Shown here: positions 1-64,000 of the stretch, in pieces
Numbering within the stretch: position 1 is the first letter of the stretch
Layout of the letters: each line of letters opens with the position of its first letter
Assembly: GCA_963616935.1 (NCBI GenBank)
Contig: CAVEMS010000001.1
Coordinates: forward strand, 33,273-97,272
Length of the DNA stretch: 64,000 nt
Direction: 5' to 3'
Origin: a bacterium
Lineage (GTDB): Bacteria; Bacillota_I; Bacilli_A; RFN20; CAG-826
Translations under genes and position numbers: made by a program
Notes under the pieces: generated by a model
The model's input: only the letters and a program-made list of their open reading frames with translations
The model's database searches: none
What the model was told of the DNA's origin: nothing

Positions 1-1007
1 CTTTCGGTCGTTTCGCTGCTATTGAGAGCTTTGCAGGTATAGACTTCTTTGGAATTGAAATCCTCAATTTGGAATGGGCTTTGGGACGAAAGCATCGTTT
101 CTGAGACACTGTCGGCTTTCTTGATCTCGTTCCATTTGTCAATATCGTTGGCTTTTTCGGATTCGATTCCGAATTTCCAATAATAATAGGAGACGCCGAG
201 AGTTATGCGTTTAGCCGCGAGCTCGACGGGGTCAGTGCTCTTGACGCTGCGGTTATTGAGAAGATCGTAGAAGGTGATGGTGTCGCTACTTCCGTCGCTA
301 GAGAAAATTGATTTGGCATATGGGCTCTCACCCTTCGCCAAGTCCAAATAGAGGTGACCGGTGCCAGTCAAGACGCTACCATCTTCCTTATAGTATTTGC
401 CATCAACTTTTCCACGGACCAAGTAGTTATAGACTGGCTCGAGGACGGAACGCCCATTTTTGTAATAGGCTTCGGCGTTGGTGATGACGAAGTTGCCGTT
501 ATAGTAGCTATCGGCGCGGTAGTTTGCGTATTTCGGTTGGAGTAAACGTTCCATTGAGTTGACGTAATCGTCGGCGGTGATCGGCGTGCCGTCTTCCCAT
601 TTGGCAGTTTTTCTTAGCGGTATTTCCCAAATTTCGCCTTTGGAAATCGCGCCCTCATCGTAATATTGGGTACTGATCTTGTCGTATTCATCGGCATCTA
701 ATTCGGTTGGATCGATGTTTTTTGGCATATCCGCGGCCATTTCGCTGATGAAGTTATAGCCGTTATGCTCCTTATTCAAAACGACGTCGTATAGACCCGT
801 TTCGGTGAAGCTTTGGATATAGCTTTCGTCGTTGGTTTCCCAGTTATGGACATTCCACTTGGAGGGGGAAGTCGATAAGTAGGTGTTATAGGTATAGCCT
901 TCTGGGTCGTCCGTTTCGGAGCTGCAACCGGCCAAAGCTCCGACTCCGGCGGCCGATAGGACTAAGACACCGAGCATAGATTTGCTGATTTTCTTGAATG
1001 CTTTCAT
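1..1007 (-). CDS. Peptide/oligopeptide ABC transporter substrate-binding lipoprotein (family-5 SBP). The gene is 5'-complete and truncated at its 3' end by the window edge.
   Basis: Minus-strand ORF reading MKAFKKISKSMLGVLVLSAAGVGALAGCSSETDD... has a lipobox (LAGC) and the length and composition of an OppA/DppA-type binding protein. ATG at 1007..1005 is preceded by a GGAG-like RBS. Absent from the ORF track because it is truncated. Confidence 0.55.
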   Translation of the reverse strand, partial: MKAFKKISKSMLGVLVLSAAGVGALAGCSSETDDPEGYTYNTYLSTSPSKWNVHNWETNDESYIQSFTETGLYDVVLNKEHNGYNFISEMAADMPKNIDPTELDADEYDKISTQYYDEGAISKGEIWEIPLRKTAKWEDGTPITADDYVNSMERLLQPKYANYRADSYYNGNFVITNAEAYYKNGRSVLEPVYNYLVRGKVDGKYYKEDGSVLTGTGHLYLDLAKGESPYAKSIFSSDGSSDTITFYDLLNNRSVKSTDPVELAAKRITLGVSYYYWKFGIESEKANDIDKWNEIKKADSVSETMLSSQSPFQIEDFNSKEVYTCKALNSSETTE

Positions 1008-1042
1008 TTAATTCTCCTTTTATTTATATATAAGGTTAGTGA

Positions 1043-2962
1043 TTACGCTTGAGCGGCGCTTGTCAATCCATAGCCAGAGAAATCGTTGGCGGTGCTATCG
1101 ACATTGGAAATGACGTATTCCGCCATCATGTATCTCTGTTCGATATCCGAGAAAGGCAGATAGATGAGCGCTTTGACGGTCACTTCGTTGGTGCTTGTGT
1201 CGATTGTGAATTCCTCATATGAAGAGTTCACGGTGTAGGAAGAGGTATCGCCACTGCCGTCGGTGTATACTACCATTCCGGTTTCTGTCATAAACGAGCC
1301 AAATAGGTAATCTTCGTATTCGCTCGCGCCTTCGCTCTTGAGTGAGATTGTCAATAACCCGAGTTGATCGAAGAGTTCTTGGAACAATCCGTTCGTTTGC
1401 TCGGTCTTGGTGCAATCGCCAATATCTCCTTTGTAAGTCACTTTGTTTCCATCGACTTTTCTCTTTTTCCAAATGGCTTTATTGATGTTGGCTTGGGTGA
1501 CGTTATCGACCATATAGCCCTTGGCATCGGCGACGCCATCGAGCGTCGTTTCCTCTTTGGTGTTGACCTCGTCCTTCGTATCGGTCTTCGCCGAATAGGT
1601 GCCGATATAGTATTTCCCATCGGCTTCGACCCAATAGGCTTTCTTCTTCTTTAGTTCGCCACCGATCGTCAAAGTCGCTTCGACGCTGACATTCGAAGAA
1701 ACGGTGTTCTTCTCGACGATCTTGCTCTTGGTGCCGGTCATTGCGTTGATCGCACTAGAATTGGCGACTTTCGAGGAATCGATCTCGTTGCCATCCTCAT
1801 CGCAAGCGTAGAGGCTCATGGTGGTGGTGTAGTTCGAAGTCGCCTTCAAAGCATTGAAGGTCGTTCCGATATCGGTAGGTGTGAGTGGCACAGGAACATA
1901 CGAGTTATCGGTGATGGCCGTTTCCAATAAGTCTAAAGCGGTGGTTCCGACGTTTGATATACGTCCAGTCGCCCATGAATAGTCACGGAAAGCGGGTGTC
2001 GTGGTGCCGTCTTCATTCTCTACGTCACCGTCAATTGTGATGTCGAAATAGAGGGTGTCCTTTTTGCCGTCGTTATCCGTATCAAGCAAATCGAGGATAC
2101 GCATTTCCTTTTCGGTGCATTTGTATTCGGTGACTTGGCTTTCGACGAAGTTCGACATACCGTAATTGAGGAACGTCTTCGCTTGAATGGCGTCGCCGAC
2201 GAGCGTTTCCTCGTTCGTTATCGGATCGTATTCGGATACGAATGAGGAACCGTCTAGCAACATGGACATGCAGATGTAGTAGTTGCCGATTTTCGTTTTG
2301 CCGTTTTCGAATTCCGGTTTTCCTTCTTCGTTGAAAGACCCCATATAGCCATTGCCGTCGCTTAGATTGGCTAGGATGAAGGAAGCGGATTCGCCAGTCG
2401 ATTCGCTTATTTCGCCGAGATTGTTTTTGTTATACGCGGCAACATAGTTCTTGTTATGGACGATGGTGTAATTTTGATAGCTGAAGCGCTTGGTGTATCG
2501 ATTATAGCTTCCGAGGTCGACGGTGTAGTTTTTGCCATCGCTTTCTCTGAATGAATCTAAGAAGTTGATGAGTTCGATGCTGGCTTCGCTCTTGCAGCTG
2601 ATCGTGACATAGAACTGCAGATTGTTGACCGCGAGCATGATTTCGTATTCGCCGTTCTTCAAGGCGGTGACGTTATGCCCTTCGACCTTCAAATCGGCAT
2701 TGGTGTTTTGGATCGAATAGGTGCTGAGGTGGCTGCCATCTTGCATCTCGACGAAGAAGTAATCGTCCAAATTGATGGTTTGACCAACCTTGACATAAGG
2801 CAGATCCTTATCCGTGTAAGAGAATTGATAAACATCTCCGTCGACGGTGACGGCGGAGAAATTCGACGCATTGCCGCTAGCATCATCGTTGCCGCAGGCC
2901 GTCATAAGCGTGCCTAGCAGGGCGATAGAGGCGATGACAAGTAGTTTTTTCTTATTTTTCAT
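1043..2962 (-). CDS. Hypothetical surface lipoprotein (639 aa)
   Basis: Signal peptide with lipobox (LLGTLMTACGNDD). The rest is rich in N/Y/S/T/D, and no recognisable catalytic motif was found. Confidence 0.6.
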   Translation of the reverse strand: MKNKKKLLVIASIALLGTLMTACGNDDASGNASNFSAVTVDGDVYQFSYTDKDLPYVKVGQTINLDDYFFVEMQDGSHLSTYSIQNTNADLKVEGHNVTALKNGEYEIMLAVNNLQFYVTISCKSEASIELINFLDSFRESDGKNYTVDLGSYNRYTKRFSYQNYTIVHNKNYVAAYNKNNLGEISESTGESASFILANLSDGNGYMGSFNEEGKPEFENGKTKIGNYYICMSMLLDGSSFVSEYDPITNEETLVGDAIQAKTFLNYGMSNFVESQVTEYKCTEKEMRILDLLDTDNDGKKDTLYFDITIDGDVENEDGTTTPAFRDYSWATGRISNVGTTALDLLETAITDNSYVPVPLTPTDIGTTFNALKATSNYTTTMSLYACDEDGNEIDSSKVANSSAINAMTGTKSKIVEKNTVSSNVSVEATLTIGGELKKKKAYWVEADGKYYIGTYSAKTDTKDEVNTKEETTLDGVADAKGYMVDNVTQANINKAIWKKRKVDGNKVTYKGDIGDCTKTEQTNGLFQELFDQLGLLTISLKSEGASEYEDYLFGSFMTETGMVVYTDGSGDTSSYTVNSSYEEFTIDTSTNEVTVKALIYLPFSDIEQRYMMAEYVISNVDSTANDFSGYGLTSAAQA

Positions 2963-3197
2963 ACGCTTTACCTCACAAAGTGCACGAGTAGGATATGCCC
3001 TCTTTTGAATTTTTCAATGATTATTTTTCGCCTATGCGCATAATGTGCGCTTATGTGCGGTAAAATGCGGTAAAAATAGATTTTCTCATATGGCGAAGAA
3101 ATGAAACGAGAAGCTTATTACACCGAAAAGAATGATTGAAATTTCAAACTTTCTTTGTATTATCACTTGTGCGACCCGAGCAAGGAGGGTTTTGAGT

Positions 3198-4796
3198 ATG
3201 AAAAAAAGTGCATTATTACTTGGCGTCTTGGCCACTAGCTTGGCTTTATGCGGGTGCGGTGGCAATAATGATAATTCTGACAGCAGTGACAGTTCTTTTT
3301 CTCCTGAGGAGATAGAAACTCGTCGCGCCGCTTTAGCGAACTTCATTGTCGGGATGGGAAAAAATAACCTTACCCTTAAAGTGACCGGAGCGAACTCCTC
3401 ATTACGCTATTATTTGGGATCCGATGCCTTCGTCACGGAAGATACGGCCTCCAAAAGCCAAAGTGGCGTCTTAGCCAACAAAGAACAGGGGTTCTATTAT
3501 TTCACGGTTAATGCCGACGACACTTTGACCTTCTCTGGCTGCGCTGGACTCGGAAGCGACATCGCTTCTTATTACATTACCCCATACAACGTCTTCGCAA
3601 GCGACGATATGAGGGAATATTACGACTTAACGAGCGGTAGTAACAAAGACGACAGCTACACATTCAAATTCGACACCACGAAGATGATTGCCGATTACAC
3701 TTCGGGGGACAGCACGGCGATTTATTATCTCGCCTATTTGCTTGGCGCCTATGATTCCTCTAGCAGCACCGTCTATTATTCCTACGTCACTTCTCTTGAA
3801 CTGACTCTCGCTAAGAACGGGAACGCTTCAATCAAATTGAAATACAAGACTGGCGTTTCCACTCAGACTCAGACTGCGACTATCTATAACATCGGGACCA
3901 CAACCGTCAAAGCGGTTGATGATTACCTTAAGAATCCAAAAACTTTCGAAGCTCCTACCGACTTTACCGAAGCTTCAAAGAAAGCCATCAGTTCGATCTT
4001 CGCCGATCATGAGTCGGATATCGTTTTCCCAGCAGGAATAGCTACGGCCGCTTACATGGATTCGCCATTGCAGTATAGTGACGGCACTTATGCCGGCATC
4101 GAGTGGGTCAATTACGGCGCTGGCAACCTTACCAAAAAATATGCCGCGAAGCTTCTTTCCAAAGGATACGAACTCGACCAAGTCGTTCCCGCCAAGGAAA
4201 GCAGCGACGGATACACGCATTATTACTATACTCACGAATTCGCCGATCAAATCGAGGCGGCCGAAGCGACGGAAGATACCGAGGCCGTCGAGGCTAAAGG
4301 TGCCGTCTATATCGTGGCCGATATCTATTACTCATCGAGCTATGATACCTTCACGGTTCAGTTCTATACCGAAGAGGCACCGCTGTATTGGACTTATGAA
4401 ACTGTCGCCGATGCCAATATGAAGATTGCTGCGATCAACGCTTCCGAAAGCAAGAAATATTCTGTTCCGAATTTGCCCGAATCGAGCAATATCACGAGCG
4501 AAATACTTGTCGAAAGCGACATTCGCATCTATCCGTACTACTACTATTACACTTACTACTACATCTTCGTTCTCGAATTTGACACCGAAGCGAATGCCGT
4601 GGCTTATGCGAATTCTTATATCGCAGCGATCAATTCGGAGAAGAAATACGTCGACACTGGCAAGTACACCATCGAAAAGGATGGGCAAGCCACTTTTGCG
4701 GCTCCAAACGCCAGCGCAGCGGAAGCGTTAATCAATGTCGTTGCTGGTGAGACTTCCGTCGGAACCTACGCCGTCAACATCTATTTCGCCGGCTAA
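3198..4796 (+). CDS. Hypothetical surface lipoprotein (about 533 aa)
   Basis: ATG at 3198 is preceded by an AGGAGGG RBS. The product starts MKKSALLLGVLATSLALCGCGG (lipobox). It contains a Tyr-run (YPYYYYYTYYY) encoded by TAC/TAT repeats. Confidence 0.7.
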   Translation: MKKSALLLGVLATSLALCGCGGNNDNSDSSDSSFSPEEIETRRAALANFIVGMGKNNLTLKVTGANSSLRYYLGSDAFVTEDTASKSQSGVLANKEQGFYYFTVNADDTLTFSGCAGLGSDIASYYITPYNVFASDDMREYYDLTSGSNKDDSYTFKFDTTKMIADYTSGDSTAIYYLAYLLGAYDSSSSTVYYSYVTSLELTLAKNGNASIKLKYKTGVSTQTQTATIYNIGTTTVKAVDDYLKNPKTFEAPTDFTEASKKAISSIFADHESDIVFPAGIATAAYMDSPLQYSDGTYAGIEWVNYGAGNLTKKYAAKLLSKGYELDQVVPAKESSDGYTHYYYTHEFADQIEAAEATEDTEAVEAKGAVYIVADIYYSSSYDTFTVQFYTEEAPLYWTYETVADANMKIAAINASESKKYSVPNLPESSNITSEILVESDIRIYPYYYYYTYYYIFVLEFDTEANAVAYANSYIAAINSEKKYVDTGKYTIEKDGQATFAAPNASAAEALINVVAGETSVGTYAVNIYFAG

Positions 4797-4886
4797 TCTT
4801 AATTGACGTCATTAAGCGTCTCTTCGGAGGCGCTTTTTATGTCTTTATTTTTCAAACGACTCCTATATATTTATTGCGGGGACAAT

Positions 4887-6431
4887 ATGAAGAGAAATCA
4901 CTTAGCACGTATCCCATTATTCGTCATTACGACGGTGTCCTTATCGTCGTGCAATATTTTTTCTCTTTTAAGCTCAAATCAAGATTATTCATATCCGCAT
5001 TATAGCGACGCTTCTTTTTCTAGCGAGACGCGCGGCGGATATAGTAACGCACAGGCGAAGTTCACGATGAGCGATGTCGGAAAAAGTGCGGGTTTCTCTT
5101 ATCTAAAAAGTATTGGAAATCCAAAAATCCTTGTGATTCCCGTCTCGATTGAAGGTTATGAAAGGAACGCGAGTTCCACTAATCTAGCAAGGATCAAAAA
5201 GGCTTTCAAAGGGACCGACAACATTTGGCAAAGCGTGGAATCCTTCTATAACATCTCCTCTTTCGGCAGATTGAACCTCGATATAACAATCGCGGACGAG
5301 TGGTATCAGTCGGGCAAGACGCCGGCTGAGATTTATGGAGGAGACGCTTCTTCATCCTCGAAGACCGCCGGCGTCCAAAACGTCCTCAATAGCGCAGTTT
5401 CGTGGTATAAGACGAAATACGATACTGATTGTGAAGAGTTCGATTCTGATAATGACGGCTATATTGATGCTGTCTGGCTTATCTATAGTTGTCCAGACTA
5501 CCAAACGGATACCTCTTTAAAGAAATATGATCCGACGTGTTGGGCGTATACGTATTGGGCGGATAACAATTCAAACATCAATTCTCCTTCCGCTTGCACC
5601 TATGGCTGGGCTTCCTATGACTTTATGAACGAAGGGTATGGCAGTTTTCAAAGCGATGCCCACACCTTCATCCATGAGACCGGGCACATGATGGGGCTAG
5701 AGGATTATTACGATTACAACGTCGTTTCCAAGGATGACGGCTCCTCTCCTATGGGATTCGTCGATATGATGGACGCCAACGTCATCGATCATAACGTCTT
5801 CTCCAAATGGTCGCTTGGCTGGGTCGCTCCTTTCGTCGTGACGGGGAAGGGGTCGATCAGATTGGCCCCATCGGCGACAACCGGCGAATGTTTGATCATA
5901 CCGACTTCGTCGGGATGGAATGGCTCCCCATTCGACGAATACATAATGTTGGAGTATTACACCCCGGAGAACCTCAATTACAAGGATTCCAAAAGTGAAT
6001 ATCTCGGCAATGGCGTCCAAGGCTTTACGCAAAAAGGCGTTAGGATCTATCACGTCGATTCGCGTTTGGCAAAGCTATCGGGCAGATCCAATTGGTCTTA
6101 TACGTCATCGTTATCGACGAATTGCATACTTGCGCATTCGAATACGCCATCCTATGGCGATGACGAAGATAGGGAAACGAGGAATTACCTTTCCCCGAAT
6201 TATCGTTTGATACAGATGATGGACGCATCGGCCAAAAGAGACTTCTCTTCCGTCTATGTCCAAGCTGATGACACATCGCTATTTGGGACTCGCACCAATT
6301 CGGTTTTCTCTTTCTCGTCCTTCAAGAATTCCTTCCCGAACAAAACGAAAATGAATAATGGCGGGACGTTCGAATATAAGATTTCTGTAAGCGAAATGAC
6401 TTCCGATGGCGTGTTGATAACTATTTCCTAA
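4887..6431 (+). CDS. Secreted/lipoprotein zinc metalloprotease, M6 (immune inhibitor A)-like
   Basis: Signal peptide and lipobox-like LSSC. Carries the motif HETGHMMGLEDYYDY (HExxHxxGxxD), characteristic of M6-type zinc metallopeptidases. The in-frame ATG at 4887 is chosen as the start over the upstream ATG at 4803. Confidence 0.6.
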   Translation: MKRNHLARIPLFVITTVSLSSCNIFSLLSSNQDYSYPHYSDASFSSETRGGYSNAQAKFTMSDVGKSAGFSYLKSIGNPKILVIPVSIEGYERNASSTNLARIKKAFKGTDNIWQSVESFYNISSFGRLNLDITIADEWYQSGKTPAEIYGGDASSSSKTAGVQNVLNSAVSWYKTKYDTDCEEFDSDNDGYIDAVWLIYSCPDYQTDTSLKKYDPTCWAYTYWADNNSNINSPSACTYGWASYDFMNEGYGSFQSDAHTFIHETGHMMGLEDYYDYNVVSKDDGSSPMGFVDMMDANVIDHNVFSKWSLGWVAPFVVTGKGSIRLAPSATTGECLIIPTSSGWNGSPFDEYIMLEYYTPENLNYKDSKSEYLGNGVQGFTQKGVRIYHVDSRLAKLSGRSNWSYTSSLSTNCILAHSNTPSYGDDEDRETRNYLSPNYRLIQMMDASAKRDFSSVYVQADDTSLFGTRTNSVFSFSSFKNSFPNKTKMNNGGTFEYKISVSEMTSDGVLITIS

Positions 6432-6535
6432 AAAACGAAAAACCGCTGCAAAACGCGCATATATTCCTTAAAAACCAAATGATTTTATGCTGAGATTTTC
6501 GTTTCTGCCTGAAAACAATGCGTTTTCCGATACGA

Positions 6536-7987
6536 CTATTTCAAACGATAGGCTCTGGAGCGATTGAAGCCAACCGCTTCGATCTCATCGATCTTCGAAA
6601 GGATCGCTCTTATTCGCGATTGGCTGAGCCCGGTGTATTCGGCTAACTCTTTGCCTGTGGATTTCCCATTGTCTCTTAGATATTCCATCACCATGGCTTT
6701 TGTCTCATCGAACTTCTTGCTATGCGTTTTCTCGTTTATTTGCATTGTCCCAAATCTCTTGTCTAGGGGTAAAGCGAGGATTATGCGATCGGGATCGAAT
6801 TGCTCTTCGATGGTTGGGGTTCGTAAACCCTGTTTTCTCCAAACCTCGTATATCATTGGGACGCCGCTTCCTGCACGTTCGCCGATGTTTATGAGATTGA
6901 ACATTTTCATAAGGCCTCTGTTTCTCGGATCAGAGACGCCTCCTTTAAGCATCTGTTCTTTTCCGGTTCGGCTATAGCCAGGATTTGCGAAAGCGATTTT
7001 GTTTTGCTTAAGCGTGATGACGACGCCTCGCGATCCGTAATAATCGGCATTTACTAAGCAATTGGACAGCGCTTCGCGAATGGCTTCGTGTAATGGCGTG
7101 TCATCGATTCTGCTTTCGTCTTTAAGCTTGAAAGGCAGATTAAGAGATTGCTTGAGCTTGTTGTAGACCCGGTAATAGAAGTCGAAAACGTTGCCTGACC
7201 AGTCTCCGGAACTCGATTGTACGCGGTCGTCCCAACGGTTCTTCGGATCGATTTCGGCTCGATAGTCGAGGAAATAACTTGGAAATTGTCTTGTGATGTC
7301 GTACTCGTTTCCAAACATCAACAAGCCGGCGGCTGTGGGGTGCAACTTCCCATCGATTTTGGAAATGGCGGCGGCGTTAAGGCTGCGGAGGAACTCATCA
7401 TCGCTAAGGCGAGAAAAAGGATGACTTGGCTTAAGAGAGGCGAAGATGTTGCGATAAGCGCGGATCGACTCCGAATTTAGGGAATCGAGTCCGATATCGT
7501 CGAGAACGTTCATGTCGATCGTGTCATCGGCCTGATCGCGAAGCATCGTTTTGACTTGGAGTTTGGTGCAATGGTAATCGCCTGCCCAATTTCTGCGAAA
7601 GGAGCCGCCGAAAATATCGCCGTTTATGTATACGGGTTTCATCTCGCGGGAAGCGGATGGCACATGAATAACCATGATTGAATTGCCATTATATGAGAAG
7701 CTCTCGACGTCCTTTTCCCGCAAAAGATTGATGCTTACTTTGTTGGGGTTGTTTATGGCATCCCAAAATTCCTTCTTAAGCCGTTCTTCGTCTTTTAGTC
7801 CGGTGACGGACCAACTTCCATCTTGGTTTTCTTTACCGCCGAGAATTATGACGCCGCCATAAGAATTTGCGAAAGCGGAGTACGTCTCCCAAAGAGAAAG
7901 CGGCAATTCGCCGCTGGCCTTTTTAATTTCCATCCTGTTGCCTTCGCGATAGGATTCAAATTTTGATAAATCGAATGGCTCGTTCAT
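6536..7987 (-). CDS. Putative transcriptional regulator with AlbA_2 (Schlafen-like) N-terminal domain, HATPase_c_4-like middle domain and C-terminal HTH (COG2865-like)
   Basis: The N-terminal region (...FANSYGGVIILGGKEN..., a putative DNA-binding domain) and C-terminal HTH (GKSTGKELAEYTGLSQSRIRAIL) fit this family. Start is set at ATG 7987..7985 (MNEPFDL...). The ORF-track start at 8167 lies in an AT-rich repeat region and is unlikely. Confidence 0.55.
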   Translation of the reverse strand: MNEPFDLSKFESYREGNRMEIKKASGELPLSLWETYSAFANSYGGVIILGGKENQDGSWSVTGLKDEERLKKEFWDAINNPNKVSINLLREKDVESFSYNGNSIMVIHVPSASREMKPVYINGDIFGGSFRRNWAGDYHCTKLQVKTMLRDQADDTIDMNVLDDIGLDSLNSESIRAYRNIFASLKPSHPFSRLSDDEFLRSLNAAAISKIDGKLHPTAAGLLMFGNEYDITRQFPSYFLDYRAEIDPKNRWDDRVQSSSGDWSGNVFDFYYRVYNKLKQSLNLPFKLKDESRIDDTPLHEAIREALSNCLVNADYYGSRGVVITLKQNKIAFANPGYSRTGKEQMLKGGVSDPRNRGLMKMFNLINIGERAGSGVPMIYEVWRKQGLRTPTIEEQFDPDRIILALPLDKRFGTMQINEKTHSKKFDETKAMVMEYLRDNGKSTGKELAEYTGLSQSRIRAILSKIDEIEAVGFNRSRAYRLK

Positions 7988-8010
7988 GATATTTCCTCTG
8001 ATTGCAATAT

Positions 8011-8078
8011 ATCGTTTGCTATCGCATTTTGCAAGCGATAATAAATGTTTTGCAAGCGATAAAAAACAAGCGATAAAA
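8011..8078. repeat. Cluster of direct and inverted copies of GCAAGCGATAA immediately upstream of the COG2865-like regulator gene (candidate operator)
   Basis: TTTTGCAAGCGATAA occurs at 8027..8041 and 8047..8061, with a third copy ACAAGCGATAA at 8065..8075. A near-inverse copy TATCGTTTGC lies at 8011..8020. Confidence 0.4.
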
Positions 8079-8440
8079 TATGATATATCTCTTTCTCCCA
8101 AAGAGGCGATGAATACGAAAAACCTTGTTGTATTTTTTGCCTGATGAGTATGAAAACGGCTTAGCATCGAAGAATTCTATTTAATTTTCAGATGATGGAC
8201 GATTTTTCTTTCGCATGGTTTCTTTGAAACGAAAGCGAATTTTATCGCTTGTTTTGATCGTTCTGAACTGGTGATGAATGCGATTCCATGCGAAATGAAA
8301 TCGTTCGGTCGGTGCCCGATGTGATCTTATAATCGCTTATTTGGCGTGCGGTTTATGTGTTTTTGAACGAAAACATGATTTCTTGCACATAATCTATAAG
8401 ACTAGTAATATAACTTCGTTCAATTTTTTGAGGTGTTTCT

Positions 8441-8902
8441 ATGAAAAACAAATCATTCTTACCGGGGATTCTAGGCATTGCCGCATTGGCGTTCACCCTA
8501 TGCGCATTCTTATTCCCTCTTGCTCCTGCCGCTTTCAGCGCCCAGATGGATACCATCTATGGCTACGATTTGATGTTCGGCAATAAAGCGGTTGCCGCTT
8601 TCGATACGCCAGTATCCGCCTATATCGCGGTCTTCGTATTGCTCGTTATTTCCGCCACATTCCAATTATTGGCCACGATCTTCGGATTCAATGGTGGCAA
8701 ATTCACCGGTTTCTTGCATATCCTTTCCGGGCTTATGCTCGGCGCTTCTGCCGTTCTTACTTTCCTAGTCGGAACGCTTACGCCTTCTGGAACCGTGACT
8801 CTCACATTGGCTTGGGGCTTTATCGCCACCGGCGCCTCTCTTGCCGTTAGCGCTCTTCTTTCCTTAGCTATCGGCGTCAAAGCGTTCGCCAAGAAAGCCT
8901 AA
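8441..8902 (+). CDS. Hypothetical small integral membrane protein (about 4 TM helices)
   Basis: Hydrophobic helices throughout. An RBS (GAGGTG) lies upstream of the ATG. Confidence 0.55.
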   Translation: MKNKSFLPGILGIAALAFTLCAFLFPLAPAAFSAQMDTIYGYDLMFGNKAVAAFDTPVSAYIAVFVLLVISATFQLLATIFGFNGGKFTGFLHILSGLMLGASAVLTFLVGTLTPSGTVTLTLAWGFIATGASLAVSALLSLAIGVKAFAKKA

Positions 8903-8924
8903 TTCTTCGATTTCATTAACCAAT

Positions 8925-8946
8925 AGCTCCTTCGGGAGCTTTTTTC
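8925..8946 (+). terminator. Rho-independent terminator
   Basis: Hairpin AGCTCCTTCGGGAGCT is followed by TTTTTT. Confidence 0.6.
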
Positions 8947-9011
8947 TTTATTCTTTCAAAAAAGCGGAACAAAGATCCGTTTTTATCCCTATTTATTGGT
9001 GAAGGGGTTGT

Positions 9012-9386
9012 TTGATGAATAAGCAAATGAATATCGAAGAAAAGACGAATGCGGTCATCGCCTATTTGAGGCCGCTTATAGAGGATGAGCTGTTGCTATA
9101 TGCATATCAAATCAAAGAAGGGATAAACCTAAAGGATATAAGGAATAAGGTATATGAGGAATTAGCACTCATAGATAAGGCCATCGCTGGCGGTGATGGC
9201 AATGATTTTTCCCAAACGATCAGGAAAGCGTCTAAGAATATCGCCTTTCATATAGATATGTGCTTGGATGTCGCTTTCTTGGCGTCAGCCAAAGAAAAAA
9301 GTTCGATTTTTTTGCCATCATTTCTATCATATTCAAACGATATAGCAAGGAAGTTGCACGAAATATATCAAAATGTAAATAATTAG
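9012..9386 (+). CDS. Hypothetical cytoplasmic protein (124 aa)
   Basis: ORF with an upstream GAAGGGG RBS. No recognisable motif. Confidence 0.45.
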   Translation: MMNKQMNIEEKTNAVIAYLRPLIEDELLLYAYQIKEGINLKDIRNKVYEELALIDKAIAGGDGNDFSQTIRKASKNIAFHIDMCLDVAFLASAKEKSSIFLPSFLSYSNDIARKLHEIYQNVNN

Positions 9387-9396
9387 CAGTCAATGC

Positions 9397-9424
9397 TTGA
9401 CAGTGCTAAAACCTAGACTATACT
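9397..9424 (+). promoter_or_regulatory. Sigma-A type promoter for hsp20
   Basis: TTGACA at 9397..9402, a 16-nt spacer, then TATACT at 9419..9424. Confidence 0.5.
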
Positions 9425-9429
9425 ATGGG

Positions 9430-9455
9430 TAGCACTCAAAGATAGAGAGTGCTAA
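9430..9455 (+). promoter_or_regulatory. CIRCE (HrcA operator) inverted repeat
   Basis: TAGCACTC-N9-GAGTGCTAA, against the consensus TTAGCACTC-N9-GAGTGCTAA. It lies between the -10 element and the hsp20 RBS. Confidence 0.7.
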
Positions 9456-9472
9456 ATGGAGGAAATGAAATT

Positions 9473-18617: not shown

Positions 18618-19475
18618 TTAAATGATTTTCTTTATATCGTCGAATGAGGAGACCATCTTGCAGCAATCTTTGTCGAGTTTTGATTCGATGATATTTCCAT
18701 CGTTAAAGCCGATTACAGGGAAACCTGCTAATTTGCCCGAGATAACGCCGGCGGAGCTGTCTTCGATGACGACGGCTTCTTTACTGTCTTTCACGCCTAA
18801 ACCGCCCGCTATTTCTTTATAGACCCAAGGATGGGGTTTGACGGCGAATTCACCTATGGTTCCGTATTGACCTGGTTCTTTTCTCTTGCCGCCCGTTATT
18901 ATCGCATCGTAGAACTCCAAGGGATCGCCCATATCCAAGGTCCTGAAAGCGGATACGATTTCTGGGATCGCCTTATAATCGAGCCCGGAAGTGACAAGGC
19001 CGATTTTGATGCCTTTATCTTTTAGATACATCAAGAAATCTTTTAGCCCTTCCCTAGGGACGAATGCATTTTCTTTTCCCGTTCCGTTTTGGGCGGCCTG
19101 AAGTTCTTCTTTGGCGACGACGTGATATAAAGCGGACGCCTCGACGATGCTTTGTTTAAAGCCGTATTTTTTCTTGCAATAGGCCAGGTGTTCGGCGGTG
19201 CTGAAGCCTTGCACGTATGGGGCATCTTCCGATGATAGATGGAAAGAGGGATCACCTAATAGCTTTGCGGTCGTCTTCTCGATGATATAGATCCAGAATT
19301 CCTCGCTTTTGACGCTTGTGCCGTCTAAATCCATCAGCACGTATTTGATGGTCGATGGCGTAATCGGCTTTTCCCATGGGTAATAGCAATCCACGTCATT
19401 TTGGTGGATACCGATCAACGTTTTATCGTTGCTTTCTATGAAGTCGATGTTATTGAGTTTGTAATCGAATGGCAT
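18618..19475 (-). CDS. HAD-IA family hydrolase (phosphatase/beta-phosphoglucomutase-like)
   Basis: DLDGT motif (VLMDLDGTSV) with a C-terminal EDSSAGVISGKLAG region. ATG at 19475 (MPFDYK...) is preceded by GGAGCG. Confidence 0.7.
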   Translation of the reverse strand: MPFDYKLNNIDFIESNDKTLIGIHQNDVDCYYPWEKPITPSTIKYVLMDLDGTSVKSEEFWIYIIEKTTAKLLGDPSFHLSSEDAPYVQGFSTAEHLAYCKKKYGFKQSIVEASALYHVVAKEELQAAQNGTGKENAFVPREGLKDFLMYLKDKGIKIGLVTSGLDYKAIPEIVSAFRTLDMGDPLEFYDAIITGGKRKEPGQYGTIGEFAVKPHPWVYKEIAGGLGVKDSKEAVVIEDSSAGVISGKLAGFPVIGFNDGNIIESKLDKDCCKMVSSFDDIKKII

Positions 19476-19633
19476 ATTTCTTCGCTCCAATGGTGAATTA
19501 TAATGTCTAGTCTAACGCAAAAAAGCCTTTGCGTGAAAAAAGCATTTTCATGCTTATTTATCGCCGGCAAACGAAATGATGCGAGTTTAACATTCTAATT
19601 GTTGGATATAATCCAAAAGAAAAGGACGATCGT

Positions 19634-22084
19634 ATGCTAGATAAGAGATATTTGAATGGCTGGAGACTTAAGGGGAAGGGCATTGATATGCCTGCCAAAG
19701 TCCCTGGCGACATTACGATGGATTTCTATCGCGATGGCAAGATAAAGGATCCATATATCCTCGAGAACTATAAGGACGCTGAATGGGTCGGACACGACGA
19801 TTTCACCTACGAAACGCATTTCGATGTCTCGAAAGAGGAATATGAAGAATCGTCGAATGTCCTCGTCTTTGAAAGCATCGACCTATTTTCCGACGTCTAT
19901 TTGAACGGCACTTTGCTAGGCAGCACGAAGAACGCCTTTTTGGAATATAGGTTCGAAACAAAGGGGATTTTAAAGGAAAAGGACAATATCCTGGAAGTCA
20001 AGATGCATAGCACCTTGGAAGCGGCGAGCAAACTCGATGTCACAGGCTATGCCGCTACCTTCAATGTGCCGCGTATTTTCCTAAGGAAGCCGCAATGCCA
20101 TTTTGGATGGGATTGGGCGCCGAAAATCTGCGCATATGGGATAACGGGCAAAGTCTATTTGGAGAGCAAGAGCCAATATAGGCTTTCAAGCGTCCATTAT
20201 AAGACCGACGCCAAAGGGAACGTTAATTTCTTCATCGAAACGAACTACACGACGAAGGACGTCGCCGATATCGATGGCGGAATCTTGCGCAAAGGCGCCC
20301 CATTTGATGGCGACAAGTTCATCGTCAAATTATCCAAAGACGCCGGCTCGAAGGAATATAACGTATACGAGCTCGAATATTCCGGAAAGAAGAATTTCCT
20401 TTCCGTCAAATACGATGATTTCAAGAAGTGGTGGCCAAGGGGATATGGAGAGCAACCGTTATACGATTATACGGTCGAGCTCCATCGCGGTGGCAAAAAG
20501 ATCGATGAGAAGAAGGGGAGATTCGCCTTCCGCACCGTCGAAGTGATGGAAGAAGGGAAAGAAAACGGGACCATCGGTTTCGATTTCTTGATCAATGGCA
20601 AGAAGATTTATCTCAAGGGCAGCAACTGGGTCCCTCCCGAATGCTTCACCGGCGAGATGAAGGAACAAAAATATAGAGACATTTTGCTTTTGGCGAAGAA
20701 GATGAATCTCAATATCCTCCGCGTATGGGGAGGAGGCAGCTATGAAAGCGACCTCTTCTACGATTTATGTGACGAATACGGGATCATGGTTTGGCAAGAC
20801 GTATGCCTCGCTTGCGCGGATATCCCAGAGGACGATAAAGAATTCGTCGACAACCTTCTCGATGAGGTCCGTTATCAGATTAAGAGGTTGCGTAACCATC
20901 CATCGATTATCTATTGGTGCGGTGGGAATGAGAAAACCGGCACATACGGCAATTGCATCACCCATGGCGATTTCTTAGTTAACTGCATCCTCTATGGCGT
21001 CGTTTATGATTTGGACGATAGCCGCCCATATCGCAGGCAATCGCCGCATAGCTATACCGATATAGGAAACGATTGGACGAGTGGGGATTCCCATTCCGGT
21101 TCCTTTGAGCCGGCATTAGAAAAAGGGATGTTAACGTATCGGAATCAAGTCGCTTCGAAAATCGTCCCATTCACCAGCGAATGCGCGGCCCTTGGTCCTT
21201 CTAGCGAAGAGACTTTGTATAAGATTTTCGGCGATGAGCATATCTGGCCGATGGATGAGATGTGGAACGACAGATTGATGGACAACCCATATGCCGCGGT
21301 CAAGATGGATTTCGCCCATCGTGAGATGTATTACGCGGAAAATCTCTATGGGAAAGTTGATAATGTCAACGAATTCGTCAAGAAGGCGATGTTAATGCAT
21401 GCCGAAGCGCTTAAATGCGAATCGGAGTTTTCCCGTTCCCATCGCCATATAACCGGGGCTTTCCTCAATTGGATGTTTGATGATATCTGGCCAAGCGCGA
21501 CTTGGTCGATAGTCGATTATTATCTTGAGCCGAAGGAAGCCTACTACGCCTTAAGAAGGTCATACGCCGACCATTTGGCGAGCTTCTATTTGAATAAGAA
21601 CGGCATAACCCATTTCTTCTTCGACAATTCGACCAATGTGCCGTTTTCTGGAAGCTTAACTTATGGCGTCAAGAAAGCGGACGGCACATTGATCTTCGAA
21701 AAGAAGATTGACGTATCCAATGTCGGCGAAGACGTCTACGATGAGCCTTTGGATATCGCGGAATTTGATAATGACGTTTATCTATATGCGACGTATGAGG
21801 AAGAAGGAAAAATCAAAAAATCCTTGTATTCCCCGTCTATGTGGCACGGATTCCCGACATCGAATGATTATGAATACACGCTTAAAAAGATTGATGACAA
21901 ACACGCTGAATTAACCGTTAAAGCGAATTCGTTCGTCAAATCTCTATTCATTCATTTCAAAGACAATTACAAATACCTATACGAAGATAACTACATCGAT
22001 TTGGAAGCGGGGGAAGAGAGAACAATCAATATCGAATCCAAAGAACCATCTTCCTTCGATGGCGTCGTTCTTGAGTCGTTCTGA
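19634..22084 (+). CDS. Glycoside hydrolase family 2, beta-mannosidase-like
   Basis: Architecture and motifs typical of GH2 beta-mannosidases (HFGWDWAP, NWVPPECF, ILRVWGGGSYESDLFYDLCDEYGIMVWQD, catalytic WCGGNE). Confidence 0.75.
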   Translation: MLDKRYLNGWRLKGKGIDMPAKVPGDITMDFYRDGKIKDPYILENYKDAEWVGHDDFTYETHFDVSKEEYEESSNVLVFESIDLFSDVYLNGTLLGSTKNAFLEYRFETKGILKEKDNILEVKMHSTLEAASKLDVTGYAATFNVPRIFLRKPQCHFGWDWAPKICAYGITGKVYLESKSQYRLSSVHYKTDAKGNVNFFIETNYTTKDVADIDGGILRKGAPFDGDKFIVKLSKDAGSKEYNVYELEYSGKKNFLSVKYDDFKKWWPRGYGEQPLYDYTVELHRGGKKIDEKKGRFAFRTVEVMEEGKENGTIGFDFLINGKKIYLKGSNWVPPECFTGEMKEQKYRDILLLAKKMNLNILRVWGGGSYESDLFYDLCDEYGIMVWQDVCLACADIPEDDKEFVDNLLDEVRYQIKRLRNHPSIIYWCGGNEKTGTYGNCITHGDFLVNCILYGVVYDLDDSRPYRRQSPHSYTDIGNDWTSGDSHSGSFEPALEKGMLTYRNQVASKIVPFTSECAALGPSSEETLYKIFGDEHIWPMDEMWNDRLMDNPYAAVKMDFAHREMYYAENLYGKVDNVNEFVKKAMLMHAEALKCESEFSRSHRHITGAFLNWMFDDIWPSATWSIVDYYLEPKEAYYALRRSYADHLASFYLNKNGITHFFFDNSTNVPFSGSLTYGVKKADGTLIFEKKIDVSNVGEDVYDEPLDIAEFDNDVYLYATYEEEGKIKKSLYSPSMWHGFPTSNDYEYTLKKIDDKHAELTVKANSFVKSLFIHFKDNYKYLYEDNYIDLEAGEERTINIESKEPSSFDGVVLESF

Positions 22085-22335
22085 CGACGGCTCTATAGAC
22101 ATTGATATTTGACCAATGTTTTGTGCGACACATCGATAATAAGAAATGGCTTTGAAGGCAAGGCTGCATTTTCTACATTGTTTGCTTTTGTCGAAAGCGG
22201 AAGGCTTCTTATTTGATCTTGCTTCCACAAGAAAGAATCGGTTCTTTACCGGTTCCCAAACCATCGTTAGAGATGTGAGACCATCTAATGGGCGTCGACT
22301 GTGATACGAGAGCCGTAATTGTGTGTTAAAGATAT

Positions 22336-22362
22336 AAAAAAGGCCTCGCACTAGGCGAAGCC
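22336..22362 (-). terminator. Rho-independent terminator after the 22380..24671 gene
   Basis: On the minus strand: GGCUUCGC-CUAGU-GCGAGGCC followed by UUUUUU. Confidence 0.55.
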
Positions 22363-22379
22363 TAAAGACACATCGAGAT

Positions 22380-24671
22380 TTAGTTAATGCTGACGACCGA
22401 TGCGTAGAATGGAGTGATGACGAAGGTGTTCCAAGAGCACCAGCCAACCGTCAAAATAAGACCGGCTTTGCCAGTGTTTACGTCATCGCTCAAGCTTAGT
22501 GTCTTATTGATAGAGCTCGAAGAGAACATTGCTTTACCGCCTGAAATTGTTACGGTTGTGAACTCGGTGTTCCAATTGCCACCGGTCGGGTCGCAATAAG
22601 GGGCGATGCCGATGAAATTGTCGAGTTGCATTAAGGAATCCGGTATCGGATATTGCGTTGTAGTTTCTGGAATCGTGCCGAGCCAATATTTAGCCGTACG
22701 ATCGCCTGCGCCTCCGCCGAGTCCCATCGTGAATGTGACTTTATCGTAGGATGAGTAATTGAAGGCGGGGAGAGTCATGGTAACGTATGAGCCATCCATT
22801 CCGTTCATTGAGAACTGAAGACTATTTTCAACGGAGTATCCACTGCCTTGAGCAGCGATGGCGCTTCCACTTCCTGTTATGCCAGAAAGGATGCTTGCAC
22901 CGCTATCGGTGAATTCAAGAACCTTGGTGGCCGATGCATTCGCGGCATCGAGCCAAGCTTGCATCTTTGAAGTGATAAAGTTCGCCTTCTCATAGGTGGT
23001 CATGCAATCGGAAAGCGCCTTATACTTTTTCAATTGATCGGAGTAACCGGCGACCGGGGTGTCCGGCAATGCAGTTTCGATTGAAGGCATAAGGGAGAGA
23101 TAGTCGCAGTCGAGAGTGACGAAAGGCGTCAAGAAGAGCCATGCCTGGCAACATTGAGTTGTCTTAATTTCCAGGCCTTTCTTGCCGGTGTAAGTGTCAT
23201 CGTCGAGTTCAAAAGCGACAGTGTTCTTTTCACAATTGTTATAGACGCTAACGCTTTTCCCAGTAATAGTCACCTCGTAGTTTTTATATTTATATTCTGT
23301 AAATCCCGACTGGTCACAACTGTCTTTACCAAGAGAGTTGCCGTTTAGATAAGTTCCGTACCAAACCCCTGCGGAGAAACCAAAGGTGAAATGAACGCCA
23401 CTTACCTTGGAGAAATCGAAGGCGGGTAAGCCTAGACCTAATGATGCATTATAGGTATCTCCCGGATAGAAGCCTTGTGATCCTTCGGGCGTACCTGGAT
23501 AAATATTCCACGTGTTGACGTCCGACTGGATATCAGCATCTGAGCGAACCGCATAGGCGGCGTTAACCCCTTCGGGAGTTGTGTAATCGCTTTGGTTGTT
23601 TGTGAAAGTTAAAACTTTAGCATTGCTGTCGTCATAATAAGAATCGGTCCAACGGGCAACCAGAGCGGTAGTTGTAGTGGAGACACTTTCGACTTCGTTC
23701 CCGCTTTCGTCGTACCATCCGAGGAATTTCTTCCCGCTCATGGTCGGCGCCTCCGGGAGCGAGCCGATCTCGACCTCGGCGCTTCCGTCGACGTTGTCGG
23801 CCGCCACGTTCTTCAAGGCCACGGTCACCGGGGCGAGCTCATAGGAGAGGCCCGAGACCATGATGTATCCGCGGAGCTCGGTGAACTTGAGTATGAAGTC
23901 GGTGAAGTTCGCCGTCGTCCCGCCCGAATAGGCGATGGTGACCTGGTGCCACGCGTCGTCGTTTAGGAGCTTGGAGCTGATGTCGTGGCCGACGTAGGCG
24001 GTGTCCTTGAATTGGCATAGCGCCGTGAAGCCGACAGGCTCGCTCGCGCTGCCGCCCCCGGCCCAGGATCCCGTGCCGTAATTGCAGTATCTGTACCAGA
24101 AGCTCGCCGATTTGACCTTCCTCGACCCCTCCGGGACGGTGAAGCGGAACTCGGAGCAGTTCTCGTTGCCCGTCGGGTTCACCGGGTCGCCGGTCTTGTT
24201 CGAGCGGGAGAAGTAGATGGCGGTCCTCCCGCCGTCTTTGACGAAGCAAGGTGTCGAATCGACTTTGTCGCTTGAGGCGTCCTTTCCGTTCGCCCCCTGG
24301 TCGACGTATTTGAATTTCTTCGTGTTGACGTTGGCGATCTCGTCGTCCTCGGCGTTCGGGGCGTCGGCGGCCTCGAGCTTTGCGAGGGTGATCTCAGCCT
24401 CCGAGACGTGCTCTTTGGCGGCGTAGGAGTATCTGGCTTGGTCGGCGCTCACGAGGCAGCAGTCGTTGCAGTGCCAGTGCGCCCTCTCGCCCGTCGACGT
24501 CGTGGTCGGGGCGAAGAAGGGCTTCTCGACCAAGGTGTGCGAGGCGTCGTGGTCCGCGGCGTAGGTCGGTGCGATGAGGCCGCTATTGCCGAGCGCGACC
24601 CCGGCCACGCCGATGCCCATCACCGCTGAAACGGCTGTCAAGGCGATAGCCATGATTTTCTTTTTCTTCAT
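22380..24671 (-). CDS. Secreted protein with a Listeria-Bacteroides repeat. Its C-terminal region (about 450 aa) is paralogous to the 31788..34115 protein.
   Basis: Signal peptide MKKKKIMAIALTAVSAVMGIGVAGVALG. Repeat motif GKKFLGWYDESGNEV...ALVARW. The C-terminal two-thirds align with the 31788..34115 protein (TFGFS..., FDCDYL..., YEK..., FTFGLGG...). The 5' roughly 900 nt (about 23740..24650) is strongly GC-rich. Confidence 0.7.
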   Translation of the reverse strand: MKKKKIMAIALTAVSAVMGIGVAGVALGNSGLIAPTYAADHDASHTLVEKPFFAPTTTSTGERAHWHCNDCCLVSADQARYSYAAKEHVSEAEITLAKLEAADAPNAEDDEIANVNTKKFKYVDQGANGKDASSDKVDSTPCFVKDGGRTAIYFSRSNKTGDPVNPTGNENCSEFRFTVPEGSRKVKSASFWYRYCNYGTGSWAGGGSASEPVGFTALCQFKDTAYVGHDISSKLLNDDAWHQVTIAYSGGTTANFTDFILKFTELRGYIMVSGLSYELAPVTVALKNVAADNVDGSAEVEIGSLPEAPTMSGKKFLGWYDESGNEVESVSTTTTALVARWTDSYYDDSNAKVLTFTNNQSDYTTPEGVNAAYAVRSDADIQSDVNTWNIYPGTPEGSQGFYPGDTYNASLGLGLPAFDFSKVSGVHFTFGFSAGVWYGTYLNGNSLGKDSCDQSGFTEYKYKNYEVTITGKSVSVYNNCEKNTVAFELDDDTYTGKKGLEIKTTQCCQAWLFLTPFVTLDCDYLSLMPSIETALPDTPVAGYSDQLKKYKALSDCMTTYEKANFITSKMQAWLDAANASATKVLEFTDSGASILSGITGSGSAIAAQGSGYSVENSLQFSMNGMDGSYVTMTLPAFNYSSYDKVTFTMGLGGGAGDRTAKYWLGTIPETTTQYPIPDSLMQLDNFIGIAPYCDPTGGNWNTEFTTVTISGGKAMFSSSSINKTLSLSDDVNTGKAGLILTVGWCSWNTFVITPFYASVVSIN

Positions 24672-24943
24672 AGGTTTTCCTTTCCTTTTGTTTTAATGAA
24701 ACCCATTTTTATGTTGCTATCTCTAAGCAAACGGACGACAGCAAATAAGAGGATTTCTTTCCTATAAAAGGATTGTAACCGCTTTCAAATTGGCGGTTTG
24801 CCTATTTGCTTACATTTATAGGCGGTTTTCTTCCATTTCGACGATTTTGTTCCATATGGGAGTCTATTTTCATTTGAATTGCCGCGTTCATATCAATTTA
24901 TATGCACATACGCGTGGCAAAAAAGGTTATATTCTTTTTAACC

Positions 24944-25681
24944 ATGGCGAAGATCGAACTTAGAAAATTATCCGTCACTTATAAGAACAAGAAGACGAAA
25001 GAAGAAACCGTTGCCTTAAAAGAGATGTCGGAAGTTTTTGACGACTCTTCCTTTAACGTCATTGTTGGGCCATCGGGATCTGGCAAGACGACTCTCTTAA
25101 AAGCCATCGCCGGTTTGGTGATGATCGAAGGGGATATCCTTATTGATGATGTCGATGTGTCTAGTCTTTCCCCATCCTTAAGGCAAGTGGCATATGTGAG
25201 TCAGGAATATATTCTTTATCCACATATGACGGTCTTTGATAACATCGCTTTCCCTTTGAAGGCGGTCAAAGCCTCGAAAGAAGAGATAATCGAACAAATC
25301 GCCGACATATCCAATTCTTTGGGACTCCGCCATTTATGGAGCAGAAAGCCCAAAGAACTATCGGGCGGACAACAACAACGAATTGCCTTGGCGAGAGCGA
25401 TAGCGAAGAAACCTTCCATCTATCTATTCGACGAGCCATTATCGAATTTGGCTAGCGATATGAGGGAGGAAGAGAGAAAACTGATTAAGGAAGTCTCGAA
25501 GAAATATGGCGCGACTTCTTTATATGTAACCCACTCGATGAAGGAGGCTTTCGCCATCGCCGATAACATCATCGTCATTAACGAAGGGAAAGTGGTGGCT
25601 AGGGGAAGCGTAGAAGAAATCCGCCATTCATTGGAGCCGACGATAAGGGGCATGATCAATGCTGAGTTCAATTCTCTATAA
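24944..25681 (+). CDS. ABC transporter ATP-binding protein, MalK/MsmX-like nucleotide-binding domain without the C-terminal regulatory domain
   Basis: Walker A (GPSGSGKTT), signature LSGGQQQRIALARAI and Walker B DEPLSNL are present. The protein is only about 246 aa. Confidence 0.8.
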   Translation: MAKIELRKLSVTYKNKKTKEETVALKEMSEVFDDSSFNVIVGPSGSGKTTLLKAIAGLVMIEGDILIDDVDVSSLSPSLRQVAYVSQEYILYPHMTVFDNIAFPLKAVKASKEEIIEQIADISNSLGLRHLWSRKPKELSGGQQQRIALARAIAKKPSIYLFDEPLSNLASDMREEERKLIKEVSKKYGATSLYVTHSMKEAFAIADNIIVINEGKVVARGSVEEIRHSLEPTIRGMINAEFNSL

Positions 25682-26144
25682 CGACGATGTGGTCAAGAAC
25701 ATCAAAAGAAGAATAGTCTTTTCTATACTTTTCATAGCCTTGTTCGTGATATTGATGGTCCTCGAAAGCGCACTCCTATGCCTTCTGATATCCGACGAAA
25801 CGATAATTTGGATAACGGTTGTTTTATCGGTATCTTTGGTGCTTTTCTCTTGGGCGATCATTTATCTTGCAACCGTTTATCTTGCGTCGTCCCTAGCGAG
25901 AGAAAGATTGATCAAGCGTTTTCAAAAGACGGAAGGAAAGACGTTTTCTGGAAAGATTATTTCCGCTTCAAAGACGAGGACGCCGATGAAATTCATCCAA
26001 GCCTATGCCGTTGAGATGGAAATAGACGATGGGATTAGGAATTTCTATTATGACTCCGCGTTAGGTGAAACACCATTTAAGGAAGGGGAGGAAGTTGCCC
26101 TTTTAATCAAGTCCAACTTCATTTGCGAGGTGCGCCATGAATAA
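25659..26144 (+). CDS. Hypothetical membrane protein (161 aa)
   Basis: Two or three hydrophobic helices. Overlaps the upstream ATPase gene by 23 nt and the next gene through an ATGAATAA overlap. Confidence 0.5.
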   Translation: MLSSILYNDDVVKNIKRRIVFSILFIALFVILMVLESALLCLLISDETIIWITVVLSVSLVLFSWAIIYLATVYLASSLARERLIKRFQKTEGKTFSGKIISASKTRTPMKFIQAYAVEMEIDDGIRNFYYDSALGETPFKEGEEVALLIKSNFICEVRHE

Positions 26145-26727
26145 ATTCTTCGGAAAGATCAAAGAGTGGTGGTATCTATATCTCGCTTTTTTGATATTGA
26201 TTCCTATCGGCGTCTCTTATCTCACCTATGTCGTTAACCTCCCTAGAAACGAAGAGACCATTAGCATCTTCATCGCTTCATGCAGCACAAATGTGAAAGA
26301 ACTTAGAGCGGAACTAGAAGAAGAAAAACCGCAATATCTACGTCAAATCTCCATTAAATCATACGTTTATGACGATAAGGATTTCTCGCAATACTATAAT
26401 TATTTCGGATGCCAGGACGTTGATATCGTCGTCCTTCCAGAGAGCAAAATATCTTCGGGAACGGTCTTGTCTAATTATAAGAAACTTGACGCTTCGCTAG
26501 AATCGGATGCCGCTTCTTATTATTATCCGGAAGGAAGCTCGAGCGCATATGGCAAACTGATCCATAAGAAAGGCGAGGAGAATGGATTGATAACCTATAA
26601 GGATGACAATCACGATGAGGACTATTATCTCTTCTATGGCAAGAATTCGTTGCATTTAGGTGAGATGTCTGGGACTAATTGGAATACTGCGCTTACGTTC
26701 GCGGAAATAATCGAAGGGAAAAGATGA
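26137..26727 (+). CDS. Hypothetical membrane-anchored protein (196 aa)
   Basis: Single N-terminal TM helix followed by an N/Y/D-rich region. Shares an ATGA overlap with the next gene. Confidence 0.5.
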   Translation: MNKFFGKIKEWWYLYLAFLILIPIGVSYLTYVVNLPRNEETISIFIASCSTNVKELRAELEEEKPQYLRQISIKSYVYDDKDFSQYYNYFGCQDVDIVVLPESKISSGTVLSNYKKLDASLESDAASYYYPEGSSSAYGKLIHKKGEENGLITYKDDNHDEDYYLFYGKNSLHLGEMSGTNWNTALTFAEIIEGKR

Positions 26728-27557
26728 AAAGAAAAGCCAAAAACGTAGATTATGCGATTGGGAACCTTCCGCATAACAGGAAGGAGCAGTTTTTCGATAT
26801 CGCCAAGCACCGTTTCTTTTTGCTTCTCGGAATAGGGTTAATAATTCTTTTGTTTTCGTTGCCAATATTTGCCTCGATGATCTATCGGGATGTTTTATTG
26901 ATGAGTGTCGAGGCAAGCGAAGCGACTAGCGCCGAGAAAGAAGCCACTTCTTTCAGCGTTAACCTCCTCTTCTCTTTCCTTTTCGCGTTTTCTTTATTGA
27001 TTCTTTCCGTTGGGTTGTCCGGGATATCAAAGATACTTAGGGAATTGATATATGATGAGCCGATTTTCTTCAAAGACGATTTCTTTAGCGGGATCAAGGA
27101 AAACGCCAGGCAACATTTAATTCTTGCCCTTTTTGCAGGGATTTTTTGGTTTTTTGCCAATTTCATTTCTCTTATTGCAAACAATTTCATTCTCAAAGTC
27201 ATTTTCGTCGGCGTTAATATAGCCTTCATCTTTCCGCCCGTTTTCGTCGGCTTCTTCTTGGCTAACGTGTATTCGAATAAGTTCTTCAAAAACCTTCAAA
27301 GCGGTTTCGTTATCTATTTCAAAGCGTTCCCGTCGGTCATCTTGACGTTTGTTTCCATCTACGCCCTATCCTTTCTCCAATACGTGCCATTACTAATCGT
27401 CAAATATTTGGTGATGGCCGCTTTGACGGTGATATACGTTCCTTTCGCATTCCTTATCTCCTTCCTAAATCAAATTCGCTTATACGACGAACTCATCAAC
27501 AAAGAGCAATTTCCTGAGTATTATCACAAGGGCTTGGCGGACTATTACGGCAAATGA
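26724..27557 (+). CDS. Hypothetical polytopic membrane protein (possibly a YesL/DUF624-like accessory protein)
   Basis: ATG at 26724 overlaps the upstream stop. Six or more TM helices, with no EAA permease motif. Confidence 0.5.
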   Translation: MKRKAKNVDYAIGNLPHNRKEQFFDIAKHRFFLLLGIGLIILLFSLPIFASMIYRDVLLMSVEASEATSAEKEATSFSVNLLFSFLFAFSLLILSVGLSGISKILRELIYDEPIFFKDDFFSGIKENARQHLILALFAGIFWFFANFISLIANNFILKVIFVGVNIAFIFPPVFVGFFLANVYSNKFFKNLQSGFVIYFKAFPSVILTFVSIYALSFLQYVPLLIVKYLVMAALTVIYVPFAFLISFLNQIRLYDELINKEQFPEYYHKGLADYYGK

Positions 27558-27655
27558 TGCCATTTATGGCATAAAACCGCACGCAAATAATGGTTTCACA
27601 AATTCGAAGAAAGAAATATCGTTTACAATCCTTGTAGGACTAACGAGGAAACGAT

Positions 27656-30616
27656 ATGAAGAGAAGACTGCTGGCGCCATTATTCGGAGGAATCGTTTCC
27701 TTCGCGTTGATATTCACGATCGCTTCGGCGAACGGCGTTTTGACCTTCGCTAACGAAGCGAATGCTAAATGGGTGCATTATGCGAAAAAAGAAGCGACGG
27801 CTTCTTCTAATGGCGTTAGGGAATATTGGGTCAAGTGCGGCGCCAATCATTATCAATTCGAAGCACCTTCTTCTGGAACGGTGGAGGACGCTTTGACGTA
27901 TGACCTCTCCGAATTCGTGGAAAACGATCCTCGTTACATCATCTATGTGCCATCTAGCGTCAGCGCCTTCTATAGACAAAGCGATTCTCTATACGATTTC
28001 TCGGAATTCTCTTCGTCGGAATATCTTTTGGGAGACGGATATCGCGTATCAAACGTTTCGGGCGTTCTTGGGAATTCGTCGCGATATGAATTCGTCAAAG
28101 ACGATAAATCACCCGTTTATTCGGCGATGTGCATGACCGTCACCGACACCATAGGGACGAATGATGAATTGACCGCTTTATCGAAGACAATCGAAAAAGG
28201 AGATACGGACGGTTACTACGTTTTGACTTCGGATTTGTCTTCGCCAAGCGGTTGGACCGATAGCGACGATCATCTTTTCAAAGGGGTTTTCGATGGTAGG
28301 GGACATACGATCGATAAACCGATTACATGGGGCAAAAGGCTCTTTGGGAAAACGTATGGCGCGACCATTAAAAATGTCGATTTCACGAATATTGAGGTTT
28401 TTTGCGTTTTAGGTACCGAACTTACCGATACGACGATTGAGAATTGCTCTTTTAGCGTGGGCCCGGCGATGAACACAGCCTCCGGAGGAGCGCTTCTATG
28501 CGACGATTTGGGAAGCGGATCTCTTCTTAAGGATGTCTATATTGATATGGGCGAGACGAGCATGAAGTGCTCTTGGCTCGCACAAGGAGTCGTTTCCGCA
28601 ATCGCTTCCTATAACGTCTCTTCGGTTGATGATCCAGTGACTTACGATAATGTCACCTTCAGAGGACTAAACTCCACCAAGATGTATTTGTTTGACGCCG
28701 CTTATAGGGGGTTACGTCCGTCGGAAATAAATTACATAAGCACCTATTGGTTCATAAAAGACGGCGCCACCAATTACGATATCAAGTATGTTTCCGGCGA
28801 CGAAAACATCCAAATCGCCGCCACGATGATAAAGGATGAGATCTATAACGCGACGGGGAAGAGTTTGCCGCTTACGGCCATCGCCGCCTCCGACGTCTAT
28901 GAAAACCAAACATCGAGCATCATCGTTGGATCTAGCGTCTCGGCAACGGCGGAGAAGATAAGCCTTCCGACGGAGACGAGTTCTTACACCCTTAAAGGAA
29001 TCGGCAAAGCCATCTATTTGAATTCGGCCGATTCGAAAGGCTATCAGCTCGGCGCCCTCAAGCTATTGGACATATTGGTTGGATACGATTATTTGGGCGG
29101 CGAGATCTCGACTTATGATGTCTCTGACGTCAATAACATCGATTTGCCGTATATCGATATCTCCTATACGCCGTCATTCGGCTATCGTAAATGCGATTGG
29201 AGCGACATCGGATTCAGCTCCTCTTTCTATACCGATTGTTATCGTTTGGGATATAACACCGAATTCGATCGTTATTCGTATTATCTTCGCGCTCCAGCCG
29301 TTGGAACTTTCGCAAGTGAGGAATGCTTCCATACTTCACTGCAAATTATTTACCCAGGCACTTACTATTCTTCGCATCCGAACTGGTTTGCCGTCGATTC
29401 GAGCGGAAATAACTATGGAAGCGACTATCGGCTATGGCAACTTTGCTTTACCGCCCATGGCGATAATGCGGAATACCAATCGTTATTGGAGCAAACCGCT
29501 TCGACGGTTATCTCTTTGTTTAAGAATTGCGGCAACGCCAATATTCGTTCTCTCTTGTTTGGAACGGGCGATAGCATGAATGTCTGCCATTGTTCGACTT
29601 GCGAGGCGAAAACGAGCGAATATGGATCGATATCCGGAACGGTTGCGAATTTCTGCAATGATTTAAGGGATAAGATCTACGAGAACATAGCGGAAACGGG
29701 AAGGGATTCGGTTGACATCGGCTTCTTCTCGTATTGTGGCTATAACAGCGTGCCGTTTAAGAATGGTAGTCCGACCATAACGTTAAAAGACAACGTTTAT
29801 GTGCTTGTGGCTCCGATTGAGGCCAATTTCACCTATTCCCTTAACGAATCTTGTAACAGCTCCTTGAAAGAGATATTCGTGAACTGGGCGAAGGTCGGCG
29901 ACACGCACGCTTGGCTATATGACACCAATTTCAATAACTATCTATTCCCACACAATTCCTTCAAATCAAATGCCGAAAACATCAAGATTCTTAAAGATAT
30001 CGGCGTGAAGTTTATCTATTTGCAAGGGCAGCATAATTCGACGCAGCCAAGGACCGGCTTTCACGCGTTGAAGAAGTACGTGCACGGCAAATTCATGGTC
30101 GATGCGGATAATTCCGATTACGACGAGTTATTAAATAACTTCTTCGCTTCTTATTATGGTGAAGGAGGGAATGAGATGAGGACCTTCTATAACGAGATGG
30201 TCGCCCATTTAGAGAGTCTTGAAACGGATTCGAGCAAGACGAAGATACTTTACGCGAGCGATAGCAGATCGATATATGCCGCGATAAACGACCGGGATCT
30301 ATGGGATTACGACACTTTGAAGAGTTGGGCTTCTCTTTGCGACACCGCCTATTCGAAGGCCACGACTGAGAAAGCCAAGAAACATATTTTGGCTGAATCG
30401 ATATTCCCTCGTTTTGCCTTATGTTCCTTGTTTACCAAATATACGGATTGGAATGGCGGCAAAGTCTTAGATTTTAGCGGAACTGGGAAGGCGGCGTTAA
30501 AAGCGTACCGCGAGGCCTTCAAAACGGATGCCGATGCGCTTGGCATGACGATTACGACCGAAAGTAAAGCGAATACCTCTCTAAGCGATTATTATTCCGA
30601 TTGGGGCATTGCCTAA
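27656..30616 (+). CDS. Large secreted protein (986 aa). Its C-terminal half is paralogous to the 34137..36116 lipoprotein. Possibly glycan-active.
   Basis: Signal peptide followed by beta-helix-like repeats (NVDFTNIEVF..., TIENCSFS...). The C-terminal region carries CFTAHGD...NVCHCSTCEAK, shared with the 34137..36116 protein (CYTAHGD...NACTCSACRDN). Confidence 0.65.
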   Translation: MKRRLLAPLFGGIVSFALIFTIASANGVLTFANEANAKWVHYAKKEATASSNGVREYWVKCGANHYQFEAPSSGTVEDALTYDLSEFVENDPRYIIYVPSSVSAFYRQSDSLYDFSEFSSSEYLLGDGYRVSNVSGVLGNSSRYEFVKDDKSPVYSAMCMTVTDTIGTNDELTALSKTIEKGDTDGYYVLTSDLSSPSGWTDSDDHLFKGVFDGRGHTIDKPITWGKRLFGKTYGATIKNVDFTNIEVFCVLGTELTDTTIENCSFSVGPAMNTASGGALLCDDLGSGSLLKDVYIDMGETSMKCSWLAQGVVSAIASYNVSSVDDPVTYDNVTFRGLNSTKMYLFDAAYRGLRPSEINYISTYWFIKDGATNYDIKYVSGDENIQIAATMIKDEIYNATGKSLPLTAIAASDVYENQTSSIIVGSSVSATAEKISLPTETSSYTLKGIGKAIYLNSADSKGYQLGALKLLDILVGYDYLGGEISTYDVSDVNNIDLPYIDISYTPSFGYRKCDWSDIGFSSSFYTDCYRLGYNTEFDRYSYYLRAPAVGTFASEECFHTSLQIIYPGTYYSSHPNWFAVDSSGNNYGSDYRLWQLCFTAHGDNAEYQSLLEQTASTVISLFKNCGNANIRSLLFGTGDSMNVCHCSTCEAKTSEYGSISGTVANFCNDLRDKIYENIAETGRDSVDIGFFSYCGYNSVPFKNGSPTITLKDNVYVLVAPIEANFTYSLNESCNSSLKEIFVNWAKVGDTHAWLYDTNFNNYLFPHNSFKSNAENIKILKDIGVKFIYLQGQHNSTQPRTGFHALKKYVHGKFMVDADNSDYDELLNNFFASYYGEGGNEMRTFYNEMVAHLESLETDSSKTKILYASDSRSIYAAINDRDLWDYDTLKSWASLCDTAYSKATTEKAKKHILAESIFPRFALCSLFTKYTDWNGGKVLDFSGTGKAALKAYREAFKTDADALGMTITTESKANTSLSDYYSDWGIA

Positions 30617-30684
30617 TCTCTTCGATTCTTATTTTGAAGCGGTTTTTGCGGAGATTTTTGGATATTTGAGCAATGAATGGCTCA

Positions 30685-31596
30685 TTATTCCTTTAGCTTA
30701 TGTATTTCGCGATACTTGCCTGGCGCTAAGCCGTAGGTCTTTTTGAAAGTGTTCGAGAAATGAGACATCGAGGAATGGCCGATCAAATCGCATAGCTCAG
30801 TTATCGAGATGTCGCTATTGACCAAAATGTCGCGAGCGCTAGAAAGTTTGACCTTCTGTATATATTCGCCGATTGGTTCATTCATGTACTCTTTGAATAA
30901 GCGGGATAAGTGGGTCTTCGAATAATTCGTCCTTTTGACGACGTCGCTTACATTCCAATGGAGGTTGTTTGGGTTGTTTATTTCGGCTAATAGATCATTG
31001 AGCCATCCTGGTCTATTGTTCTCCGATAACGATTCCTTTTGATTGAACATCGGCTCTAAGAGATTGAAGACTAAGAAAGATATGAGGGAAGCGATTTTGT
31101 CATTTGCCTCATCCTTTTCCTTTATTTGGCTCAGCATGAAAACGATTTTCTTTAGACGCGCTTCGCTCAAGACGAAGGAATTGTATTTCTTCGGATCGAA
31201 TAACTCAAAAAACGAAGGAATCATCGTAAGGGCTATCTTTTCGAATCTCTCTTTCTTCAAACAGACGCAATAATGGCTCGAATTTTCTGATGTTTCGATG
31301 ATCATATGGGCGTTTTGCGGAAACAAGAATGTGCAATTGAGTTTCTTTTCTTGATGCTCCACGCCGTCGATTATATGAGTGTAGGTACCTTGGAAGAAGA
31401 TGATGAACTCATAGAAGTCGTGATCGTGATATGTCGGGTAGCCGTGGAAGACGTGGTGGAACTTGAGGAAATCGTCATAATTCAAATCCCTTTGGGTGTC
31501 GTAGATCAATTTAACGGGTTTCTCGAGATACATATTTGTTATAAAGGATAATGAAGAGGCCGCCTTTGTCAATATATGAATGGTGAAAAAAAGCAA
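30685..31596 (-). CDS. AraC-family transcriptional regulator (cupin-like N-terminal domain plus AraC HTH)
   Basis: The C-terminal region ...THLSRLFKEYMNEPIGEYIQKVKLSSARDILVNSDISITELCDLIGHSSMSHFSNTFKKTYGLAPGKYR is a canonical AraC HTH. The start is uncertain, at either 31596 or 31535. Confidence 0.8.
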   Translation of the reverse strand: MLFFTIHILTKAASSLSFITNMYLEKPVKLIYDTQRDLNYDDFLKFHHVFHGYPTYHDHDFYEFIIFFQGTYTHIIDGVEHQEKKLNCTFLFPQNAHMIIETSENSSHYCVCLKKERFEKIALTMIPSFFELFDPKKYNSFVLSEARLKKIVFMLSQIKEKDEANDKIASLISFLVFNLLEPMFNQKESLSENNRPGWLNDLLAEINNPNNLHWNVSDVVKRTNYSKTHLSRLFKEYMNEPIGEYIQKVKLSSARDILVNSDISITELCDLIGHSSMSHFSNTFKKTYGLAPGKYREIHKLKE

Positions 31597-31741
31597 ATTG
31601 AATATAAGGATTTCGATATCTCATTTTGCGTCAACGATAATGGTAATCATTCGATATATAGCCAATTATTATGTATTTTATTGCGTTTTAACCGTTCCAT
31701 AGGCGTTAACGAAAACGGAAAGAATAGACAAATGATGAAAG

Positions 31742-31768
31742 AAAAAAACGCCCGACGACAATCGGGCG
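31742..31768 (-). terminator. Rho-independent terminator ending the 42610..31788 operon
   Basis: On the minus strand: CGCCCGAUUGUCGUCGGGCG followed by UUUUUUU, immediately after the stop at 31788. Confidence 0.6.
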
Positions 31769-31787
31769 TGGCGAGAAGGAGTCGTTA

Positions 31788-34115
31788 TTAGGCTTTGATG
31801 CCGGTGATGGGGGATATCACAAAGAATTCCCAGCACGTTCCGCCGAGGCTAAGCGTTAAAGCGGCGGTGCCGTTATTGACGTTTTCGTCCAGTGTGAATT
31901 CTTTTTTGATATACGTTCCGACGAAGGAGATTTTTCCATTAGAGATGGTGACTTTCGTGTCTTCGGCAAGCTCCCACCCCCTGGTTGTGGTTTCTGGAGC
32001 AAGACCGATGAAGTTATCGGCCGATGGCGATGCCGAATAGGAGTCCGGCGCCGCTCCGAGGAAATATTGCATCTTTCCTCCGCCGCCGTTTCCGCCAAGT
32101 CCGAATGTGAAGCTTACTTTGCTATATTCAGAGTAATTGATCTTCGGGAAGGTGAGTGTCGCGTAAGCGCTTGAAAGGTTGTTAACTTGTCCGACGAAAT
32201 AATCGTCGCCAAGGGAGAATGGGAGGTTTTCGCCGAGGCTTCCTGCTGTTTTGGCTGCCGTTTTCTTGTCAGAGCTACAATCGAAACCGCTACTTGAGGA
32301 GACGATGCCGGAATTATCGGTGAAAGTGATGAAAGGAGTGTAGGCTTCGACCCACGCTTTCATCTTGGCTGACAATGGATTGGCCGTCTTTTCGTAAGAG
32401 GTCATAAGGTCCATAAGCGATTTGTATTCGCTTATTTGACCGGCGTATCCATCAACTGCGGCGTCTGGAAGCGCGTCTTCGATGGCTGACATGACCCCTA
32501 GATAATCGCAGTCGAACGTGCGGAACGGAGAGACGTATAGCCATCTCCAATTCGCGCCGGTCAAGGTTATCTCAAGGCCTTTTCTGCCATGGTATGTGTC
32601 ATTATCAAGCGTAATCGAGGTGTTCGCTCCGGTATAGGCATTGCTCACCGTTACGTTTTGTCCATCGATGGTCACGGTGTAGTTATAGAAGCTCTTGGTC
32701 GCTAAGTCCCCGATCGCCGTGTTGTTGAGCTTGACGCTGGAAACGCTGCCGCTGAAACCGAAGGTGAAACCGATGGGTGAGGTGGCGGCGGAGAAATCGT
32801 AAGCGGGGAGCCCTAATCCGGCGACCACGCTCATGCTGTTAGGATATAGGAAGCCTTGTGAGCCGTCGCCTCCGGGATAATATTCGCTTGTGATGTCGCT
32901 ATCCCTGTCCGTTTCTCCTCTCACTGCGTATTTCCAAGTTGCCTCGGATGGCTGAGTGTAGTCGGTGTCATTATTGGTTAATTTCAAAACGGCATCGTTA
33001 TTCTCGTTAAAATGGGTCGCGCTCCAGCGAGCGACGAGAGTCATATCGTCGTTGACTTTATCGACTTTTTCGCCTTCTTCGTTATACCAACCGATGAACT
33101 TATGCCCAGCGATGTCTTCTGGCGCGCTTGGGAGTTTGTTTGAAGCGACTTTGACGCTCGTATTCGCTCCATCGGCTGTGACGTTCTTTAACGTGACGTC
33201 ATAGGCGCCTTTTGCGACATGGACGTTGATTTCGAGACTCATGGCGAATTCTTCGCAAACGACCTTCAAAATCGCTTCGCCTTTCGCTTTGGCGACGATT
33301 TTGCCATCTTCCCAAACGGCTACGGATTCGTCGCTTGAAACGTATTTCAAAGCGTACGTTGCTTTGTTTTCTCCTTCGGTGAAGACGATTTCTGGGGTGA
33401 ATTCCGTTTCGTATCCGTCTTCTCCTTCCATTTTGTAAGTGGCGAGGTTAAGCTCATAACCATTCTCTCCGTCTTCGAGATTTCCTAAGGCTAGATGCAA
33501 ATCGCTATTGACGACATTCACTTTTAGCGTTTGCGATAAGGTCACGCCTTTTGCCTTGGTGTGGATAACATATGATGATTGGCCGTATTTTAAGCCAACT
33601 ACTTTGATTTTCGAATTTTCGTATGTCAAAGAGGCGATGTCGTCACTTTCCATTTCGAGCGTGGCGTCGATTATCTCGCCTTTATAAAGGACATAGGCAT
33701 CGATGGAATATGTTTCGTCTTTTCCGATGCTCACCTCAAGGTCGCTCATAACGATGCGTGGAGCTTGGGAAATGGATTTTACGGTGACATCGCAAGTCGC
33801 TCTGACGCCTCCTATTGAAGCGACTATGACGCAGTTTCCCGTTTTAAGGGCTTCGACTTTGCCGTTCGAGACGCTTGCGACTGAGTTATCGCTGCTTCCC
33901 CAAGTGACGGGGCCAGAAAGGTTTTGAAGCTCATATGTCAGAGTTATGCTTTCATATTGCTCAAGCGAGACGCTCGTTTGGCTTAGTATGATCTTTGGCT
34001 CAACCAGTGAGGAGCCGCTGTCATTTGAAGGGTTCTCGCTTTTTCCCTCGCCGCAAGCGGCAAGAAGACAGGCGGAACTAAGGAGAAGTAAGATGGAAGA
34101 TATTTGCTTTTTCAT
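31788..34115 (-). CDS. Surface lipoprotein with Big_2 (bacterial Ig-like) domains, a Listeria-Bacteroides repeat, and a C-terminal domain paralogous to the 22380..24671 protein
   Basis: Lipobox LLLSSACLLAACGEG. Big_2-like sequence (VTWGSSDNSVASVSNGKVEALKTGNCVIVA). Repeat motif GHKFIGWYNEEGEKV...LVARW. C-terminal homology to the 22380..24671 product. Confidence 0.7.
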   Translation of the reverse strand: MKKQISSILLLLSSACLLAACGEGKSENPSNDSGSSLVEPKIILSQTSVSLEQYESITLTYELQNLSGPVTWGSSDNSVASVSNGKVEALKTGNCVIVASIGGVRATCDVTVKSISQAPRIVMSDLEVSIGKDETYSIDAYVLYKGEIIDATLEMESDDIASLTYENSKIKVVGLKYGQSSYVIHTKAKGVTLSQTLKVNVVNSDLHLALGNLEDGENGYELNLATYKMEGEDGYETEFTPEIVFTEGENKATYALKYVSSDESVAVWEDGKIVAKAKGEAILKVVCEEFAMSLEINVHVAKGAYDVTLKNVTADGANTSVKVASNKLPSAPEDIAGHKFIGWYNEEGEKVDKVNDDMTLVARWSATHFNENNDAVLKLTNNDTDYTQPSEATWKYAVRGETDRDSDITSEYYPGGDGSQGFLYPNSMSVVAGLGLPAYDFSAATSPIGFTFGFSGSVSSVKLNNTAIGDLATKSFYNYTVTIDGQNVTVSNAYTGANTSITLDNDTYHGRKGLEITLTGANWRWLYVSPFRTFDCDYLGVMSAIEDALPDAAVDGYAGQISEYKSLMDLMTSYEKTANPLSAKMKAWVEAYTPFITFTDNSGIVSSSSGFDCSSDKKTAAKTAGSLGENLPFSLGDDYFVGQVNNLSSAYATLTFPKINYSEYSKVSFTFGLGGNGGGGKMQYFLGAAPDSYSASPSADNFIGLAPETTTRGWELAEDTKVTISNGKISFVGTYIKKEFTLDENVNNGTAALTLSLGGTCWEFFVISPITGIKA

Positions 34116-34136
34116 GGCTTTTATCCTTTCTTTTAT

Positions 34137-36116
34137 TTATAAGCCCCAGGAATTGAAGACACTATCCATGGTGGCATTTTCGTTTAAATAAGTGACATTG
34201 GCTTTGTTGCAGTCTTCCTTGAAGGATTTGCGGAGGTTTTTGATGGTTTCGGAGCTGTATTTGCCGCTGTAGTGGTTTATCAAGGCGTATCTTGGGAAGA
34301 TCGATTCGAGAGTGAGGTTCTCATAAAGCGCTTCGTACAATGTGCGGTTAGTGTCCTTGCATTTGAGAATCGCTTCCTTGCCTTCCTCGATATAATCGAC
34401 CCATCTATCGAGCAATTTCTTCGGCCAGAAACGGGATTGGGCGATGTTGTTATAGATCGTTCCGTTGATGTCGCTGCTATAAGTGGTCTCGATATATTCG
34501 CACTGCTCTTGTAATTCGTGGAAATATTTGAGCATCACGTTCTTCGCGTCGCCGAAATAGTTGGTGAAGAAATCATCTACTATATCGTTATAGTCAGTGT
34601 TAACGTCGAACAAAGAGACGGAATTGAGGTATTCCTTAAAACGGCCGAAGCAAGTGACGGCTCCGTTATTGTGCTGCCCTTCGTTATACATATACATGCC
34701 ATTATTTTCGTAGGCGAAGCGATAGCTCTCGATCATCGTGTCATAAGTGTTCAAAGGATAGAGATAATGGCTGAAATTCGTTTCATAGAACCATAGGTAG
34801 ACTTTGTTTGACAAAGCGCCCCAGCCTTTGATGTAATTGGCGTAGTTTGAGTTATCTTCGTCATAGAAGCTCTTGGTGTAGCAAGCGCTGATTGGAGCGA
34901 TATAGGGTCCGACGTGTTCATTGCAGACGACGTCAGGGCTGGTCGGGATGTATTTCCCATCCGCGCCAAGCTTGACGCATGGCTTTTCTGTTCGGTGATA
35001 AGCGAAGAAAAGAATGTTCAATTCGCGTTTCGCTTCGCCGGTTTTTTCGGCTTCCGCTTCCAAATAGGCTTGGATCTTGTCATCTAATTTATTGCAGAAG
35101 ACGACGACGGAGCCGCTCTCTGCGCCGTATTTGGCGACGTTATCGCGGCAAGCAGAACATGTGCAAGCGTTCGCGTTGTCTTGGATGGTGAAGGTTAGGG
35201 CGCCGACGGTCTTATTGCTTTTGAGTTTTTCGACCATCTTGCCGTAAACCTCATTGACCATGGCGTCGAGTTCGGTTGAATCACCATGGGCCGTATAGCA
35301 AATCTGATCACCGCCATCGCTATACCATTTTGGGTGGTAGGTGTAGTATTCCGACGGGGAACCGTCGCTATTTTCTTTCGGCAAATAGTCAAATGAATTA
35401 TGGAAGGATTGGATGTTGCTATCCGAATAGAAAGTTTCCGAGGTCGTTAAGAAACCCATCTCATAAGATGCGGTGTTCGAGATTTTGTTGCTTTGGGTGT
35501 GAAAAGTGACATCCGGTCTTTCTACGATGTTGATGTCCGGAAGGGTTTTGCCGTCTTTCGTATATTTCACGATGTTATAGCTATAACGAGTGAAGCCGAT
35601 GACGTGTTTAAGGAAAGTGATGGCGGCTTGCTGATATCCGTATTCGCCTTCGACGCGGATATAAACCGCGTTTTCCTTGGTGACGATTTGGTAGCCGCTT
35701 GGGCCAAGTGCCTTATCGGAGACGGGGATATTTTTCGAGGCTTGATAAGCGGAATCGCCAAGCAAGATGAAATGGTCGTCCGTCAGGTTTTCCGGTAGTG
35801 AGTCGACCAAAAGGCAAACGCCGGTGGCTGATTCAATATGGGTGGCTATCGTGCTGGCCGCTTTCTTGGCGTTCGAATCGCCTTCTTCATAATAGATTTT
35901 GTAATCGGAATGTCCATTATCAACGAAAACCCTATCCGATTCCTTAACATCCACATCGTGAAGGGTTCCTTCTTGGAAGTGGAGTTCGTCGTCGCTAGTG
36001 ACGCTGATGACGTTGTCGATATTATCCGAGCTATCATCGGTGTGATCGCCCGAACAGCCGACTAAGGAAAGAGGCAGGAGAGAGAGGAGAAGCAATTTGT
36101 TTAATTTCTTATTCAT
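34137..36116 (-). CDS. Lipoprotein of unknown function. Paralogue of the C-terminal half of the 27656..30616 protein and carries the conserved CxCxxC motif.
   Basis: Lipobox LLPLSLVGCSGD. Shared blocks include WYSDGGDQICYTAHGD, NACTCSACRDN and FYETNFSHYLYP. Confidence 0.65.
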   Translation of the reverse strand: MNKKLNKLLLLSLLPLSLVGCSGDHTDDSSDNIDNVISVTSDDELHFQEGTLHDVDVKESDRVFVDNGHSDYKIYYEEGDSNAKKAASTIATHIESATGVCLLVDSLPENLTDDHFILLGDSAYQASKNIPVSDKALGPSGYQIVTKENAVYIRVEGEYGYQQAAITFLKHVIGFTRYSYNIVKYTKDGKTLPDINIVERPDVTFHTQSNKISNTASYEMGFLTTSETFYSDSNIQSFHNSFDYLPKENSDGSPSEYYTYHPKWYSDGGDQICYTAHGDSTELDAMVNEVYGKMVEKLKSNKTVGALTFTIQDNANACTCSACRDNVAKYGAESGSVVVFCNKLDDKIQAYLEAEAEKTGEAKRELNILFFAYHRTEKPCVKLGADGKYIPTSPDVVCNEHVGPYIAPISACYTKSFYDEDNSNYANYIKGWGALSNKVYLWFYETNFSHYLYPLNTYDTMIESYRFAYENNGMYMYNEGQHNNGAVTCFGRFKEYLNSVSLFDVNTDYNDIVDDFFTNYFGDAKNVMLKYFHELQEQCEYIETTYSSDINGTIYNNIAQSRFWPKKLLDRWVDYIEEGKEAILKCKDTNRTLYEALYENLTLESIFPRYALINHYSGKYSSETIKNLRKSFKEDCNKANVTYLNENATMDSVFNSWGL

Positions 36117-36127
36117 TTTATGTCTCC

Positions 36128-39088
36128 TTATTTCGTTACTTCGAAGGTGAAGGATTCGTAAGAAACGTTACCAGCGCTATCCATCGCTCTGATGCGTAGG
36201 GTATAGGTGCCTTCGTGCTGTGGCTTGAAGGCGTTATGGGTGCCAAGATAATAAGTCTGCCCATAACTTGTCTCCACATAGACGGAAACGATTGGGTTTT
36301 CGTCGATGTCGTCGGTGACGATGTAGGAAGGAACTCTAACCGTCTCTCCGACTTTGACGGAGGAAGGAATGGTTCCGGTGACGGTTATGATTGGCGCCGT
36401 CGCATCGTCGATGTTAATCGCGAAGATGAAATTCGTTTCGTTATCGCTTGAATCGAATGCGGAGTAAGTGGCGATGTATTGTCCGTATTCGGATATTTTG
36501 ATCTGATACTCAATGGTGGCGTCGACGGCGTTAAGAAGATTTCCGTTGACGTCTTTTGCGATATTGCCGTTTGGGTCTTTGACGGTTACGGTGCAAGAGA
36601 CATTCGGATCGAGGACGTCGCTAGCCGTTATCCTATTGATCGTCACATAGTCCCCATAAGCATAGCTTCCGCCGTAGTCGCCATGGATCGCGATCCTTGG
36701 TCCGCCATGGTCGCTAGTCGAATAGGAGATGCTTTGATTGTCGATTTTGGATAGTTTTAGTCCCGCCCCGGTTTTGGCGTTGATTAATTCCAAAGAAAGG
36801 TAGACTTTGCCAGAACTAAATCCGGTAAAAGACGCGCCATCATCGTAAGAACGAGCCTTAACGCCGGTGCCGTTGAAAGCGAAGAGGCCATCGGCATAGC
36901 TTACCGCCAAGGTGTTTTTCTTTAAGAAGCTCGACGAAGTGACATAGGCTTTGCCGTTGATTCCATAGGAAATCTCGCCTGAGGCGTTAGCGATCAAGGA
37001 AACGGTGAACTTTTCGTTTTCGTTTTCGCTATCGGTGAAGCTGATGTTTAGTTTCTTGAAGTCGAATCTTTCGAGGTCGGTCGATAGGGAAATAGAGGAG
37101 TTTTTGGCGATTATCGGGTTAACGAAATCGAAGGACGCATTGCCCTTTTTCGTCGCATAGAAACTGACATCGTTATCGCTGACATCGAAAGTCATGTTCT
37201 CGCCGACGAGATAGTTTTCGATGGCGAAACGATCGATTCCTTTTTTCCTGACGTAAGGATTGATCGTTTGGACTTTGTAAGTCTTCGTGATGTTCTTATA
37301 TGAATAGACGAATTGCAATTGTTCTTGTGAGGAGGAGATTTTCGGGACGAAGGAAGAGCCGCTTTCGGCATCGTATGGATAGATTCCGTTATCGACTCTG
37401 ACGTTCATCGAAACGGGCGTCCCGGTGCCGGAAGAATAGTCATAAATTACCGCTTTCGGCAAAGTATAGATGCCATCGGATATGTAGTACTTCGGGAATT
37501 TGGGTTCTTCGTATAGGACCGCTCCATCGTTGGAGGTGGCCGTGTATTCGTAAGCGTACTTAGATTCCTGGCCGATTACGTCCTTGGCGGTGAAGGCGAC
37601 CGAATAAGTTCCGAGTTCTTTTGGGATGAATCCGTTTTCGTCGCTTGGATAAACGACGCCGTCTTTCTTGACTTCGAAGGAGCCTTTGAGCTCGCCTGAC
37701 CCGCCCGTCATTTTGAATTTCGGGAACGAAAGGGGTTCGCCTTGCTTCCCGCTTGAAGCGATTTCGCCATCGGCTTCGATCGTTATCTTTTCGACGTTTT
37801 CGTCGGTAGTGACTACCACCGTTTTTGAGGAGATGTTTCCGGTTTTGTCTTTGGCTTCGTAGACAATGCCGTAGACGCCATCTTTTGCGACTTCAAAACG
37901 GCCGTCTTTCGCTTTGACGTTCACCATATTCACGGAACCGTAGTTGTAATATACGCGCGAAGTGACTTCGCACTCGCCATCCATATCGTCTTTCGCTTTG
38001 GCGGAATATATAGGGTAGGAGAAGCCTTTTTTGGCGCTAGGCAATTCGCCGGCTGGCAAATCGACGGTTATTTCCGGTCCCTCGTTATCGATGATGGTCT
38101 CGGTTGAGATGTCGTGCCCCAAAAGGTCGGTGATTAAGAAATTCGCGCTTGAGGAGCTATATCCGCGGGCATAGATGCTTAAGTTGACTAAGCTAGATTC
38201 GAAGCCATCCCATAAGGTACTGACGTACTTCGGATCGTCGAAATCGACCACAAAGATGTTGTTAACGTATAAAGCGTTCTCGTCTTTCTTGTATTTAAGG
38301 GTGATGACCGAACCATCTTCGCCTGGTTTTCTATCTGGATAATCCGGGGAATAGGAACCATAGAAACTATGGGTGATTGGAGTGCCGAAATCATCGTTGA
38401 TATGTATTTGGTTGAATTTCTTTTCGTATCCCGTGAGCAATTGATCGGGGCCCTTGGCCGCTATATAAGTCCAAGGAGCCGAAAGGCCTTCATTCGACGC
38501 TTTCGCGCGGACGGTCATAACGTTATCAGGGTTATCGGTTTCCGATAATGATATGTATAGTTCGTTGAAATCGATGACGCCGAGCATTGAAGGGGTGACG
38601 AATAGCTCGATGATATTGCCGTCTTTCGATAGATCGATTGGCTGTGATAAGGAAAGGGTTTCGCCTTCGGCCAAAGAGACATATAAGCCTTCTTTGTTGT
38701 ATGTTCTATCGCTTGTTTCGAATGAGGAGATCGATTTGGTGCCGCTAAAAGAGAGAAAGGGGCTTCTCACCAAGAAAGTCTCCGTCTCGGAATAGCATTT
38801 GCCATCCTTTTCAGCAGTGAAGTGAAGGGTATAGACGCCGACTTCCGATAAGATGACCTCCGATTGGTAATAGGAAACACCGCTTGGGAATTCGATTACG
38901 CAATCGTAAGTGATGCCGTCTTTCATTAGGGAAGGCAAAACGAAAGTCGAATTGAACTTGTACTCGTCCGCAATGCTTAATTCGGCCATTTTCGCTTTCG
39001 GAGAGGTCGCGAATGAAACGGAAGTCGATGCCGCGAAAGGCAGAATTAGAAGAGAAGGGACGACAAGCAAGCGTTTGGACTTTTTCAT
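36128..39088 (-). CDS. Large secreted protein (986 aa) with repeated Ig-like/beta-sandwich segments. Function unknown.
   Basis: Signal peptide MKKSKRLLVVPSLLILPFAASTSVSFA. Low-complexity beta-strand-rich repeats. Co-operonic with the sugar ABC genes. Confidence 0.65.
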   Translation of the reverse strand: MKKSKRLLVVPSLLILPFAASTSVSFATSPKAKMAELSIADEYKFNSTFVLPSLMKDGITYDCVIEFPSGVSYYQSEVILSEVGVYTLHFTAEKDGKCYSETETFLVRSPFLSFSGTKSISSFETSDRTYNKEGLYVSLAEGETLSLSQPIDLSKDGNIIELFVTPSMLGVIDFNELYISLSETDNPDNVMTVRAKASNEGLSAPWTYIAAKGPDQLLTGYEKKFNQIHINDDFGTPITHSFYGSYSPDYPDRKPGEDGSVITLKYKKDENALYVNNIFVVDFDDPKYVSTLWDGFESSLVNLSIYARGYSSSSANFLITDLLGHDISTETIIDNEGPEITVDLPAGELPSAKKGFSYPIYSAKAKDDMDGECEVTSRVYYNYGSVNMVNVKAKDGRFEVAKDGVYGIVYEAKDKTGNISSKTVVVTTDENVEKITIEADGEIASSGKQGEPLSFPKFKMTGGSGELKGSFEVKKDGVVYPSDENGFIPKELGTYSVAFTAKDVIGQESKYAYEYTATSNDGAVLYEEPKFPKYYISDGIYTLPKAVIYDYSSGTGTPVSMNVRVDNGIYPYDAESGSSFVPKISSSQEQLQFVYSYKNITKTYKVQTINPYVRKKGIDRFAIENYLVGENMTFDVSDNDVSFYATKKGNASFDFVNPIIAKNSSISLSTDLERFDFKKLNISFTDSENENEKFTVSLIANASGEISYGINGKAYVTSSSFLKKNTLAVSYADGLFAFNGTGVKARSYDDGASFTGFSSGKVYLSLELINAKTGAGLKLSKIDNQSISYSTSDHGGPRIAIHGDYGGSYAYGDYVTINRITASDVLDPNVSCTVTVKDPNGNIAKDVNGNLLNAVDATIEYQIKISEYGQYIATYSAFDSSDNETNFIFAINIDDATAPIITVTGTIPSSVKVGETVRVPSYIVTDDIDENPIVSVYVETSYGQTYYLGTHNAFKPQHEGTYTLRIRAMDSAGNVSYESFTFEVTK

Positions 39089-39089
39089 A

Positions 39090-39998
39090 TTATCCTTTGA
39101 TACCTCCCATGGTTAGGTTTCCAAGTAATTTCTTATGGAAAATTAAGAAGATGACTAGAACTGGCAGAAGCATTAAAGCGGCTGCGGCCATACGCGCTGG
39201 AGCGTTGGAAAGTTCGTTGATGTTAGAGAAAACCATACGATACATGCCGACGGCGATCGTTGGATAGCTGTCTAAATAGACGAGAGGAACTTGGTAATCG
39301 TTCCAGAAGGTGATGAAGTTGATGAGCATGACGGTGAAAAAGAGGGGTCGGACCATCGGCAGGATGATTTGAAGCAAGACCCTAAGATTACTTGCGCCGT
39401 CGATTCGAGCCGCTTCGATGTAAGCGTTAGGCAAGGAGCGGAAATAGTTATAGAAGACGATGAAGTAAAGACCTAAGAAATTGGCTTTGAGCAACCATAC
39501 GCCCCAAATTTGGTCATATAATCCGAAGCGTCTTGCCATCGCGATTTCGGCTGGCAAATTGCCGACTATCGGCAAAATCATCGTGATGACGACGATTAAG
39601 TAGATGATTTTTGAGAACTTGTAGTCGAATTTGGCGCATAGATAACTCGTGATGCAGGGGACGATGGTCGCGAAGAACGCACATCCTAAAGCGTATAAGA
39701 AACCATATAGGAATAATTGAGGCAGCATCACGTATTCGACGCCGCTTGCCGTTTGAATTTCGATGTAGAAGAGGTTATAGACGTTCTCAAAATTGGTGAG
39801 CACCCATTCTTTTGGTAGTCCGACCGGATTGATGGCGAAATCGGTGTTCGGCGCTTTGAAAGCGGTCATCAAAGCCCAGATCAAAAGAGTCAAGATCGCT
39901 AAAGAATAGAGAATCAAAAAGATAACGATGATGATTGATAAAGGCGAGATTTTCTCGCGTTTCTTGGCAACTGGCCGATGAAAGACGTTCATTCTCAT
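39090..39998 (-). CDS. Carbohydrate ABC transporter permease (MalG-like)
   Basis: Six TM helices and the EAA motif (IEAARIDGASNLRVLLQIILP). Confidence 0.85.
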   Translation of the reverse strand: MRMNVFHRPVAKKREKISPLSIIIVIFLILYSLAILTLLIWALMTAFKAPNTDFAINPVGLPKEWVLTNFENVYNLFYIEIQTASGVEYVMLPQLFLYGFLYALGCAFFATIVPCITSYLCAKFDYKFSKIIYLIVVITMILPIVGNLPAEIAMARRFGLYDQIWGVWLLKANFLGLYFIVFYNYFRSLPNAYIEAARIDGASNLRVLLQIILPMVRPLFFTVMLINFITFWNDYQVPLVYLDSYPTIAVGMYRMVFSNINELSNAPARMAAAALMLLPVLVIFLIFHKKLLGNLTMGGIKG

Positions 39999-40001
39999 TC
40001 T

Positions 40002-40892
40002 TTAATCCTCCGATGGTCCGAATCTCTCTAGCAACCGTTTGGTGATTAAGGTCAAAGGAACGGCAATTATGGTAAGAAGGAGCCCGATTGCGCAGATATA
40101 AGGATATTCGGATTCGTTGATACCGGCGTTGATGGTCAAGCTATATAGATGATAGCCGTATGTTTGGACGGCCTCTGGGGCCGTTGTGCCATAAAAAGAG
40201 AAAAGGTTCATCTGATTGGTGAAGATGGAAGCGACGCTTGTGATGGCAAAAGTCGTTATCGTCGGATAAATGCCTGGCAAAACAATATGGATGAATTCTT
40301 GCCAAGCGTTGCATCCGTCGATTTTGGCCGCTTCGATAACGTCGGTTGATAAGCCGCTCATCGCATTGCTATACATCAAGACGTTAGTGCCAAAACTCAC
40401 CAATATGTTATAGAAGATGATCGCCCAGAAACGGGTTTTTGGATCGGAGATTAAGCCTCCGATTGAGTAACCGAAGATTTCCGGCATCGCCGACTCGACG
40501 AAATATTGGTAAATCGTGACCATGACGATGGCCGAAAGGATCGAAGGCATGAAAAGCATGACCTTGAAGAAAGATCCCATCGGCAACTTCTTATAGATGA
40601 AATAAGAGAACAACAAAGCGAATATCGTTCCTATCGAGTAAGTTAATAAGAAATATAGGAAAGACATCCCGAAAGTCGTTAGCAGTGTCGGTTCCGTCAT
40701 CTTTTGGAAGGCGTTCGATAAGGCGTCTATTGACCAAGTCGCCGTCCCGCTTGTCATATCGATCTTTTGGAAGGCGTAGAGAAAGCTTCTAGCATTAACC
40801 CCGATATAGAAGATGGCGAATTGGGCGACGGGGAAAAGCATCATCAGAACATAGAATAAGAAGTTTCCGTCAAATAGCTTCTTCTTTTTCAT
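40002..40892 (-). CDS. Carbohydrate ABC transporter permease (MalF-like)
   Basis: EAA motif (IEAAKIDGCNAWQEFIHIVLP), six TM helices. Confidence 0.85.
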   Translation of the reverse strand: MKKKKLFDGNFLFYVLMMLFPVAQFAIFYIGVNARSFLYAFQKIDMTSGTATWSIDALSNAFQKMTEPTLLTTFGMSFLYFLLTYSIGTIFALLFSYFIYKKLPMGSFFKVMLFMPSILSAIVMVTIYQYFVESAMPEIFGYSIGGLISDPKTRFWAIIFYNILVSFGTNVLMYSNAMSGLSTDVIEAAKIDGCNAWQEFIHIVLPGIYPTITTFAITSVASIFTNQMNLFSFYGTTAPEAVQTYGYHLYSLTINAGINESEYPYICAIGLLLTIIAVPLTLITKRLLERFGPSED

Positions 40893-40927
40893 AATGGTTC
40901 CTGTTGGCCTTCTTATGACTATAAGAA

Positions 40928-42610
40928 TTAATGGTTATAGTGGCTCCACTCGTTTTTATAGTAGGTGTACATGCCAGAGAAATAATCCTCGGCTGAGTAT
41001 CCTTCGTCGGTCAAACCGGTTACGACCCACTGGTTCGTTTTGCCGTTGATAGTCGTTTCATATTGGAAATTCGGATGGAATTTCTTCTGATTGTTGGCGA
41101 AGAAGGAATTATTCGCACAAGGATAGATGATGTCGCTATTCGCCTTTCTCTCGTATAAGGAACGACCATAGTATGTCATTTGATTCAGATCGTTTTCTGT
41201 CATCGTGTAATTGAGGGCTTTCGGAGTGTTCGTAGTGATGGTGTATTCAACCAAAGAGGTGTCGGTGTTACAGAATTTGATGAATTCTTTGACGATGCTC
41301 TTCTTATATTCTTCGACGTTGGCCTTCATGAAGCAGAAAGAATAAAGATGGTCATAAAGGGTCGTTTTCTTGGTTGAATCCGCTTTTTCCTTGGTTGGTT
41401 GCGGAAGAGGCATGAAAGCGAAGCGGCGGTTCTTCATCGAAGCTGATTCGCTCTTGGACGATTCCATTTCCTCGAAAATGCCTTTGGCTTCGTTTTGCCA
41501 CCAGCAGCCATCGCTAAGCATGGCATATTGCGGGGTGCTTTCGTCATAGCCGCCATAAAGGAAATCCCTTTGGGCATCGGTATGCGAATAAGCGGTGGTC
41601 ATTTTCGTCTTGTTGTAATAACTATCGTTTTCGACGATGGTTTTGAGGAATTTGATGCCGTAATATTTTCCGGCCATACGGGAAACTTCATATCCGTTTT
41701 CTTCCGTCAATGTCGTTGGGGCGCTATCTATCACCAATTCGCCGTTTTTGATGGTTGCCAAAGTGTTAACTTCGCCATCGCAAGTGAAGACCTTGCTCAT
41801 TTCTTCTTTGCCTTCGTAATTGGCGGCGAGGGAATTGACCAATAAGTTCAAATAATCGTTTTTGTTTTTGCCGTTCGATAAGAAGGGAACGCAGTCGCTT
41901 TTGGCGATGTAGTTGCATAAGTCGAAGAATTCGTCATAAGTTGTCGGCAATCCGTCGTCGCTAGTTCCCGAAACACCGTCTGGACCGTCGGACTTTTTGA
42001 TGTTCGTTTTGCTGATGAATTTATCGGCTAGGTAAGTCGTTCCGCTTGGGTTCTTCGCAAAATAGAAACCTTTTTTGTCGAATAAATCGACGTTATAGGT
42101 GATTCCGAAATATCCAGAGTAATGCGGCAATGCGTAATAATGTTTTTCGCCGTTCTCTTCGATTCCATAGAAGGATTTTTGCGAATCGTCCATCTTATCG
42201 AGGATCGATTTGTCTTCGCCGTCGAGCTTATCGGTGACGACATCGGTGATATCGGCCAAGATTCCTTCGTTCTTAAGGCTGAAGTAAGACGATTGCTCGG
42301 TGAAGATGACTTCGTCCCTGTTCGTCAATATCTTGTTAGCGGACGCATCGGCGGTGTCCTTATTGTTATTGATATAGATTTGAACGCCTTTCTTGCCTTC
42401 TTCCAAAACGTCGTCTTTATGCGCTTCCTCAAAGCGGTCTTTAATTTTGGATAGCCACTCCGATCCGTATCCTCCGTCATAATTCCTGACGTAAATCTGC
42501 GTCTTTGATGCGTCGATTTTCTCGACATTCGGAGGAGTGGTGGTTTTGCAGCCGACCACGGCAAAGCTCAAAGCGCTTGAGGCTAAGAGCAGAACGTTTT
42601 GTTTTCTCAT
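40928..42610 (-). CDS. Extracellular solute-binding lipoprotein (family-1 sugar ABC binding protein)
   Basis: Lipobox LLLASSALSFAVVGCKT, 560 aa. First gene of the operon, adjacent to the permeases. Confidence 0.75.
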   Translation of the reverse strand: MRKQNVLLLASSALSFAVVGCKTTTPPNVEKIDASKTQIYVRNYDGGYGSEWLSKIKDRFEEAHKDDVLEEGKKGVQIYINNNKDTADASANKILTNRDEVIFTEQSSYFSLKNEGILADITDVVTDKLDGEDKSILDKMDDSQKSFYGIEENGEKHYYALPHYSGYFGITYNVDLFDKKGFYFAKNPSGTTYLADKFISKTNIKKSDGPDGVSGTSDDGLPTTYDEFFDLCNYIAKSDCVPFLSNGKNKNDYLNLLVNSLAANYEGKEEMSKVFTCDGEVNTLATIKNGELVIDSAPTTLTEENGYEVSRMAGKYYGIKFLKTIVENDSYYNKTKMTTAYSHTDAQRDFLYGGYDESTPQYAMLSDGCWWQNEAKGIFEEMESSKSESASMKNRRFAFMPLPQPTKEKADSTKKTTLYDHLYSFCFMKANVEEYKKSIVKEFIKFCNTDTSLVEYTITTNTPKALNYTMTENDLNQMTYYGRSLYERKANSDIIYPCANNSFFANNQKKFHPNFQYETTINGKTNQWVVTGLTDEGYSAEDYFSGMYTYYKNEWSHYNH

Positions 42611-42801
42611 TTGGTTATCTCCTTTTGGCTTTTCGTCATCCCGACTCTAGAAAGCGCTTACTTTCGCGTTAGGCTTGAAACGCGTTTTTCGTTCAATGCG
42701 TTTTATTATCTTTTTTCTGCCTAAAGAATCGGTAGATGGACTACACATAAAAATGTTATTTTTTTCGGTCGTTTTCGGTTATACGCAATCCATTTAGATA
42801 A

Positions 42802-43143
42802 ATGCTTTTTTTAATCATTGGAATCGCTTTGTTCGTTGCACAGCCTTTATATCTCTTGTCTTACATAATCACGATGTTGACTTCCTATTCGTCCGTCAAA
42901 CTTGGCATCGGCGCCATACTTTTCTTTGTCGCCGCCGTCTTGACCATCGTCTCGGTTGTTCTTCATTCGATCGTTTCGCTCATCAACAAAACGGTTGAAG
43001 ACGAAGAGGCCGTTGAGAAACGCATCAACGTTTTGAAGGTGTATAAGGAATACAAAGACGAGGACATCATCACCGAAGAGGAGTTCCAGATGAAAAAGAA
43101 CGAAATCTTAGGTCTTTGTGTCAAAAAAGAAGAAAAGAAATAA
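42802..43143 (+). CDS. Small membrane protein with a C-terminal SHOCT-like motif
   Basis: Two TM helices, then DIITEEEFQMKKNEILGL (SHOCT-like). Confidence 0.45.
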   Translation: MLFLIIGIALFVAQPLYLLSYIITMLTSYSSVKLGIGAILFFVAAVLTIVSVVLHSIVSLINKTVEDEEAVEKRINVLKVYKEYKDEDIITEEEFQMKKNEILGLCVKKEEKK

Positions 43144-43165
43144 TCGTTTTAAGACATTTATTATT

Positions 43166-43190
43166 AGGCGGTCGTTTGGCCGCCTTTTTT
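43166..43190 (+). terminator. Rho-independent terminator
   Basis: AGGCGG-TCGTTTGG-CCGCCT followed by TTTTTT. Confidence 0.55.
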
Positions 43191-43388
43191 GATGATACAG
43201 GTGGATTTTGCAGGCTTTTTTTGATTTTTTTTCTAATGGATCGCCATGAAACGCCGTTATTTCACTATGCGGATTGCCGAGCTTGGATTGCCGCTTTCTC
43301 AAATTTTGAATTATTGATATGACGAAAAAACGATAAAAATTTATTTTTATGGGTACTCTAAAACCTCGAATGTTGCTAATATGTTCGA

Positions 43389-44483
43389 GTGAATAAAAAC
43401 GACAAGAAAAAACATCAGAGTAACAAAGGGTTAATAGACCCCTCCAAAGTCAAGACGTTCATCGTTCATCACGAATGCGAATTGCTCGCTTTTTTACGTG
43501 AGAAGATGCCTAAGCAATCGCAACATAACATTCGCCATATGATCGCCAATCATCAAGTGGCCGTCGGTGGGGCCCCGGTCTCCCTTTTCAAAGCGCCTCT
43601 TTACCCCGAGGACGAAGTCACCGTCACCTGGAACCCGATAAGAAGGAAGGAAAGGAAAGACCTTCCGATTGTCTATGAAGACGACGACATAATCGCTATC
43701 AATAAGCCGAGCGGACTATTAAGCGTGGCCACGGAAAGGGAGAAAGGCAAGACGGCATATCGCCTAGTTAGTGATTACGTCACCCAAAAAGATAGGAACA
43801 ACCGAATCTTCGTCGTCCATCGTTTGGACGAGGACACTTCTGGCGTCCTTATCTTCGCCAAAAGTTACGCGGTGAAGGAAGCCCTTCAATTACATTGGCA
43901 GGAGATTGTCTCCAAACGCGGCTATTATGCGATAGTTGAAGGGGAGGATATCCCTGAACAAGGACGACTCGAGGATTACCTTACAATCGATGATACATAT
44001 ACGGTCCACGTGACGAGGAATAAGAAATTAGGGAAGCTTGCGATCACGAATTATCGCAAAATCGCCTGCAAAAACGGCTTATCCCTCCTCGATGTCGATA
44101 TCGAAACCGGAAGAAAGAACCAAATAAGGGCACAACTCGGGCATATTGGATATTATGTAATCGGAGATGACCGTTATGGCGAGCCGTCCGATCCATTAAA
44201 AAGACTTGGGTTACACGCCTATCAATTGACTTTTGTCAATCCGATGAGCAAAAAGAGCTACGACCTCAAGGCCGATATCCCAGAATCTTTCAAAAGACTC
44301 TTTTGGCGAACGCGAAAGCAAGAAGCCGAAGAGAAGCTCAAGAAAGAGGAAAAACGAGCGATGAAATCGTTCGATAAGGCCTATAACAGTGAGAAACCGC
44401 TGAGAAAGAGAAAAAATAGAAGCGATAAGGGAGGGAAGAGAGCATGGCAGAAGAAAAAAGCAAAACAAAACACCCGCTACTAA
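43389..44483 (+). CDS. RluA-family 23S rRNA pseudouridine synthase with N-terminal S4-like domain and basic C-terminal tail
   Basis: Catalytic motif HRLDEDTSGVLIFAK. The start is a GTG at 43389 with no good RBS and is uncertain. Confidence 0.7.
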   Translation: MNKNDKKKHQSNKGLIDPSKVKTFIVHHECELLAFLREKMPKQSQHNIRHMIANHQVAVGGAPVSLFKAPLYPEDEVTVTWNPIRRKERKDLPIVYEDDDIIAINKPSGLLSVATEREKGKTAYRLVSDYVTQKDRNNRIFVVHRLDEDTSGVLIFAKSYAVKEALQLHWQEIVSKRGYYAIVEGEDIPEQGRLEDYLTIDDTYTVHVTRNKKLGKLAITNYRKIACKNGLSLLDVDIETGRKNQIRAQLGHIGYYVIGDDRYGEPSDPLKRLGLHAYQLTFVNPMSKKSYDLKADIPESFKRLFWRTRKQEAEEKLKKEEKRAMKSFDKAYNSEKPLRKRKNRSDKGGKRAWQKKKAKQNTRY

Positions 44484-44491
44484 AAGAATTC

Positions 44492-46063
44492 ATGAAGAAA
44501 TTGGCCGAGAATTTCTTGGCCGTTTTGCCGATTTTCGCGATTGTTACCGTGTTATTCTGTATCCCAGGCATCGTCAATAATGAAACGTCGAAATGGGAAA
44601 GCTATGTCGCTTTTGTGATAAGCGCCGTCTTTGTCGGGCTCGGATTAAGTCTCTTCACGATGGGCGTCGATGAGTCGATGTCGAGAATCGGCCAAGCGGT
44701 CGGCGAGTCGCTATTCAAGAAAAAGAATATCTTCTTCGTCGTCGTGATGACTTTCATGATTGGCGTTTTGGTAACCGTGGCCGAACCTGATTTGAGCGTC
44801 ATGGCTAGTCAAATCGGATGGGAGAAGATCACGCTCATAGCATTTGTTGGCATCGGCGTCGGTTTGTTCGTCGTCTTTGGGGTTCTTCGCATTTTGTTTG
44901 GGAAAGACCTTCGCATAATGTTCATTTGCTTCTATGCGATCGTCTTCATGCTCGCAAGCATCGTCGATAAGAGGTTCTTGCCAATCGCCTTCGACTCGGG
45001 AGGCGTTACGACGGGTCCTGTCACCGTTCCGTTTATCCTTGCTTTTGGCGCCGGTTTGGCCGCTTCAAAAGCCAATAACGGCAGAAGCGGCGAAGACGCC
45101 TTCGGCTTGACGGCCCTTGCTTCTGTAGGGCCGATTATCGCCGTCATGGTCATGTCTTTGTTCATGGACGTCGACAACATGGTTTATACCCTCGATATCA
45201 GCCCGCTAGAAAGTTTGGGAGGCTGGGGCGATTTCGCGCCGGTTTTCTTCTCTCTTATTGGCGAGTATCTGCTTGAAGAACTTAAAAACGTCGCGATTGC
45301 GATCGCTCCAATTGCCGCCTTCTTCTTCATCTACAATCTCTTCGTTCTCAAATATCGTTGGCGGCAAACGCTCAAGATATACGTCAATTTGCTATATGCA
45401 TCATTCGGTTTAGTCCTCTTTTTAACGGCCGTTAATGTCGGATTCTTGCCAACGGCTCAGGAAATTGGCAGAGGCCTTGGTGATAATCAAAGCCTTACTT
45501 GGCTAGCGATTCTTATCGGCGGTTTATTTGGCATTTTCGGCGTCATTGCCGAACCTGCCGTTCACGTCTTGGTTCACCAAGTCGAAAGCGTTTCCGAAGG
45601 CACGATATCTTCGAAATCTGTTCTCGTCGTTTTGGCGTTAGCTGTCGGAGGCGGCGTTGCTTTGGCGGTGACTAGGGCCTATTTCGGATTCACGATTCTT
45701 TATTATATGATCCCTGGCTACATAATCGCTTTAGGGCTATCTTTCCTGGTTCCTAAGATATTTACTTCCATCGCCTTTGATTCGGGCGGTGTCGCTTCTG
45801 GCCCAATGGCTTCGACTTTCGTTATGCCGTTTGTCGTCGGATTCACGGTCGCCACCCATGGTGAAAGCGCGGTTTATGAAAATGCATTCGGATGCGTGGC
45901 GATGATCGCCTTGATGCCTTTGATCGTCGTTCAAATGATGGGTTTAACGGCCAAGATGAAGACGGGAATCTCAAATTTCCGCACCCGCAAGGCCTTTATG
46001 GGTGAGGACGATCCGGTGATCATCAATTTTTTGGAGGAGAAGCATGAAGTGGAATCCCTTTAA
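44492..46063 (+). CDS. DUF1538-family integral membrane protein (internal duplication)
   Basis: Two copies of the FDSGGV(T/A)(T/S)GP(V/M) motif within polytopic halves. ATG at 44492 avoids overlap with rluA. Confidence 0.65.
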   Translation: MKKLAENFLAVLPIFAIVTVLFCIPGIVNNETSKWESYVAFVISAVFVGLGLSLFTMGVDESMSRIGQAVGESLFKKKNIFFVVVMTFMIGVLVTVAEPDLSVMASQIGWEKITLIAFVGIGVGLFVVFGVLRILFGKDLRIMFICFYAIVFMLASIVDKRFLPIAFDSGGVTTGPVTVPFILAFGAGLAASKANNGRSGEDAFGLTALASVGPIIAVMVMSLFMDVDNMVYTLDISPLESLGGWGDFAPVFFSLIGEYLLEELKNVAIAIAPIAAFFFIYNLFVLKYRWRQTLKIYVNLLYASFGLVLFLTAVNVGFLPTAQEIGRGLGDNQSLTWLAILIGGLFGIFGVIAEPAVHVLVHQVESVSEGTISSKSVLVVLALAVGGGVALAVTRAYFGFTILYYMIPGYIIALGLSFLVPKIFTSIAFDSGGVASGPMASTFVMPFVVGFTVATHGESAVYENAFGCVAMIALMPLIVVQMMGLTAKMKTGISNFRTRKAFMGEDDPVIINFLEEKHEVESL

Positions 46064-46853
46064 AAAGAAGACCCTTAAGAGGGAAAGCGTCAATCATGAT
46101 GCCGGTAGCGCAAGTTACGTGCCTCTTTATTTGCTGCTTACGATCGTGAACGACGGACAGGCGAGTAGCATTGTCAAAATCGCCAGGAATTATGGCGCTT
46201 CGGCAAGCTACGTTTGCCATGGTCATGGCACGGCGAGCAACGATTTCTATGAAGTCTTCGGTCTCACCCATAGCAATAAGCAAGTCGTTTTGACGCCAAT
46301 CAGATCCGATATGTACCCCAACATCAGGGAAGCGACTTTGAACCGCTTTTCGATCAACGATGCCTCAAAAGGCGTCGCCGCGCTTCTTCCCATATCGAGC
46401 GTCATCGGGAAGAACGCCTATAGATTGCTAGCCGACGAAAGAGTCGGATTGGACGCGGAAGGAGCGAAGAAACTTATGGAAAACGTACCAATGAAAGGCG
46501 ATTTCGAACTTGTGGTCGCTATCGTCAACGATAGTTACACCGACTTAGTCATGGATGCCGCCAAATCGGCCGGGGCCAGAGGAGGAACGATCCTTAATGC
46601 CAGAGGCACCGGAAACAAGGACATTGAGAACTTCTTTGGCGTCGTGATAACCCCGGAAAAGCAAATCGTCTTGATCATCGTTCCGAAGAAAATCCGCGAT
46701 GATGTTCTTTCCGCCATCTATAAGAATGTCGGGCTCAATTCCAAAGGGCAAGGCATCGTCTTCTCTTTGCCGGCTAGCGACGTCCTAGGCGTCGCCGAAG
46801 AACGGCCCGCCGAGGCGAATGAAGAATCAAACGCCGCAAAGGAAAGCAAGTAA
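46044..46853 (+). CDS. Tandem PII-like (nitrogen regulatory protein P-II family) protein
   Basis: Two PII-like modules (…SIVKIARNYGASASYVCHGHGTA… and …LVMDAAKSAGARGGTILNARGTGNKD…). Overlaps the 3' end of the DUF1538 gene. Confidence 0.6.
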   Translation: MKWNPFKKKTLKRESVNHDAGSASYVPLYLLLTIVNDGQASSIVKIARNYGASASYVCHGHGTASNDFYEVFGLTHSNKQVVLTPIRSDMYPNIREATLNRFSINDASKGVAALLPISSVIGKNAYRLLADERVGLDAEGAKKLMENVPMKGDFELVVAIVNDSYTDLVMDAAKSAGARGGTILNARGTGNKDIENFFGVVITPEKQIVLIIVPKKIRDDVLSAIYKNVGLNSKGQGIVFSLPASDVLGVAEERPAEANEESNAAKESK

Positions 46854-46872
46854 CGTATAGGAAACCACTCAG

Positions 46873-49800
46873 ATGAGCGAAACGGGTGGGGGCATATTCG
46901 AGAAAAAGGGGAAGAAAGCTTTTTCGTTCCCTCTTTTCCTTAGAGAGCATTTCCCTTTCCTTTTCGAAATCCGCTCACTTTTCTATTTCTTTTGGCTTCT
47001 CTTTTTCTTAGGCATCTTCTGGATGGCCTATGGGCTATTCACCAATAGTTTCACTCAATTCTATCCATGGACGGATTACTTCGGACAGTACGTCACGATG
47101 ACGTATTATTTCCATGATACTTGGAGGAATTTCTTCAAAACCGGCTATTTTGAGCTATATTCTCCATCGACATATCTTGGTTCTGACAACATCGGATCAA
47201 ATTCGTATTACGGCCTTTTCGATCCGTTTTTGTTCGTTTGCTACATTTTCCCTCGTTCGTGGATTCCTCAGACTTTCGCTATAGCGACGATATTCAAAGG
47301 CATCGCAAGCGGCTTTTCGATGCGGGCATACCTCAAGTATATGGGGGTTAAGGAATGGAGCGCGAGGATTGGGGCGATTGCTTTCGCGTTCAATGGCTAT
47401 GTCAATTTCATGGTTGGATTTCCGAGTTTCGTTTCGATGGCTTTCACCGTTCCTTTGGTGCTACTAGGAATCGAGCAGGTTCTTAAGGAAAAGAAGATCA
47501 CTTGGCTTGTTATTGGATTGGCACTATTAGGATTCATCTCCTTCTTCTTCCTTGTCGTCGTTTGCATATTCGGGGTGTTATACGCTTTATTCAGGTATTT
47601 TCAGACTCTCAAAACGAGGAAAGGGAAAGACCATTTTCTGGTCATCGTTTATGGCGTCGCCGCTTTTGCGCTAGGGATTTTGATGAGCGCTTGGACTCTT
47701 TTTCCAAGCATCCGGGAAAGCGCGTTGTCTGGAAGGACAACCTCCATTGCGAAAGCGTACCTCGATAGTTTGACATCCGCTTTCAAAGGGATGGACGTCG
47801 GAACGGTATTCGGCCTCTTGTTTGAGATGGTTGGGCGCCATCCCGTGCGGGAAATGCAGGCGATAATTGGATTTTTCTATCCGACGATCGGCTATCGCTA
47901 TAGCGCGCTCGCGGGCGGTGGATACGATGCTTGGAATGCCTCTTTGTTTTGCTATACCCCCTTCGCTTTGCTTCTCTTTATCGCCTTGGTGAATTCGTGT
48001 CGAGAGAAGAAGATATCCCATATCATCGCTTGGCTTCTTATTTGCTATTTGTTATTTACGAATTTCGCCTATTATTTCTTCTACGCTTTTACGGGCGATG
48101 GCTATGGAAGGTGGTATATCGTCCTGATACCAGTGATCATCTATTATGGCGCTAAGGAACTTGACCGTCTTAAGGATGAGCCTAGATGGGTGATTGGATT
48201 AGGTGAAGGAATCGCCATATTTTTGACTGTTTTGACTTGGGTTCTGTGCGTGACATTGGTTAGGAATGTCTCTTTCGACGACAGGATGGACGGCTATTGG
48301 CAAACCAGTTACAAGGTGCCATATGAATATGTTTATGACGGCGTCACCCATTCTTTCATCTGGGTTATTTACCTTCAAATTGGGCTATTGGTGATTGAAG
48401 CGATCATTTTCTTAGTTTGGAAGAACAAGAAGATAATCAAGAAAATCGCCCTTGGAAGCGTTATGGCGGAGATAATCTTATGGGGGAACGTCTCCTTTAT
48501 CGATAACAGCCCATGGCGAGTCGACGATAAAACGAATTCCGCCGGCCAAGTCGTTTCCTATGGTTGGAATGGTGGCAACGCCTATCGCGAAACGGCGACT
48601 GCGGCGATGGAGAAGATTAATGCCGAAGATTCGTCCTATTTCCGCACCTTCTATGAAGGGAATCCGGAAAACAACGTTGCTATGGCCTTTGGGAGCAATG
48701 GCACGAGCACCTTCCATTCTTTATTCAATTACGACGTCAATCAGCTTTCTTTGTATCTATACGCCAATAGACCGACGTATGTGAATAAGGAATACGCTTA
48801 CGGGGAGGATTATTATAGCCACTCCTGGAGCGCCTTCTATGGCAATAAACGTTATGGCGCCGATTATGCCCTTGGAATGAAGTACTATGCCGTTCTTCAA
48901 CAAGGATATGGATCGCTCGAAGGCGTCGCCGACAATGTGCCATGGAACCATACGCTCGTCTATGGCGATAAGAGCACGAAATTAAGATTCTATCGCAACG
49001 ATTCCTATGTTTTTGGGCATGCTGTAGACAAGATCTATTCACAAGGCGCGACGAACGCACTAACCGGATACGACTCCTTTTATGGCGGGAACGGCAAGCG
49101 AGAGGCGATTAGAAACGACCAAGTTCTTCTTGAAGGGGCGATCATATCGGATGAGGAGAAGGAGAGATTCGAAAAGGAAACGGAAGGAAAGGGGATTTCC
49201 TTTGATGCCGTTCCTTACTCTTCTTCCTTATATCAAGAAGTCGAATATGACATGACTTGTTACACCACCGACTATGAATGGTGGGGGCCGTTTAATGAGG
49301 AAACCGGAGTTAGAGAAGGGCCTGGCTATTTCGTGAATGACGAAAGCAAGACGAAAAGGAAAATCTCGCTTGGAGGCAAATACATTCCCGATATGGAGAT
49401 CGTCGCTTTGACGCCATCCGACGGATCGACTTATTTCAACGACGAATATAATGGGGCTTATTTTGCTATAAATTATGACTTCTCTTCGTCCCTTAAGAAC
49501 AACAAGAAAACGAGGATTTACTTCATCGGCGACAAGGAAAACGATGACGGCACGATTAGTGAAAACGTCTTGCTCTCCTATGATTATGAGACGATGGTCA
49601 CTTATGCGAAGCGGAAGATGATTGATGGCGGAGACGTCTTCGGCTTCTATCCGGAAGGCAAGGTCAAATACATTTGCTTTAATGCCAAGCCAAGCGATTT
49701 CTCTTCTCTCGATGCCGGTAAAGCGGTCGCCACTTTGCCTTATTCCCTTAGTGTTTATATGACCCCACGAAGCGAAATCGAAAAGATCGAAGGCAAATAC

Positions 49801-50166
49801 ATGAATGATGGGGAATACGCTTTAAAAGATGTGGTTTACGATAAGAACAGATTCACTTTCTCGACTTCTTTCTCGGCTTCCAAAGTCGTGACAACGTCGT
49901 TAGGCTATGACGCCGGATGGAAGATAACGGCCAAAAAAGGCGAAGAAACAATCTCCTTGGATACGTATAAAATCAATGGTGGATTCGTTGGTTTCGTGGC
50001 ACCAGAAGGGGAAGTTACTTACCTTCTTCAATATGAGACGCCATATCTAAAAGAAGGGGCTTTTGCTGCTGCTTTTGCGATTTTCGCATTCGGATCGATA
50101 CAAATCGGATCCTTCTTATATCTATATTTCAAAAAGAAGAAAGAAAAGGAATCGTCTATTTCTTGA
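46873..50166 (+). CDS. YfhO-family membrane protein (putative GT-C glycosyltransferase, lipoteichoic-acid/glycolipid glycosylation)
   Basis: 1097 aa. N-terminal polytopic block, a large extracytoplasmic domain, and a C-terminal TM helix with a KKKK tail, which is the YfhO-like topology. Confidence 0.6.
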   Translation: MSETGGGIFEKKGKKAFSFPLFLREHFPFLFEIRSLFYFFWLLFFLGIFWMAYGLFTNSFTQFYPWTDYFGQYVTMTYYFHDTWRNFFKTGYFELYSPSTYLGSDNIGSNSYYGLFDPFLFVCYIFPRSWIPQTFAIATIFKGIASGFSMRAYLKYMGVKEWSARIGAIAFAFNGYVNFMVGFPSFVSMAFTVPLVLLGIEQVLKEKKITWLVIGLALLGFISFFFLVVVCIFGVLYALFRYFQTLKTRKGKDHFLVIVYGVAAFALGILMSAWTLFPSIRESALSGRTTSIAKAYLDSLTSAFKGMDVGTVFGLLFEMVGRHPVREMQAIIGFFYPTIGYRYSALAGGGYDAWNASLFCYTPFALLLFIALVNSCREKKISHIIAWLLICYLLFTNFAYYFFYAFTGDGYGRWYIVLIPVIIYYGAKELDRLKDEPRWVIGLGEGIAIFLTVLTWVLCVTLVRNVSFDDRMDGYWQTSYKVPYEYVYDGVTHSFIWVIYLQIGLLVIEAIIFLVWKNKKIIKKIALGSVMAEIILWGNVSFIDNSPWRVDDKTNSAGQVVSYGWNGGNAYRETATAAMEKINAEDSSYFRTFYEGNPENNVAMAFGSNGTSTFHSLFNYDVNQLSLYLYANRPTYVNKEYAYGEDYYSHSWSAFYGNKRYGADYALGMKYYAVLQQGYGSLEGVADNVPWNHTLVYGDKSTKLRFYRNDSYVFGHAVDKIYSQGATNALTGYDSFYGGNGKREAIRNDQVLLEGAIISDEEKERFEKETEGKGISFDAVPYSSSLYQEVEYDMTCYTTDYEWWGPFNEETGVREGPGYFVNDESKTKRKISLGGKYIPDMEIVALTPSDGSTYFNDEYNGAYFAINYDFSSSLKNNKKTRIYFIGDKENDDGTISENVLLSYDYETMVTYAKRKMIDGGDVFGFYPEGKVKYICFNAKPSDFSSLDAGKAVATLPYSLSVYMTPRSEIEKIEGKYMNDGEYALKDVVYDKNRFTFSTSFSASKVVTTSLGYDAGWKITAKKGEETISLDTYKINGGFVGFVAPEGEVTYLLQYETPYLKEGAFAAAFAIFAFGSIQIGSFLYLYFKKKKEKESSIS

Positions 50167-51013
50167 AGTTCTTGAGATAGAAATCGTAGACTTCGTTTTT
50201 CGGTAATGAAAGCTCTTTGGCGGTGGCCATTATCGCATCTTTCGATTTCATCGTTTTGAGTTTCGCTTTTAACGACTCGAGGATGGATGAGTCATCTTTT
50301 TGTATTTCTTTTTGCTTATTTCCTTCGACGACCAAAACCATTTCGCCGATTAGCGTATCTTCGTTAAGGGCGGCTGCTTCGGATAATGTTCCGCGGATGA
50401 ATTCCTCATGTTTTTTGGTGAGTTCGCGTCCTATCGATATCTTTCTGTCGCCACCGAGGATCGCCATCATGTCGTTAAGCGTTCTTTTGATGCGGTGCGG
50501 GGCTTCGTAAAAGATGATCGTGTCCTTGAAATTCTTTAGCGATTCGAGTTCCTTTTTCCTTAGGCTTTCCTTGCTATCCAAAAAGCCATAGAAATAGAAG
50601 TGGCTTGTGTCTAATCCGGAGGCGGTTAAGGCCATGATGGCGGCGTTAGGGCCGTTGATTACGCTGACTTTTATGTCATTATCCAAGCATTTCTTGGCTA
50701 ATCTGGCTCCTGGGTCGCTGATTGTCGGGTATCCGGCGTCGCTTAGATAGCCGACTTTTTTGCCTTCTTTTAGCAAGGCGATTATCTTGTCGCTTGCTTC
50801 CTCTTCGTTATGTTCATGGCACGATATGAGCGGTTTTTTGATGTCGAAAAGCATCAAAAGCTTGCCGGTGTTCCTTGTATCTTCGCAAGCGATGTAATCC
50901 ATTTCGGAGATGGTTTCTTTGGCTCTAGCGGAGAATTCGCCGAGGTTCCCGATGGGGCTTGCTATAAGATAGAGAAGAGGCGAAGGGCCGCTAAAATTCA
51001 ATTCCCTTTTCAT
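50156..51013 (-). CDS. rsmI: 16S rRNA (cytidine1402-2'-O)-methyltransferase
   Basis: YLIASPIGNLGEFSARAKETISEMDYIACEDTRNTGKLL, the tetrapyrrole-methylase fold of RsmI. Confidence 0.85.
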   Translation of the reverse strand: MKRELNFSGPSPLLYLIASPIGNLGEFSARAKETISEMDYIACEDTRNTGKLLMLFDIKKPLISCHEHNEEEASDKIIALLKEGKKVGYLSDAGYPTISDPGARLAKKCLDNDIKVSVINGPNAAIMALTASGLDTSHFYFYGFLDSKESLRKKELESLKNFKDTIIFYEAPHRIKRTLNDMMAILGGDRKISIGRELTKKHEEFIRGTLSEAAALNEDTLIGEMVLVVEGNKQKEIQKDDSSILESLKAKLKTMKSKDAIMATAKELSLPKNEVYDFYLKNFKK

Positions 51014-51927
51014 CTTTGCCTTGGCTTTTTGTATTGCGGGTTGTTGTTTCGTTGATTCTGTTCGTCTTTTTTAACCGTTTCTTTCGTCTTCTCGCCATGG
51101 AGTTTCCTTTCGAGTTCGTCTAGGGAAAGGACGATGGTCTCGGTTTCCGATGATAAACGAACGGAACGCGAGAGGATATTGAAACTATCGACTTTGTAGG
51201 AGCCTTCCTTCAAGAAAAGGATGGTTCCGACTTTCGGGAATTTCTTTCTTTCTTCCGTGTAGAGGTCGTCTTCATAGGCCAAGCAGCAAAGGAGTTTTCC
51301 GCAAGCGCCGCTTAGCTTCGGTATATTGAGGGATAGCATTTGGTTTTTGGCTCTTGAGATGCTTATCCCGTCGAAGGAATTCAAAAAGGTGCTGCAGCAT
51401 AGCACGAGGCCGCATGGTCCGATGCCGCCTATTGATTTGGCTTTGTCGCGAGGGGCGATTTGGCGGAGTTCTATGCGGCAATGCAATTTCGGAGCCAAGC
51501 ATTTAAGGAGCTCGCGGAAATCGACGCGGTTATCGGAAGTATAGGTGATGGTGCATTTCATCCCGTCGAGCGAGAACCTCGCTTCGAGAAGTCTCATCGG
51601 AAGACCGAGTCTAGCGACTTCCTCTTCCGTTATCTCTAAGGCTACTTTGGCGTCTTTGAGCCCCATCTCATAATCGCGCTCATCGTCTTTCGAGGCATGG
51701 CGGATGACGGGCGATAAGGCCAAATTGTTCTTATATTCGTCGGTGCTTTTTGCCAAAGCACTCACGATGGCGATTTCGAGTCCGCTTAAAGACTCGACGA
51801 CGACTTTCTCGCCGATGCGATAATCATTCTCGTTCGTGCCAAAGAAATAGTTCTTCGCCCCGCCGGGAAAATGAACGGCGAGGAAAAAGCGGTATTGTTG
51901 TTCTATGCGATCTTCTTCGTCGATCAT
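51010..51927 (-). CDS. ricT: PSP1-domain protein RicT (stage 0 sporulation protein YaaT homologue)
   Basis: PSP1 domain with Cys-rich C-terminus (GPCGLVLCCSTFL...GACGKLLCCLAYE). Conserved position downstream of holB. Confidence 0.8.
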   Translation of the reverse strand: MIDEEDRIEQQYRFFLAVHFPGGAKNYFFGTNENDYRIGEKVVVESLSGLEIAIVSALAKSTDEYKNNLALSPVIRHASKDDERDYEMGLKDAKVALEITEEEVARLGLPMRLLEARFSLDGMKCTITYTSDNRVDFRELLKCLAPKLHCRIELRQIAPRDKAKSIGGIGPCGLVLCCSTFLNSFDGISISRAKNQMLSLNIPKLSGACGKLLCCLAYEDDLYTEERKKFPKVGTILFLKEGSYKVDSFNILSRSVRLSSETETIVLSLDELERKLHGEKTKETVKKDEQNQRNNNPQYKKPRQR

Positions 51928-52907
51928 AAGCCGTTCTCCTTCGATATATAGTTGATTACGTGTTCCAATAAAATGCCTGCGGAAATGTTCAAATCCAATA
52001 GATTCCGCACCTTCATGATTTCTAGCAGGCTTTTGCTCAAAGCGGGCAAATCTAGCAAAGGCTTCATAATCTTAACATAACTCTCTAATAAGAAAGGCGC
52101 ATTTTCTTTGTGGGATATGGTTTCTTTGAAGAATACGCAAAGCATGTCGAAGAACATCTTTGCTCTCTTTTTGTCGCTTAATGCCGGGATGATATCCCTT
52201 TCGGAAACGAGATAAAGCGAATCCTTTCCAAGAGGCACTGCATCGACGAAGGAAAGAAGGGCCGCCTTCATATCGAGATAGTCGTCGCTAGAGACGAAAG
52301 AAGGTAATGCGGCGGAATTATTGATGAAAAAGGAAGCGAGTTCCGCATCCTCTTTCTTGATTCCATCTTGAAGCGCAAGCGAGACGATGTCTTTCTTTGG
52401 CGTAAGCAATAGCCTTATGGTTTCGCAACGACTAACGATCGTCGGTAATACTTTCGCAATGTTTTCGGTGGTCAGGATTGCGTGGACGTAGGAAGGGGGT
52501 TCCTCGAGGAATTTGAGAAGCGAATTGACCGCTTCGACGGTCATGTTCTCAACGCCATTAATGATGTAGACGCAGTCGCTTTTCTCTTCCAATGACGTTT
52601 TTGAAAAGGAGGATACCAGATCCTCGACTTCTTCTTTTTTTATCGTTCCTTCCTCTTCTCCGATGATCTTAAAACCATTGAAGGTTCTATGTTCTATCCT
52701 TTGACAATAACGGCATTCCTCGTCGGCCAAAGGCGAAGGGTTGTCGCATATCAGCGTTTTGGCTAAGAATATAGCCGTCTCTAATAACGGCGTCCCTTTT
52801 TCGCCGCTAAGAAGATAGGCGTGCGAAATTCTATTCGATTTCATCGCGTTCGAAAACGTCTTATAGACCAATGGCTGATAATTGCTTAGGTATTCGGAAA
52901 ATTTCAT
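51924..52907 (-). CDS. holB: DNA polymerase III subunit delta'
   Basis: AAA+ clamp-loader fold (HAYLLSGEKGTPLLETAIFLAK, Zn module CRYC). Synteny tmk-holB. Confidence 0.8.
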   Translation of the reverse strand: MKFSEYLSNYQPLVYKTFSNAMKSNRISHAYLLSGEKGTPLLETAIFLAKTLICDNPSPLADEECRYCQRIEHRTFNGFKIIGEEEGTIKKEEVEDLVSSFSKTSLEEKSDCVYIINGVENMTVEAVNSLLKFLEEPPSYVHAILTTENIAKVLPTIVSRCETIRLLLTPKKDIVSLALQDGIKKEDAELASFFINNSAALPSFVSSDDYLDMKAALLSFVDAVPLGKDSLYLVSERDIIPALSDKKRAKMFFDMLCVFFKETISHKENAPFLLESYVKIMKPLLDLPALSKSLLEIMKVRNLLDLNISAGILLEHVINYISKENGL

Positions 52908-53527
52908 CGCGTTTTAAGCCGCTCTTCTATCGCGCTATAGACGTCTTGGAAGACGCTATCCTTGTCTTTTGAGGCGTCGATCACCACAAAACGCTGTTCA
53001 AAGCGTTTGGCAAGCATCAAAAATCCTTCGCGCACTTTCTTATGGAAGGAAAGTTTCTCGACGTCGAGCCTATTGACTTCGCGGCTAGAGTTAGCGGCGA
53101 TCCTTTCGAGCCCCTTTTCCGGATCGAGATCGAAAAAGAAGGTCAAATCCGGTTCCAATCCTTCGGTGGCGAATAGATTCATTTCGAGAACCTTGTCGAT
53201 TCCGATCCCTCTTGCGTGGCCTTGGTAGGCCAAGGAAGAATCGAGGAAGCGGTCACAGAGGACGATTTTTCCCTCTTTCACGCTAGGAAGGATTTTTTCG
53301 ACGATGTGTTGTCTTCTCGAAGCGGCGTACAAAAGGGCTTCCGTCCTTTCATCCATCTCGGTGTTCTTCTTATCGAGGATGATGTTCCTTATCTCTTCGG
53401 AAATCGGGGTTCCGCCTGGTTCCCTCGTCAAGACTATTTGATAGCCCTCGCTCTCGAGCTTTTCTACGACTTTCTTAATGGCGGTGCTTTTTCCAGCCCC
53501 TTCTCCGCCTTCAAACGTTATGAACAT
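52904..53527 (-). CDS. tmk: Thymidylate kinase
   Basis: MFITFEGGEGAGKST P-loop, LID region, 207 aa. Confidence 0.9.
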   Translation of the reverse strand: MFITFEGGEGAGKSTAIKKVVEKLESEGYQIVLTREPGGTPISEEIRNIILDKKNTEMDERTEALLYAASRRQHIVEKILPSVKEGKIVLCDRFLDSSLAYQGHARGIGIDKVLEMNLFATEGLEPDLTFFFDLDPEKGLERIAANSSREVNRLDVEKLSFHKKVREGFLMLAKRFEQRFVVIDASKDKDSVFQDVYSAIEERLKTR

Positions 53528-53529
53528 GG

Positions 53530-54126
53530 TTATATCCTCTTTCTTCCTTCGAAAGCTTTGCTTAGCGTAAGCGAATCGGCATAATCTAGCGATGCTCCCA
53601 TCGGTAGCCCGTATCCGAGCCTGGTAACGACGATTTCCTTCTTTTCGAGGAGTTTGGCGATGAATAACGCGGTTGTTTCGCCTTCCAATGTCGGGTTAGT
53701 GGCAATTACGACTTCTTTCACTTTGTTTTCGTCGATTCTTTTTAGGAGAGTGCCAAAAGAAAGATCGTCGACGCTGATGCCTTTGGAGGCGCTTAATAGT
53801 CCGCCTAAGATATGGTAGATGCCATTAAATGAGCCCATTTTCTCTATCGCCAAGGCGTCTTTTGGGCTTGCGACCACGCACAAATAGGCATGATCTCTAT
53901 TCTCATCGCGGCAGATTTCGCAAGTTTCCTCTTCCGTGTATAGTCCGCATTCGGGGCACTTATGGATTTTCTCTTCGCTGTTTTTGATCGCTTCGATGAA
54001 GGATAATTTATCTTCTTTTGGCATATTCAAAACGGCGTATGCCATTCTCTCGGCGGTACGTGGTCCGACGCCTGGAAGCTTTCCAAAAGCATCGGTCAAT
54101 TGGACGATGGTTTTAAGTTCCTTCAT
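53530..54126 (-). CDS. recR: Recombination protein RecR
   Basis: C4 zinc finger (CPECGLYTEEETCEIC) plus Toprim domain. Confidence 0.9.
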   Translation of the reverse strand: MKELKTIVQLTDAFGKLPGVGPRTAERMAYAVLNMPKEDKLSFIEAIKNSEEKIHKCPECGLYTEEETCEICRDENRDHAYLCVVASPKDALAIEKMGSFNGIYHILGGLLSASKGISVDDLSFGTLLKRIDENKVKEVVIATNPTLEGETTALFIAKLLEKKEIVVTRLGYGLPMGASLDYADSLTLSKAFEGRKRI

Positions 54127-54431
54127 TAGAAGGGGAAGGCTCCTTTTCTGCCGGTGACTTTCTCACTCATCGCCTCTTCTTCTTTGGCGATTTGCTCCAA
54201 GGCTTCGTTAATGGCCATGGCGATTGTGTCTTGAATCATGTCGGCGTTATCGGCGCTTAAGGCATCGGGTTCGATCTTGATCTCTTTGACCTTTTTGCTT
54301 CCGAGGACGCAAACTTCGATGATGCCGGCTTTTTTGATGACGAATTCCTTCGCTTCCAAGGCGGCGTGCGCTTTTTCGAGTTCGCGCTGCATGCGTTGCG
54401 CTTGCATGAGCATTTGCTGCATTTGATTCAT
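54126..54431 (-). CDS. ybaB: Nucleoid-associated protein YbaB/EbfC
   Basis: MNQMQQMLMQAQRMQ... The 101 aa length and position between dnaX and recR fit YbaB. Confidence 0.85.
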   Translation of the reverse strand: MNQMQQMLMQAQRMQRELEKAHAALEAKEFVIKKAGIIEVCVLGSKKVKEIKIEPDALSADNADMIQDTIAMAINEALEQIAKEEEAMSEKVTGRKGAFPF

Positions 54432-54441
54432 ATTTTTCTCC

Positions 54442-56250
54442 TTATTTTGGAAGATTCAAAACGATGGTGGATTTGGCTGGCAGCTGATTTAGCCGCATCA
54501 AGTCATAATAACGGTTTTGGACGTCGAGTTTCTCGTTATTGTCCAAGGCATATACGAAGACCTTTCTTCCTAAGAAGGTTTCGATTAATTCCTCTAAGGG
54601 CTCTTGATTGGCAACTAGATTCGCTTTTTCGGCTAGATTGGTGTGCTTATACACAAGCACCAAAGCCTCTTTCGATAAGCAATAAGGGGCGCCACTAGAT
54701 AGCAAGGTCGCCAAAGCGCCGACCTTTTCGTCCATTTTTAGTGGGGTGAGTTCAGGCCAGCGGTCGACGAGCGATTTGCGCTCGGTCTTGTTTGCGAGAA
54801 CCATGATTTTGAGAATCTCATCCTGAGGGATATTGAACCGCTCCCCGCTTGTGGCGATTTGCGGCCGCTTGATTTTCGAAAGGTCGATGGAACTTGCGGG
54901 ATTGCTCATATTGGATGAGGCTTGTTTCGCATCGTCCCAAAGCCAACCGGGCACAGGGATGCCGGAGGCTTTCTGTGAAGTCGGTTCCTTGCTTTCGTTA
55001 GCGACTGTTTTTGGGCTTTCTTTCAGAATTGGAGTCTCAACTTTTGGCGCCGCAACCTTCTTTTCGTTTTCAAATAGCGGTTTTACCACTTCTTTTTGGG
55101 GTTGTTGAATCGGCTCAACTTTTTGGGTTGGTTGGGTTTTTGCAGGGATTTTTTGATTTATTGCAGGCGAATCGTCATCTTCTGAGGCGAGTTTCAATAG
55201 CGATAATTCAAACAACGAACGGATGTCCGACACCATTTTGAAATTGTTTTGCGTTTCCAAAAGGACTTGGATGGTTTTGTTTATCGAAACCACTGGATAG
55301 GAGGGGAGAAGCCCTGTGGCATCTTCCTCTTTTAAAACGCCAAGCAAATCCGCCCTCTTTGTTTTCGCATATACCAATAGGTCTTTCAAAATGGAAATCA
55401 AATCGGCCAAGAACCTGCGGATATCCAGTCCTTTCGAGACATAAAGATCGGTCTTGGCGATGACGCTAGCGACGTCGCCTTCTCGAAGGCATTTCAATAG
55501 GTTGATCTTTTCCTCTTTGCTAGCGAGTCCATAAACCGATAAGACGTCGTTCTCGTCGAGCTTGTCTCCGCTATAGGCGAGGACTTGATCGAGGATCGAC
55601 AAAGCGTCTCTCATTCCGCCGTCGGCCAAATTGATGATGGCTTTGACGCCGGCATCGTCATATTGAACGTTTTCCTTTTCCAATATTTCTTTGAGCTTTC
55701 CGCCCATTTCCTCTTCGCTAAGCTTGGAGAAATCGAAACGTTGGCAACGAGAAAGGATCGTCGGCAAGACTTTGAATGGCTCGGTGGTGCATAAGATGAA
55801 AATGACGTTCTCGGGCGGTTCCTCGATTGTTTTCAACAAGGCGTTGAAAGCGCCGGTCGACATCATATGGACTTCGTCGATTATGTAGACTTTGTATTTT
55901 CCCTTGATCGGGGAATATTGGACGCCGTCGATTAATTCGCGGACCTGATCGACACCGTTATTGCTTGCGGCGTCTATTTCGATGACGTCAGGATGGGTTC
56001 CCTCGGCGATCGCCAAGCAATTCGAGCAATGGCCGCATTGATGGCCGAGTCCTTCCTCGCAATCGAGCGCTTTGGCGAATAGCCTAGCCATCGATGTTTT
56101 ACCGGTTCCGCGTGGCCCGGCGAAAAGATAGGCATGGGCCATTTTGTCCTTCGCTAACGCGTTTTTGAGGGTTCGGACGATCGCTTTTTGCCCAGCGACT
56201 TCTTCAAAAGTCTGAGGGCGGTAAGTTAGATAAAGAGCTTTATAAGACAT
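54442..56250 (-). CDS. dnaX: DNA polymerase III subunits gamma/tau
   Basis: AAA+ region with a C4 zinc module (AYLFAGPRGTGKTS...CGHCSNC). Promoter-like TATAAT and an AAAGGTG RBS lie immediately upstream, on the minus strand at 56261..56277. Confidence 0.9.
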   Translation of the reverse strand: MSYKALYLTYRPQTFEEVAGQKAIVRTLKNALAKDKMAHAYLFAGPRGTGKTSMARLFAKALDCEEGLGHQCGHCSNCLAIAEGTHPDVIEIDAASNNGVDQVRELIDGVQYSPIKGKYKVYIIDEVHMMSTGAFNALLKTIEEPPENVIFILCTTEPFKVLPTILSRCQRFDFSKLSEEEMGGKLKEILEKENVQYDDAGVKAIINLADGGMRDALSILDQVLAYSGDKLDENDVLSVYGLASKEEKINLLKCLREGDVASVIAKTDLYVSKGLDIRRFLADLISILKDLLVYAKTKRADLLGVLKEEDATGLLPSYPVVSINKTIQVLLETQNNFKMVSDIRSLFELSLLKLASEDDDSPAINQKIPAKTQPTQKVEPIQQPQKEVVKPLFENEKKVAAPKVETPILKESPKTVANESKEPTSQKASGIPVPGWLWDDAKQASSNMSNPASSIDLSKIKRPQIATSGERFNIPQDEILKIMVLANKTERKSLVDRWPELTPLKMDEKVGALATLLSSGAPYCLSKEALVLVYKHTNLAEKANLVANQEPLEELIETFLGRKVFVYALDNNEKLDVQNRYYDLMRLNQLPAKSTIVLNLPK

Positions 56251-56407
56251 AAGTGGATATCACCTTTTAGGATTATACCTTTCTTCTCCCTTTCTCACTA
56301 GAGAATATAGGCGATTTTTTGCATTGTCTGCCTTAAGTCCTTTCGACACGCGAAGAACAGGGTCATTTCTTTCTCGTTTTCATCTATCGATATCATCCAA
56401 TGCGGGT

Positions 56408-56451
56408 AAACGCTAAGCGTTTGACAGTGATGTATGCTTTACGATTATAAT
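56408..56451 (+). promoter_or_regulatory. Promoter of the collagen-like lipoprotein gene, with a perfect 7-bp-arm palindrome overlapping the -35 element
   Basis: AAACGCT-A-AGCGTTT (56408..56422) abuts TTGACA (56421..56426). TATAAT lies at about 56446..56451. AAAGGAG RBS before the ATG at 56496. Confidence 0.4.
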
Positions 56452-56495
56452 AGGATGATAGTTATGCTAAGCCGTTTATAAAGGAGATTCCGTCC

Positions 56496-64000: not shown

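Follow-up and report, generated by a model that had tools for sequence, protein, structure and literature searches.

A long-maintained GC3-rich cassette inside a bacterial secreted-protein gene

Compositional islands within genomes reportedly arise, in the model of Lawrence and Ochman, by horizontal transfer and are then subject to amelioration. Histones and Hsp70 are cases of mosaic concerted evolution with GC-biased conversion. In the mammalian paralogue pairs DDX19A/B and TUBG1/2 GC3 is raised only in the conversion tracts, which is a signature of biased gene conversion (PMC2720389). For bacteria, GC-biased gene conversion (gBGC) was proposed by Lassalle et al. 2015 on the basis of gene-level statistical correlations comparing recombinant with non-recombinant core genes (PMC4450053), and its existence and strength are still debated, mostly from genome-wide correlations. 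For the segments called GRINS, lower sequence complexity has been proposed to favor conversion (PMC8256042).

Here we analyze a gene lying within a 64-kb stretch of bacterial DNA, which we call the window. Gene 22380..24671 provides its own control, with halves of GC3 0.9 and 0.5 in one frame and on one mRNA, and the pattern is replicated in orthologues and paralogues. Silent-site turnover is measurable here, and passive explanations can be rejected.

A GC3-rich segment within one reading frame

The GC content of 300-nt windows rises from ~0.45 to 0.60-0.68 over ~23650..24650, compared with a mean of 0.461 (sd 0.042) for the window. GC3 is 0.80-0.95 in codons 1-320 and 0.40-0.62 thereafter, with GC1 and GC2 nearly flat, GC1 being raised by 0.05-0.07 in the module. 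A two-changepoint maximum-likelihood fit places the edges at codons 16 and 314, with GC3 of 0.90 inside and 0.52 outside, and a likelihood ratio of 132. The highest 60-codon GC3 is 0.93 in this gene and at most 0.78 across the other 42 ORFs of the window. All the other genes of the window have GC3 between 0.46 and 0.63, and a scan of the whole 64 kb found no further island at GC3 ≥ 0.85. The base composition of the segment is atypical for the host genome.

These profiles confirm the GC-rich, high-GC3 5' module described in an initial annotation of this DNA, and its extent of about 300 codons, except that it begins near codon 16 and not at the start codon. The annotation had also called the rest of the window AT-rich, which at 46% GC it is not to any marked degree. 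It had placed the compositional switch near the Listeria-Bacteroides repeat, and the 3' edge does indeed lie within that repeat, itself a sub-threshold Pfam match. The gene is found with 1-3 amino acid differences in four NCBI assemblies and one Logan assembly, with the Logan contig 99.97% identical along 13.5 kb, and because of this recurrence a chimeric assembly is excluded.

Table 1. Features of gene 22380..24671 and its surroundings, in window coordinates
Feature	Position	Strand	Description and basis
Whole gene	22380..24671	(-)	763 aa secreted protein; ORF list and translation, Pfam
GC3-rich segment, codons 16-314	23730..24626	(-)	Changepoint fit, GC3 profile, codon usage
First 15 codons	24627..24671	(-)	Lys-rich signal-peptide start with host-like codons; sequence reading and changepoint
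Signal-peptide region, aa 1-38	24558..24671	(-)	Translation; predicted disordered, pLDDT <50 for residues 1-38
Small His/Cys motif region, aa 41-100	24372..24551	(-)	Zinc-knuckle-like; conserved columns H41, H45, C68, C71, C72
CBM-like beta-sandwich, aa ~140-280	23832..24254	(-)	Predicted; AlphaFold model pLDDT 83.6, Foldseek
Listeria-Bacteroides repeat (Flg_new-like, PF09479), aa 304-334	23670..23762	(-)	Pfam, E 2.6e-4, 21.5 bits against a cut-off of 27
Rest of gene	22380..23729	(-)	Ordinary GC3, 0.52; paralogous to 31788..34115
Paralogue	31788..34115	(-)	Lipoprotein, 775 aa; ORF list, Pfam, alignment
cre-like box TTGAAAGCGGTTACAA	24773..24788	(-)	~100 nt upstream of start codon; sequence reading
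Terminator-like hairpin and T-run	22341..22363	(-)	Immediately 3' of stop codon; consensus scan
Arg-rich alternative-frame ORF, 136 aa	23839..24249	(-)	Same strand as gene, other frame

The protein comprises a signal peptide, an N-terminal cassette, the Listeria-Bacteroides repeat and a C-terminal region common with the neighboring paralogue (Table 1). It is not a lipoprotein, because the lipobox cysteine is absent. Giant surface proteins contain 5-30 copies of profile positions 40-80, in the His/Cys region, and the zinc-ribbon matches of this region in Pfam are all sub-threshold. The predicted beta-sandwich has a hypervariable core at ~aa 180-250, and its model was matched by Foldseek to CBM16, CBM4, CBM11, CBM6 and CBM29, with TM(target) of 0.4-0.54 and E of 2e-4 to 1e-2. 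The repeat motif GKKFLGWYDESGN is kept in the paralogue, which also has the Flg_new repeat and the C-terminal region in common; its N-terminus differs and contains Big_2, and it has no GC3 step. The C-terminal parts of the two proteins are 44% identical over 408 aa, in agreement with the paralogy that the annotation had recognized. The neighborhood is one of glycan utilization, with GH2 and DUF4838 proteins, an ABC transporter, an AraC regulator and the cre-like box. The box, which we take to match the CcpA cre consensus and treat as a candidate only, is also found upstream of two paralogues in another genome (L005 and L006, discussed below) when their upstream regions are aligned. The product is a secreted protein that probably binds sugars in the form of glycans.

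The Arg-rich ORF had been read as antisense. It is Arg-rich, but it lies on the same (-) strand as the gene in another frame, and it is a by-product of the high GC3 and not a gene. More generally, an overlapping or antisense gene is ruled out, as orthologues differ in which alternative frame stays open longest and over what length, and silent sites are saturated.

The codons of the segment are distinctive. Leucine is encoded by CTC 42 times and by CTG once, and arginine by AGR 13 times and by CGN 14 times. T-ending codons have nearly gone (T is 0.03 at 4-fold sites, and the C-fraction of NNY codons is 0.94), and the Lys, Glu and Gln codons have moved to their G-ending forms. These preferences match the relative preferences of the window genome and those of housekeeping genes in a 56%-GC relative (L022). 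The codon usage of the segment is thus that of this bacterial clade itself, unlike that of typical high-GC phyla. Because both halves are in one ORF and on one mRNA, expression-linked codon selection cannot yield the step, and with the shift of Lys, Glu and Gln to G-ending codons such optimization is ruled out. The native codon usage and the raised GC1 are better accommodated by GC pressure acting at the level of DNA than by selection on codons.

Age and maintenance of the silent-site composition

The same GC3 step is carried by the syntenic positional orthologue (L006), whose flanks are 75-88% identical to those of the window in nucleotide sequence, and by homologues of only 55-68% identity in other genomes of 41-50% GC. 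Our survey of GC3 in the family covered ~24 loci. An initial word-indexed search had returned two matches and an exhaustive search later found closer relatives, so the absences in the first search are not used as evidence. Family members in hosts of 33-44% GC have no step, and these step-free orthologous cassettes rule out the step as a property intrinsic to the domain. Where it is present, its 3' edge varies with lineage, lying at codon 278, at 306 or within 314-345, and GC3-rich patches occur at other places in the family genes of some lineages (the C-terminus of L017, and L019). The recoding of cassette silent sites to G and C is old.

The composition has persisted through extensive turnover. 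Third-base agreement among the modules of the window, P0001 and P0002 is 0.49, 0.57 and 0.47, against 0.48, 0.41 and 0.42 expected if they were independent. Thus 4-fold sites are saturated between module copies, with GC3 still at 0.8-0.95. Between the window and L006, the flanks (930 4-fold sites) have reached 68% of saturation in weak/strong class. The modules (105 4-fold sites) have an identity of 0.59, the same as the flanks, with weak/strong differences at only 9.5% and GC4 of 0.92 (window) and 0.905 (L006). We simulated neutral evolution since the window/L006 split from an ancestor with G or C at all sites, using a model derived from the flanks. This predicts the module identity (0.58), but also a GC4 of 0.83 and weak/strong differences of 27.8%. 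The probability of both GC4 values being at least 0.90 is 0.0006, and that of weak/strong differences as low as those observed is < 0.0002. In the two lineages ~40% of the 4-fold sites have been replaced, nearly all by exchange of C and G, and the GC3 recoding has been kept. Passive neutral decay is therefore rejected, and there is no amelioration toward the composition of the host.

The initial annotation attributed the segment to capture of a domain from a high-GC donor or to a very recent recombination event. A single such event involving an unrelated donor, too recent for amelioration, or a chimeric assembly in its place, could account for the abruptness of the step and for the different C-terminal partners with which the module is found. 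Yet the step is present in the orthologue and in homologues of 55-68% identity, the silent sites are saturated with passive decay rejected, the codons are native and the hosts are of 41-50% GC, and the gene occurs in five independent assemblies. When the two halves of the protein were compared separately, their nearest relatives were the same (P0126, P0127, P0128 and P0005), the best match to the N-terminal part being of paralogue type (P0004). We regard recent capture or chimerism as extremely improbable. The cassette is an old feature that is actively maintained, and not a recent foreign insert. No relatives of the module were found in viral contigs, by which a phage origin is ruled out. The description of the gene as a mosaic does stand in the sense of cassette shuffling, with the N-terminal module joined to unrelated C-termini in paralogues and segments moved between paralogous loci, but not in that of a very recent event. 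In practice, an abrupt step of composition within a gene should not be taken by default for a sign of recent horizontal transfer or of a chimeric assembly.

Maintenance might come from selection on the silent sites, if G or C at the third position were favored for some property of the mRNA or DNA; transcript stability, the rate of elongation during co-translational export or folding of the beta-sandwich, and the avoidance of AT-rich signals are candidates. The bias held against neutral expectation, the sharp edges and the near absence of T-ending codons would all be in keeping with this, as would the exemption of the first ~15 codons, expected if initiation needs weak structure. However, orthologous cassettes lacking the bias work in other hosts (L013-L018, L021), the G-ending Lys, Glu and Gln codons and raised GC1 resemble general GC pressure and not tRNA-matched optimization, and both halves share an mRNA, with the 3' edge off the domain border in some lineages. 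Nor is there a specific RNA structure, the folding of the coding sequence giving z = +0.18 relative to shuffled sequences with no match in Rfam, and a structured RNA or riboswitch is ruled out. We consider selection of this kind to be quite unlikely.

A mutational process converting AT to GC and aimed at the first ~1 kb of the gene, such as error-prone repair or transcription-associated mutagenesis, is in our estimation very unlikely. It would be consistent with the slight rise of GC1 alongside GC3 and the start of the tract near the 5' end, and also with the gene P0003, in which GC3 falls through the tandem modules from 5' to 3' (0.85, 0.72, 0.58). Against it, the 3' edge is abrupt and not graded in most lineages. 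The module does not exceed the flanks in divergence at 4-fold sites, and among three near-clonal strains the SNP density is 0.0067 in the module (just six SNPs) and 0.0065 in the flanks; neither measure points to hypermutation. A search nearby for a reverse transcriptase, a template repeat or other diversification machinery found none: there is no RT domain among the annotated neighbors, and there are no repeats of the module in the window or in the 18-36 kb searched. With no second cassette in the window either, an inversion, a shufflon or a DGR target is ruled out.

Paralogous cassettes and a possible cause of the bias

One metagenome-assembled genome, CAZCCJ01, holds the paralogues L005 and L006 on different contigs. 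They are 100% identical in nucleotide sequence at codons ~30-135 and 278-327, with a core of 47% identity in between. Their homology begins at the ATG, they are unrelated beyond codon ~330-345, and the changepoint fit has GC3 falling at codons 339 and 345. GC3 in this pair thus drops exactly where the paralogue homology ends, and the GC3-rich region coincides with the extent of that homology. Of the informative sites in codons 136-268, the window shares 61 with the paralogue L005 and 31 with the orthologue L006 (p = 0.002), so that in its cassette core the paralogue is the nearer of the two. The N-terminal cassette is exchanged between paralogous genes, and segments of the module have moved between loci. 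Searches for a second cassette in the 64-kb window and for an L005-type paralogue in the window's own lineage found neither.

We infer that GC-biased gene conversion among paralogous cassettes is the best explanation for the recoding, and advance it tentatively. Recurrent conversion between paralogous cassettes would form heteroduplexes, and their GC-biased repair would drive the recoding, with concerted, mosaic evolution of the cassette as the outcome. Conversion would reach only as far as the homology between paralogues, which begins at the start codon and ends within the Listeria-Bacteroides repeat, and on this proposal the edges in GC3 are sharp because conversion stops where that homology stops. 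The AT-richer first ~15 codons would result from constraints of translation initiation, their exemption perhaps reflecting a need for weak mRNA structure. There may also be feedback. Using one or two codons per amino acid would raise codon identity at conserved residues from ~0.4 to ~0.62, which could lead to more conversion. The stronger claim, that this is a hotspot of bacterial gBGC powerful enough to give ~90% G/C-ending codons over a 300-codon cassette, and perhaps self-reinforcing, seems to us somewhat doubtful.

Several observations weigh against gBGC. The effect, a log-odds shift of ~1.9-2.4, is far beyond that of any reported bacterial gBGC. GC3 is 0.92 in the identical tracts of L005 and L006 and 0.85-0.91 in the divergent, non-converted tracts; the latter being nearly as GC3-rich, there is little dose-response. 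There is no second cassette in the 64 kb, and no excess of SNPs in the module among the three strains, although six SNPs are too few to inform on a recombination hotspot. Polarized substitutions between L004 and L008 number seven strong-to-weak and six weak-to-strong, counts too small to reveal a fixation bias toward G and C, and between L008 and L009 there are 39 strong-to-weak and 10 weak-to-strong, indicating decay in the L009 lineage. Finally, because family members in hosts of 33-44% GC are free of the step, gBGC needs an additional assumption, that the cassette is single-copy or the bias weaker there.

The GC3 might instead be topped up from outside and not kept in place, if higher-GC members of the clade kept donating alleles that replaced the cassette by homologous recombination. 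Two conserved stretches would then take the crossovers, the Lys-rich start with its AAG/AAA codons and, in the Listeria-Bacteroides repeat, the GWYDE part. Suitable hosts exist; the relatives L022 and L010, at ~56% GC, carry the family, and their housekeeping genes have GC3 of 0.80-0.84 with the same codon preferences. In L022 the contrast is reversed, the family gene (GC3 0.65) lying below the host's own background, which suggests that genes have passed between hosts differing in GC; the lineage-specific 3' edges and the GC3-rich patches elsewhere in family genes are also consistent with import. But 0.80-0.84 falls short of the 0.90-0.93 of the module, and none of the ~24 loci surveyed combines a family gene at GC3 ≥ 0.9 with uniformly high-GC surroundings. 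The divergence of the window and L006 modules equals that of their flanks, as vertical descent predicts, and a search for patches of high similarity between divergent lineages found none. Import would moreover require the cassette to have been replaced independently, and at similar places, in five or more lineages, and the module is not found in viral contigs. We judge recurrent import to be unlikely as an explanation of the recoding, although an origin in a higher-GC relative of the same clade, or continued gene flow from one, is possible.

If conversion between paralogues is the cause, this family is a tractable one for measuring repair bias and for studying what keeps the modules of surface proteins open to recombination. 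Were the hotspot reading true, no natural example would show gBGC in bacteria more sharply, and the cassettes of surface proteins would have a means of staying exchangeable between genes. If conversion does not lie behind the recoding, ~900 nt of silent sites are being kept at G or C by some unexplained force, which is also worth knowing.

Comparison with known systems

The predicted beta-sandwich (residues ~140-280) superimposes on those of CBM16, CBM4, CBM11, CBM6 and CBM29, and like them occurs in a context of glycan utilization. It differs from the known CBMs in its low identity (9-14%), its modest TM values and the lack of a match to any Pfam or CAZy family.

As in islands of horizontal transfer, the composition of the segment departs sharply from that of the host genome. 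Unlike them, it has native codons, is shared with a diverged relative at the orthologous locus, and does not decay toward the composition of the host.

In common with GRINS, recoding affects coding segments within genes and falls mostly on third positions, and the segments have duplicates in the same genome and a link to gene conversion (PMC8256042). The mark of GRINS is an intense and correlated skew in GC and TA, whereas here it is a high third-position G+C, and the gene family and phylum differ. GRINS are delimited as >500 bp duplicated at >80% identity in the same genome or cluster, with both mean absolute skews >0.15 and the skews strongly correlated (PMC8256042). The L005 and L006 modules are 85.8% identical over 1,049 bp, on different contigs and not in one gene cluster. 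Absolute GC skew is 0.06-0.10 (0.152 in L020) and absolute TA skew 0.16-0.23, against 0.153 for the window background, and the correlation of the two gives r = 0.12, -0.54, -0.28, -0.28 and 0.02. These skews rule out membership of GRINS.

The pattern is like that of the mammalian paralogue pairs, in which homogenization is also partial, GC3 is raised there alone, and paralogues are closer than orthologues in the converted segment (PMC2720389). Our case differs in being bacterial, in the unrelated C-termini, in a far bigger step (0.52 to 0.90), and in its persistence in tracts that are now divergent, and the bias is one that we infer. With the hypothesis of bacterial gBGC it shares the association of recombination with higher GC3, independent of selection on codon usage and opposing AT-biased mutation (PMC4450053); to the gene-level correlations on which that hypothesis was based it adds a sharp intragenic island in a paralogous cassette, a case of a kind not described there.

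A third-position GC step within the window gene

The window is 46.1% GC overall (300-nt windows, mean 0.461, sd 0.042). Just one stretch of such windows, at about 23650-24650, rises above 0.60, with a maximum of 0.677. When the gene there is split by codon position, GC1 and GC2 are nearly flat along its length and the anomaly is almost wholly in the third position, with GC3 of 0.80-0.95 over codons 1-320 and 0.40-0.62 in the codons after. A two-changepoint likelihood fit gives GC3 of 0.90 inside the rich segment and 0.52 outside (LR 132), so the GC3-rich 5' module described in the initial annotation is real. The switch was correctly placed near a Listeria-Bacteroides repeat, as the 3' edge falls inside a sub-threshold Flg_new match (aa 304-334), and the C-terminal part is indeed paralogous to a second gene in the window (44% over 408 aa). 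The tract does not run from the gene start, since the first 15 codons retain host-like codon usage, and the ORF at 23839..24249, taken to be antisense, is also on the minus strand in a different frame. None of the other ORFs of the window exceeds GC3 of 0.78 over 60 codons, and there are no islands with GC3 >= 0.85 elsewhere in the 64 kb. The runner-up GC bump is far weaker than the main island, with a highest 60-codon GC3 of 0.67 in its ORF.

The step in the window gene is not an artefact. A Logan contig carries the identical protein and is 99.97% identical to the window across 13.5 kb; all four mismatches lie outside the gene. The 90% cluster of the protein comprises four sequences drawn from four NCBI assemblies, 1-3 residues apart, and the two of these assemblies that were aligned match through the gene and its 10-kb flanks. 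An assembly chimera is thus excluded outright, as are an overlapping gene, a structured RNA (z = 0.18), a DGR or shufflon, phage origin and GRINS membership. Nor do the two halves of the protein find different neighbours, as capture from a high-GC donor had implied; the leading matches of aa 1-314 and those of aa 315-763 alike include P0126 (encoded at L006), P0127, P0128 and P0005. The lone discordance is the best N-terminal match, P0004, a paralogue type with another C-terminus.

Coordinates of features in the window and in homologous loci (L prefix)
Feature	Position	Strand	Remarks
Window gene	22380..24671	-	763 aa
GC3-rich segment	23730..24626	-	codons 16-314, two-changepoint fit
His/Cys motif region	24372..24551	-	aa 41-100; conserved H41, H45, C68, C71, C72
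Cre-like box TTGAAAGCGGTTACAA	24773..24788	-	also about 100 nt upstream of the ATG in L005, L006
Paralogue of C-terminal part	31788..34115		
Large ORF	1043..2962		
Large ORF	3132..4796		
Large ORF	4839..6431		
Large ORF	40928..42610		
ORF near large ORFs	6536..8167		Schlafen AlbA_2, HATPase_c_4
Runner-up GC bump	61851..62250		GC 0.58-0.59; within ORF 61496..62968
P0006 gene, GC3 patch	L017:6800-7331		C-terminal codons about 600-776
P0003 gene	L012:6001-8187		
Family gene in L022	L022:6001-8319		GC3 0.65
rsmH, ftsA, ftsZ in L022	L022:1897-5711		GC3 0.80-0.84

The encoded protein and its surroundings

The AlphaFold model of residues 1-283 (pLDDT 83.6) has a disordered signal peptide (residues 1-38), followed by the small His/Cys region and a predicted beta-sandwich at residues of about 140-280. 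The best Foldseek matches are CBM16, CBM4-2, CBM11, CBM6 and CBM29 (TM 0.4-0.54, 9-14% identity), and the neighbourhood encodes a GH2 enzyme, two DUF4838 proteins, ABC-transporter components and an AraC regulator. A secreted product with a glycan-binding role is a reasonable inference. The box TTGAAAGCGGTTACAA is the sole upstream sequence common to the window gene and to L005 and L006, a pair of paralogues from a single MAG; it would fit the CcpA cre consensus, and suggests catabolite control of the cassette genes. The His/Cys motif is repeated 5-30 times in giant surface proteins (P0034, P0044, P0055 and others), one of them a BspA-LRR plus dockerin protein. Its Pfam zinc-ribbon matches are all sub-threshold, and the motif may represent a zinc-knuckle-like extracellular repeat not described before.

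Near-clonal strain variants (P0118-P0120) have amino-acid differences at codons 136, 167, 310, 323 and 368 of the window gene. Four of the five lie at or before codon 323, with nucleotide SNP density as in the flanks, and this clustering could point to diversifying selection acting on the cassette. Elsewhere, none of the four large ORFs (530-639 aa) matches a Pfam family at E <= 1e-5. The 64-kb window contains no tRNA genes, and no Rfam families at gathering threshold.

Distribution and codon usage of the module

When 1.84 billion representatives were searched exhaustively with a profile, the whole module turned up in about 46 proteins of 540-800 aa, always N-terminal and with diverse C-termini. 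DNA was examined for about 24 loci. A strong step (module GC3 of 0.9 or above, the rest about 0.5, on contigs of 41-50% GC) is present in L002/L003 (P0001, 57% identical), L005, L006, L020 (P0005, 55%) and L011 (partial), and a moderate one (0.7-0.85) in the P0002/P0003 group (L004, L008, L009, L012), L007 and L019. There is no step in L013/L017, L014, L015/L018, L016 and L021, whose hosts are 33-44% GC; the domain therefore does not demand high GC3. High GC3 is a trait of a subclade, and the step belongs to a gene lineage and not to the window's genome. The hosts of L010 and L022 are about 56% GC, with GC3 of at least 0.8 in ordinary genes, and in L022 the contrast is reversed, the family gene falling below rsmH, ftsA and ftsZ.

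Some relatives have unusual arrangements. In the P0006 gene the N-terminal cassette is ordinary (GC3 about 0.55), and a second, otherwise placed island of GC3 0.72-0.90 at the C-terminus closely matches none of the loci sampled. P0003 has the cassette in tandem duplicate inside one gene, with GC3 dropping from 0.85 in copy 1 to 0.72 in copy 2 and 0.58 at the C-terminus; the two copies share a 20-codon tract at 95% identity. The L004 and L008 genes are 95% identical, and L008 and L009 82% over 618 nt. The MAGs of L004, L008, L009 and L005/L006 carry conflicting NCBI labels (Bacteroidaceae, Holdemanella, Staphylococcaceae), at least some of them wrong; the hosts probably belong to an uncultured Bacillota clade of 33-56% GC.

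In pooled strong modules 4-fold sites are A/C/G/T 0.05/0.64/0.27/0.03, 94% of NNY codons end in C, and 82% of Lys/Glu/Gln codons end in G. Leucine is encoded by CTC 42 times and CTG once, and arginine by AGR 13 times and CGN 14. The same preferences, diluted, are found in the window's other genes (CTC 174, CTG 40; AGR 202, CGN 203), and in L022 housekeeping genes at GC3 0.8 (59, 8; 22, 32). The codon usage is native to the clade. Typical high-GC Actinobacteria and Proteobacteria favor CTG and avoid AGR, making an unrelated high-GC donor unlikely.

Maintenance of the step and gene conversion

Third-base agreement among the window, P0001 and P0002 modules, measured at 4-fold sites where the amino acid is the same, is 0.49, 0.57 and 0.47; independent draws would give 0.48, 0.41 and 0.42, which means that silent sites have reached saturation. 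Along its entire 12.9 kb L006 is syntenic with the window (flanks 75-88% identical in nucleotides), making its gene the positional orthologue. Over 930 flank and 105 module 4-fold sites, overall identity is 0.58 for the flanks (simulated, flank-derived model) and 0.59 for the module. Weak/strong (A/T versus G/C) differences are 32% in the flanks (68% of saturation) and 9.5% in the module, GC4 for the pair is 0.63/0.62 in the flanks and 0.92/0.905 in the module, and C-G swaps occupy about 31% of module 4-fold sites. We evolved an all-G/C ancestor under a GTR model estimated from the flanks, whereupon the descendants had GC4 of 0.83 and 27.8% weak/strong differences. The probability that both retain at least 0.90 was 0.0006, and that of differences as low as observed < 0.0002. 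The simulation fits only at half rate, which contradicts the overall divergence. These results rule out a single import followed by passive amelioration; silent-site G/C has been maintained or replenished in both lineages. The interpretation in the initial annotation is thus only partly right. The gene is a cassette mosaic, but its GC3-rich state is ancient and under active maintenance, has native codon usage and is not a fresh foreign insert.

Selection on silent sites would account for the maintenance and for the exempt initiation region, but step-free orthologues exist, RNA structure is absent, and the shift has a general GC character; we consider it quite unlikely. Local mutational bias, with no sign of a raised rate, is very unlikely.

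Paralogous cassettes demonstrably undergo gene conversion. In nucleotides, L005 and L006 are 100% identical over codons of about 30-135 and 278-327 and 47% identical in the core (about 203-252); their homology begins at the ATG, with none beyond about codon 330-345, and the fitted changes in GC3 fall at codons 339 and 345. At informative sites of codons 136-268 the window cassette agrees with the paralogue L005 at 61 and the orthologue L006 at 31 (p = 0.002). The force holding GC3 is most likely, if tentatively, GC-biased gene conversion (gBGC) between paralogues. A by-product of the bias is a higher codon identity at conserved residues, 0.57-0.63 for modules against 0.38-0.45 for C-terminal regions, and this would favor further conversion. 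Counting against gBGC, the required log-odds shift of 1.9-2.4 far exceeds reported bacterial effects, and GC3 in divergent L005/L006 tracts (0.85-0.91) nearly equals that in identical ones (0.92). There is no second cassette in the 64-kb window, none was found for the window's own lineage, and strain-level SNP density is equal in the module and outside. Polarized substitutions, too few to reveal a fixation bias, number 7 strong-to-weak and 6 weak-to-strong for L004/L008, and 39 and 10 for L008/L009, where L009 is decaying.

Recurrent import of the cassette from higher-GC relatives could also replenish G/C. Relatives of 56% GC with identical codon preferences exist, the L022 contrast is reversed, patches are placed differently (L017 C-terminus, L019), and 3' edges are lineage-specific. 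However, sampled loci offer no donor-like context, module divergence follows that of the flanks, and lineages have no near-identical patches in common, so we regard it as unlikely.

The literature searched describes no comparable GC3 step inside a bacterial gene, although absence is unproven. Bacterial gBGC has been argued from genome-wide correlations (PMC4450053), and in mammals raised GC3 limited to paralogue conversion tracts is a recognized signature of biased gene conversion (PMC2720389). The putative feedback in the cassettes echoes one suggested for GRINS (PMC8256042). We tentatively read the GC3 step as a compositional signature of concerted evolution.

Follow-up and report, generated by a model that had tools for sequence, protein, structure and literature searches.

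The segment between 18.6 and 42.6 kb of a 64,000-nucleotide stretch of bacterial DNA (the window) is likely to constitute a Gram-positive polysaccharide-utilisation locus (PUL) for N-acetylhexosamine (HexNAc)-containing, probably N-glycan-like glycans, organised as a scheme of capture, import and breakdown. The host is an uncultured gut member of the Bacillota, probably with a small genome. A Gram-positive PUL is defined by the co-location of a degradative enzyme, a carbohydrate transporter and a regulator, and in this DNA DUF4838 enzymes, an ABC importer and an AraC regulator occur together within 24.9-42.6 kb. A first-pass annotation had likened the region to such a locus, and this reading is borne out by the importer, surface enzyme, β-sandwich proteins and AraC regulator found here and by their conservation as a cassette.

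The core of the locus is a six-gene operon on the minus strand, all open reading frames of which were found where the first-pass annotation had placed them. In order, these encode a substrate-binding lipoprotein of 560 aa (40928..42610), a MalF/UgpA-type ABC permease of 296 aa (40002..40892), a MalG/UgpE-type ABC permease of 302 aa (39090..39998), a secreted all-β protein of 986 aa that we designate X (36128..39088), a DUF4838 lipoprotein of 659 aa (34137..36116, lipobox LVGC) and a Big_2 lipoprotein of 775 aa (31788..34115, lipobox LAAC). The intergenic gaps of 35, 3, 1, 11 and 21 nt, in that order, fit with a single operon. It ends, as had been proposed, in an intrinsic terminator on the minus strand (31738..31769), a 9-bp GC-rich hairpin followed by a T-run at 31769..31748 with the letters ACGCCCGA-TTGT-CGTCGGGCGT, then TTTTTTCTTT. 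An Rfam search of the whole window found no RNA elements. Just downstream, at 30685..31596 on the minus strand, lies the AraC-family regulator of the first-pass annotation, a 303-aa protein with a cupin sensor and an HTH_18 domain (HTH_18, 1e-19; the AraC_binding match is weak, 7e-4). Homologues of this gene occupy the equivalent position in the related loci L009 (90% identity) and L020 (53%), and AraC genes also adjoin the distant cassettes L007 and L023. We infer that the AraC protein would induce the operon.

The gene-neighbourhood check that had been suggested for this locus came out in its favour, as the cassette was conserved in every related locus examined. The core order of binding protein, two permeases, X and DUF4838 enzyme recurs in all 18 distinct loci examined, down to about 24% identity; the permease-X-DUF4838 order was seen in every locus with enough DNA, 18 distinct ones at 22-100% identity, some of which were reached from the enzyme side. 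A metagenome scan added just three true relatives. The binding protein heads the cassette in relatives too (25-87% identity). Accessory enzymes vary between lineages and include GH109-like, GH36, GH63-like, GH94 and GH127 proteins, and the L020 cassette, which is 53% identical, is flanked by a GH130 gene and a GH2 β-mannosidase homologue. These accessory enzymes differ so widely between cassettes that the substrate is not uniform across the cassette family.

The three large secreted proteins of the operon had been described as lacking any recognisable glycosidase motif and as belonging to undescribed families. The first of these statements does not hold, since the 659-aa lipoprotein matches Pfam DUF4838 (PF16126) with 97.1 bits (1.4e-27), the curated gathering threshold being 26.6 bits. 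The second applies to X and to the C-terminal half of the 775-aa protein, for which Pfam and NCBIfam hold no family, and fails for the catalytic part, which is DUF4838. A second DUF4838 protein, of 986 aa, is encoded on the plus strand at 27656..30616 (PF16126, residues 491-845, 132.6 bits, 2.3e-38). This gene had been noted as a paralogue, correctly so: the 659-aa lipoprotein aligns to its residues 366-985 with 26% identity (E 9e-58). The plus-strand protein consists of an N-terminal region of ~365 aa, for which a relaxed-threshold Pfam search found no family, followed by a GH163-like catalytic region. A paralogous relationship between the two 986-aa proteins, X and the plus-strand protein, was rejected, as they are unrelated on sequence comparison. 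NCBIfam returned nothing for any of the four large proteins. Sequence searches of the PDB with X, the 659-aa protein and the 775-aa protein, as single sequences or as profiles, gave no informative relatives, the matches being limited to Ig modules and to insignificant ones with GH20/GH67 N-domains.

DUF4838 is the catalytic domain of two enzymes, which are the only biochemically characterised members in the literature searched; a literature search on DUF4434 found nothing. BT1035 of Bacteroides thetaiotaomicron, the founder of GH163, is an endo-β-N-acetylglucosaminidase found at the cell surface, where it cuts GlcNAc-β1,2-Man in complex N-glycans, and is built of DUF4838 and a C-terminal F5/F8 module. 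Sp_0475 of Streptococcus pneumoniae (GH185) is an exo-acting 6-sulfo-β-GlcNAcase with a substrate-assisted mechanism and the key residues Q174, H227, D309 and Y436, together with R633 for the sulfate. One of the two is attractive for N-glycan remodelling. The GH163 signature comprises one Cys upstream of helix α3 and C-x-C-x-x-C after β4, and the loop bearing this motif also holds a putative acid/base residue (PMC11776370), whereas GH185 possesses the three-Cys CxCxxC only, without the Cys upstream of α3 (PMC11776370). In the 659-aa enzyme we find D313-x4-C318-x-C320-x-x-C323 and an upstream C273, which together correspond to the published GH163 signature, the position of C273 relative to α3 being judged from spacing. 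Residues D313, C273, C318, C320, C323 and Y444 are among those invariant in 31 homologues, and H239 is nearly so. The plus-strand paralogue carries matching Cys and CxCxxC motifs (QLCFTAHGD ... DSMNVCHCSTC) and shares the invariant Asp of the putative acid/base position. Catalytic residues were mapped from their conservation, from their spacing and from the motif as described in the literature; this places D313 at the putative acid/base position and, by similar spacing, makes D313, Y444 and H239 plausible counterparts of D309, Y436 and H227 of Sp_0475.

We regard the 659-aa protein as a putative glycoside hydrolase of the cell surface, belonging to the GH163/GH185 superfamily. It begins with a lipoprotein signal, MNKKLNKLLLLSLLPLSLVGC, a lipobox is present in 22 of the 31 homologues, and the lipobox Cys is conserved in both the enzyme and the Big_2 families. 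The predicted surface location and the four-Cys signature are shared with BT1035. The members of the GH185 cluster, in contrast, are cytoplasmic and possess no signal peptide; the 659-aa protein has DUF4838 and CxCxxC in common with Sp_0475 and differs from it in being a predicted lipoprotein and in the invariant C273 of its family. It is also distinct from BT1035: Pfam detects no F5/F8 module in it, it is always paired with X, and it is a Bacillota lipoprotein accompanied by an ABC importer, whereas BT1035 is found with SusC/D in a diderm. At the surface, the 659-aa enzyme would cleave a β-linked N-acetylhexosamine bond in a complex glycan, probably with help from its 986-aa paralogue. Cleavage would follow a substrate-assisted, retaining mechanism as in GH20, GH163 and GH185, with D313 as the acid/base and the cysteines forming a structural Cys4(Zn) site. 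DUF4838 diversity is very large according to the JBC paper, so the specificity of the cassette subfamily may differ.

The nature of the substrate is suggested by the neighbouring enzymes. A GH2 β-mannosidase of 816 aa is encoded on the plus strand at 19634..22084 (PDB 5n6u, 9e-102; BtMan2A, 2je8, 4e-74); it has no signal peptide and is predicted from its sequence to be cytoplasmic. A homologue with 66% identity adjoins the cassette in L015 and L020. The first-pass annotation had named a pair of β-mannosidase-like GH2 genes, of which this one stands; the other (ORF 11143-12999) has PDB 7sf2 and the β-D-galactofuranosidase 9j6n, rather than β-mannosidases, as its nearest structures. GH2 and GH130 are families known to cleave the Man-β1,4-GlcNAc of the N-glycan core, and the presence of neighbouring enzymes acting on this β-mannoside is a further likeness to BT1035. 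Breakdown would be finished in the cytoplasm by exo-enzymes, the signal-less GH2 β-mannosidase here and GH130 in relatives. For this lineage, N-glycan-like glycans with GlcNAc and β-mannose are the most likely class of substrate. The earlier proposal of a mannose-containing host glycan receives some support from the DUF4838 family, the GH2 β-mannosidase and the GH130 and GH2 genes of L020. The window contains no GH18/GH85, PNGase-type enzyme, α-mannosidase, sialidase or GH20, and a full N-glycan pathway would need such enzymes.

The same genes could serve a glycan that is not of host origin, such as β-mannan or manno-oligosaccharides, fungal galactomannan or plant glycoprotein glycans, if the specificity of this DUF4838 branch were unrelated to N-acetylhexosamine. 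The combination in L020 of GH130, a GlcNAc-2-epimerase-family gene and a GH2 β-mannosidase is also that of the epimerase/phosphorylase route for β-mannan. Additionally, a GH127 gene is found close by in L005 and L020, the GH2 encoded at 11143 is similar to a β-galactofuranosidase, and the gut samples that yielded related MAGs are from both ruminants and humans. We nevertheless consider a non-host glycan unlikely. GlcNAc is the sugar on which the two characterised DUF4838 enzymes act, its acetamido group taking part in their catalysis, and a mannanase of GH26 or GH5 was seen in none of the cassettes. Furthermore, GH109-like and GH36 genes occur in other cassettes, and these families include α-N-acetylgalactosaminidases, which would point to host-type HexNAc glycans.

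The DUF4838 enzyme is accompanied in every cassette by protein X. In a confident structure model, X comprises an Ig-like domain, a ConA-like sandwich (~110-325), several Ig/PKD-like domains, a second ConA-like sandwich (~610-790) and two Ig/cadherin-like domains, and both sandwiches match the concanavalin-A-like lectin/glucanase fold. A relaxed-threshold Pfam search found no family for the ConA-like modules. The fold accommodates a different division of labour within the same cassette, in which X would be an endo-glycanase or lyase making the first cut and the DUF4838 enzyme would trim from the ends. This is improbable on three counts. A regular-expression search of 26 X-family members found no conserved occurrence of the GH16 motif E-x-D-x(1,2)-E in the ConA-like domains, and so no conserved ExDxxE-type motif speaks for an enzyme; conserved acidic residues are nearly absent from the second sandwich; and the nearest match in sequence and architecture is the ligand-binding region of the Staphylococcus aureus adhesin SraP, an L-lectin module with cadherin-like modules. 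X differs from SraP in having two lectin-like and about seven Ig-like modules, in lacking serine-rich repeats and an LPXTG anchor, and in being encoded inside a transporter-and-glycosidase operon. X probably binds glycans as a partner of the DUF4838 enzyme. The X of this genome has no membrane anchor, and lipoprotein-type signals are present in 7 of the 26 family members. A first, word-indexed search that found only 26 relatives had made X appear a tiny family, which was ruled out by an exhaustive HMMER search that recovered at least 145 clusters at 50% identity. The few members with a named source carry the label "hypothetical protein" or "DUF5011 domain-containing protein".

In the 775-aa lipoprotein, three Ig-like domains of the Big_2 type and then one that resembles a Listeria-Bacteroides repeat precede two β-sandwiches, which are joined by a four-helix linker. 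A paralogue of 763 aa, which the first-pass annotation had recognised, is encoded at 22380..24671 on the minus strand and shares the double β-sandwich C-terminal half (42% identity over ~470 C-terminal residues, E 2e-102). In L005/L010, L017 and L020 a homologue of this paralogue immediately precedes the gene for the binding protein. The C-terminal halves of both proteins had no family in a relaxed Pfam search; the structure model of the 775-aa protein shows weak fold matches to Bacteroides SGBP-B. At the surface the 775-aa protein may bind glycans or act as a spacer. In their predicted structures, neither X nor the 775-aa protein has a catalytic fold, and both have the look of binding or scaffold proteins. 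X, with its two lectin-like ConA sandwiches on an Ig stalk, and the two Big_2 proteins would hold or present the glycan, much as surface glycan-binding proteins do in the Sus-like systems of Bacteroides. That the large proteins instead serve attachment to host or particles, as adhesins or parts of a surface layer, with an incidental link to the transporter, is very unlikely: their Ig-rich architectures do resemble those of S-layer proteins and adhesins, but in 18 loci their genes keep strictly the same order relative to the permeases and a gene of a glycosidase family, the gaps beside their genes are only 1-21 nt, and the catalytic-site residues of the 659-aa enzyme are invariant.

Oligosaccharides freed at the surface would be bound by the 560-aa lipoprotein and imported through the MalF/MalG-type permeases. 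The former had been called a sugar-binding lipoprotein and is indeed a divergent, enlarged family-1 solute-binding protein, whose lipobox, VVGC, is at residue 21; over residues 3-184 it matches the carbohydrate-binding protein model TIGR03850 (3e-15), its N-terminal 180 aa match PDB 9h0n (2e-8), and a Pfam search gave no match. The permease assignments are likewise upheld by BPD_transp_1 matches in both proteins (2e-16 for the MalF/UgpA type, 6e-16 for the MalG/UgpE type); UgpA and MalF matches of the former are weak, and the latter matches UgpE at 2e-17 and MalG at 3e-14.

The importer had been described as having no ATPase. This is true inside the operon; outside it, at 24902..25681 on the plus strand, lies a gene for a short ABC nucleotide-binding protein of the UgpC/GlcV/MalK type (UgpC, 1.5e-69; MalK, 1e-58), whose start is probably the Met at 24944. 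The UgpC match spans positions 1-222 of the 357 in the model and the protein ends ~19 residues further on, so that the C-terminal regulatory domain of MalK/UgpC is missing; homologues are of 235-245 aa. In relatives this gene is linked to the cassette, lying directly 3' of it and on the same strand in L014, L016, L021 and L022 (44-57% identity). From this arrangement in cis we infer that the short ATPase powers the cassette importer. Binding protein, two BPD_transp_1 permeases and MalK-type ATPase would then make up a type I carbohydrate importer. The ATPase gene is followed on the plus strand by genes for a small membrane protein of 161 aa (25659..26144), a membrane-anchored protein of 196 aa (26137..26727) and a polytopic membrane protein of 292 aa (26679..27557). 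The first two are kept in L014, L016 and L021 (29-34% and 36-40% identity, respectively), and the third follows the ATPase in L014, L016, L021 and L022 (31-40%). A relaxed-threshold Pfam search found no family for any of the three, the 292-aa protein being without a match even at E 5. A split ATPase, with the following ORF as a frameshifted MalK C-terminal domain, was considered and rejected because that ORF encodes a conserved membrane protein.

The predicted system resembles Gram-positive PULs and Bacteroides Sus-like systems in its surface enzyme, non-catalytic β-sandwich binding proteins, dedicated importer and local regulator. It differs from them in that its binding proteins belong to families without a Pfam model and in that its importer comes with three small, conserved membrane proteins and with an ATPase of its own that is devoid of a regulatory domain. 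The cassette overturns no current concept; it directs attention to an extensive DUF4838 branch, surface-exposed and uncharacterised, in uncultured gut Bacillota and to an undescribed, ever-present partner family, X, of ~1000 residues. These are concrete targets for enzyme and lectin discovery and a route to asking how small-genome gut Bacilli use host or dietary glycoproteins. A more far-reaching and tentative proposal is that X and the GH163-like lipoprotein might form an obligate two-part surface machine, in which a lectin scaffold is joined to a hexosaminidase, representing a new and widespread type of host-HexNAc locus in uncultured gut Bacillota that is re-targeted by swapped accessory enzymes and driven by the regulatory-domain-less ATPase with its three accessory membrane proteins. 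If so, this ATPase and the three membrane proteins would be without counterpart in described sugar ABC importers.

At the far end of the locus, a HAD-family hydrolase of 290 aa is encoded on the minus strand at 18618..19490 (HAD_2, 4e-16). A PDB search with this protein found nothing, and in L012 and L019 homologues of it (60-63% identity) closely follow the cassette.

The six minus-strand genes between 42610 and 31788 are separated by only 35, 3, 1, 11 and 21 nt in the ORF map of the window, which reproduces the gene coordinates of the first-pass annotation exactly. The operon begins with a 560-aa substrate-binding lipoprotein (40928-42610, minus strand) that has no Pfam match and whose N-terminal third resembles carbohydrate-binding proteins (TIGR03850 at 3e-15; PDB 9h0n at 2e-8). 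Two BPD_transp_1 permeases follow on the same strand, one of the MalF/UgpA type (296 aa, 40002-40892) and one of the MalG/UgpE type (302 aa, 39090-39998). The three remaining minus-strand genes encode a secreted 986-aa protein, here called X (36128-39088), a 659-aa DUF4838 (PF16126) lipoprotein (34137-36116) and a 775-aa Big_2 lipoprotein (31788-34115), and a strong hairpin with a T-run lies 3' of the operon at 31769..31748. The binding protein, the 659-aa protein and the 775-aa protein have readable lipoboxes (VVGC, LVGC and LAAC, in that order), and the families of the latter two keep the lipobox cysteine almost without exception. The product of the AraC gene (30685-31596) matches HTH_18 and, weakly, the AraC_binding cupin in Pfam. 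Directly past the cassette, at 44444-46853, are a DUF1538 membrane protein and then a 269-aa protein with a P-II-like domain, a pair that is kept in the closest relative, L009.

The cassette was compared at 18 distinct loci, entered through X or the DUF4838 protein, with identities of 22-100%. The order of binding protein, permease, permease, X and DUF4838 protein is kept in every locus with enough DNA, and there a Big_2-bearing protein is usually encoded next after the DUF4838 gene. The accessory genes vary by locus: GH130, GH2 β-mannosidase, GH127 and a GlcNAc-2-epimerase-family gene in L020; three GH109-like genes in L023; GH36 and an ulvan-lyase-like gene in L022; a GH63-like gene and a 2442-aa DUF4838 protein in L002; and GH94 with a second DUF4838 gene in L007. 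Thus, the core looks like a platform joined to differing downstream enzymes.

The importer had been described as lacking an ATPase. A UgpC/GlcV/MalK-type protein is encoded at 24902-25681, in a neighbouring convergent operon, and its homologues lie in cis to the cassette in relatives. Its matches to UgpC, GlcV and MalK are confined to the nucleotide-binding domain (1.5e-69, model positions 1-222 of 357), with no C-terminal regulatory domain. The ATPase gene is followed by genes for three conserved membrane proteins without a Pfam family, and then by the second DUF4838 gene; within 24902-27557 the three membrane proteins are 161, 196 and 292 aa long. In L014, L016, L021 and L022, ATPase homologues (44-57% identity) and membrane-protein companions follow the cassette directly and in the same orientation; the full module is kept in the first three, and L022 retains the ATPase and the 292-aa protein. 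This placement in four relatives argues for a dedicated importer motor without a regulatory domain, and from the type of the protein and its synteny we infer that the short ATPase energises the cassette permeases. What is new at this locus is the strictly conserved coupling of the X family, the DUF4838 lipoprotein and the ABC importer, together with the module of a short ATPase and three membrane proteins.

The 659-aa lipoprotein had been listed as a protein of unknown function, yet it matches PF16126 at 97 bits; the plus-strand 986-aa protein (27656-30616) scores 133 bits, and the Pfam cut-off is 26.6 bits. These two proteins are paralogues, with 26% identity over ~620 residues (E 9e-58). Two CAZy families, GH163 and GH185, have DUF4838 as their catalytic TIM-barrel domain. 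The GH163 founder, BT1035, is a surface-located endo-β-N-acetylglucosaminidase that cleaves GlcNAc-β1,2-Man and frees LacNAc antennae of complex N-glycans, and the GH185 founder, Sp_0475, acts in the cytoplasm as a 6-sulfo-GlcNAcase and uses a substrate-assisted retaining mechanism. GH163 enzymes carry a single Cys upstream of α3 plus a C-x-C-x-x-C after β4, whereas GH185 enzymes carry only the C-x-C-x-x-C, a loop that also bears the putative acid/base residue (PMC11776370, 2024). When 31 homologues are aligned, the plus-strand paralogue among them, D313, Y444 and four cysteines (C273, C318, C320 and C323) are among the invariant positions, and H239 is nearly so. The 659-aa protein reads IQD313NANAC318TC320SAC323, with the invariant Asp five residues ahead of C318 and with C273 upstream; by their placement in the sequence, its cysteines are a GH163-type four-cysteine cluster. 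The invariant cluster is present in both DUF4838 proteins of the window (34137-36116 and 27656-30616), and is probably a structural zinc site. In a comparison of spacing rather than an alignment, the experimentally important H227, D309 and Y436 of Sp_0475 are spaced similarly to H239, D313 and Y444. The cassette enzyme is a member of a described superfamily and resembles GH163. Past the signal sequence, the 763-aa protein at 22380-24671 and the plus-strand 986-aa protein each carry a short N-terminal segment containing Cys and Trp (ERAHWHCNDCC and REYWVKCGANHYQF, in that order), which may be a small module common to both; the next ~300 residues of the 986-aa protein have no family match.

Sequence comparison reveals no kinship between X and the plus-strand 986-aa protein. 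X has no family model over most of its length, and its domain-profile matches are weak, of Ig type and C-terminal; sequence matches are likewise limited to the C-terminal modules, which resemble the cadherin-like modules of SraP (E 4e-8). The AlphaFold model, built with 26 homologues as input, is confident (pLDDT 85.8) and wholly β. It runs from an Ig-like domain through a sandwich of ~215 residues and several Ig/PKD-like domains to a second sandwich, with two Ig-like domains at the end. A GH16-type ExDxxE motif is not conserved among the 26 family members scanned, and conserved acidic residues are few in the second sandwich. X of the window has an ordinary signal peptide, and 7 of 26 relatives have a lipobox. 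An enzymatic role for X is still conceivable; our reading is that it binds glycans at the cell surface or acts there as a scaffold. The 26 relatives came from a word-indexed search. An exhaustive HMMER search gives a large family: of the best 150 cluster representatives (50% identity), about 145 match end to end, at ~980-1060 aa. Few members have a source name; these are annotated as "hypothetical protein" or "DUF5011 domain-containing protein" and originate from MAGs of Bacilli, Clostridia and Clostridiales.

In the model of the 775-aa lipoprotein (pLDDT 82), three Big_2 domains are followed by a Listeria-Bacteroides-repeat-like domain and then by two weakly similar β-sandwiches (E 6e-5) on either side of a four-helix linker; all are predicted to be non-catalytic. 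Fold searches with this model returned generic Ig strings only, including S-layer proteins and Bacteroides SGBP-B. The 763-aa protein is a paralogue of the 775-aa protein and carries both sandwiches at 42% identity; a Pfam search found no family for them. As modelled, X and the 775-aa protein are non-catalytic β-sandwich proteins from families without models.

The interpretation as a polysaccharide-utilisation-type locus holds, with an enzyme, an importer with its ATPase and β-sandwich proteins together. The GH2 protein at 19634, which has no signal peptide, is a β-mannosidase as proposed, and a homologue (66% identity) lies beside the cassette in L015 and L020, in the latter accompanied by GH130. 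Both GH2 and GH130 are families with known cleavage of the N-glycan core Man-β1,4-GlcNAc. The β-mannosidase and the GH163-like surface enzyme fit the suggested mannose-containing host glycan, specifically an N-glycan-like substrate, if incompletely: the window has no GH18/GH85-type endo-glycosidase, α-mannosidase or sialidase. The pair of GH130 and epimerase also suits β-mannan catabolism. The second GH2 protein (11143-12999), likewise without a signal peptide, does not bear out its β-mannosidase-like description and is instead closest to PDB 7sf2 and the β-D-galactofuranosidase 9j6n.

The relatives come from human (Hadza among them) and ruminant gut samples and are MAGs that bear the names uncultured Bacilli, Bacillota, Staphylococcaceae or Holdemanella. 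The same lipoprotein/ABC-importer cassette, with X at 46-48% identity, is also present in L013, L016 and L017, from bins assigned to Parasutterella excrementihominis, Bacteroidaceae and Bacteroidales, names that look like mislabelling. One relative's cassette sits on a ~1.05 Mb scaffold, which hints at a small genome. Elsewhere in the window, 13888-17378 encodes an 875-aa fusion of Orn/Lys/Arg decarboxylase and agmatine deiminase (PAD_porph) domains followed by a carbon-nitrogen hydrolase, together resembling a fused arginine-to-putrescine pathway. At 1043-6431, 639-aa and 554-aa proteins with no Pfam or NCBIfam match adjoin a 542-aa protein with an M6-type metalloprotease domain, and a 621-aa protein at 56496-58361 has a short collagen-like repeat together with Listeria-Bacteroides repeats (Flg_new, Flg_new_2) and DUF6273.

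Follow-up and report, generated by a model that had tools for sequence, protein, structure and literature searches.

Introduction

The DUF4838 family (PF16126) is large and diverse. Just two of its members have been characterised, and the substrates of both are host-type N-acetylglucosamine glycans (PMC10570127, PMC10154615). BT1035 from Bacteroides thetaiotaomicron, the founder of glycoside hydrolase family GH163, is an endo-beta-N-acetylglucosaminidase active on complex N-glycans at GlcNAc-beta1,2-Man (PMC10154615), and Sp_0475 from Streptococcus pneumoniae, the founder of GH185, is a 6-sulfo-beta-GlcNAcase (PMC10570127). DUF4838 can therefore no longer be called a domain of unknown function. 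Possession of the Pfam domain is not enough to assign a protein to the CAZy family GH163 (PMC10570127), and membership of the GH185 cluster is set at more than about 30% identity to Sp_0475. A further point of reference is GH42, where the layout of the active region comprises the acid/base residue E148 and the zinc ligands C113, C153, C155 and C158, the metal having a structural role (PMC8573354).

Here, we describe a locus within a 64,000-nucleotide stretch of DNA (the window) that encodes two DUF4838 proteins, A1 and A2, and two proteins, B1 and B2, that share a different domain. A first-pass annotation made from the sequence had described the A proteins as enzymes of unknown function, a label that no longer applies given that DUF4838 is the catalytic domain of both GH163 (BT1035) and GH185 (Sp_0475) (PMC10570127, PMC10154615). 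Taken as a whole, the locus is probably best explained as encoding DUF4838 glycosidases with a structural Zn(Cys)4 site, operating within a system for surface glycan capture, cutting and ABC import.

Two pairs of paralogous surface proteins

All four open reading frames were found where the first-pass annotation had placed them.

27656–30616, forward strand: A1, 986 aa, with an N-terminal signal/anchor peptide, an N-terminal region of ~360 aa and a DUF4838 catalytic region
34137–36116, reverse strand: A2, a 659-aa DUF4838 lipoprotein (lipobox LVGC, Cys21)
22380–24671, reverse strand: B1, a 763-aa secreted protein with a unique N-terminal ~280 aa, a Listeria-Bacteroides-type repeat and a B domain
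22383–23645, reverse strand: B domain of B1 (about residues 343–763), two CBM-like beta-sandwiches
31788–34115, reverse strand: B2, a 775-aa lipoprotein (lipobox LAAC, Cys21) with Big_2 Ig domains, a Listeria-Bacteroides-type repeat and a B domain
31791–33020, reverse strand: B domain of B2 (residues 366–775)

By BLASTP, residues 366–985 of A1 are collinear with residues 64–659 of A2 over ~620 aa (203 bits, E 2e-59, 26% identity), and every sequence block originally quoted for the pair (LCFTAHGD/ICYTAHGD, NVCHCSTCEAK/NACTCSACRDN, DTNFNNYLFP/ETNFSHYLYP and IFPRFAL/IFPRYAL) falls within the alignment. Similarly, residues 284–755 of B1 align with residues 307–770 of B2 over 488 aa (304 bits, E 3e-96, 42% identity), with the TFGFS, DCDYL and FT(F/M)GLGG blocks all inside the aligned region. 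Neither similarity is of the low-complexity kind, so that the paralogy proposed for the A pair and the separate C-terminal domain proposed for the B pair both stand. The same annotation had, however, credited both families in its title with a CxCxxC-containing domain; the Cys cluster is confined to A1 and A2, and the B proteins share nothing with the A family. At 26% identity, A1 and A2 appear to be old paralogues within the DUF4838 superfamily.

The suggestion that the A proteins might be DUF4838-like was borne out by profile searches. PF16126, for which the gathering threshold is 26.6 bits, matched A1 at 132.6 bits (E 2.3e-38; residues 491–845, profile positions 11–324 of 325) and A2 at 97.1 bits (profile positions 16–324 of 325), and was present in all 64 A2-type clusters and all 14 A1-type clusters, the latter being orthologue clusters of 44–81% identity. 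The predicted A2 model (pLDDT 91.6) begins with an alpha/beta domain, continues into a (beta/alpha)8 barrel and ends in a helical bundle, with an overall fold like that of GH115, GH20 and GH84. This is a GH20-like architecture of alpha/beta domain plus barrel, whose closest solved folds include GH115 and GH84, and the N-terminal domain is modelled as GH20b/GH67N-like. A1 and A2 thus belong to the DUF4838 superfamily, a group of retaining, GH20-like glycoside hydrolases that includes GH163 and GH185.

Sequence searches against the PDB with A2, an A-family profile, a B profile, the Ig-rich protein encoded next to A2 and the A1 N-terminus recovered no solved relative, and an NCBIfam search of A1, A2, B1 and B2 returned nothing. 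The N-terminal 360 aa of A1 had no significant match in Pfam or the PDB and showed no relationship to the N-terminal region of B1. A tblastn search of plasmids with A2 gave no match.

The extracytoplasmic location originally proposed is supported by lipoboxes in A2, B2 and the SBP of the neighbouring importer, and with signal/anchor peptides in A1, B1 and the Ig-rich protein. The only hydrophobic segment of A1 spans residues 4–22. Both A proteins are accordingly predicted from their N-termini to be exported and retained at the cell surface, as a lipoprotein in the case of A2 and via the signal/anchor in that of A1.

A conserved cysteine cluster beside the putative catalytic acid

The residues of interest in the A proteins, with the codons of both Cys/Asp motifs verified, are as follows.

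29444–29602, forward strand: Cys/Asp motif of A1, comprising C597 (29444–29446), D639 (29570–29572) and C644-x-C646-xx-C649 (29585–29602)
35148–35300, reverse strand: putative metal site and catalytic Asp of A2, comprising C273 (35298–35300), D313 (35178–35180) and C318-x-C320-xx-C323 (35148–35165)
34785–34787, reverse strand: conserved Tyr of A2, Y444

Conservation of the cysteines among homologues had been set beforehand as the test of their significance. All four were kept, in the arrangement C...D...CxCxxC, in each of the 106 unique full-length DUF4838 homologues gathered for the comparison, and 104 of these also matched the D-x4-CxCxxC spacing exactly. Across an alignment of 42 A2-type and distant sequences, with identities as low as 22%, the four Cys, D313 and Y444 of A2 did not vary, and the A1 motif was likewise invariant in 14 A1-type sequences. 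In an in-silico mutation scan of A2 scored against the Pfam DUF4838 HMM, alanine substitutions lowered the score at C318 (−6.6 bits), C320 (−4.1), C323 (−4.2), D313 (−4.7) and Y444 (−6.4), and mutating all four Cys together cost 14.4 bits, versus 1.6 bits for a control Cys pair. By this measure, CxCxxC, D313 and Y444 correspond to family-wide columns of the Pfam model. C273A, in contrast, changed the score by +0.4 bits, so C273 does not occupy a rewarded column, and the fourth ligand may differ elsewhere in the DUF4838 family.

In the A2 model, C273 follows a strand residue and precedes a helix at residues 280–300, D313 follows the strand at 306–308, and CxCxxC runs into the helix at 321–330, which places the Cys motif on the catalytic face at the ends of adjacent strands. 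Position and conservation point to D313 (D639 in A1), in the loop after barrel strand 4, as the catalytic acid/base, and Y444 (Y755 in A1) may be the Tyr that stabilises the transition state or oxazoline. These residues would be the counterparts of D309 and Y436 of Sp_0475, as judged from numbering, conservation and fold rather than from an alignment; the spacing is 131 residues in A2 versus 127 in Sp_0475, the two pairs being matched by position. Given that A1 and A2 sit among large Ig-rich surface proteins, they could also be viewed as catalytically dead DUF4838 domains acting as adhesins or binding proteins, but this is extremely unlikely, as all 106 homologues retain the residues that match the Asp and Tyr tested functionally in Sp_0475 and the gene is closely tied to an importer.

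In A1 and A2, the most likely role of the Cys cluster is to form a structural Zn(Cys)4 site adjoining the catalytic Asp. C273 (C597 in A1) and CxCxxC, which starts five residues past the Asp, would supply the ligands, and the putative site would link the end of strand 3 to the strand-4/helix-4 loop, so holding the catalytic loop in place, with no part in redox chemistry. Alternatively, the four Cys might be paired in two disulfide bonds, which would stabilise an extracellular enzyme without any metal. The A proteins are indeed exported, and Cys pairs in CxC and CxxC can form such bonds. This explanation is nonetheless quite unlikely, because CxCxxC is conserved in the Pfam model of a family that includes a large cluster without signal peptides, presumed cytoplasmic and hence a poor setting for disulfides (PMC10570127), because the hosts are gut anaerobes, and because an identical layout of acid/base-x4-CxCxxC plus a distal Cys binds zinc in GH42 (PMC8573354).

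The first-pass annotation had proposed a metal-binding or redox-active site. Its metal-binding half remains the best reading, while the redox half found no support and was set aside in view of the Sec or lipoprotein export signals and of the position of the motif, which coincides with that of the purely structural zinc site of GH42. More broadly, the cluster could be catalytic or redox-active, whether as an Fe-S cluster, as a Lewis-acid metal or, on the pattern of GH127 and GH146, as a Zn-activated Cys nucleophile, since it begins five residues past a conserved Asp on the catalytic face and since clan GH-P glycosidases have Zn(Cys3Glu) sites with a Cys nucleophile (PMC10850190). We regard this as very unlikely. 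GH185 enzymes use a substrate-assisted mechanism that retains configuration and is inhibited by thiazoline, and their activity is explained by Asp, Tyr, His and Gln with no Cys invoked (PMC10570127); moreover, the A2 fold is GH20/GH84/GH115-like and not the (alpha/alpha)6 barrel of GH-P. With regard to an Fe-S centre in particular, the signal peptides are of the Sec or lipoprotein type and lack a conserved twin-arginine motif, which speaks against export of a pre-assembled cofactor.

A rare CBM-like domain in B1 and B2

The B domain is formed by two homologous beta-sandwiches and resembles known CBMs in fold, its best structural neighbours being non-catalytic CBMs, lectins and one Bacteroides SGBP. 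No match covering the domain was found in Pfam, NCBIfam or PDB sequences, and it belongs to no described CBM or Pfam family. It is also very rare, with 44 representatives among 1.84 billion proteins. The module occurs as a tandem duplicate, reaches up to five copies in long proteins and is always carried on Ig-like or Listeria-Bacteroides repeats (B1 has a weak Flg_new match). From the modelled fold, B1 and B2 may bind glycan. They could instead be enzymes, such as a glycoside hydrolase or lyase of a new beta-jelly-roll type, which we consider unlikely because the nearest folds are non-catalytic, because tandem duplication in up to five copies is typical of binding modules, and because the module invariably sits on such repeats.

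A conserved operon coupled to an ABC importer

A2 and B2 are the fifth and sixth genes of a six-gene operon in the order SBP lipoprotein, two ABC permeases, Ig-rich protein, A2 and B2, with gaps of 1–35 nt. The other relevant features of the window are listed below.

39090–42610, reverse strand: carbohydrate ABC importer, with the SBP lipoprotein at 40928–42610 and permeases at 40002–40892 and 39090–39998
36128–39088, reverse strand: Ig-rich secreted protein, 986 aa, with only weak Ig-like matches
31748–31769, reverse strand: strong terminator-like hairpin located 19 nt past the B2 stop codon, with a 9-bp stem (6 GC pairs) and then a run of T, closing the operon from SBP to B2
30685–31596, reverse strand: AraC-family regulator (HTH_18 and HTH_AraC), between the operon and A1
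19634–22084, forward strand: cytoplasmic GH2 enzyme, beta-mannosidase-like, with Glyco_hydro_2_N2, a GH2 TIM barrel and Ig_mannosidase, and no signal peptide
11143–12999, forward strand: cytoplasmic GH2 enzyme with GH2 domains and no signal peptide

Both permeases contain BPD_transp_1, and the SBP has a VVGC lipobox and sub-threshold matches to carbohydrate and chitobiose SBP models. The C-terminus of the Ig-rich protein is similar to the SraP adhesin 4m03 (E 1e-4). A second terminator-like hairpin lies at 22341–22363, after the B1 stop codon.

The cassette of SBP, two permeases, 986-aa Ig-rich protein and A2 was recovered in ~25 gut MAG loci, with A2 identities of 37–83%, and was present in every B-family locus looked up. 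The Ig-rich gene was the upstream partner of A2-type genes in nearly all loci, and the AraC-family regulator occupied the same position in two of them (L004 and L032). A 71% homologue of the GH2 enzyme at 19634–22084 lies near the cassette in a further locus (L027), making it a possible, loosely linked downstream enzyme. The other, at 11143–12999, has sub-threshold matches to beta-galactosidase and beta-glucuronidase models, and in Clostridia versions of the cassette its homologues (27–30% identity; 11 loci) immediately precede the SBP gene. The genes for the SBP and both permeases are thus found together with those for an extracellular glycoside hydrolase and a regulator, in conserved synteny, and by its gene content the A2 operon is a Gram-positive-style (ABC-importer) glycan utilisation locus of an uncultured gut Bacillota bacterium.

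Proposed pathway and implications

In the proposed pathway, glycan would be captured at the surface by the Ig-rich protein together with B1 and B2, whose tandem CBM-like beta-sandwiches are borne on Ig-like stalks. A2, along with A1 from its own transcription unit, would then cut the glycan outside the cell, the ABC system would import the fragments and the cytoplasmic GH2 enzymes would complete their breakdown. The target of A2 and A1 is probably a beta-linked N-acetylhexosamine. However, as no genes for other host-glycan enzymes (GH18, GH20, GH29, GH33 or GH85) were found in the window, this substrate class is weakly suggested, by analogy with the two relatives so far characterised, in a family of great diversity.

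It is possible, although we advance the idea tentatively, that DUF4838 enzymes carry a GH42-like Zn(Cys)3-4 centre that has no detectable homology to that of GH42, is undescribed in the literature searched and may be needed for activity, and that the operon defines a new gut-Bacillota ABC glycan system with a new and rare CBM-like family. An exported DUF4838 subfamily fixed in a conserved ABC-importer operon is in any case a candidate for a new glycosidase specificity, and the B domain would constitute a new carbohydrate-binding family if binding were shown. If confirmed as a metal site, the Cys4 motif could guide construct design (zinc supplementation, reducing agents), and might bear on the failed crystallisation of Sp_0475. 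None of these findings overturns current understanding.

Comparison with known systems

The nearest solved structures, from GH115, GH20, GH84 and GH67, are 8–13% identical to the A proteins and have different catalytic signatures. The H-x-G-G-D-E motif of GH20 is absent from the A proteins, as the authors of the GH185 study also noted for Sp_0475 (PMC10570127). Some GH42 beta-galactosidases (Bca-beta-gal, 3TTS; Gal42) share the acid/base-x4-CxCxxC motif, a distal Cys ~40 residues upstream and a (beta/alpha)8 barrel, although no homology was found between the A family and GH42. Zinc stabilises the catalytic domain in GH42 (PMC8573354), and the A1 and A2 site matches that of GH42 in motif layout.

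Among glycan-binding proteins, the B modules resemble CBM61, CBM27, CBM4, CBM28, CBM22 and Bacteroides SGBP-B in their beta-sandwich fold and are likewise carried on surface proteins within a glycan locus.

Sp_0475-type GH185 proteins lack a signal peptide, are intracellular and act on small 6-sulfo-GlcNAc substrates (PMC10570127), whereas A1 and A2 are predicted to be exported; in addition, Sp_0475 has a sulfate-binding residue, R633, to which no equivalent was assigned in A1 or A2. With GH163, the A proteins have in common the PF16126 catalytic domain, a cell-surface location and a setting in a glycan-utilisation locus, and BT1035 cuts glycans before import, as proposed here for A1 and A2. 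BT1035 differs in having a C-terminal F5/8 type C module, a feature of the founder that is not strictly defining, which neither A1 nor A2 contains at E 0.01. Furthermore, BT1035 acts alongside an outer-membrane system of the Bacteroidota, whereas A1 and A2 are coupled to a Gram-positive ABC importer.

Paralogous surface proteins and their family identity

Four large ORFs were found where the first-pass annotation had placed them:

22380-24671, minus strand, B1, 763 aa
27656-30616, plus strand, A1, 986 aa
31788-34115, minus strand, B2, 775 aa
34137-36116, minus strand, A2, 659 aa

Residues 64-659 of A2 are collinear with residues 366-985 of A1 (26% identity, E 2e-59), in an alignment that contains every block quoted in that annotation for the pair, and B1 and B2 share 42% identity over 488 residues (E 3e-96). 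Both alignments are free of low-complexity artefact, upholding the proposed paralogy. However, the cysteine domain said to be common to both families is confined to the A pair, and the annotation's title therefore merged two unrelated families.

Both A proteins match the Pfam family DUF4838 (PF16126; 132.6 bits for A1 and 97.1 for A2, cutoff 26.6) and, judged by this profile, belong to the DUF4838 superfamily, of which two members have been characterised so far (PMC10570127, PMC10154615). DUF4838 is the catalytic domain of GH163, founded by BT1035 (PMC10570127, PMC10154615), a surface endo-beta-N-acetylglucosaminidase that cleaves GlcNAc-beta1,2-Man in complex N-glycans (PMC10154615), and of GH185, founded by Sp_0475, a 6-sulfo-beta-GlcNAcase with substrate-assisted, retaining catalysis (PMC10570127). 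PDB sequence searches detected no solved structure related in sequence to the A family.

A conserved cysteine cluster in DUF4838

Across an alignment of 42 sequences, comprising A2-type proteins, the A1 domain and relatives to as low as 22% identity, C273, D313, C318, C320, C323 and Y444 (A2 numbering) are invariant, and the A1-type equivalents (C597, D639, C644, C646, C649 and Y755) are kept in 14 of 14 proteins. The conservation of the cysteines in homologues is borne out more broadly: every unique full-length DUF4838 sequence collected here (106/106) has C...D...CxCxxC, with the exact D-x4-CxCxxC spacing in 104. To separate family-wide from subfamily conservation, point mutants of A2 were scored with the DUF4838 profile of Pfam, a model made without reference to this lineage.

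Scores of A2 variants against the DUF4838 Pfam model (bits)
Wild type: 97.1
C318A: 90.5
C320A: 93.0
C323A: 92.9
All four Cys to Ala: 82.7
C341A + C398A (control pair): 95.5
D313A: 92.4
Y444A: 90.7
C273A: 97.5

The CxCxxC motif, the Asp and the Tyr are therefore conserved columns across the whole of DUF4838, while the distal cysteine (C273) is not. The GH185 paper makes no mention of cysteine or zinc (PMC10570127), and no other discussion of such a site in the family was found in the literature searched; a family-wide putative metal site, undescribed there, is a modestly novel element.

In the predicted A2 model, C273 follows a strand residue immediately ahead of helix 280-300, strand 306-308 leads into the loop bearing D313, and helix 321-330 is entered from the CxCxxC motif; C273, D313 and CxCxxC all sit at the C-terminal ends of adjacent barrel strands, the catalytic face. 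D313 and Y444 agree in numbering and spacing with the tested D309 and Y436 of Sp_0475 (131 versus 127 residues). The same layout occurs in some GH42 beta-galactosidases, where, according to PMC8573354, which cites the Bca-beta-gal structure, E148 is the acid/base and C113, C153, C155 and C158 ligate a zinc with a structural role. As no homology of the A family to GH42 was found, this is a positional parallel only. From the parallel and the modelled catalytic-face layout we infer that the A2 cluster is probably a structural Zn(Cys)4 site bracing the loop with the putative catalytic Asp. Disulfide formation by these cysteines is less likely, because the GH185 authors describe a large DUF4838 cluster without signal peptides (PMC10570127) and the hosts are gut anaerobes. 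A catalytic Zn-Cys centre, although precedented in GH127 and GH146 (PMC10850190), does not fit, being at odds with the A2 fold and the GH185 mechanism.

Operon and conserved cassette

A2 and B2 end a minus-strand run of six genes with gaps of 1-35 nt, in the order substrate-binding lipoprotein (SBP), two permeases, Ig-rich protein, A2 and B2; an AraC regulator gene comes after the run and its hairpin. Neighbouring features are:

24902-27557, plus strand, ABC ATPase and three membrane ORFs (161, 196 and 292 aa)
31748-31769, minus strand, strong terminator-like hairpin at the end of the six-gene run
36128-39088, minus strand, Ig-rich protein, 986 aa, with weak Ig-like and SraP-adhesin-like matches only

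A1 lies on the opposite strand, after the ABC ATPase and the three membrane ORFs, which have no Pfam or NCBIfam match and contain 3, 1 and 7 hydrophobic segments, respectively, in a hydrophobicity scan. This set also accompanies the DUF4838 cassette in loci L004, L007 and L010, and partly in L028. Lipoboxes are present in A2 (LVGC; Cys21 present in 39 of 42 homologues), B2 (LAAC) and the SBP (VVGC), and A1, B1 and the Ig-rich protein each have a single N-terminal hydrophobic segment. Neither GH2 enzyme of the window has a signal peptide.

The first five of these six genes, from SBP to A2, form a core cassette seen in approximately 25 loci (A2 identity 37-83%), all from gut MAGs (chicken, human, rabbit, deer) labelled Bacilli or Clostridia. 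No partner accompanies A2-type genes more constantly than the Ig-rich protein, whose identity across loci is 28-73%. In the Bacilli-like subset, A2 is followed by a B2-type gene at every B-family locus looked up, often with a B1-like gene directly upstream of the SBP gene (L002, L008 and L011, for example); L032 and L033 have a Pfam-less 756-771-aa protein at that position. In the Clostridia versions, the SBP gene is preceded by one for a cytoplasmic GH2 enzyme, and in L013, the one Clostridia-type locus examined, A2 is followed by a different, Big_2-bearing protein. In the window, B1 lies some 7 kb past the operon end, with the AraC gene and the A1 unit between, and this displacement suggests rearrangement. 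Some MAGs with syntenic cassettes are labelled Parasutterella, Bacteroidaceae, Holdemanella and Lachnospiraceae (L006, L007, L010 and L027; A2 identity 55-58%) and Staphylococcaceae (L004; 83%); these labels look unreliable, and the MAGs evidently represent one Bacillota lineage.

A rare domain in B1 and B2

The region shared by B1 and B2 opens with a Listeria-Bacteroides-type repeat (weak Flg_new match), and the approximately 410 residues that follow have no family match in Pfam, NCBIfam or PDB. Relatives are few: a word index covering 5.8 billion proteins yielded 9, and exhaustive profile searching across 1.84 billion representatives only 44 at E <=1e-3 (18 at <=1e-30). The unit occurs in up to five copies in some long proteins, and the only other domains that accompany it are Big_2, HL_N-beta and Flg_new. 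We slightly favour B1 and B2 being surface glycan-binding proteins, the main alternative being a new beta-sandwich enzyme; the very rare, unannotated CBM-like domain is a second modestly novel element. B-family homologues in L007 (~11886-13740) and L010 (~11922-13734) are shortened after the first beta-sandwich module.

Other genes in the window

A further surface-type protein (56496-58361, plus strand) carries Flg_new, Flg_new_2 and DUF6273, and three large ORFs at 1043-6431 (639, 554 and 542 aa) have no Pfam match at E 1e-5. At 13888-17378 (plus strand), an 875-aa fusion of Orn/Lys/Arg decarboxylase and agmatine deiminase (PAD_porph) is followed by CN_hydrolase; together these would form an arginine-to-putrescine route with its first two enzymes fused.

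Comparison with characterised systems

The overall pattern is in keeping with a Gram-positive glycan utilisation locus, in which glycan would be captured and cleaved at the cell surface, then imported by the ABC transporter and trimmed in the cytoplasm. By analogy with the two characterised relatives, BT1035 and Sp_0475, the substrate might tentatively be a beta-linked N-acetylhexosamine glycan. BT1035 (GH163) carries an F5/8 type C module that is absent from A1 and A2, and, in contrast to GH185, in which absence of a signal peptide is a trait, both A proteins have export signals.

Follow-up and report, generated by a model that had tools for sequence, protein, structure and literature searches.

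A DUF1538-family membrane transporter and its PII partner form a module conserved across bacterial phyla, with YfhO as a neighbour in one Bacilli lineage

Introduction

Few signal transducers are as widespread as the PII proteins and, to our knowledge, only a few of their transporter targets are understood, namely AmtB, SbtA and some ABC systems. For the membrane protein family DUF1538 (PF07556), the sole experimental datum is cation/H+ antiport: UmpAB of Halomonas zhaodongensis, a split pair of DUF1538 proteins, is a pH-dependent Na+(Li+,K+)/H+ antiporter, and umpAB by itself confers this activity on E. coli KNabc (PMC5484666). The report of UmpAB mentions no PII partner (PMC5484666). Adjacent paralogous PII genes are known from NifI1/NifI2 of methanogens, which act on nitrogenase and assemble 2:1 in one trimer (PDB 9p1x; bioRxiv 10.1101/2025.09.09.675011). 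A PII-like fold with a short T-loop is also found in the c-di-AMP-binding PstA/DarA proteins of Firmicutes (PMC4316997), the genes for which are not known to be linked to transporters. Characterised genes of the YfhO family, for their part, pair with csbB and not with transporters (PMC5836110).

Here we describe a locus in a 64 kb stretch of bacterial DNA, referred to below as the window, in which a DUF1538 gene, a tandem PII gene and a yfhO gene follow one another, and compare it with these systems.

Results

The three genes lie on the + strand at 44444-50166, and the open reading frames are present in series as the original prediction had described them. The locus is laid out as follows.

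43166..43185, + strand: intrinsic-terminator-like hairpin (8-bp stem with 6 GC pairs, then a T-run)
43389..44483, + strand: rluA-family pseudouridine synthase gene (PF00849, E 7e-29; TIGR00005, E 4e-49)
44444..46063, + strand: membrane transporter of the DUF1538 family (PF07556), 539 aa, an A-type half followed in the same chain by a B-type half
46044..46853, + strand: tandem PII protein, 269 aa, following GGAGG
46873..50166, + strand: YfhO-family (GT-C type) membrane glycosyltransferase, 1097 aa (PF09586, E 8e-40)
50156..51013, - strand: rsmI, 16S rRNA C1402 2'-O-methyltransferase (TIGR00096, E 7e-80)

The hairpin ends the upstream SHOCT gene and marks the upstream limit of the transcription unit; from rluA to the end of yfhO, no terminator-like site with a comparable stem was found. 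The genes rluA-DUF1538-PII-yfhO (43389-50166) form a single apparent operon of mixed functions, of which rluA, unrelated in function and used here as a synteny control, is the first gene and overlaps the DUF1538 start by 40 nt. The DUF1538 start is ATG 44444, which is preceded by GGAGG and used by 3/3 gene calls in identical contigs; the start at 44492 assumed earlier is an ATG inside the gene, with no Shine-Dalgarno sequence before it. The predicted overlap of 20 nt between the DUF1538 and PII genes proved exact (start at 46044, end at 46063), and translational coupling of the two is likely. As had also been predicted, yfhO lies just downstream, beginning 19 nt past the PII stop codon, with an alternative start at 47023 in two gene calls. 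At its far end it is overlapped by 11 nt by the convergent rsmI, the downstream anchor of the synteny block, whose position is kept in 45+ loci. PADLOC gave no anti-phage defence match to the DUF1538, PII or YfhO protein. Riboswitches were considered as a clue to the substrate, and Rfam searches of 21 loci of differing context and of the whole window placed none upstream of DUF1538-PII. Glycine, TPP and T-box elements are present, but are assigned to other genes.

The DUF1538 protein matches PF07556 in two stretches (E 1e-112; 374.8 bits against a cut-off of 22.6), and its halves are homologous to one another (27% identity, E 4e-20), which together with the twofold occurrence of the FDSGGVxxGP motif bears out the internal duplication that had been proposed. 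Two pairs of motifs mark the repeats.

44780..44791, + strand: AEPD motif of repeat 1, at the break of a discontinuous helix (E114 invariant across the family)
44990..45019, + strand: FDSGGVTTGP motif, second broken helix of repeat 1 (D184 invariant)
45548..45559, + strand: AEPA motif, the repeat 2 counterpart of AEPD
45776..45805, + strand: FDSGGVASGP motif, the repeat 2 counterpart of FDSGGVTTGP

E114, D184 and R149 are invariant across phyla and in both repeat types, and in an AlphaFold2 model (pLDDT 89.6) all three lie at helix breaks. A search for solved structural relatives of the fold found none. The halves correspond to the A and B subunits that are split in Alphaproteobacteria, so the two differ from each other as the members of a split A+B pair do. 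Each half also aligns with the NCBIfam models of UmpA and UmpB (NF041627/NF041628) from end to end of the model. In contrast to the separate subunits of UmpAB, the window protein is one fused A-B chain of 539 aa, and its scores of 160.5 and 118.6 bits fall short of the equivalog cut-offs of 490 and 500. With the cut-offs missed so widely, the substrate of UmpAB is not confidently transferable to the window protein. The description of DUF1538 as functionally uncharacterised nevertheless needs qualifying, a split pair of the family having been shown to be an antiporter (PMC5484666).

Both halves of the PII protein adopt the ferredoxin-like fold of canonical PII in the AlphaFold2 model (beta-alpha-beta-loop-beta-alpha-beta; pLDDT 77) and they are homologous (27% identity, E 3e-12), in agreement with the two fused PII-like domains of the original prediction. 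Pfam detects only the C-terminal domain (residues 155-250, 42.5 bits against 25) and, despite this homology, not the N-terminal one. Foldseek searches with the single domains gave GlnK/GlnB as best matches (TM 0.6-0.7). The following parts were distinguished.

46116..46448, + strand: N-type PII domain, degenerate (from internal homology, AlphaFold2 fold and residue mapping)
46494..46811, + strand: C-type PII domain (PF00543, E 9e-11; invariant columns)
46602..46658, + strand: C-type T-loop (RGTGNKDIENFFGVVITPE), which falls 6 residues short of the GlnK1 loop

The conserved core of the C-type domain (AGARGGT, RGTGN, PEK and KGQGIxF) is found across phyla, and the domain falls in one group with the single-domain PII proteins encoded beside DUF1538 in Alphaproteobacteria. 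The N-type domain, which differs from GlnK1 by G27A, T29Y, G37A and G87S, has as its orthologue the first PII gene of the 27 loci in which there are two separate ones. The tandem protein is the fused counterpart of two adjacent paralogous genes; the two-gene organisation occurs in at least 27 loci and the fused form in at least 52, which argues for hetero-assembly of the two types, as far as can be judged from gene architecture. Whether these domains keep the T-loop and the nucleotide-binding residues bears on the signalling role that had been proposed, and the answer is divided. The T-loop is present and conserved but short: in all DUF1538-linked PII proteins examined it is 6 residues shorter than the canonical loop of about 19 residues (positions 37-55). 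The C-type cleft has kept its glycine backbone (G27, T29, G35, G37, G87, G89). In place of the ligand residues Q39, K58, K90, R101 and R103 the domain has K192, E205, I238, G249 and A251, and most of these ligand and cleft positions are lost from the N-terminal domain. With the basic residues K58, K90, R101 and R103 absent from the C-type domain, adenine-nucleotide binding is not assured. The label 'P-II family nitrogen regulator' is probably misleading for the PII of this module.

The predicted recurrence of the DUF1538/PII association is well founded. The DUF1538 gene lies immediately upstream of the PII gene or genes in 71/71 assessable loci of a sample that was drawn with PII-derived patterns and is biased towards relatives of the window (69/71 by script; the exceptions, L072 and L074, are partial-match artefacts), and gene overlaps of 4-20 nt are common. 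Oscillospiraceae and Peptostreptococcales (Clostridia) carry a fused DUF1538 with a tandem PII amid unrelated flanks, and six alphaproteobacterial loci carry A, B and a single PII, again with unrelated flanks; of the alphaproteobacterial loci, a metagenome scan for split subunits gave two, its patterns being too specific, and three contig look-ups were added. Clustering of the flanking open reading frames in 19 loci of differing context revealed no recurrent third neighbour. The two partners also occur as single polypeptides. DUF1538, N-type PII and C-type PII are joined in one chain in P0361 (709 aa) and P0377 (720 aa), both singletons that might conceivably have arisen as artefacts, through frameshifts where genes overlap, and DUF1538 is joined to one PII domain in P0298, P0381 and P0355, the last from a cluster seen on 5 contigs from 3 sources. 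DUF1538 and PII therefore form a tight module conserved across bacterial phyla, comprising about 2,900 clusters at 50% identity and ranging from gut Bacilli to Alphaproteobacteria. Our literature search, which lay mostly outside subscription journals, found no paper linking DUF1538 to PII; an earlier mention is possible.

The YfhO protein scores 137.4 bits against PF09586 (cut-off 28.5). By hydropathy it has the family layout, being rich in transmembrane segments at residues 28-544, hydrophilic at 545-1062 (about 520 aa) and again transmembrane at 1063-1085, although it exceeds B. subtilis YfhO (861 aa) by about 240 aa. The family and the layout of N-terminal transmembrane helices, large extracytoplasmic region and terminal transmembrane helix are shared with YfhO, GtlB and PgfM1 (PMC5836110, PMC8035078), whereas the match to the PgfM1 equivalog model reaches just 16.7 bits and the window yfhO is not paired with a csbB-like GT-A gene. 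Among open reading frames of at least 130 aa in the 64 kb, neither a CsbB-like GT-A protein (Glycos_transf_2) nor a GtrA/GtcA flippase (GtrA) was found. A CsbB/GtlA-like GT-A gene, which makes the C55-P-sugar donor, may be located elsewhere in the genome.

Across 74 assessable loci, YfhO is adjacent to the pair in 51, displaced in 2 and absent from 21. Adjacency is confined to a single synteny block, rluA…rsmI, in uncultured Bacilli and never occurs elsewhere; within the block, rluA and rsmI are kept at least as often as YfhO, rluA lies upstream of the pair wherever YfhO is adjacent and the flank assessable, and 8 loci keep the block without YfhO. The pair occurs without YfhO in at least 13 loci of Bacilli and Clostridia, 5 of plasmids or chromids and 3-6 of Alphaproteobacteria, and likewise in L094 and L095. 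Adjacency with shared direction and short gaps holds down to about 40% PII identity, but in the clade with two PII genes the gap to yfhO is 130-630 nt, or yfhO lies 2-4 kb off. Of the gene association first noticed, then, the DUF1538-PII part is conserved and the YfhO part is restricted to one Bacilli block; YfhO is a co-transcribed neighbour in one lineage and stands outside the conserved module. The suggestion that its linkage points to envelope glycosylation is not upheld, given this confinement, the occurrence of the pair without YfhO inside and outside the block, and the absence of the usual YfhO partners from the 64 kb.

Discussion

The tight pairing of DUF1538 with PII is as expected of a PII protein acting on its own transporter, in the manner of GlnK-AmtB and SbtB-SbtA. 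In both of these systems, as here, a PII-fold gene is coupled to a transporter gene and the T-loop is conserved, and docking at the cytoplasmic side would be expected. The window differs from them in that its transporter belongs to an unrelated family without a solved fold and its PII consists of two paralogous units in a covalent tandem rather than a homotrimer from one gene; it differs from GlnK also in its shorter T-loop and in the replacement of K58, K90, R101 and R103, and from SbtB in that the PII profile matches PDB SbtB at an E of only about 0.5 and the partner is DUF1538, with no sbtA. Among PDB sequences the C-type profile matches NifI1 best (E 1e-8), which likewise has a short T-loop, and NifI1/NifI2 resemble the two-gene form in being an adjacent paralogous pair. 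The NifI target is nitrogenase and not a transporter, however, and there are no nif genes in the window or the loci examined; moreover, NifI keeps the canonical ATP/2-oxoglutarate residues that are replaced here, and a covalent 1:1 tandem cannot make a single trimer, unlike the 2:1 arrangement of NifI. An identity with PstA/DarA was considered and rejected, there being no PDB match at E<=1 and P-II alone being given by Pfam.

The module is most likely a PII-gated ion (cation/H+) transporter, which would parallel GlnK-AmtB and SbtB-SbtA. Our preferred reading, to which we assign a probability of roughly 0.5, is that the DUF1538 ion transporter is gated by its own PII sensor and that YfhO is an independent operon neighbour. 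DUF1538 would be a secondary ion transporter built of two homologous seven-helix repeats (the A-B fusion), each with two broken helices that would carry the family-invariant Glu (of AEP) and Asp (of DSGG), and its substrate may be a monovalent cation exchanged for H+, by analogy with UmpAB. The tandem PII would serve as its cytoplasmic sensor, a fusion of what appear to be old paralogues, a degenerate N-type and a conserved C-type with a short T-loop; it may dock through its T-loops on the cytoplasmic face of the transporter and open or block it depending on a small ligand in the C-type cleft, probably a molecule of adenine-nucleotide type bound in a non-canonical way. UmpAB is active without PII, so that a DUF1538 transporter can work without it, which is consistent with a regulatory role for PII. 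YfhO would act independently as an extracytoplasmic GT-C glycosyltransferase, sharing the operon in one uncultured Bacilli lineage.

It is rather unlikely that a PII-gated DUF1538 carries something other than the substrate of UmpAB, such as an anion, bicarbonate, an organic acid or an amino acid, with PII reporting the matching metabolic state. UmpA and UmpB are matched at family level only, other PII-gated transporters carry ammonium or bicarbonate, and the flanks elsewhere encode an AsnC regulator with an aminotransferase, ClC, amino-acid, GntP and EamA permeases and SulP, with no consistent theme; against such a substrate stand the cation/H+ antiport that is the one activity recorded for the family (PMC5484666), the invariant Glu and Asp embedded in the membrane where helices break, which suggest cation or proton binding, and the lack of a riboswitch or recurrent metabolic neighbour indicating another substrate. 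That PII does not gate transport at all seems to us improbable. DUF1538 might then be a membrane sensor or anchor, a transceptor, sequestering PII so that it can act on other targets in the cytoplasm; alternatively, the PII domains might be structural and sense no ligand. It is common for a PII protein to have more than one target and to be sequestered at the membrane by AmtB; the canonical ligand side chains are missing, the N-type domain is degenerate, and a structural role would also fit the covalent fusions to the transporter. However, the cleft glycines, T-loop and B-loop motifs of the C-type domain are (nearly) invariant, unlike those of a purely structural appendage, a PII that is permanently tethered, as it is when fused, is not free to move to other targets, and UmpAB transports without any PII (PMC5484666).

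Still less probable, in our view, is a single pathway in which YfhO, to glycosylate the envelope, relies on something supplied or exported by PII-gated DUF1538, the latter acting for example as a flippase for lipid-linked sugars or by supplying counter-ions. Such a pathway would fit the co-directional genes with their 19-nt gap and no terminator between PII and yfhO, the adjacency in 51/74 loci down to about 40% PII identity, and the formally vacant role of a GtrA/GtcA-type flippase in the window. It is difficult to reconcile with an adjacency confined to one synteny block, where the unrelated rluA and rsmI are equally conserved, with the 8 in-block loci and all loci of other contexts that do without YfhO, with the wider spacing or displacement of yfhO in the two-gene PII clade, and with the csbB partnership of known yfhO genes (PMC5836110). 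Some co-regulation of YfhO with DUF1538-PII, or a functional tie between them, is conceivable alongside gating of DUF1538 by its own PII. The lesson for annotation is that adjacency of YfhO should not be taken as a pathway.

It is possible, at somewhat less than even odds, that DUF1538 and its dedicated PII represent an undescribed class of PII-gated ion transporter, with a fold for which no relative has been solved, a heteromeric PII assembly that would be the second known besides NifI1,2, and a non-canonical pocket sensing something other than ATP, ADP or 2-oxoglutarate. If so, the heteromeric PII would here be frozen into a covalent tandem, which certain organisms also join to the transporter, and the two-gene and tandem forms would speak against NifI1,2 being, as has been stated, the sole heteromeric PII. 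As a module of two or three genes, and sometimes of one chain, DUF1538-PII offers a compact system in which to look for a new PII ligand and mode of gating, and the natural fusions are ready-made constructs for structural work.

Gene layout

Four co-directional ORFs lie on the plus strand between a terminator-like hairpin and a convergent rsmI gene, and the ORFs and their family matches bear out the predicted arrangement of DUF1538, PII and YfhO genes in series:

43166-43185, +, terminator-like hairpin, the strongest of the region
43389-44483, +, rluA (PF00849, TIGR00005)
44444-46063, +, DUF1538 protein (PF07556, E 1e-112, in two stretches)
46044-46853, +, PII-like protein (PF00543, E 9e-11, residues 155-250 only)
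46873-50166, +, YfhO protein (PF09586, E 8e-40)
50156-51013, -, rsmI (TIGR00096)

The DUF1538 start had been placed at 44492, an internal ATG without a GGAGG-type site, and is corrected here to the ATG at 44444; GGAGG precedes both this codon and the ATG of the PII gene at 46044, and gene callers use the equivalent of 44444 in the identical contigs of two NCBI MAG assemblies. The overlap between the DUF1538 and PII genes measures exactly 20 nt, as predicted. Since only 19 nt, without a terminator, separate the PII gene from yfhO, yfhO is likely to be co-transcribed with the DUF1538-PII pair, and the same is likely of rluA. Gene calls leave the start of YfhO ambiguous: one places it at ATG 46873 (1097 aa), preceded by a weak AGGAAA only, and two at the equivalent of 47023 (1047 aa). 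A scan of the whole window against Rfam gave zero family matches, and its nearest relatives are all uncultured Bacilli-type MAGs.

The RluA-family protein carries a Lys/Arg-rich C-terminal tail of about 50 residues (44330-44483) outside the Pfam domain, and the coding sequence of this tail shares 40 nt with the beginning of DUF1538. Upstream, a gene at 42802-43143 (+), followed by the hairpin, encodes a small two-TM protein of 89 or 113 aa, depending on the gene caller's choice of start, whose C-terminal segment resembles SHOCT (E 3e-4, which misses the Pfam cut-off).

DUF1538 and PII as a conserved module

Recurrence of the DUF1538/PII pairing in other genomes, part of the original prediction, was confirmed. 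Among 81 non-redundant loci, 71 of them assessable, one or more PII genes lie directly downstream of DUF1538 in 69, the remaining two being artefacts caused by partial matches. Starting from the DUF1538 side, an adjacent P-II gene was present in all five plasmid or chromid records inspected (Vescimonas, Peptoclostridium, Paraclostridium, Methylocystis and Chelativorans) and in 3/3 Xanthobacter-type chromosomal loci; the flanks of all eight are unrelated. No third gene recurs beside the pair among the flanking ORFs of 19 loci of differing context.

Searching 1.84 billion representatives gave 2,929 DUF1538 clusters. Among the best 150, two proteins (P0361, 709 aa; P0377, 720 aa, encoded at 4001-6163 of locus L095) combine DUF1538, an N-type PII and a C-type PII in a single chain, and three (P0298, P0381 and P0355) combine DUF1538 with one PII domain. 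Both triple fusions are singletons among the proteins searched and might in principle be frameshift artefacts, although the reading across the P0377 junction is smooth; the P0355 cluster spans five contigs from three sources. The order is inverted at 2774-5306 of a further locus, L094: a tandem PII gene (219 aa) comes first and overlaps by 8 nt the DUF1538 gene downstream, the product of which ends in a third PII-like domain, itself degenerate. Because order and fusion state vary while the association stays constant, the pattern would be the signature of a physical complex. We found no paper linking DUF1538 with PII in the literature searched, the coverage of which was incomplete.

The L094 locus is surrounded by toxin-antitoxin genes (YafQ/RelB, PhdYeFM/PIN). 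A Bacilli-type DUF1538-PII locus (L035, L049, L068, L031, L079) also occurs in bins that bear the titles 'Roseburia hominis', 'Bacteroidaceae bacterium', 'uncultured Prevotella sp.' and 'Lachnospiraceae bacterium', and these bins are probably mislabelled or contaminated. L035, L049 and L031 hold the complete rluA-DUF1538-PII-yfhO-rsmI block (43-81 % identical to the window), L079 holds rluA-DUF1538-PII and L068 the DUF1538-PII pair alone.

The tandem PII protein

That the PII-like protein consists of two fused PII domains, as had been proposed, is upheld by homology and fold, the N-terminal domain having no Pfam match of its own. Residues 25-135 and 151-256 share 27 % identity (E 3e-12), and in an AlphaFold2 model built on an 82-sequence alignment (pLDDT 77, pTM 0.72) each half adopts a beta-alpha-beta-loop-beta-alpha-beta fold, with GlnK/GlnB as the top single-domain PDB matches (TM 0.6-0.7, 20-30 % identity).

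We mapped residues onto GlnK1 of M. jannaschii. The T-loop and nucleotide-binding residues expected from the original prediction stand in part: the C-terminal domain has a T-loop, six residues shorter than that of GlnK1, and keeps the cleft glycines and T29 (retained positions G24, G27, T29, G35, G37, P57, G87, G89 and F92), whereas Q39, K58, K90, R101 and R103 are replaced by K192, E205, I238, G249 and A251, an invariant K206 coming directly after E205. Most mapped positions are lost in the N-terminal domain (G27A, T29Y, G37A, G87S). The C-type features (AGARGGT, RGxG, the short loop, PEK, PGxGxxF and V.G) recur in every DUF1538-linked PII examined from Bacilli, Oscillospiraceae, Peptostreptococcales and Alphaproteobacteria. 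Against the PDB, the C-type profile matches NifI1 best (9p1x_H, E 1e-8), then GlnK/GlnB (E 1e-6 to 1e-3), with SbtB at E about 0.5 only and PstA/DarA unmatched. This conservation, the substitutions and the profile matches together argue that the DUF1538-linked PII proteins form a distinct subfamily, with a pocket that is conserved yet non-canonical.

Architectures were counted in the loci that the PII alignment retrieved, supplemented by look-ups of alphaproteobacterial contigs. The tandem is fused in 52 loci (plus three inferred by ORF length); in 27 loci, as well as in L072 and L074, a fused DUF1538 is followed by two neighbouring but separate PII genes, in the order N-type (about 127-158 aa) then C-type (about 106-144 aa); and six alphaproteobacterial loci have two split DUF1538 genes and one C-type PII. 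In a rough NJ tree all DUF1538-linked PII domains cluster apart from GlnK1 and NifI1, the C-types grouping with the alphaproteobacterial singles and the Bacilli N-types with the Oscillospiraceae N-type. These groupings point to an N/C duplication older than the fusion (or fission), and the pair looks like a second candidate heteromeric PII, beside NifI1,2, which has been described as the sole one.

The DUF1538 transporter

The internal duplication claimed for the DUF1538 protein is real: its halves are homologous (27 % identity, E 4e-20) and carry FDSGGVTTGP and FDSGGVASGP, and likewise AEPD and AEPA, at matching positions. An alignment with split alphaproteobacterial subunits and the halves of a Peptoclostridium protein shows E114, P115, R149, Y164 and D184, along with several glycines, to be invariant throughout. 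By its motifs the N-terminal half belongs to the A type (AEPD, TTG) and the C-terminal one to the B type (EPAV, A[S/T]GP), which indicates that the gene is an A-B fusion. In the confident AlphaFold2 model (pLDDT 89.6, pTM 0.88) each repeat contains seven helices, and the breaks in two of these coincide exactly with the AEP and DSGG motifs.

The sole experimental work on the family concerns UmpAB of Halomonas zhaodongensis, a heterodimer of two DUF1538 proteins that alone conferred salt and alkali tolerance on E. coli KNabc and catalyses pH-dependent Na+(Li+,K+)/H+ antiport (PMC5484666). The window protein is homologous to UmpAB at the family level only; cation or proton coupling would be consistent with the invariant acidic residues at the helix breaks.

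YfhO and the synteny block

The linkage to YfhO had been taken to hint at transport feeding envelope glycosylation. By hydropathy the window protein shows the YfhO layout (described in PMC5836110), and yfhO adjoins the DUF1538-PII pair in 51 of 74 assessable loci, is displaced by 2-4 kb in two and is absent from 21. All 51 adjacent cases fall inside a single rluA-DUF1538-PII-yfhO-<rsmI block, eight loci keep the block with rsmI directly after PII and no yfhO, and in the loci examined outside the block YfhO is never beside the pair. Since rluA and rsmI, RNA-modification genes unrelated to transport, are kept in the block at least as often as YfhO, synteny in this Bacilli lineage cannot be taken as evidence for a shared function. 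Where yfhO has been characterised, it is co-transcribed with csbB, a GT-A gene (PMC5836110); no GT2 or GtrA-like gene was found among ORFs of 130 aa or more in the 64 kb. The series arrangement with YfhO is ordinary synteny, and the data lend no support to a coupling of DUF1538-PII with envelope glycosylation.

The region is anchored by rsmI, the edge of a conserved Firmicutes housekeeping cluster, dnaX-ybaB-recR-tmk-holB-PSP1(yaaT)-rsmI (50156-56250, -). In B. subtilis, the gene for the PII-like c-di-AMP receptor, darA (yaaQ), sits after tmk in this cluster; in the window tmk and holB share 4 nt, so that a darA-like gene would have no space between them.

Elsewhere in the window

An Orn/Lys/Arg decarboxylase (OKR_DC_1, E 3e-65) and an agmatine deiminase (PAD_porph, E 3e-102) are fused in one protein of 875 aa, directly after which comes a CN_hydrolase (N-carbamoylputrescine-amidase-like) gene at 16479-17378 (+). 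Together, the genes at 13888-17378 (+) look like a putative complete route from arginine to putrescine, a single polypeptide carrying the first two steps. A glycan-utilisation-like cluster at 27656-42610 encodes a pair of large DUF4838 proteins, of 986 and 659 aa, together with Big_2/Big_13 surface proteins, an AraC regulator and the SBP and two permeases of an ABC sugar transporter. For several other ORFs of 540-760 aa Pfam gave no match (1043-2962, 3132-4796, 4803-6431, 22380-24671).

A probable PII-gated transporter

Our working hypothesis, to which we assign a probability of roughly 0.7, is that DUF1538 is a PII-gated transporter. Its substrate would be an ion, and a cation exchanged for H+ is a tentative choice. 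Dedication of the PII protein to this transporter is well supported by the genomic record, and the sensor would be a heteromeric PII pair in fused form, its pocket non-canonical. That UmpAB is active without any PII fits a PII role that is regulatory and not essential.
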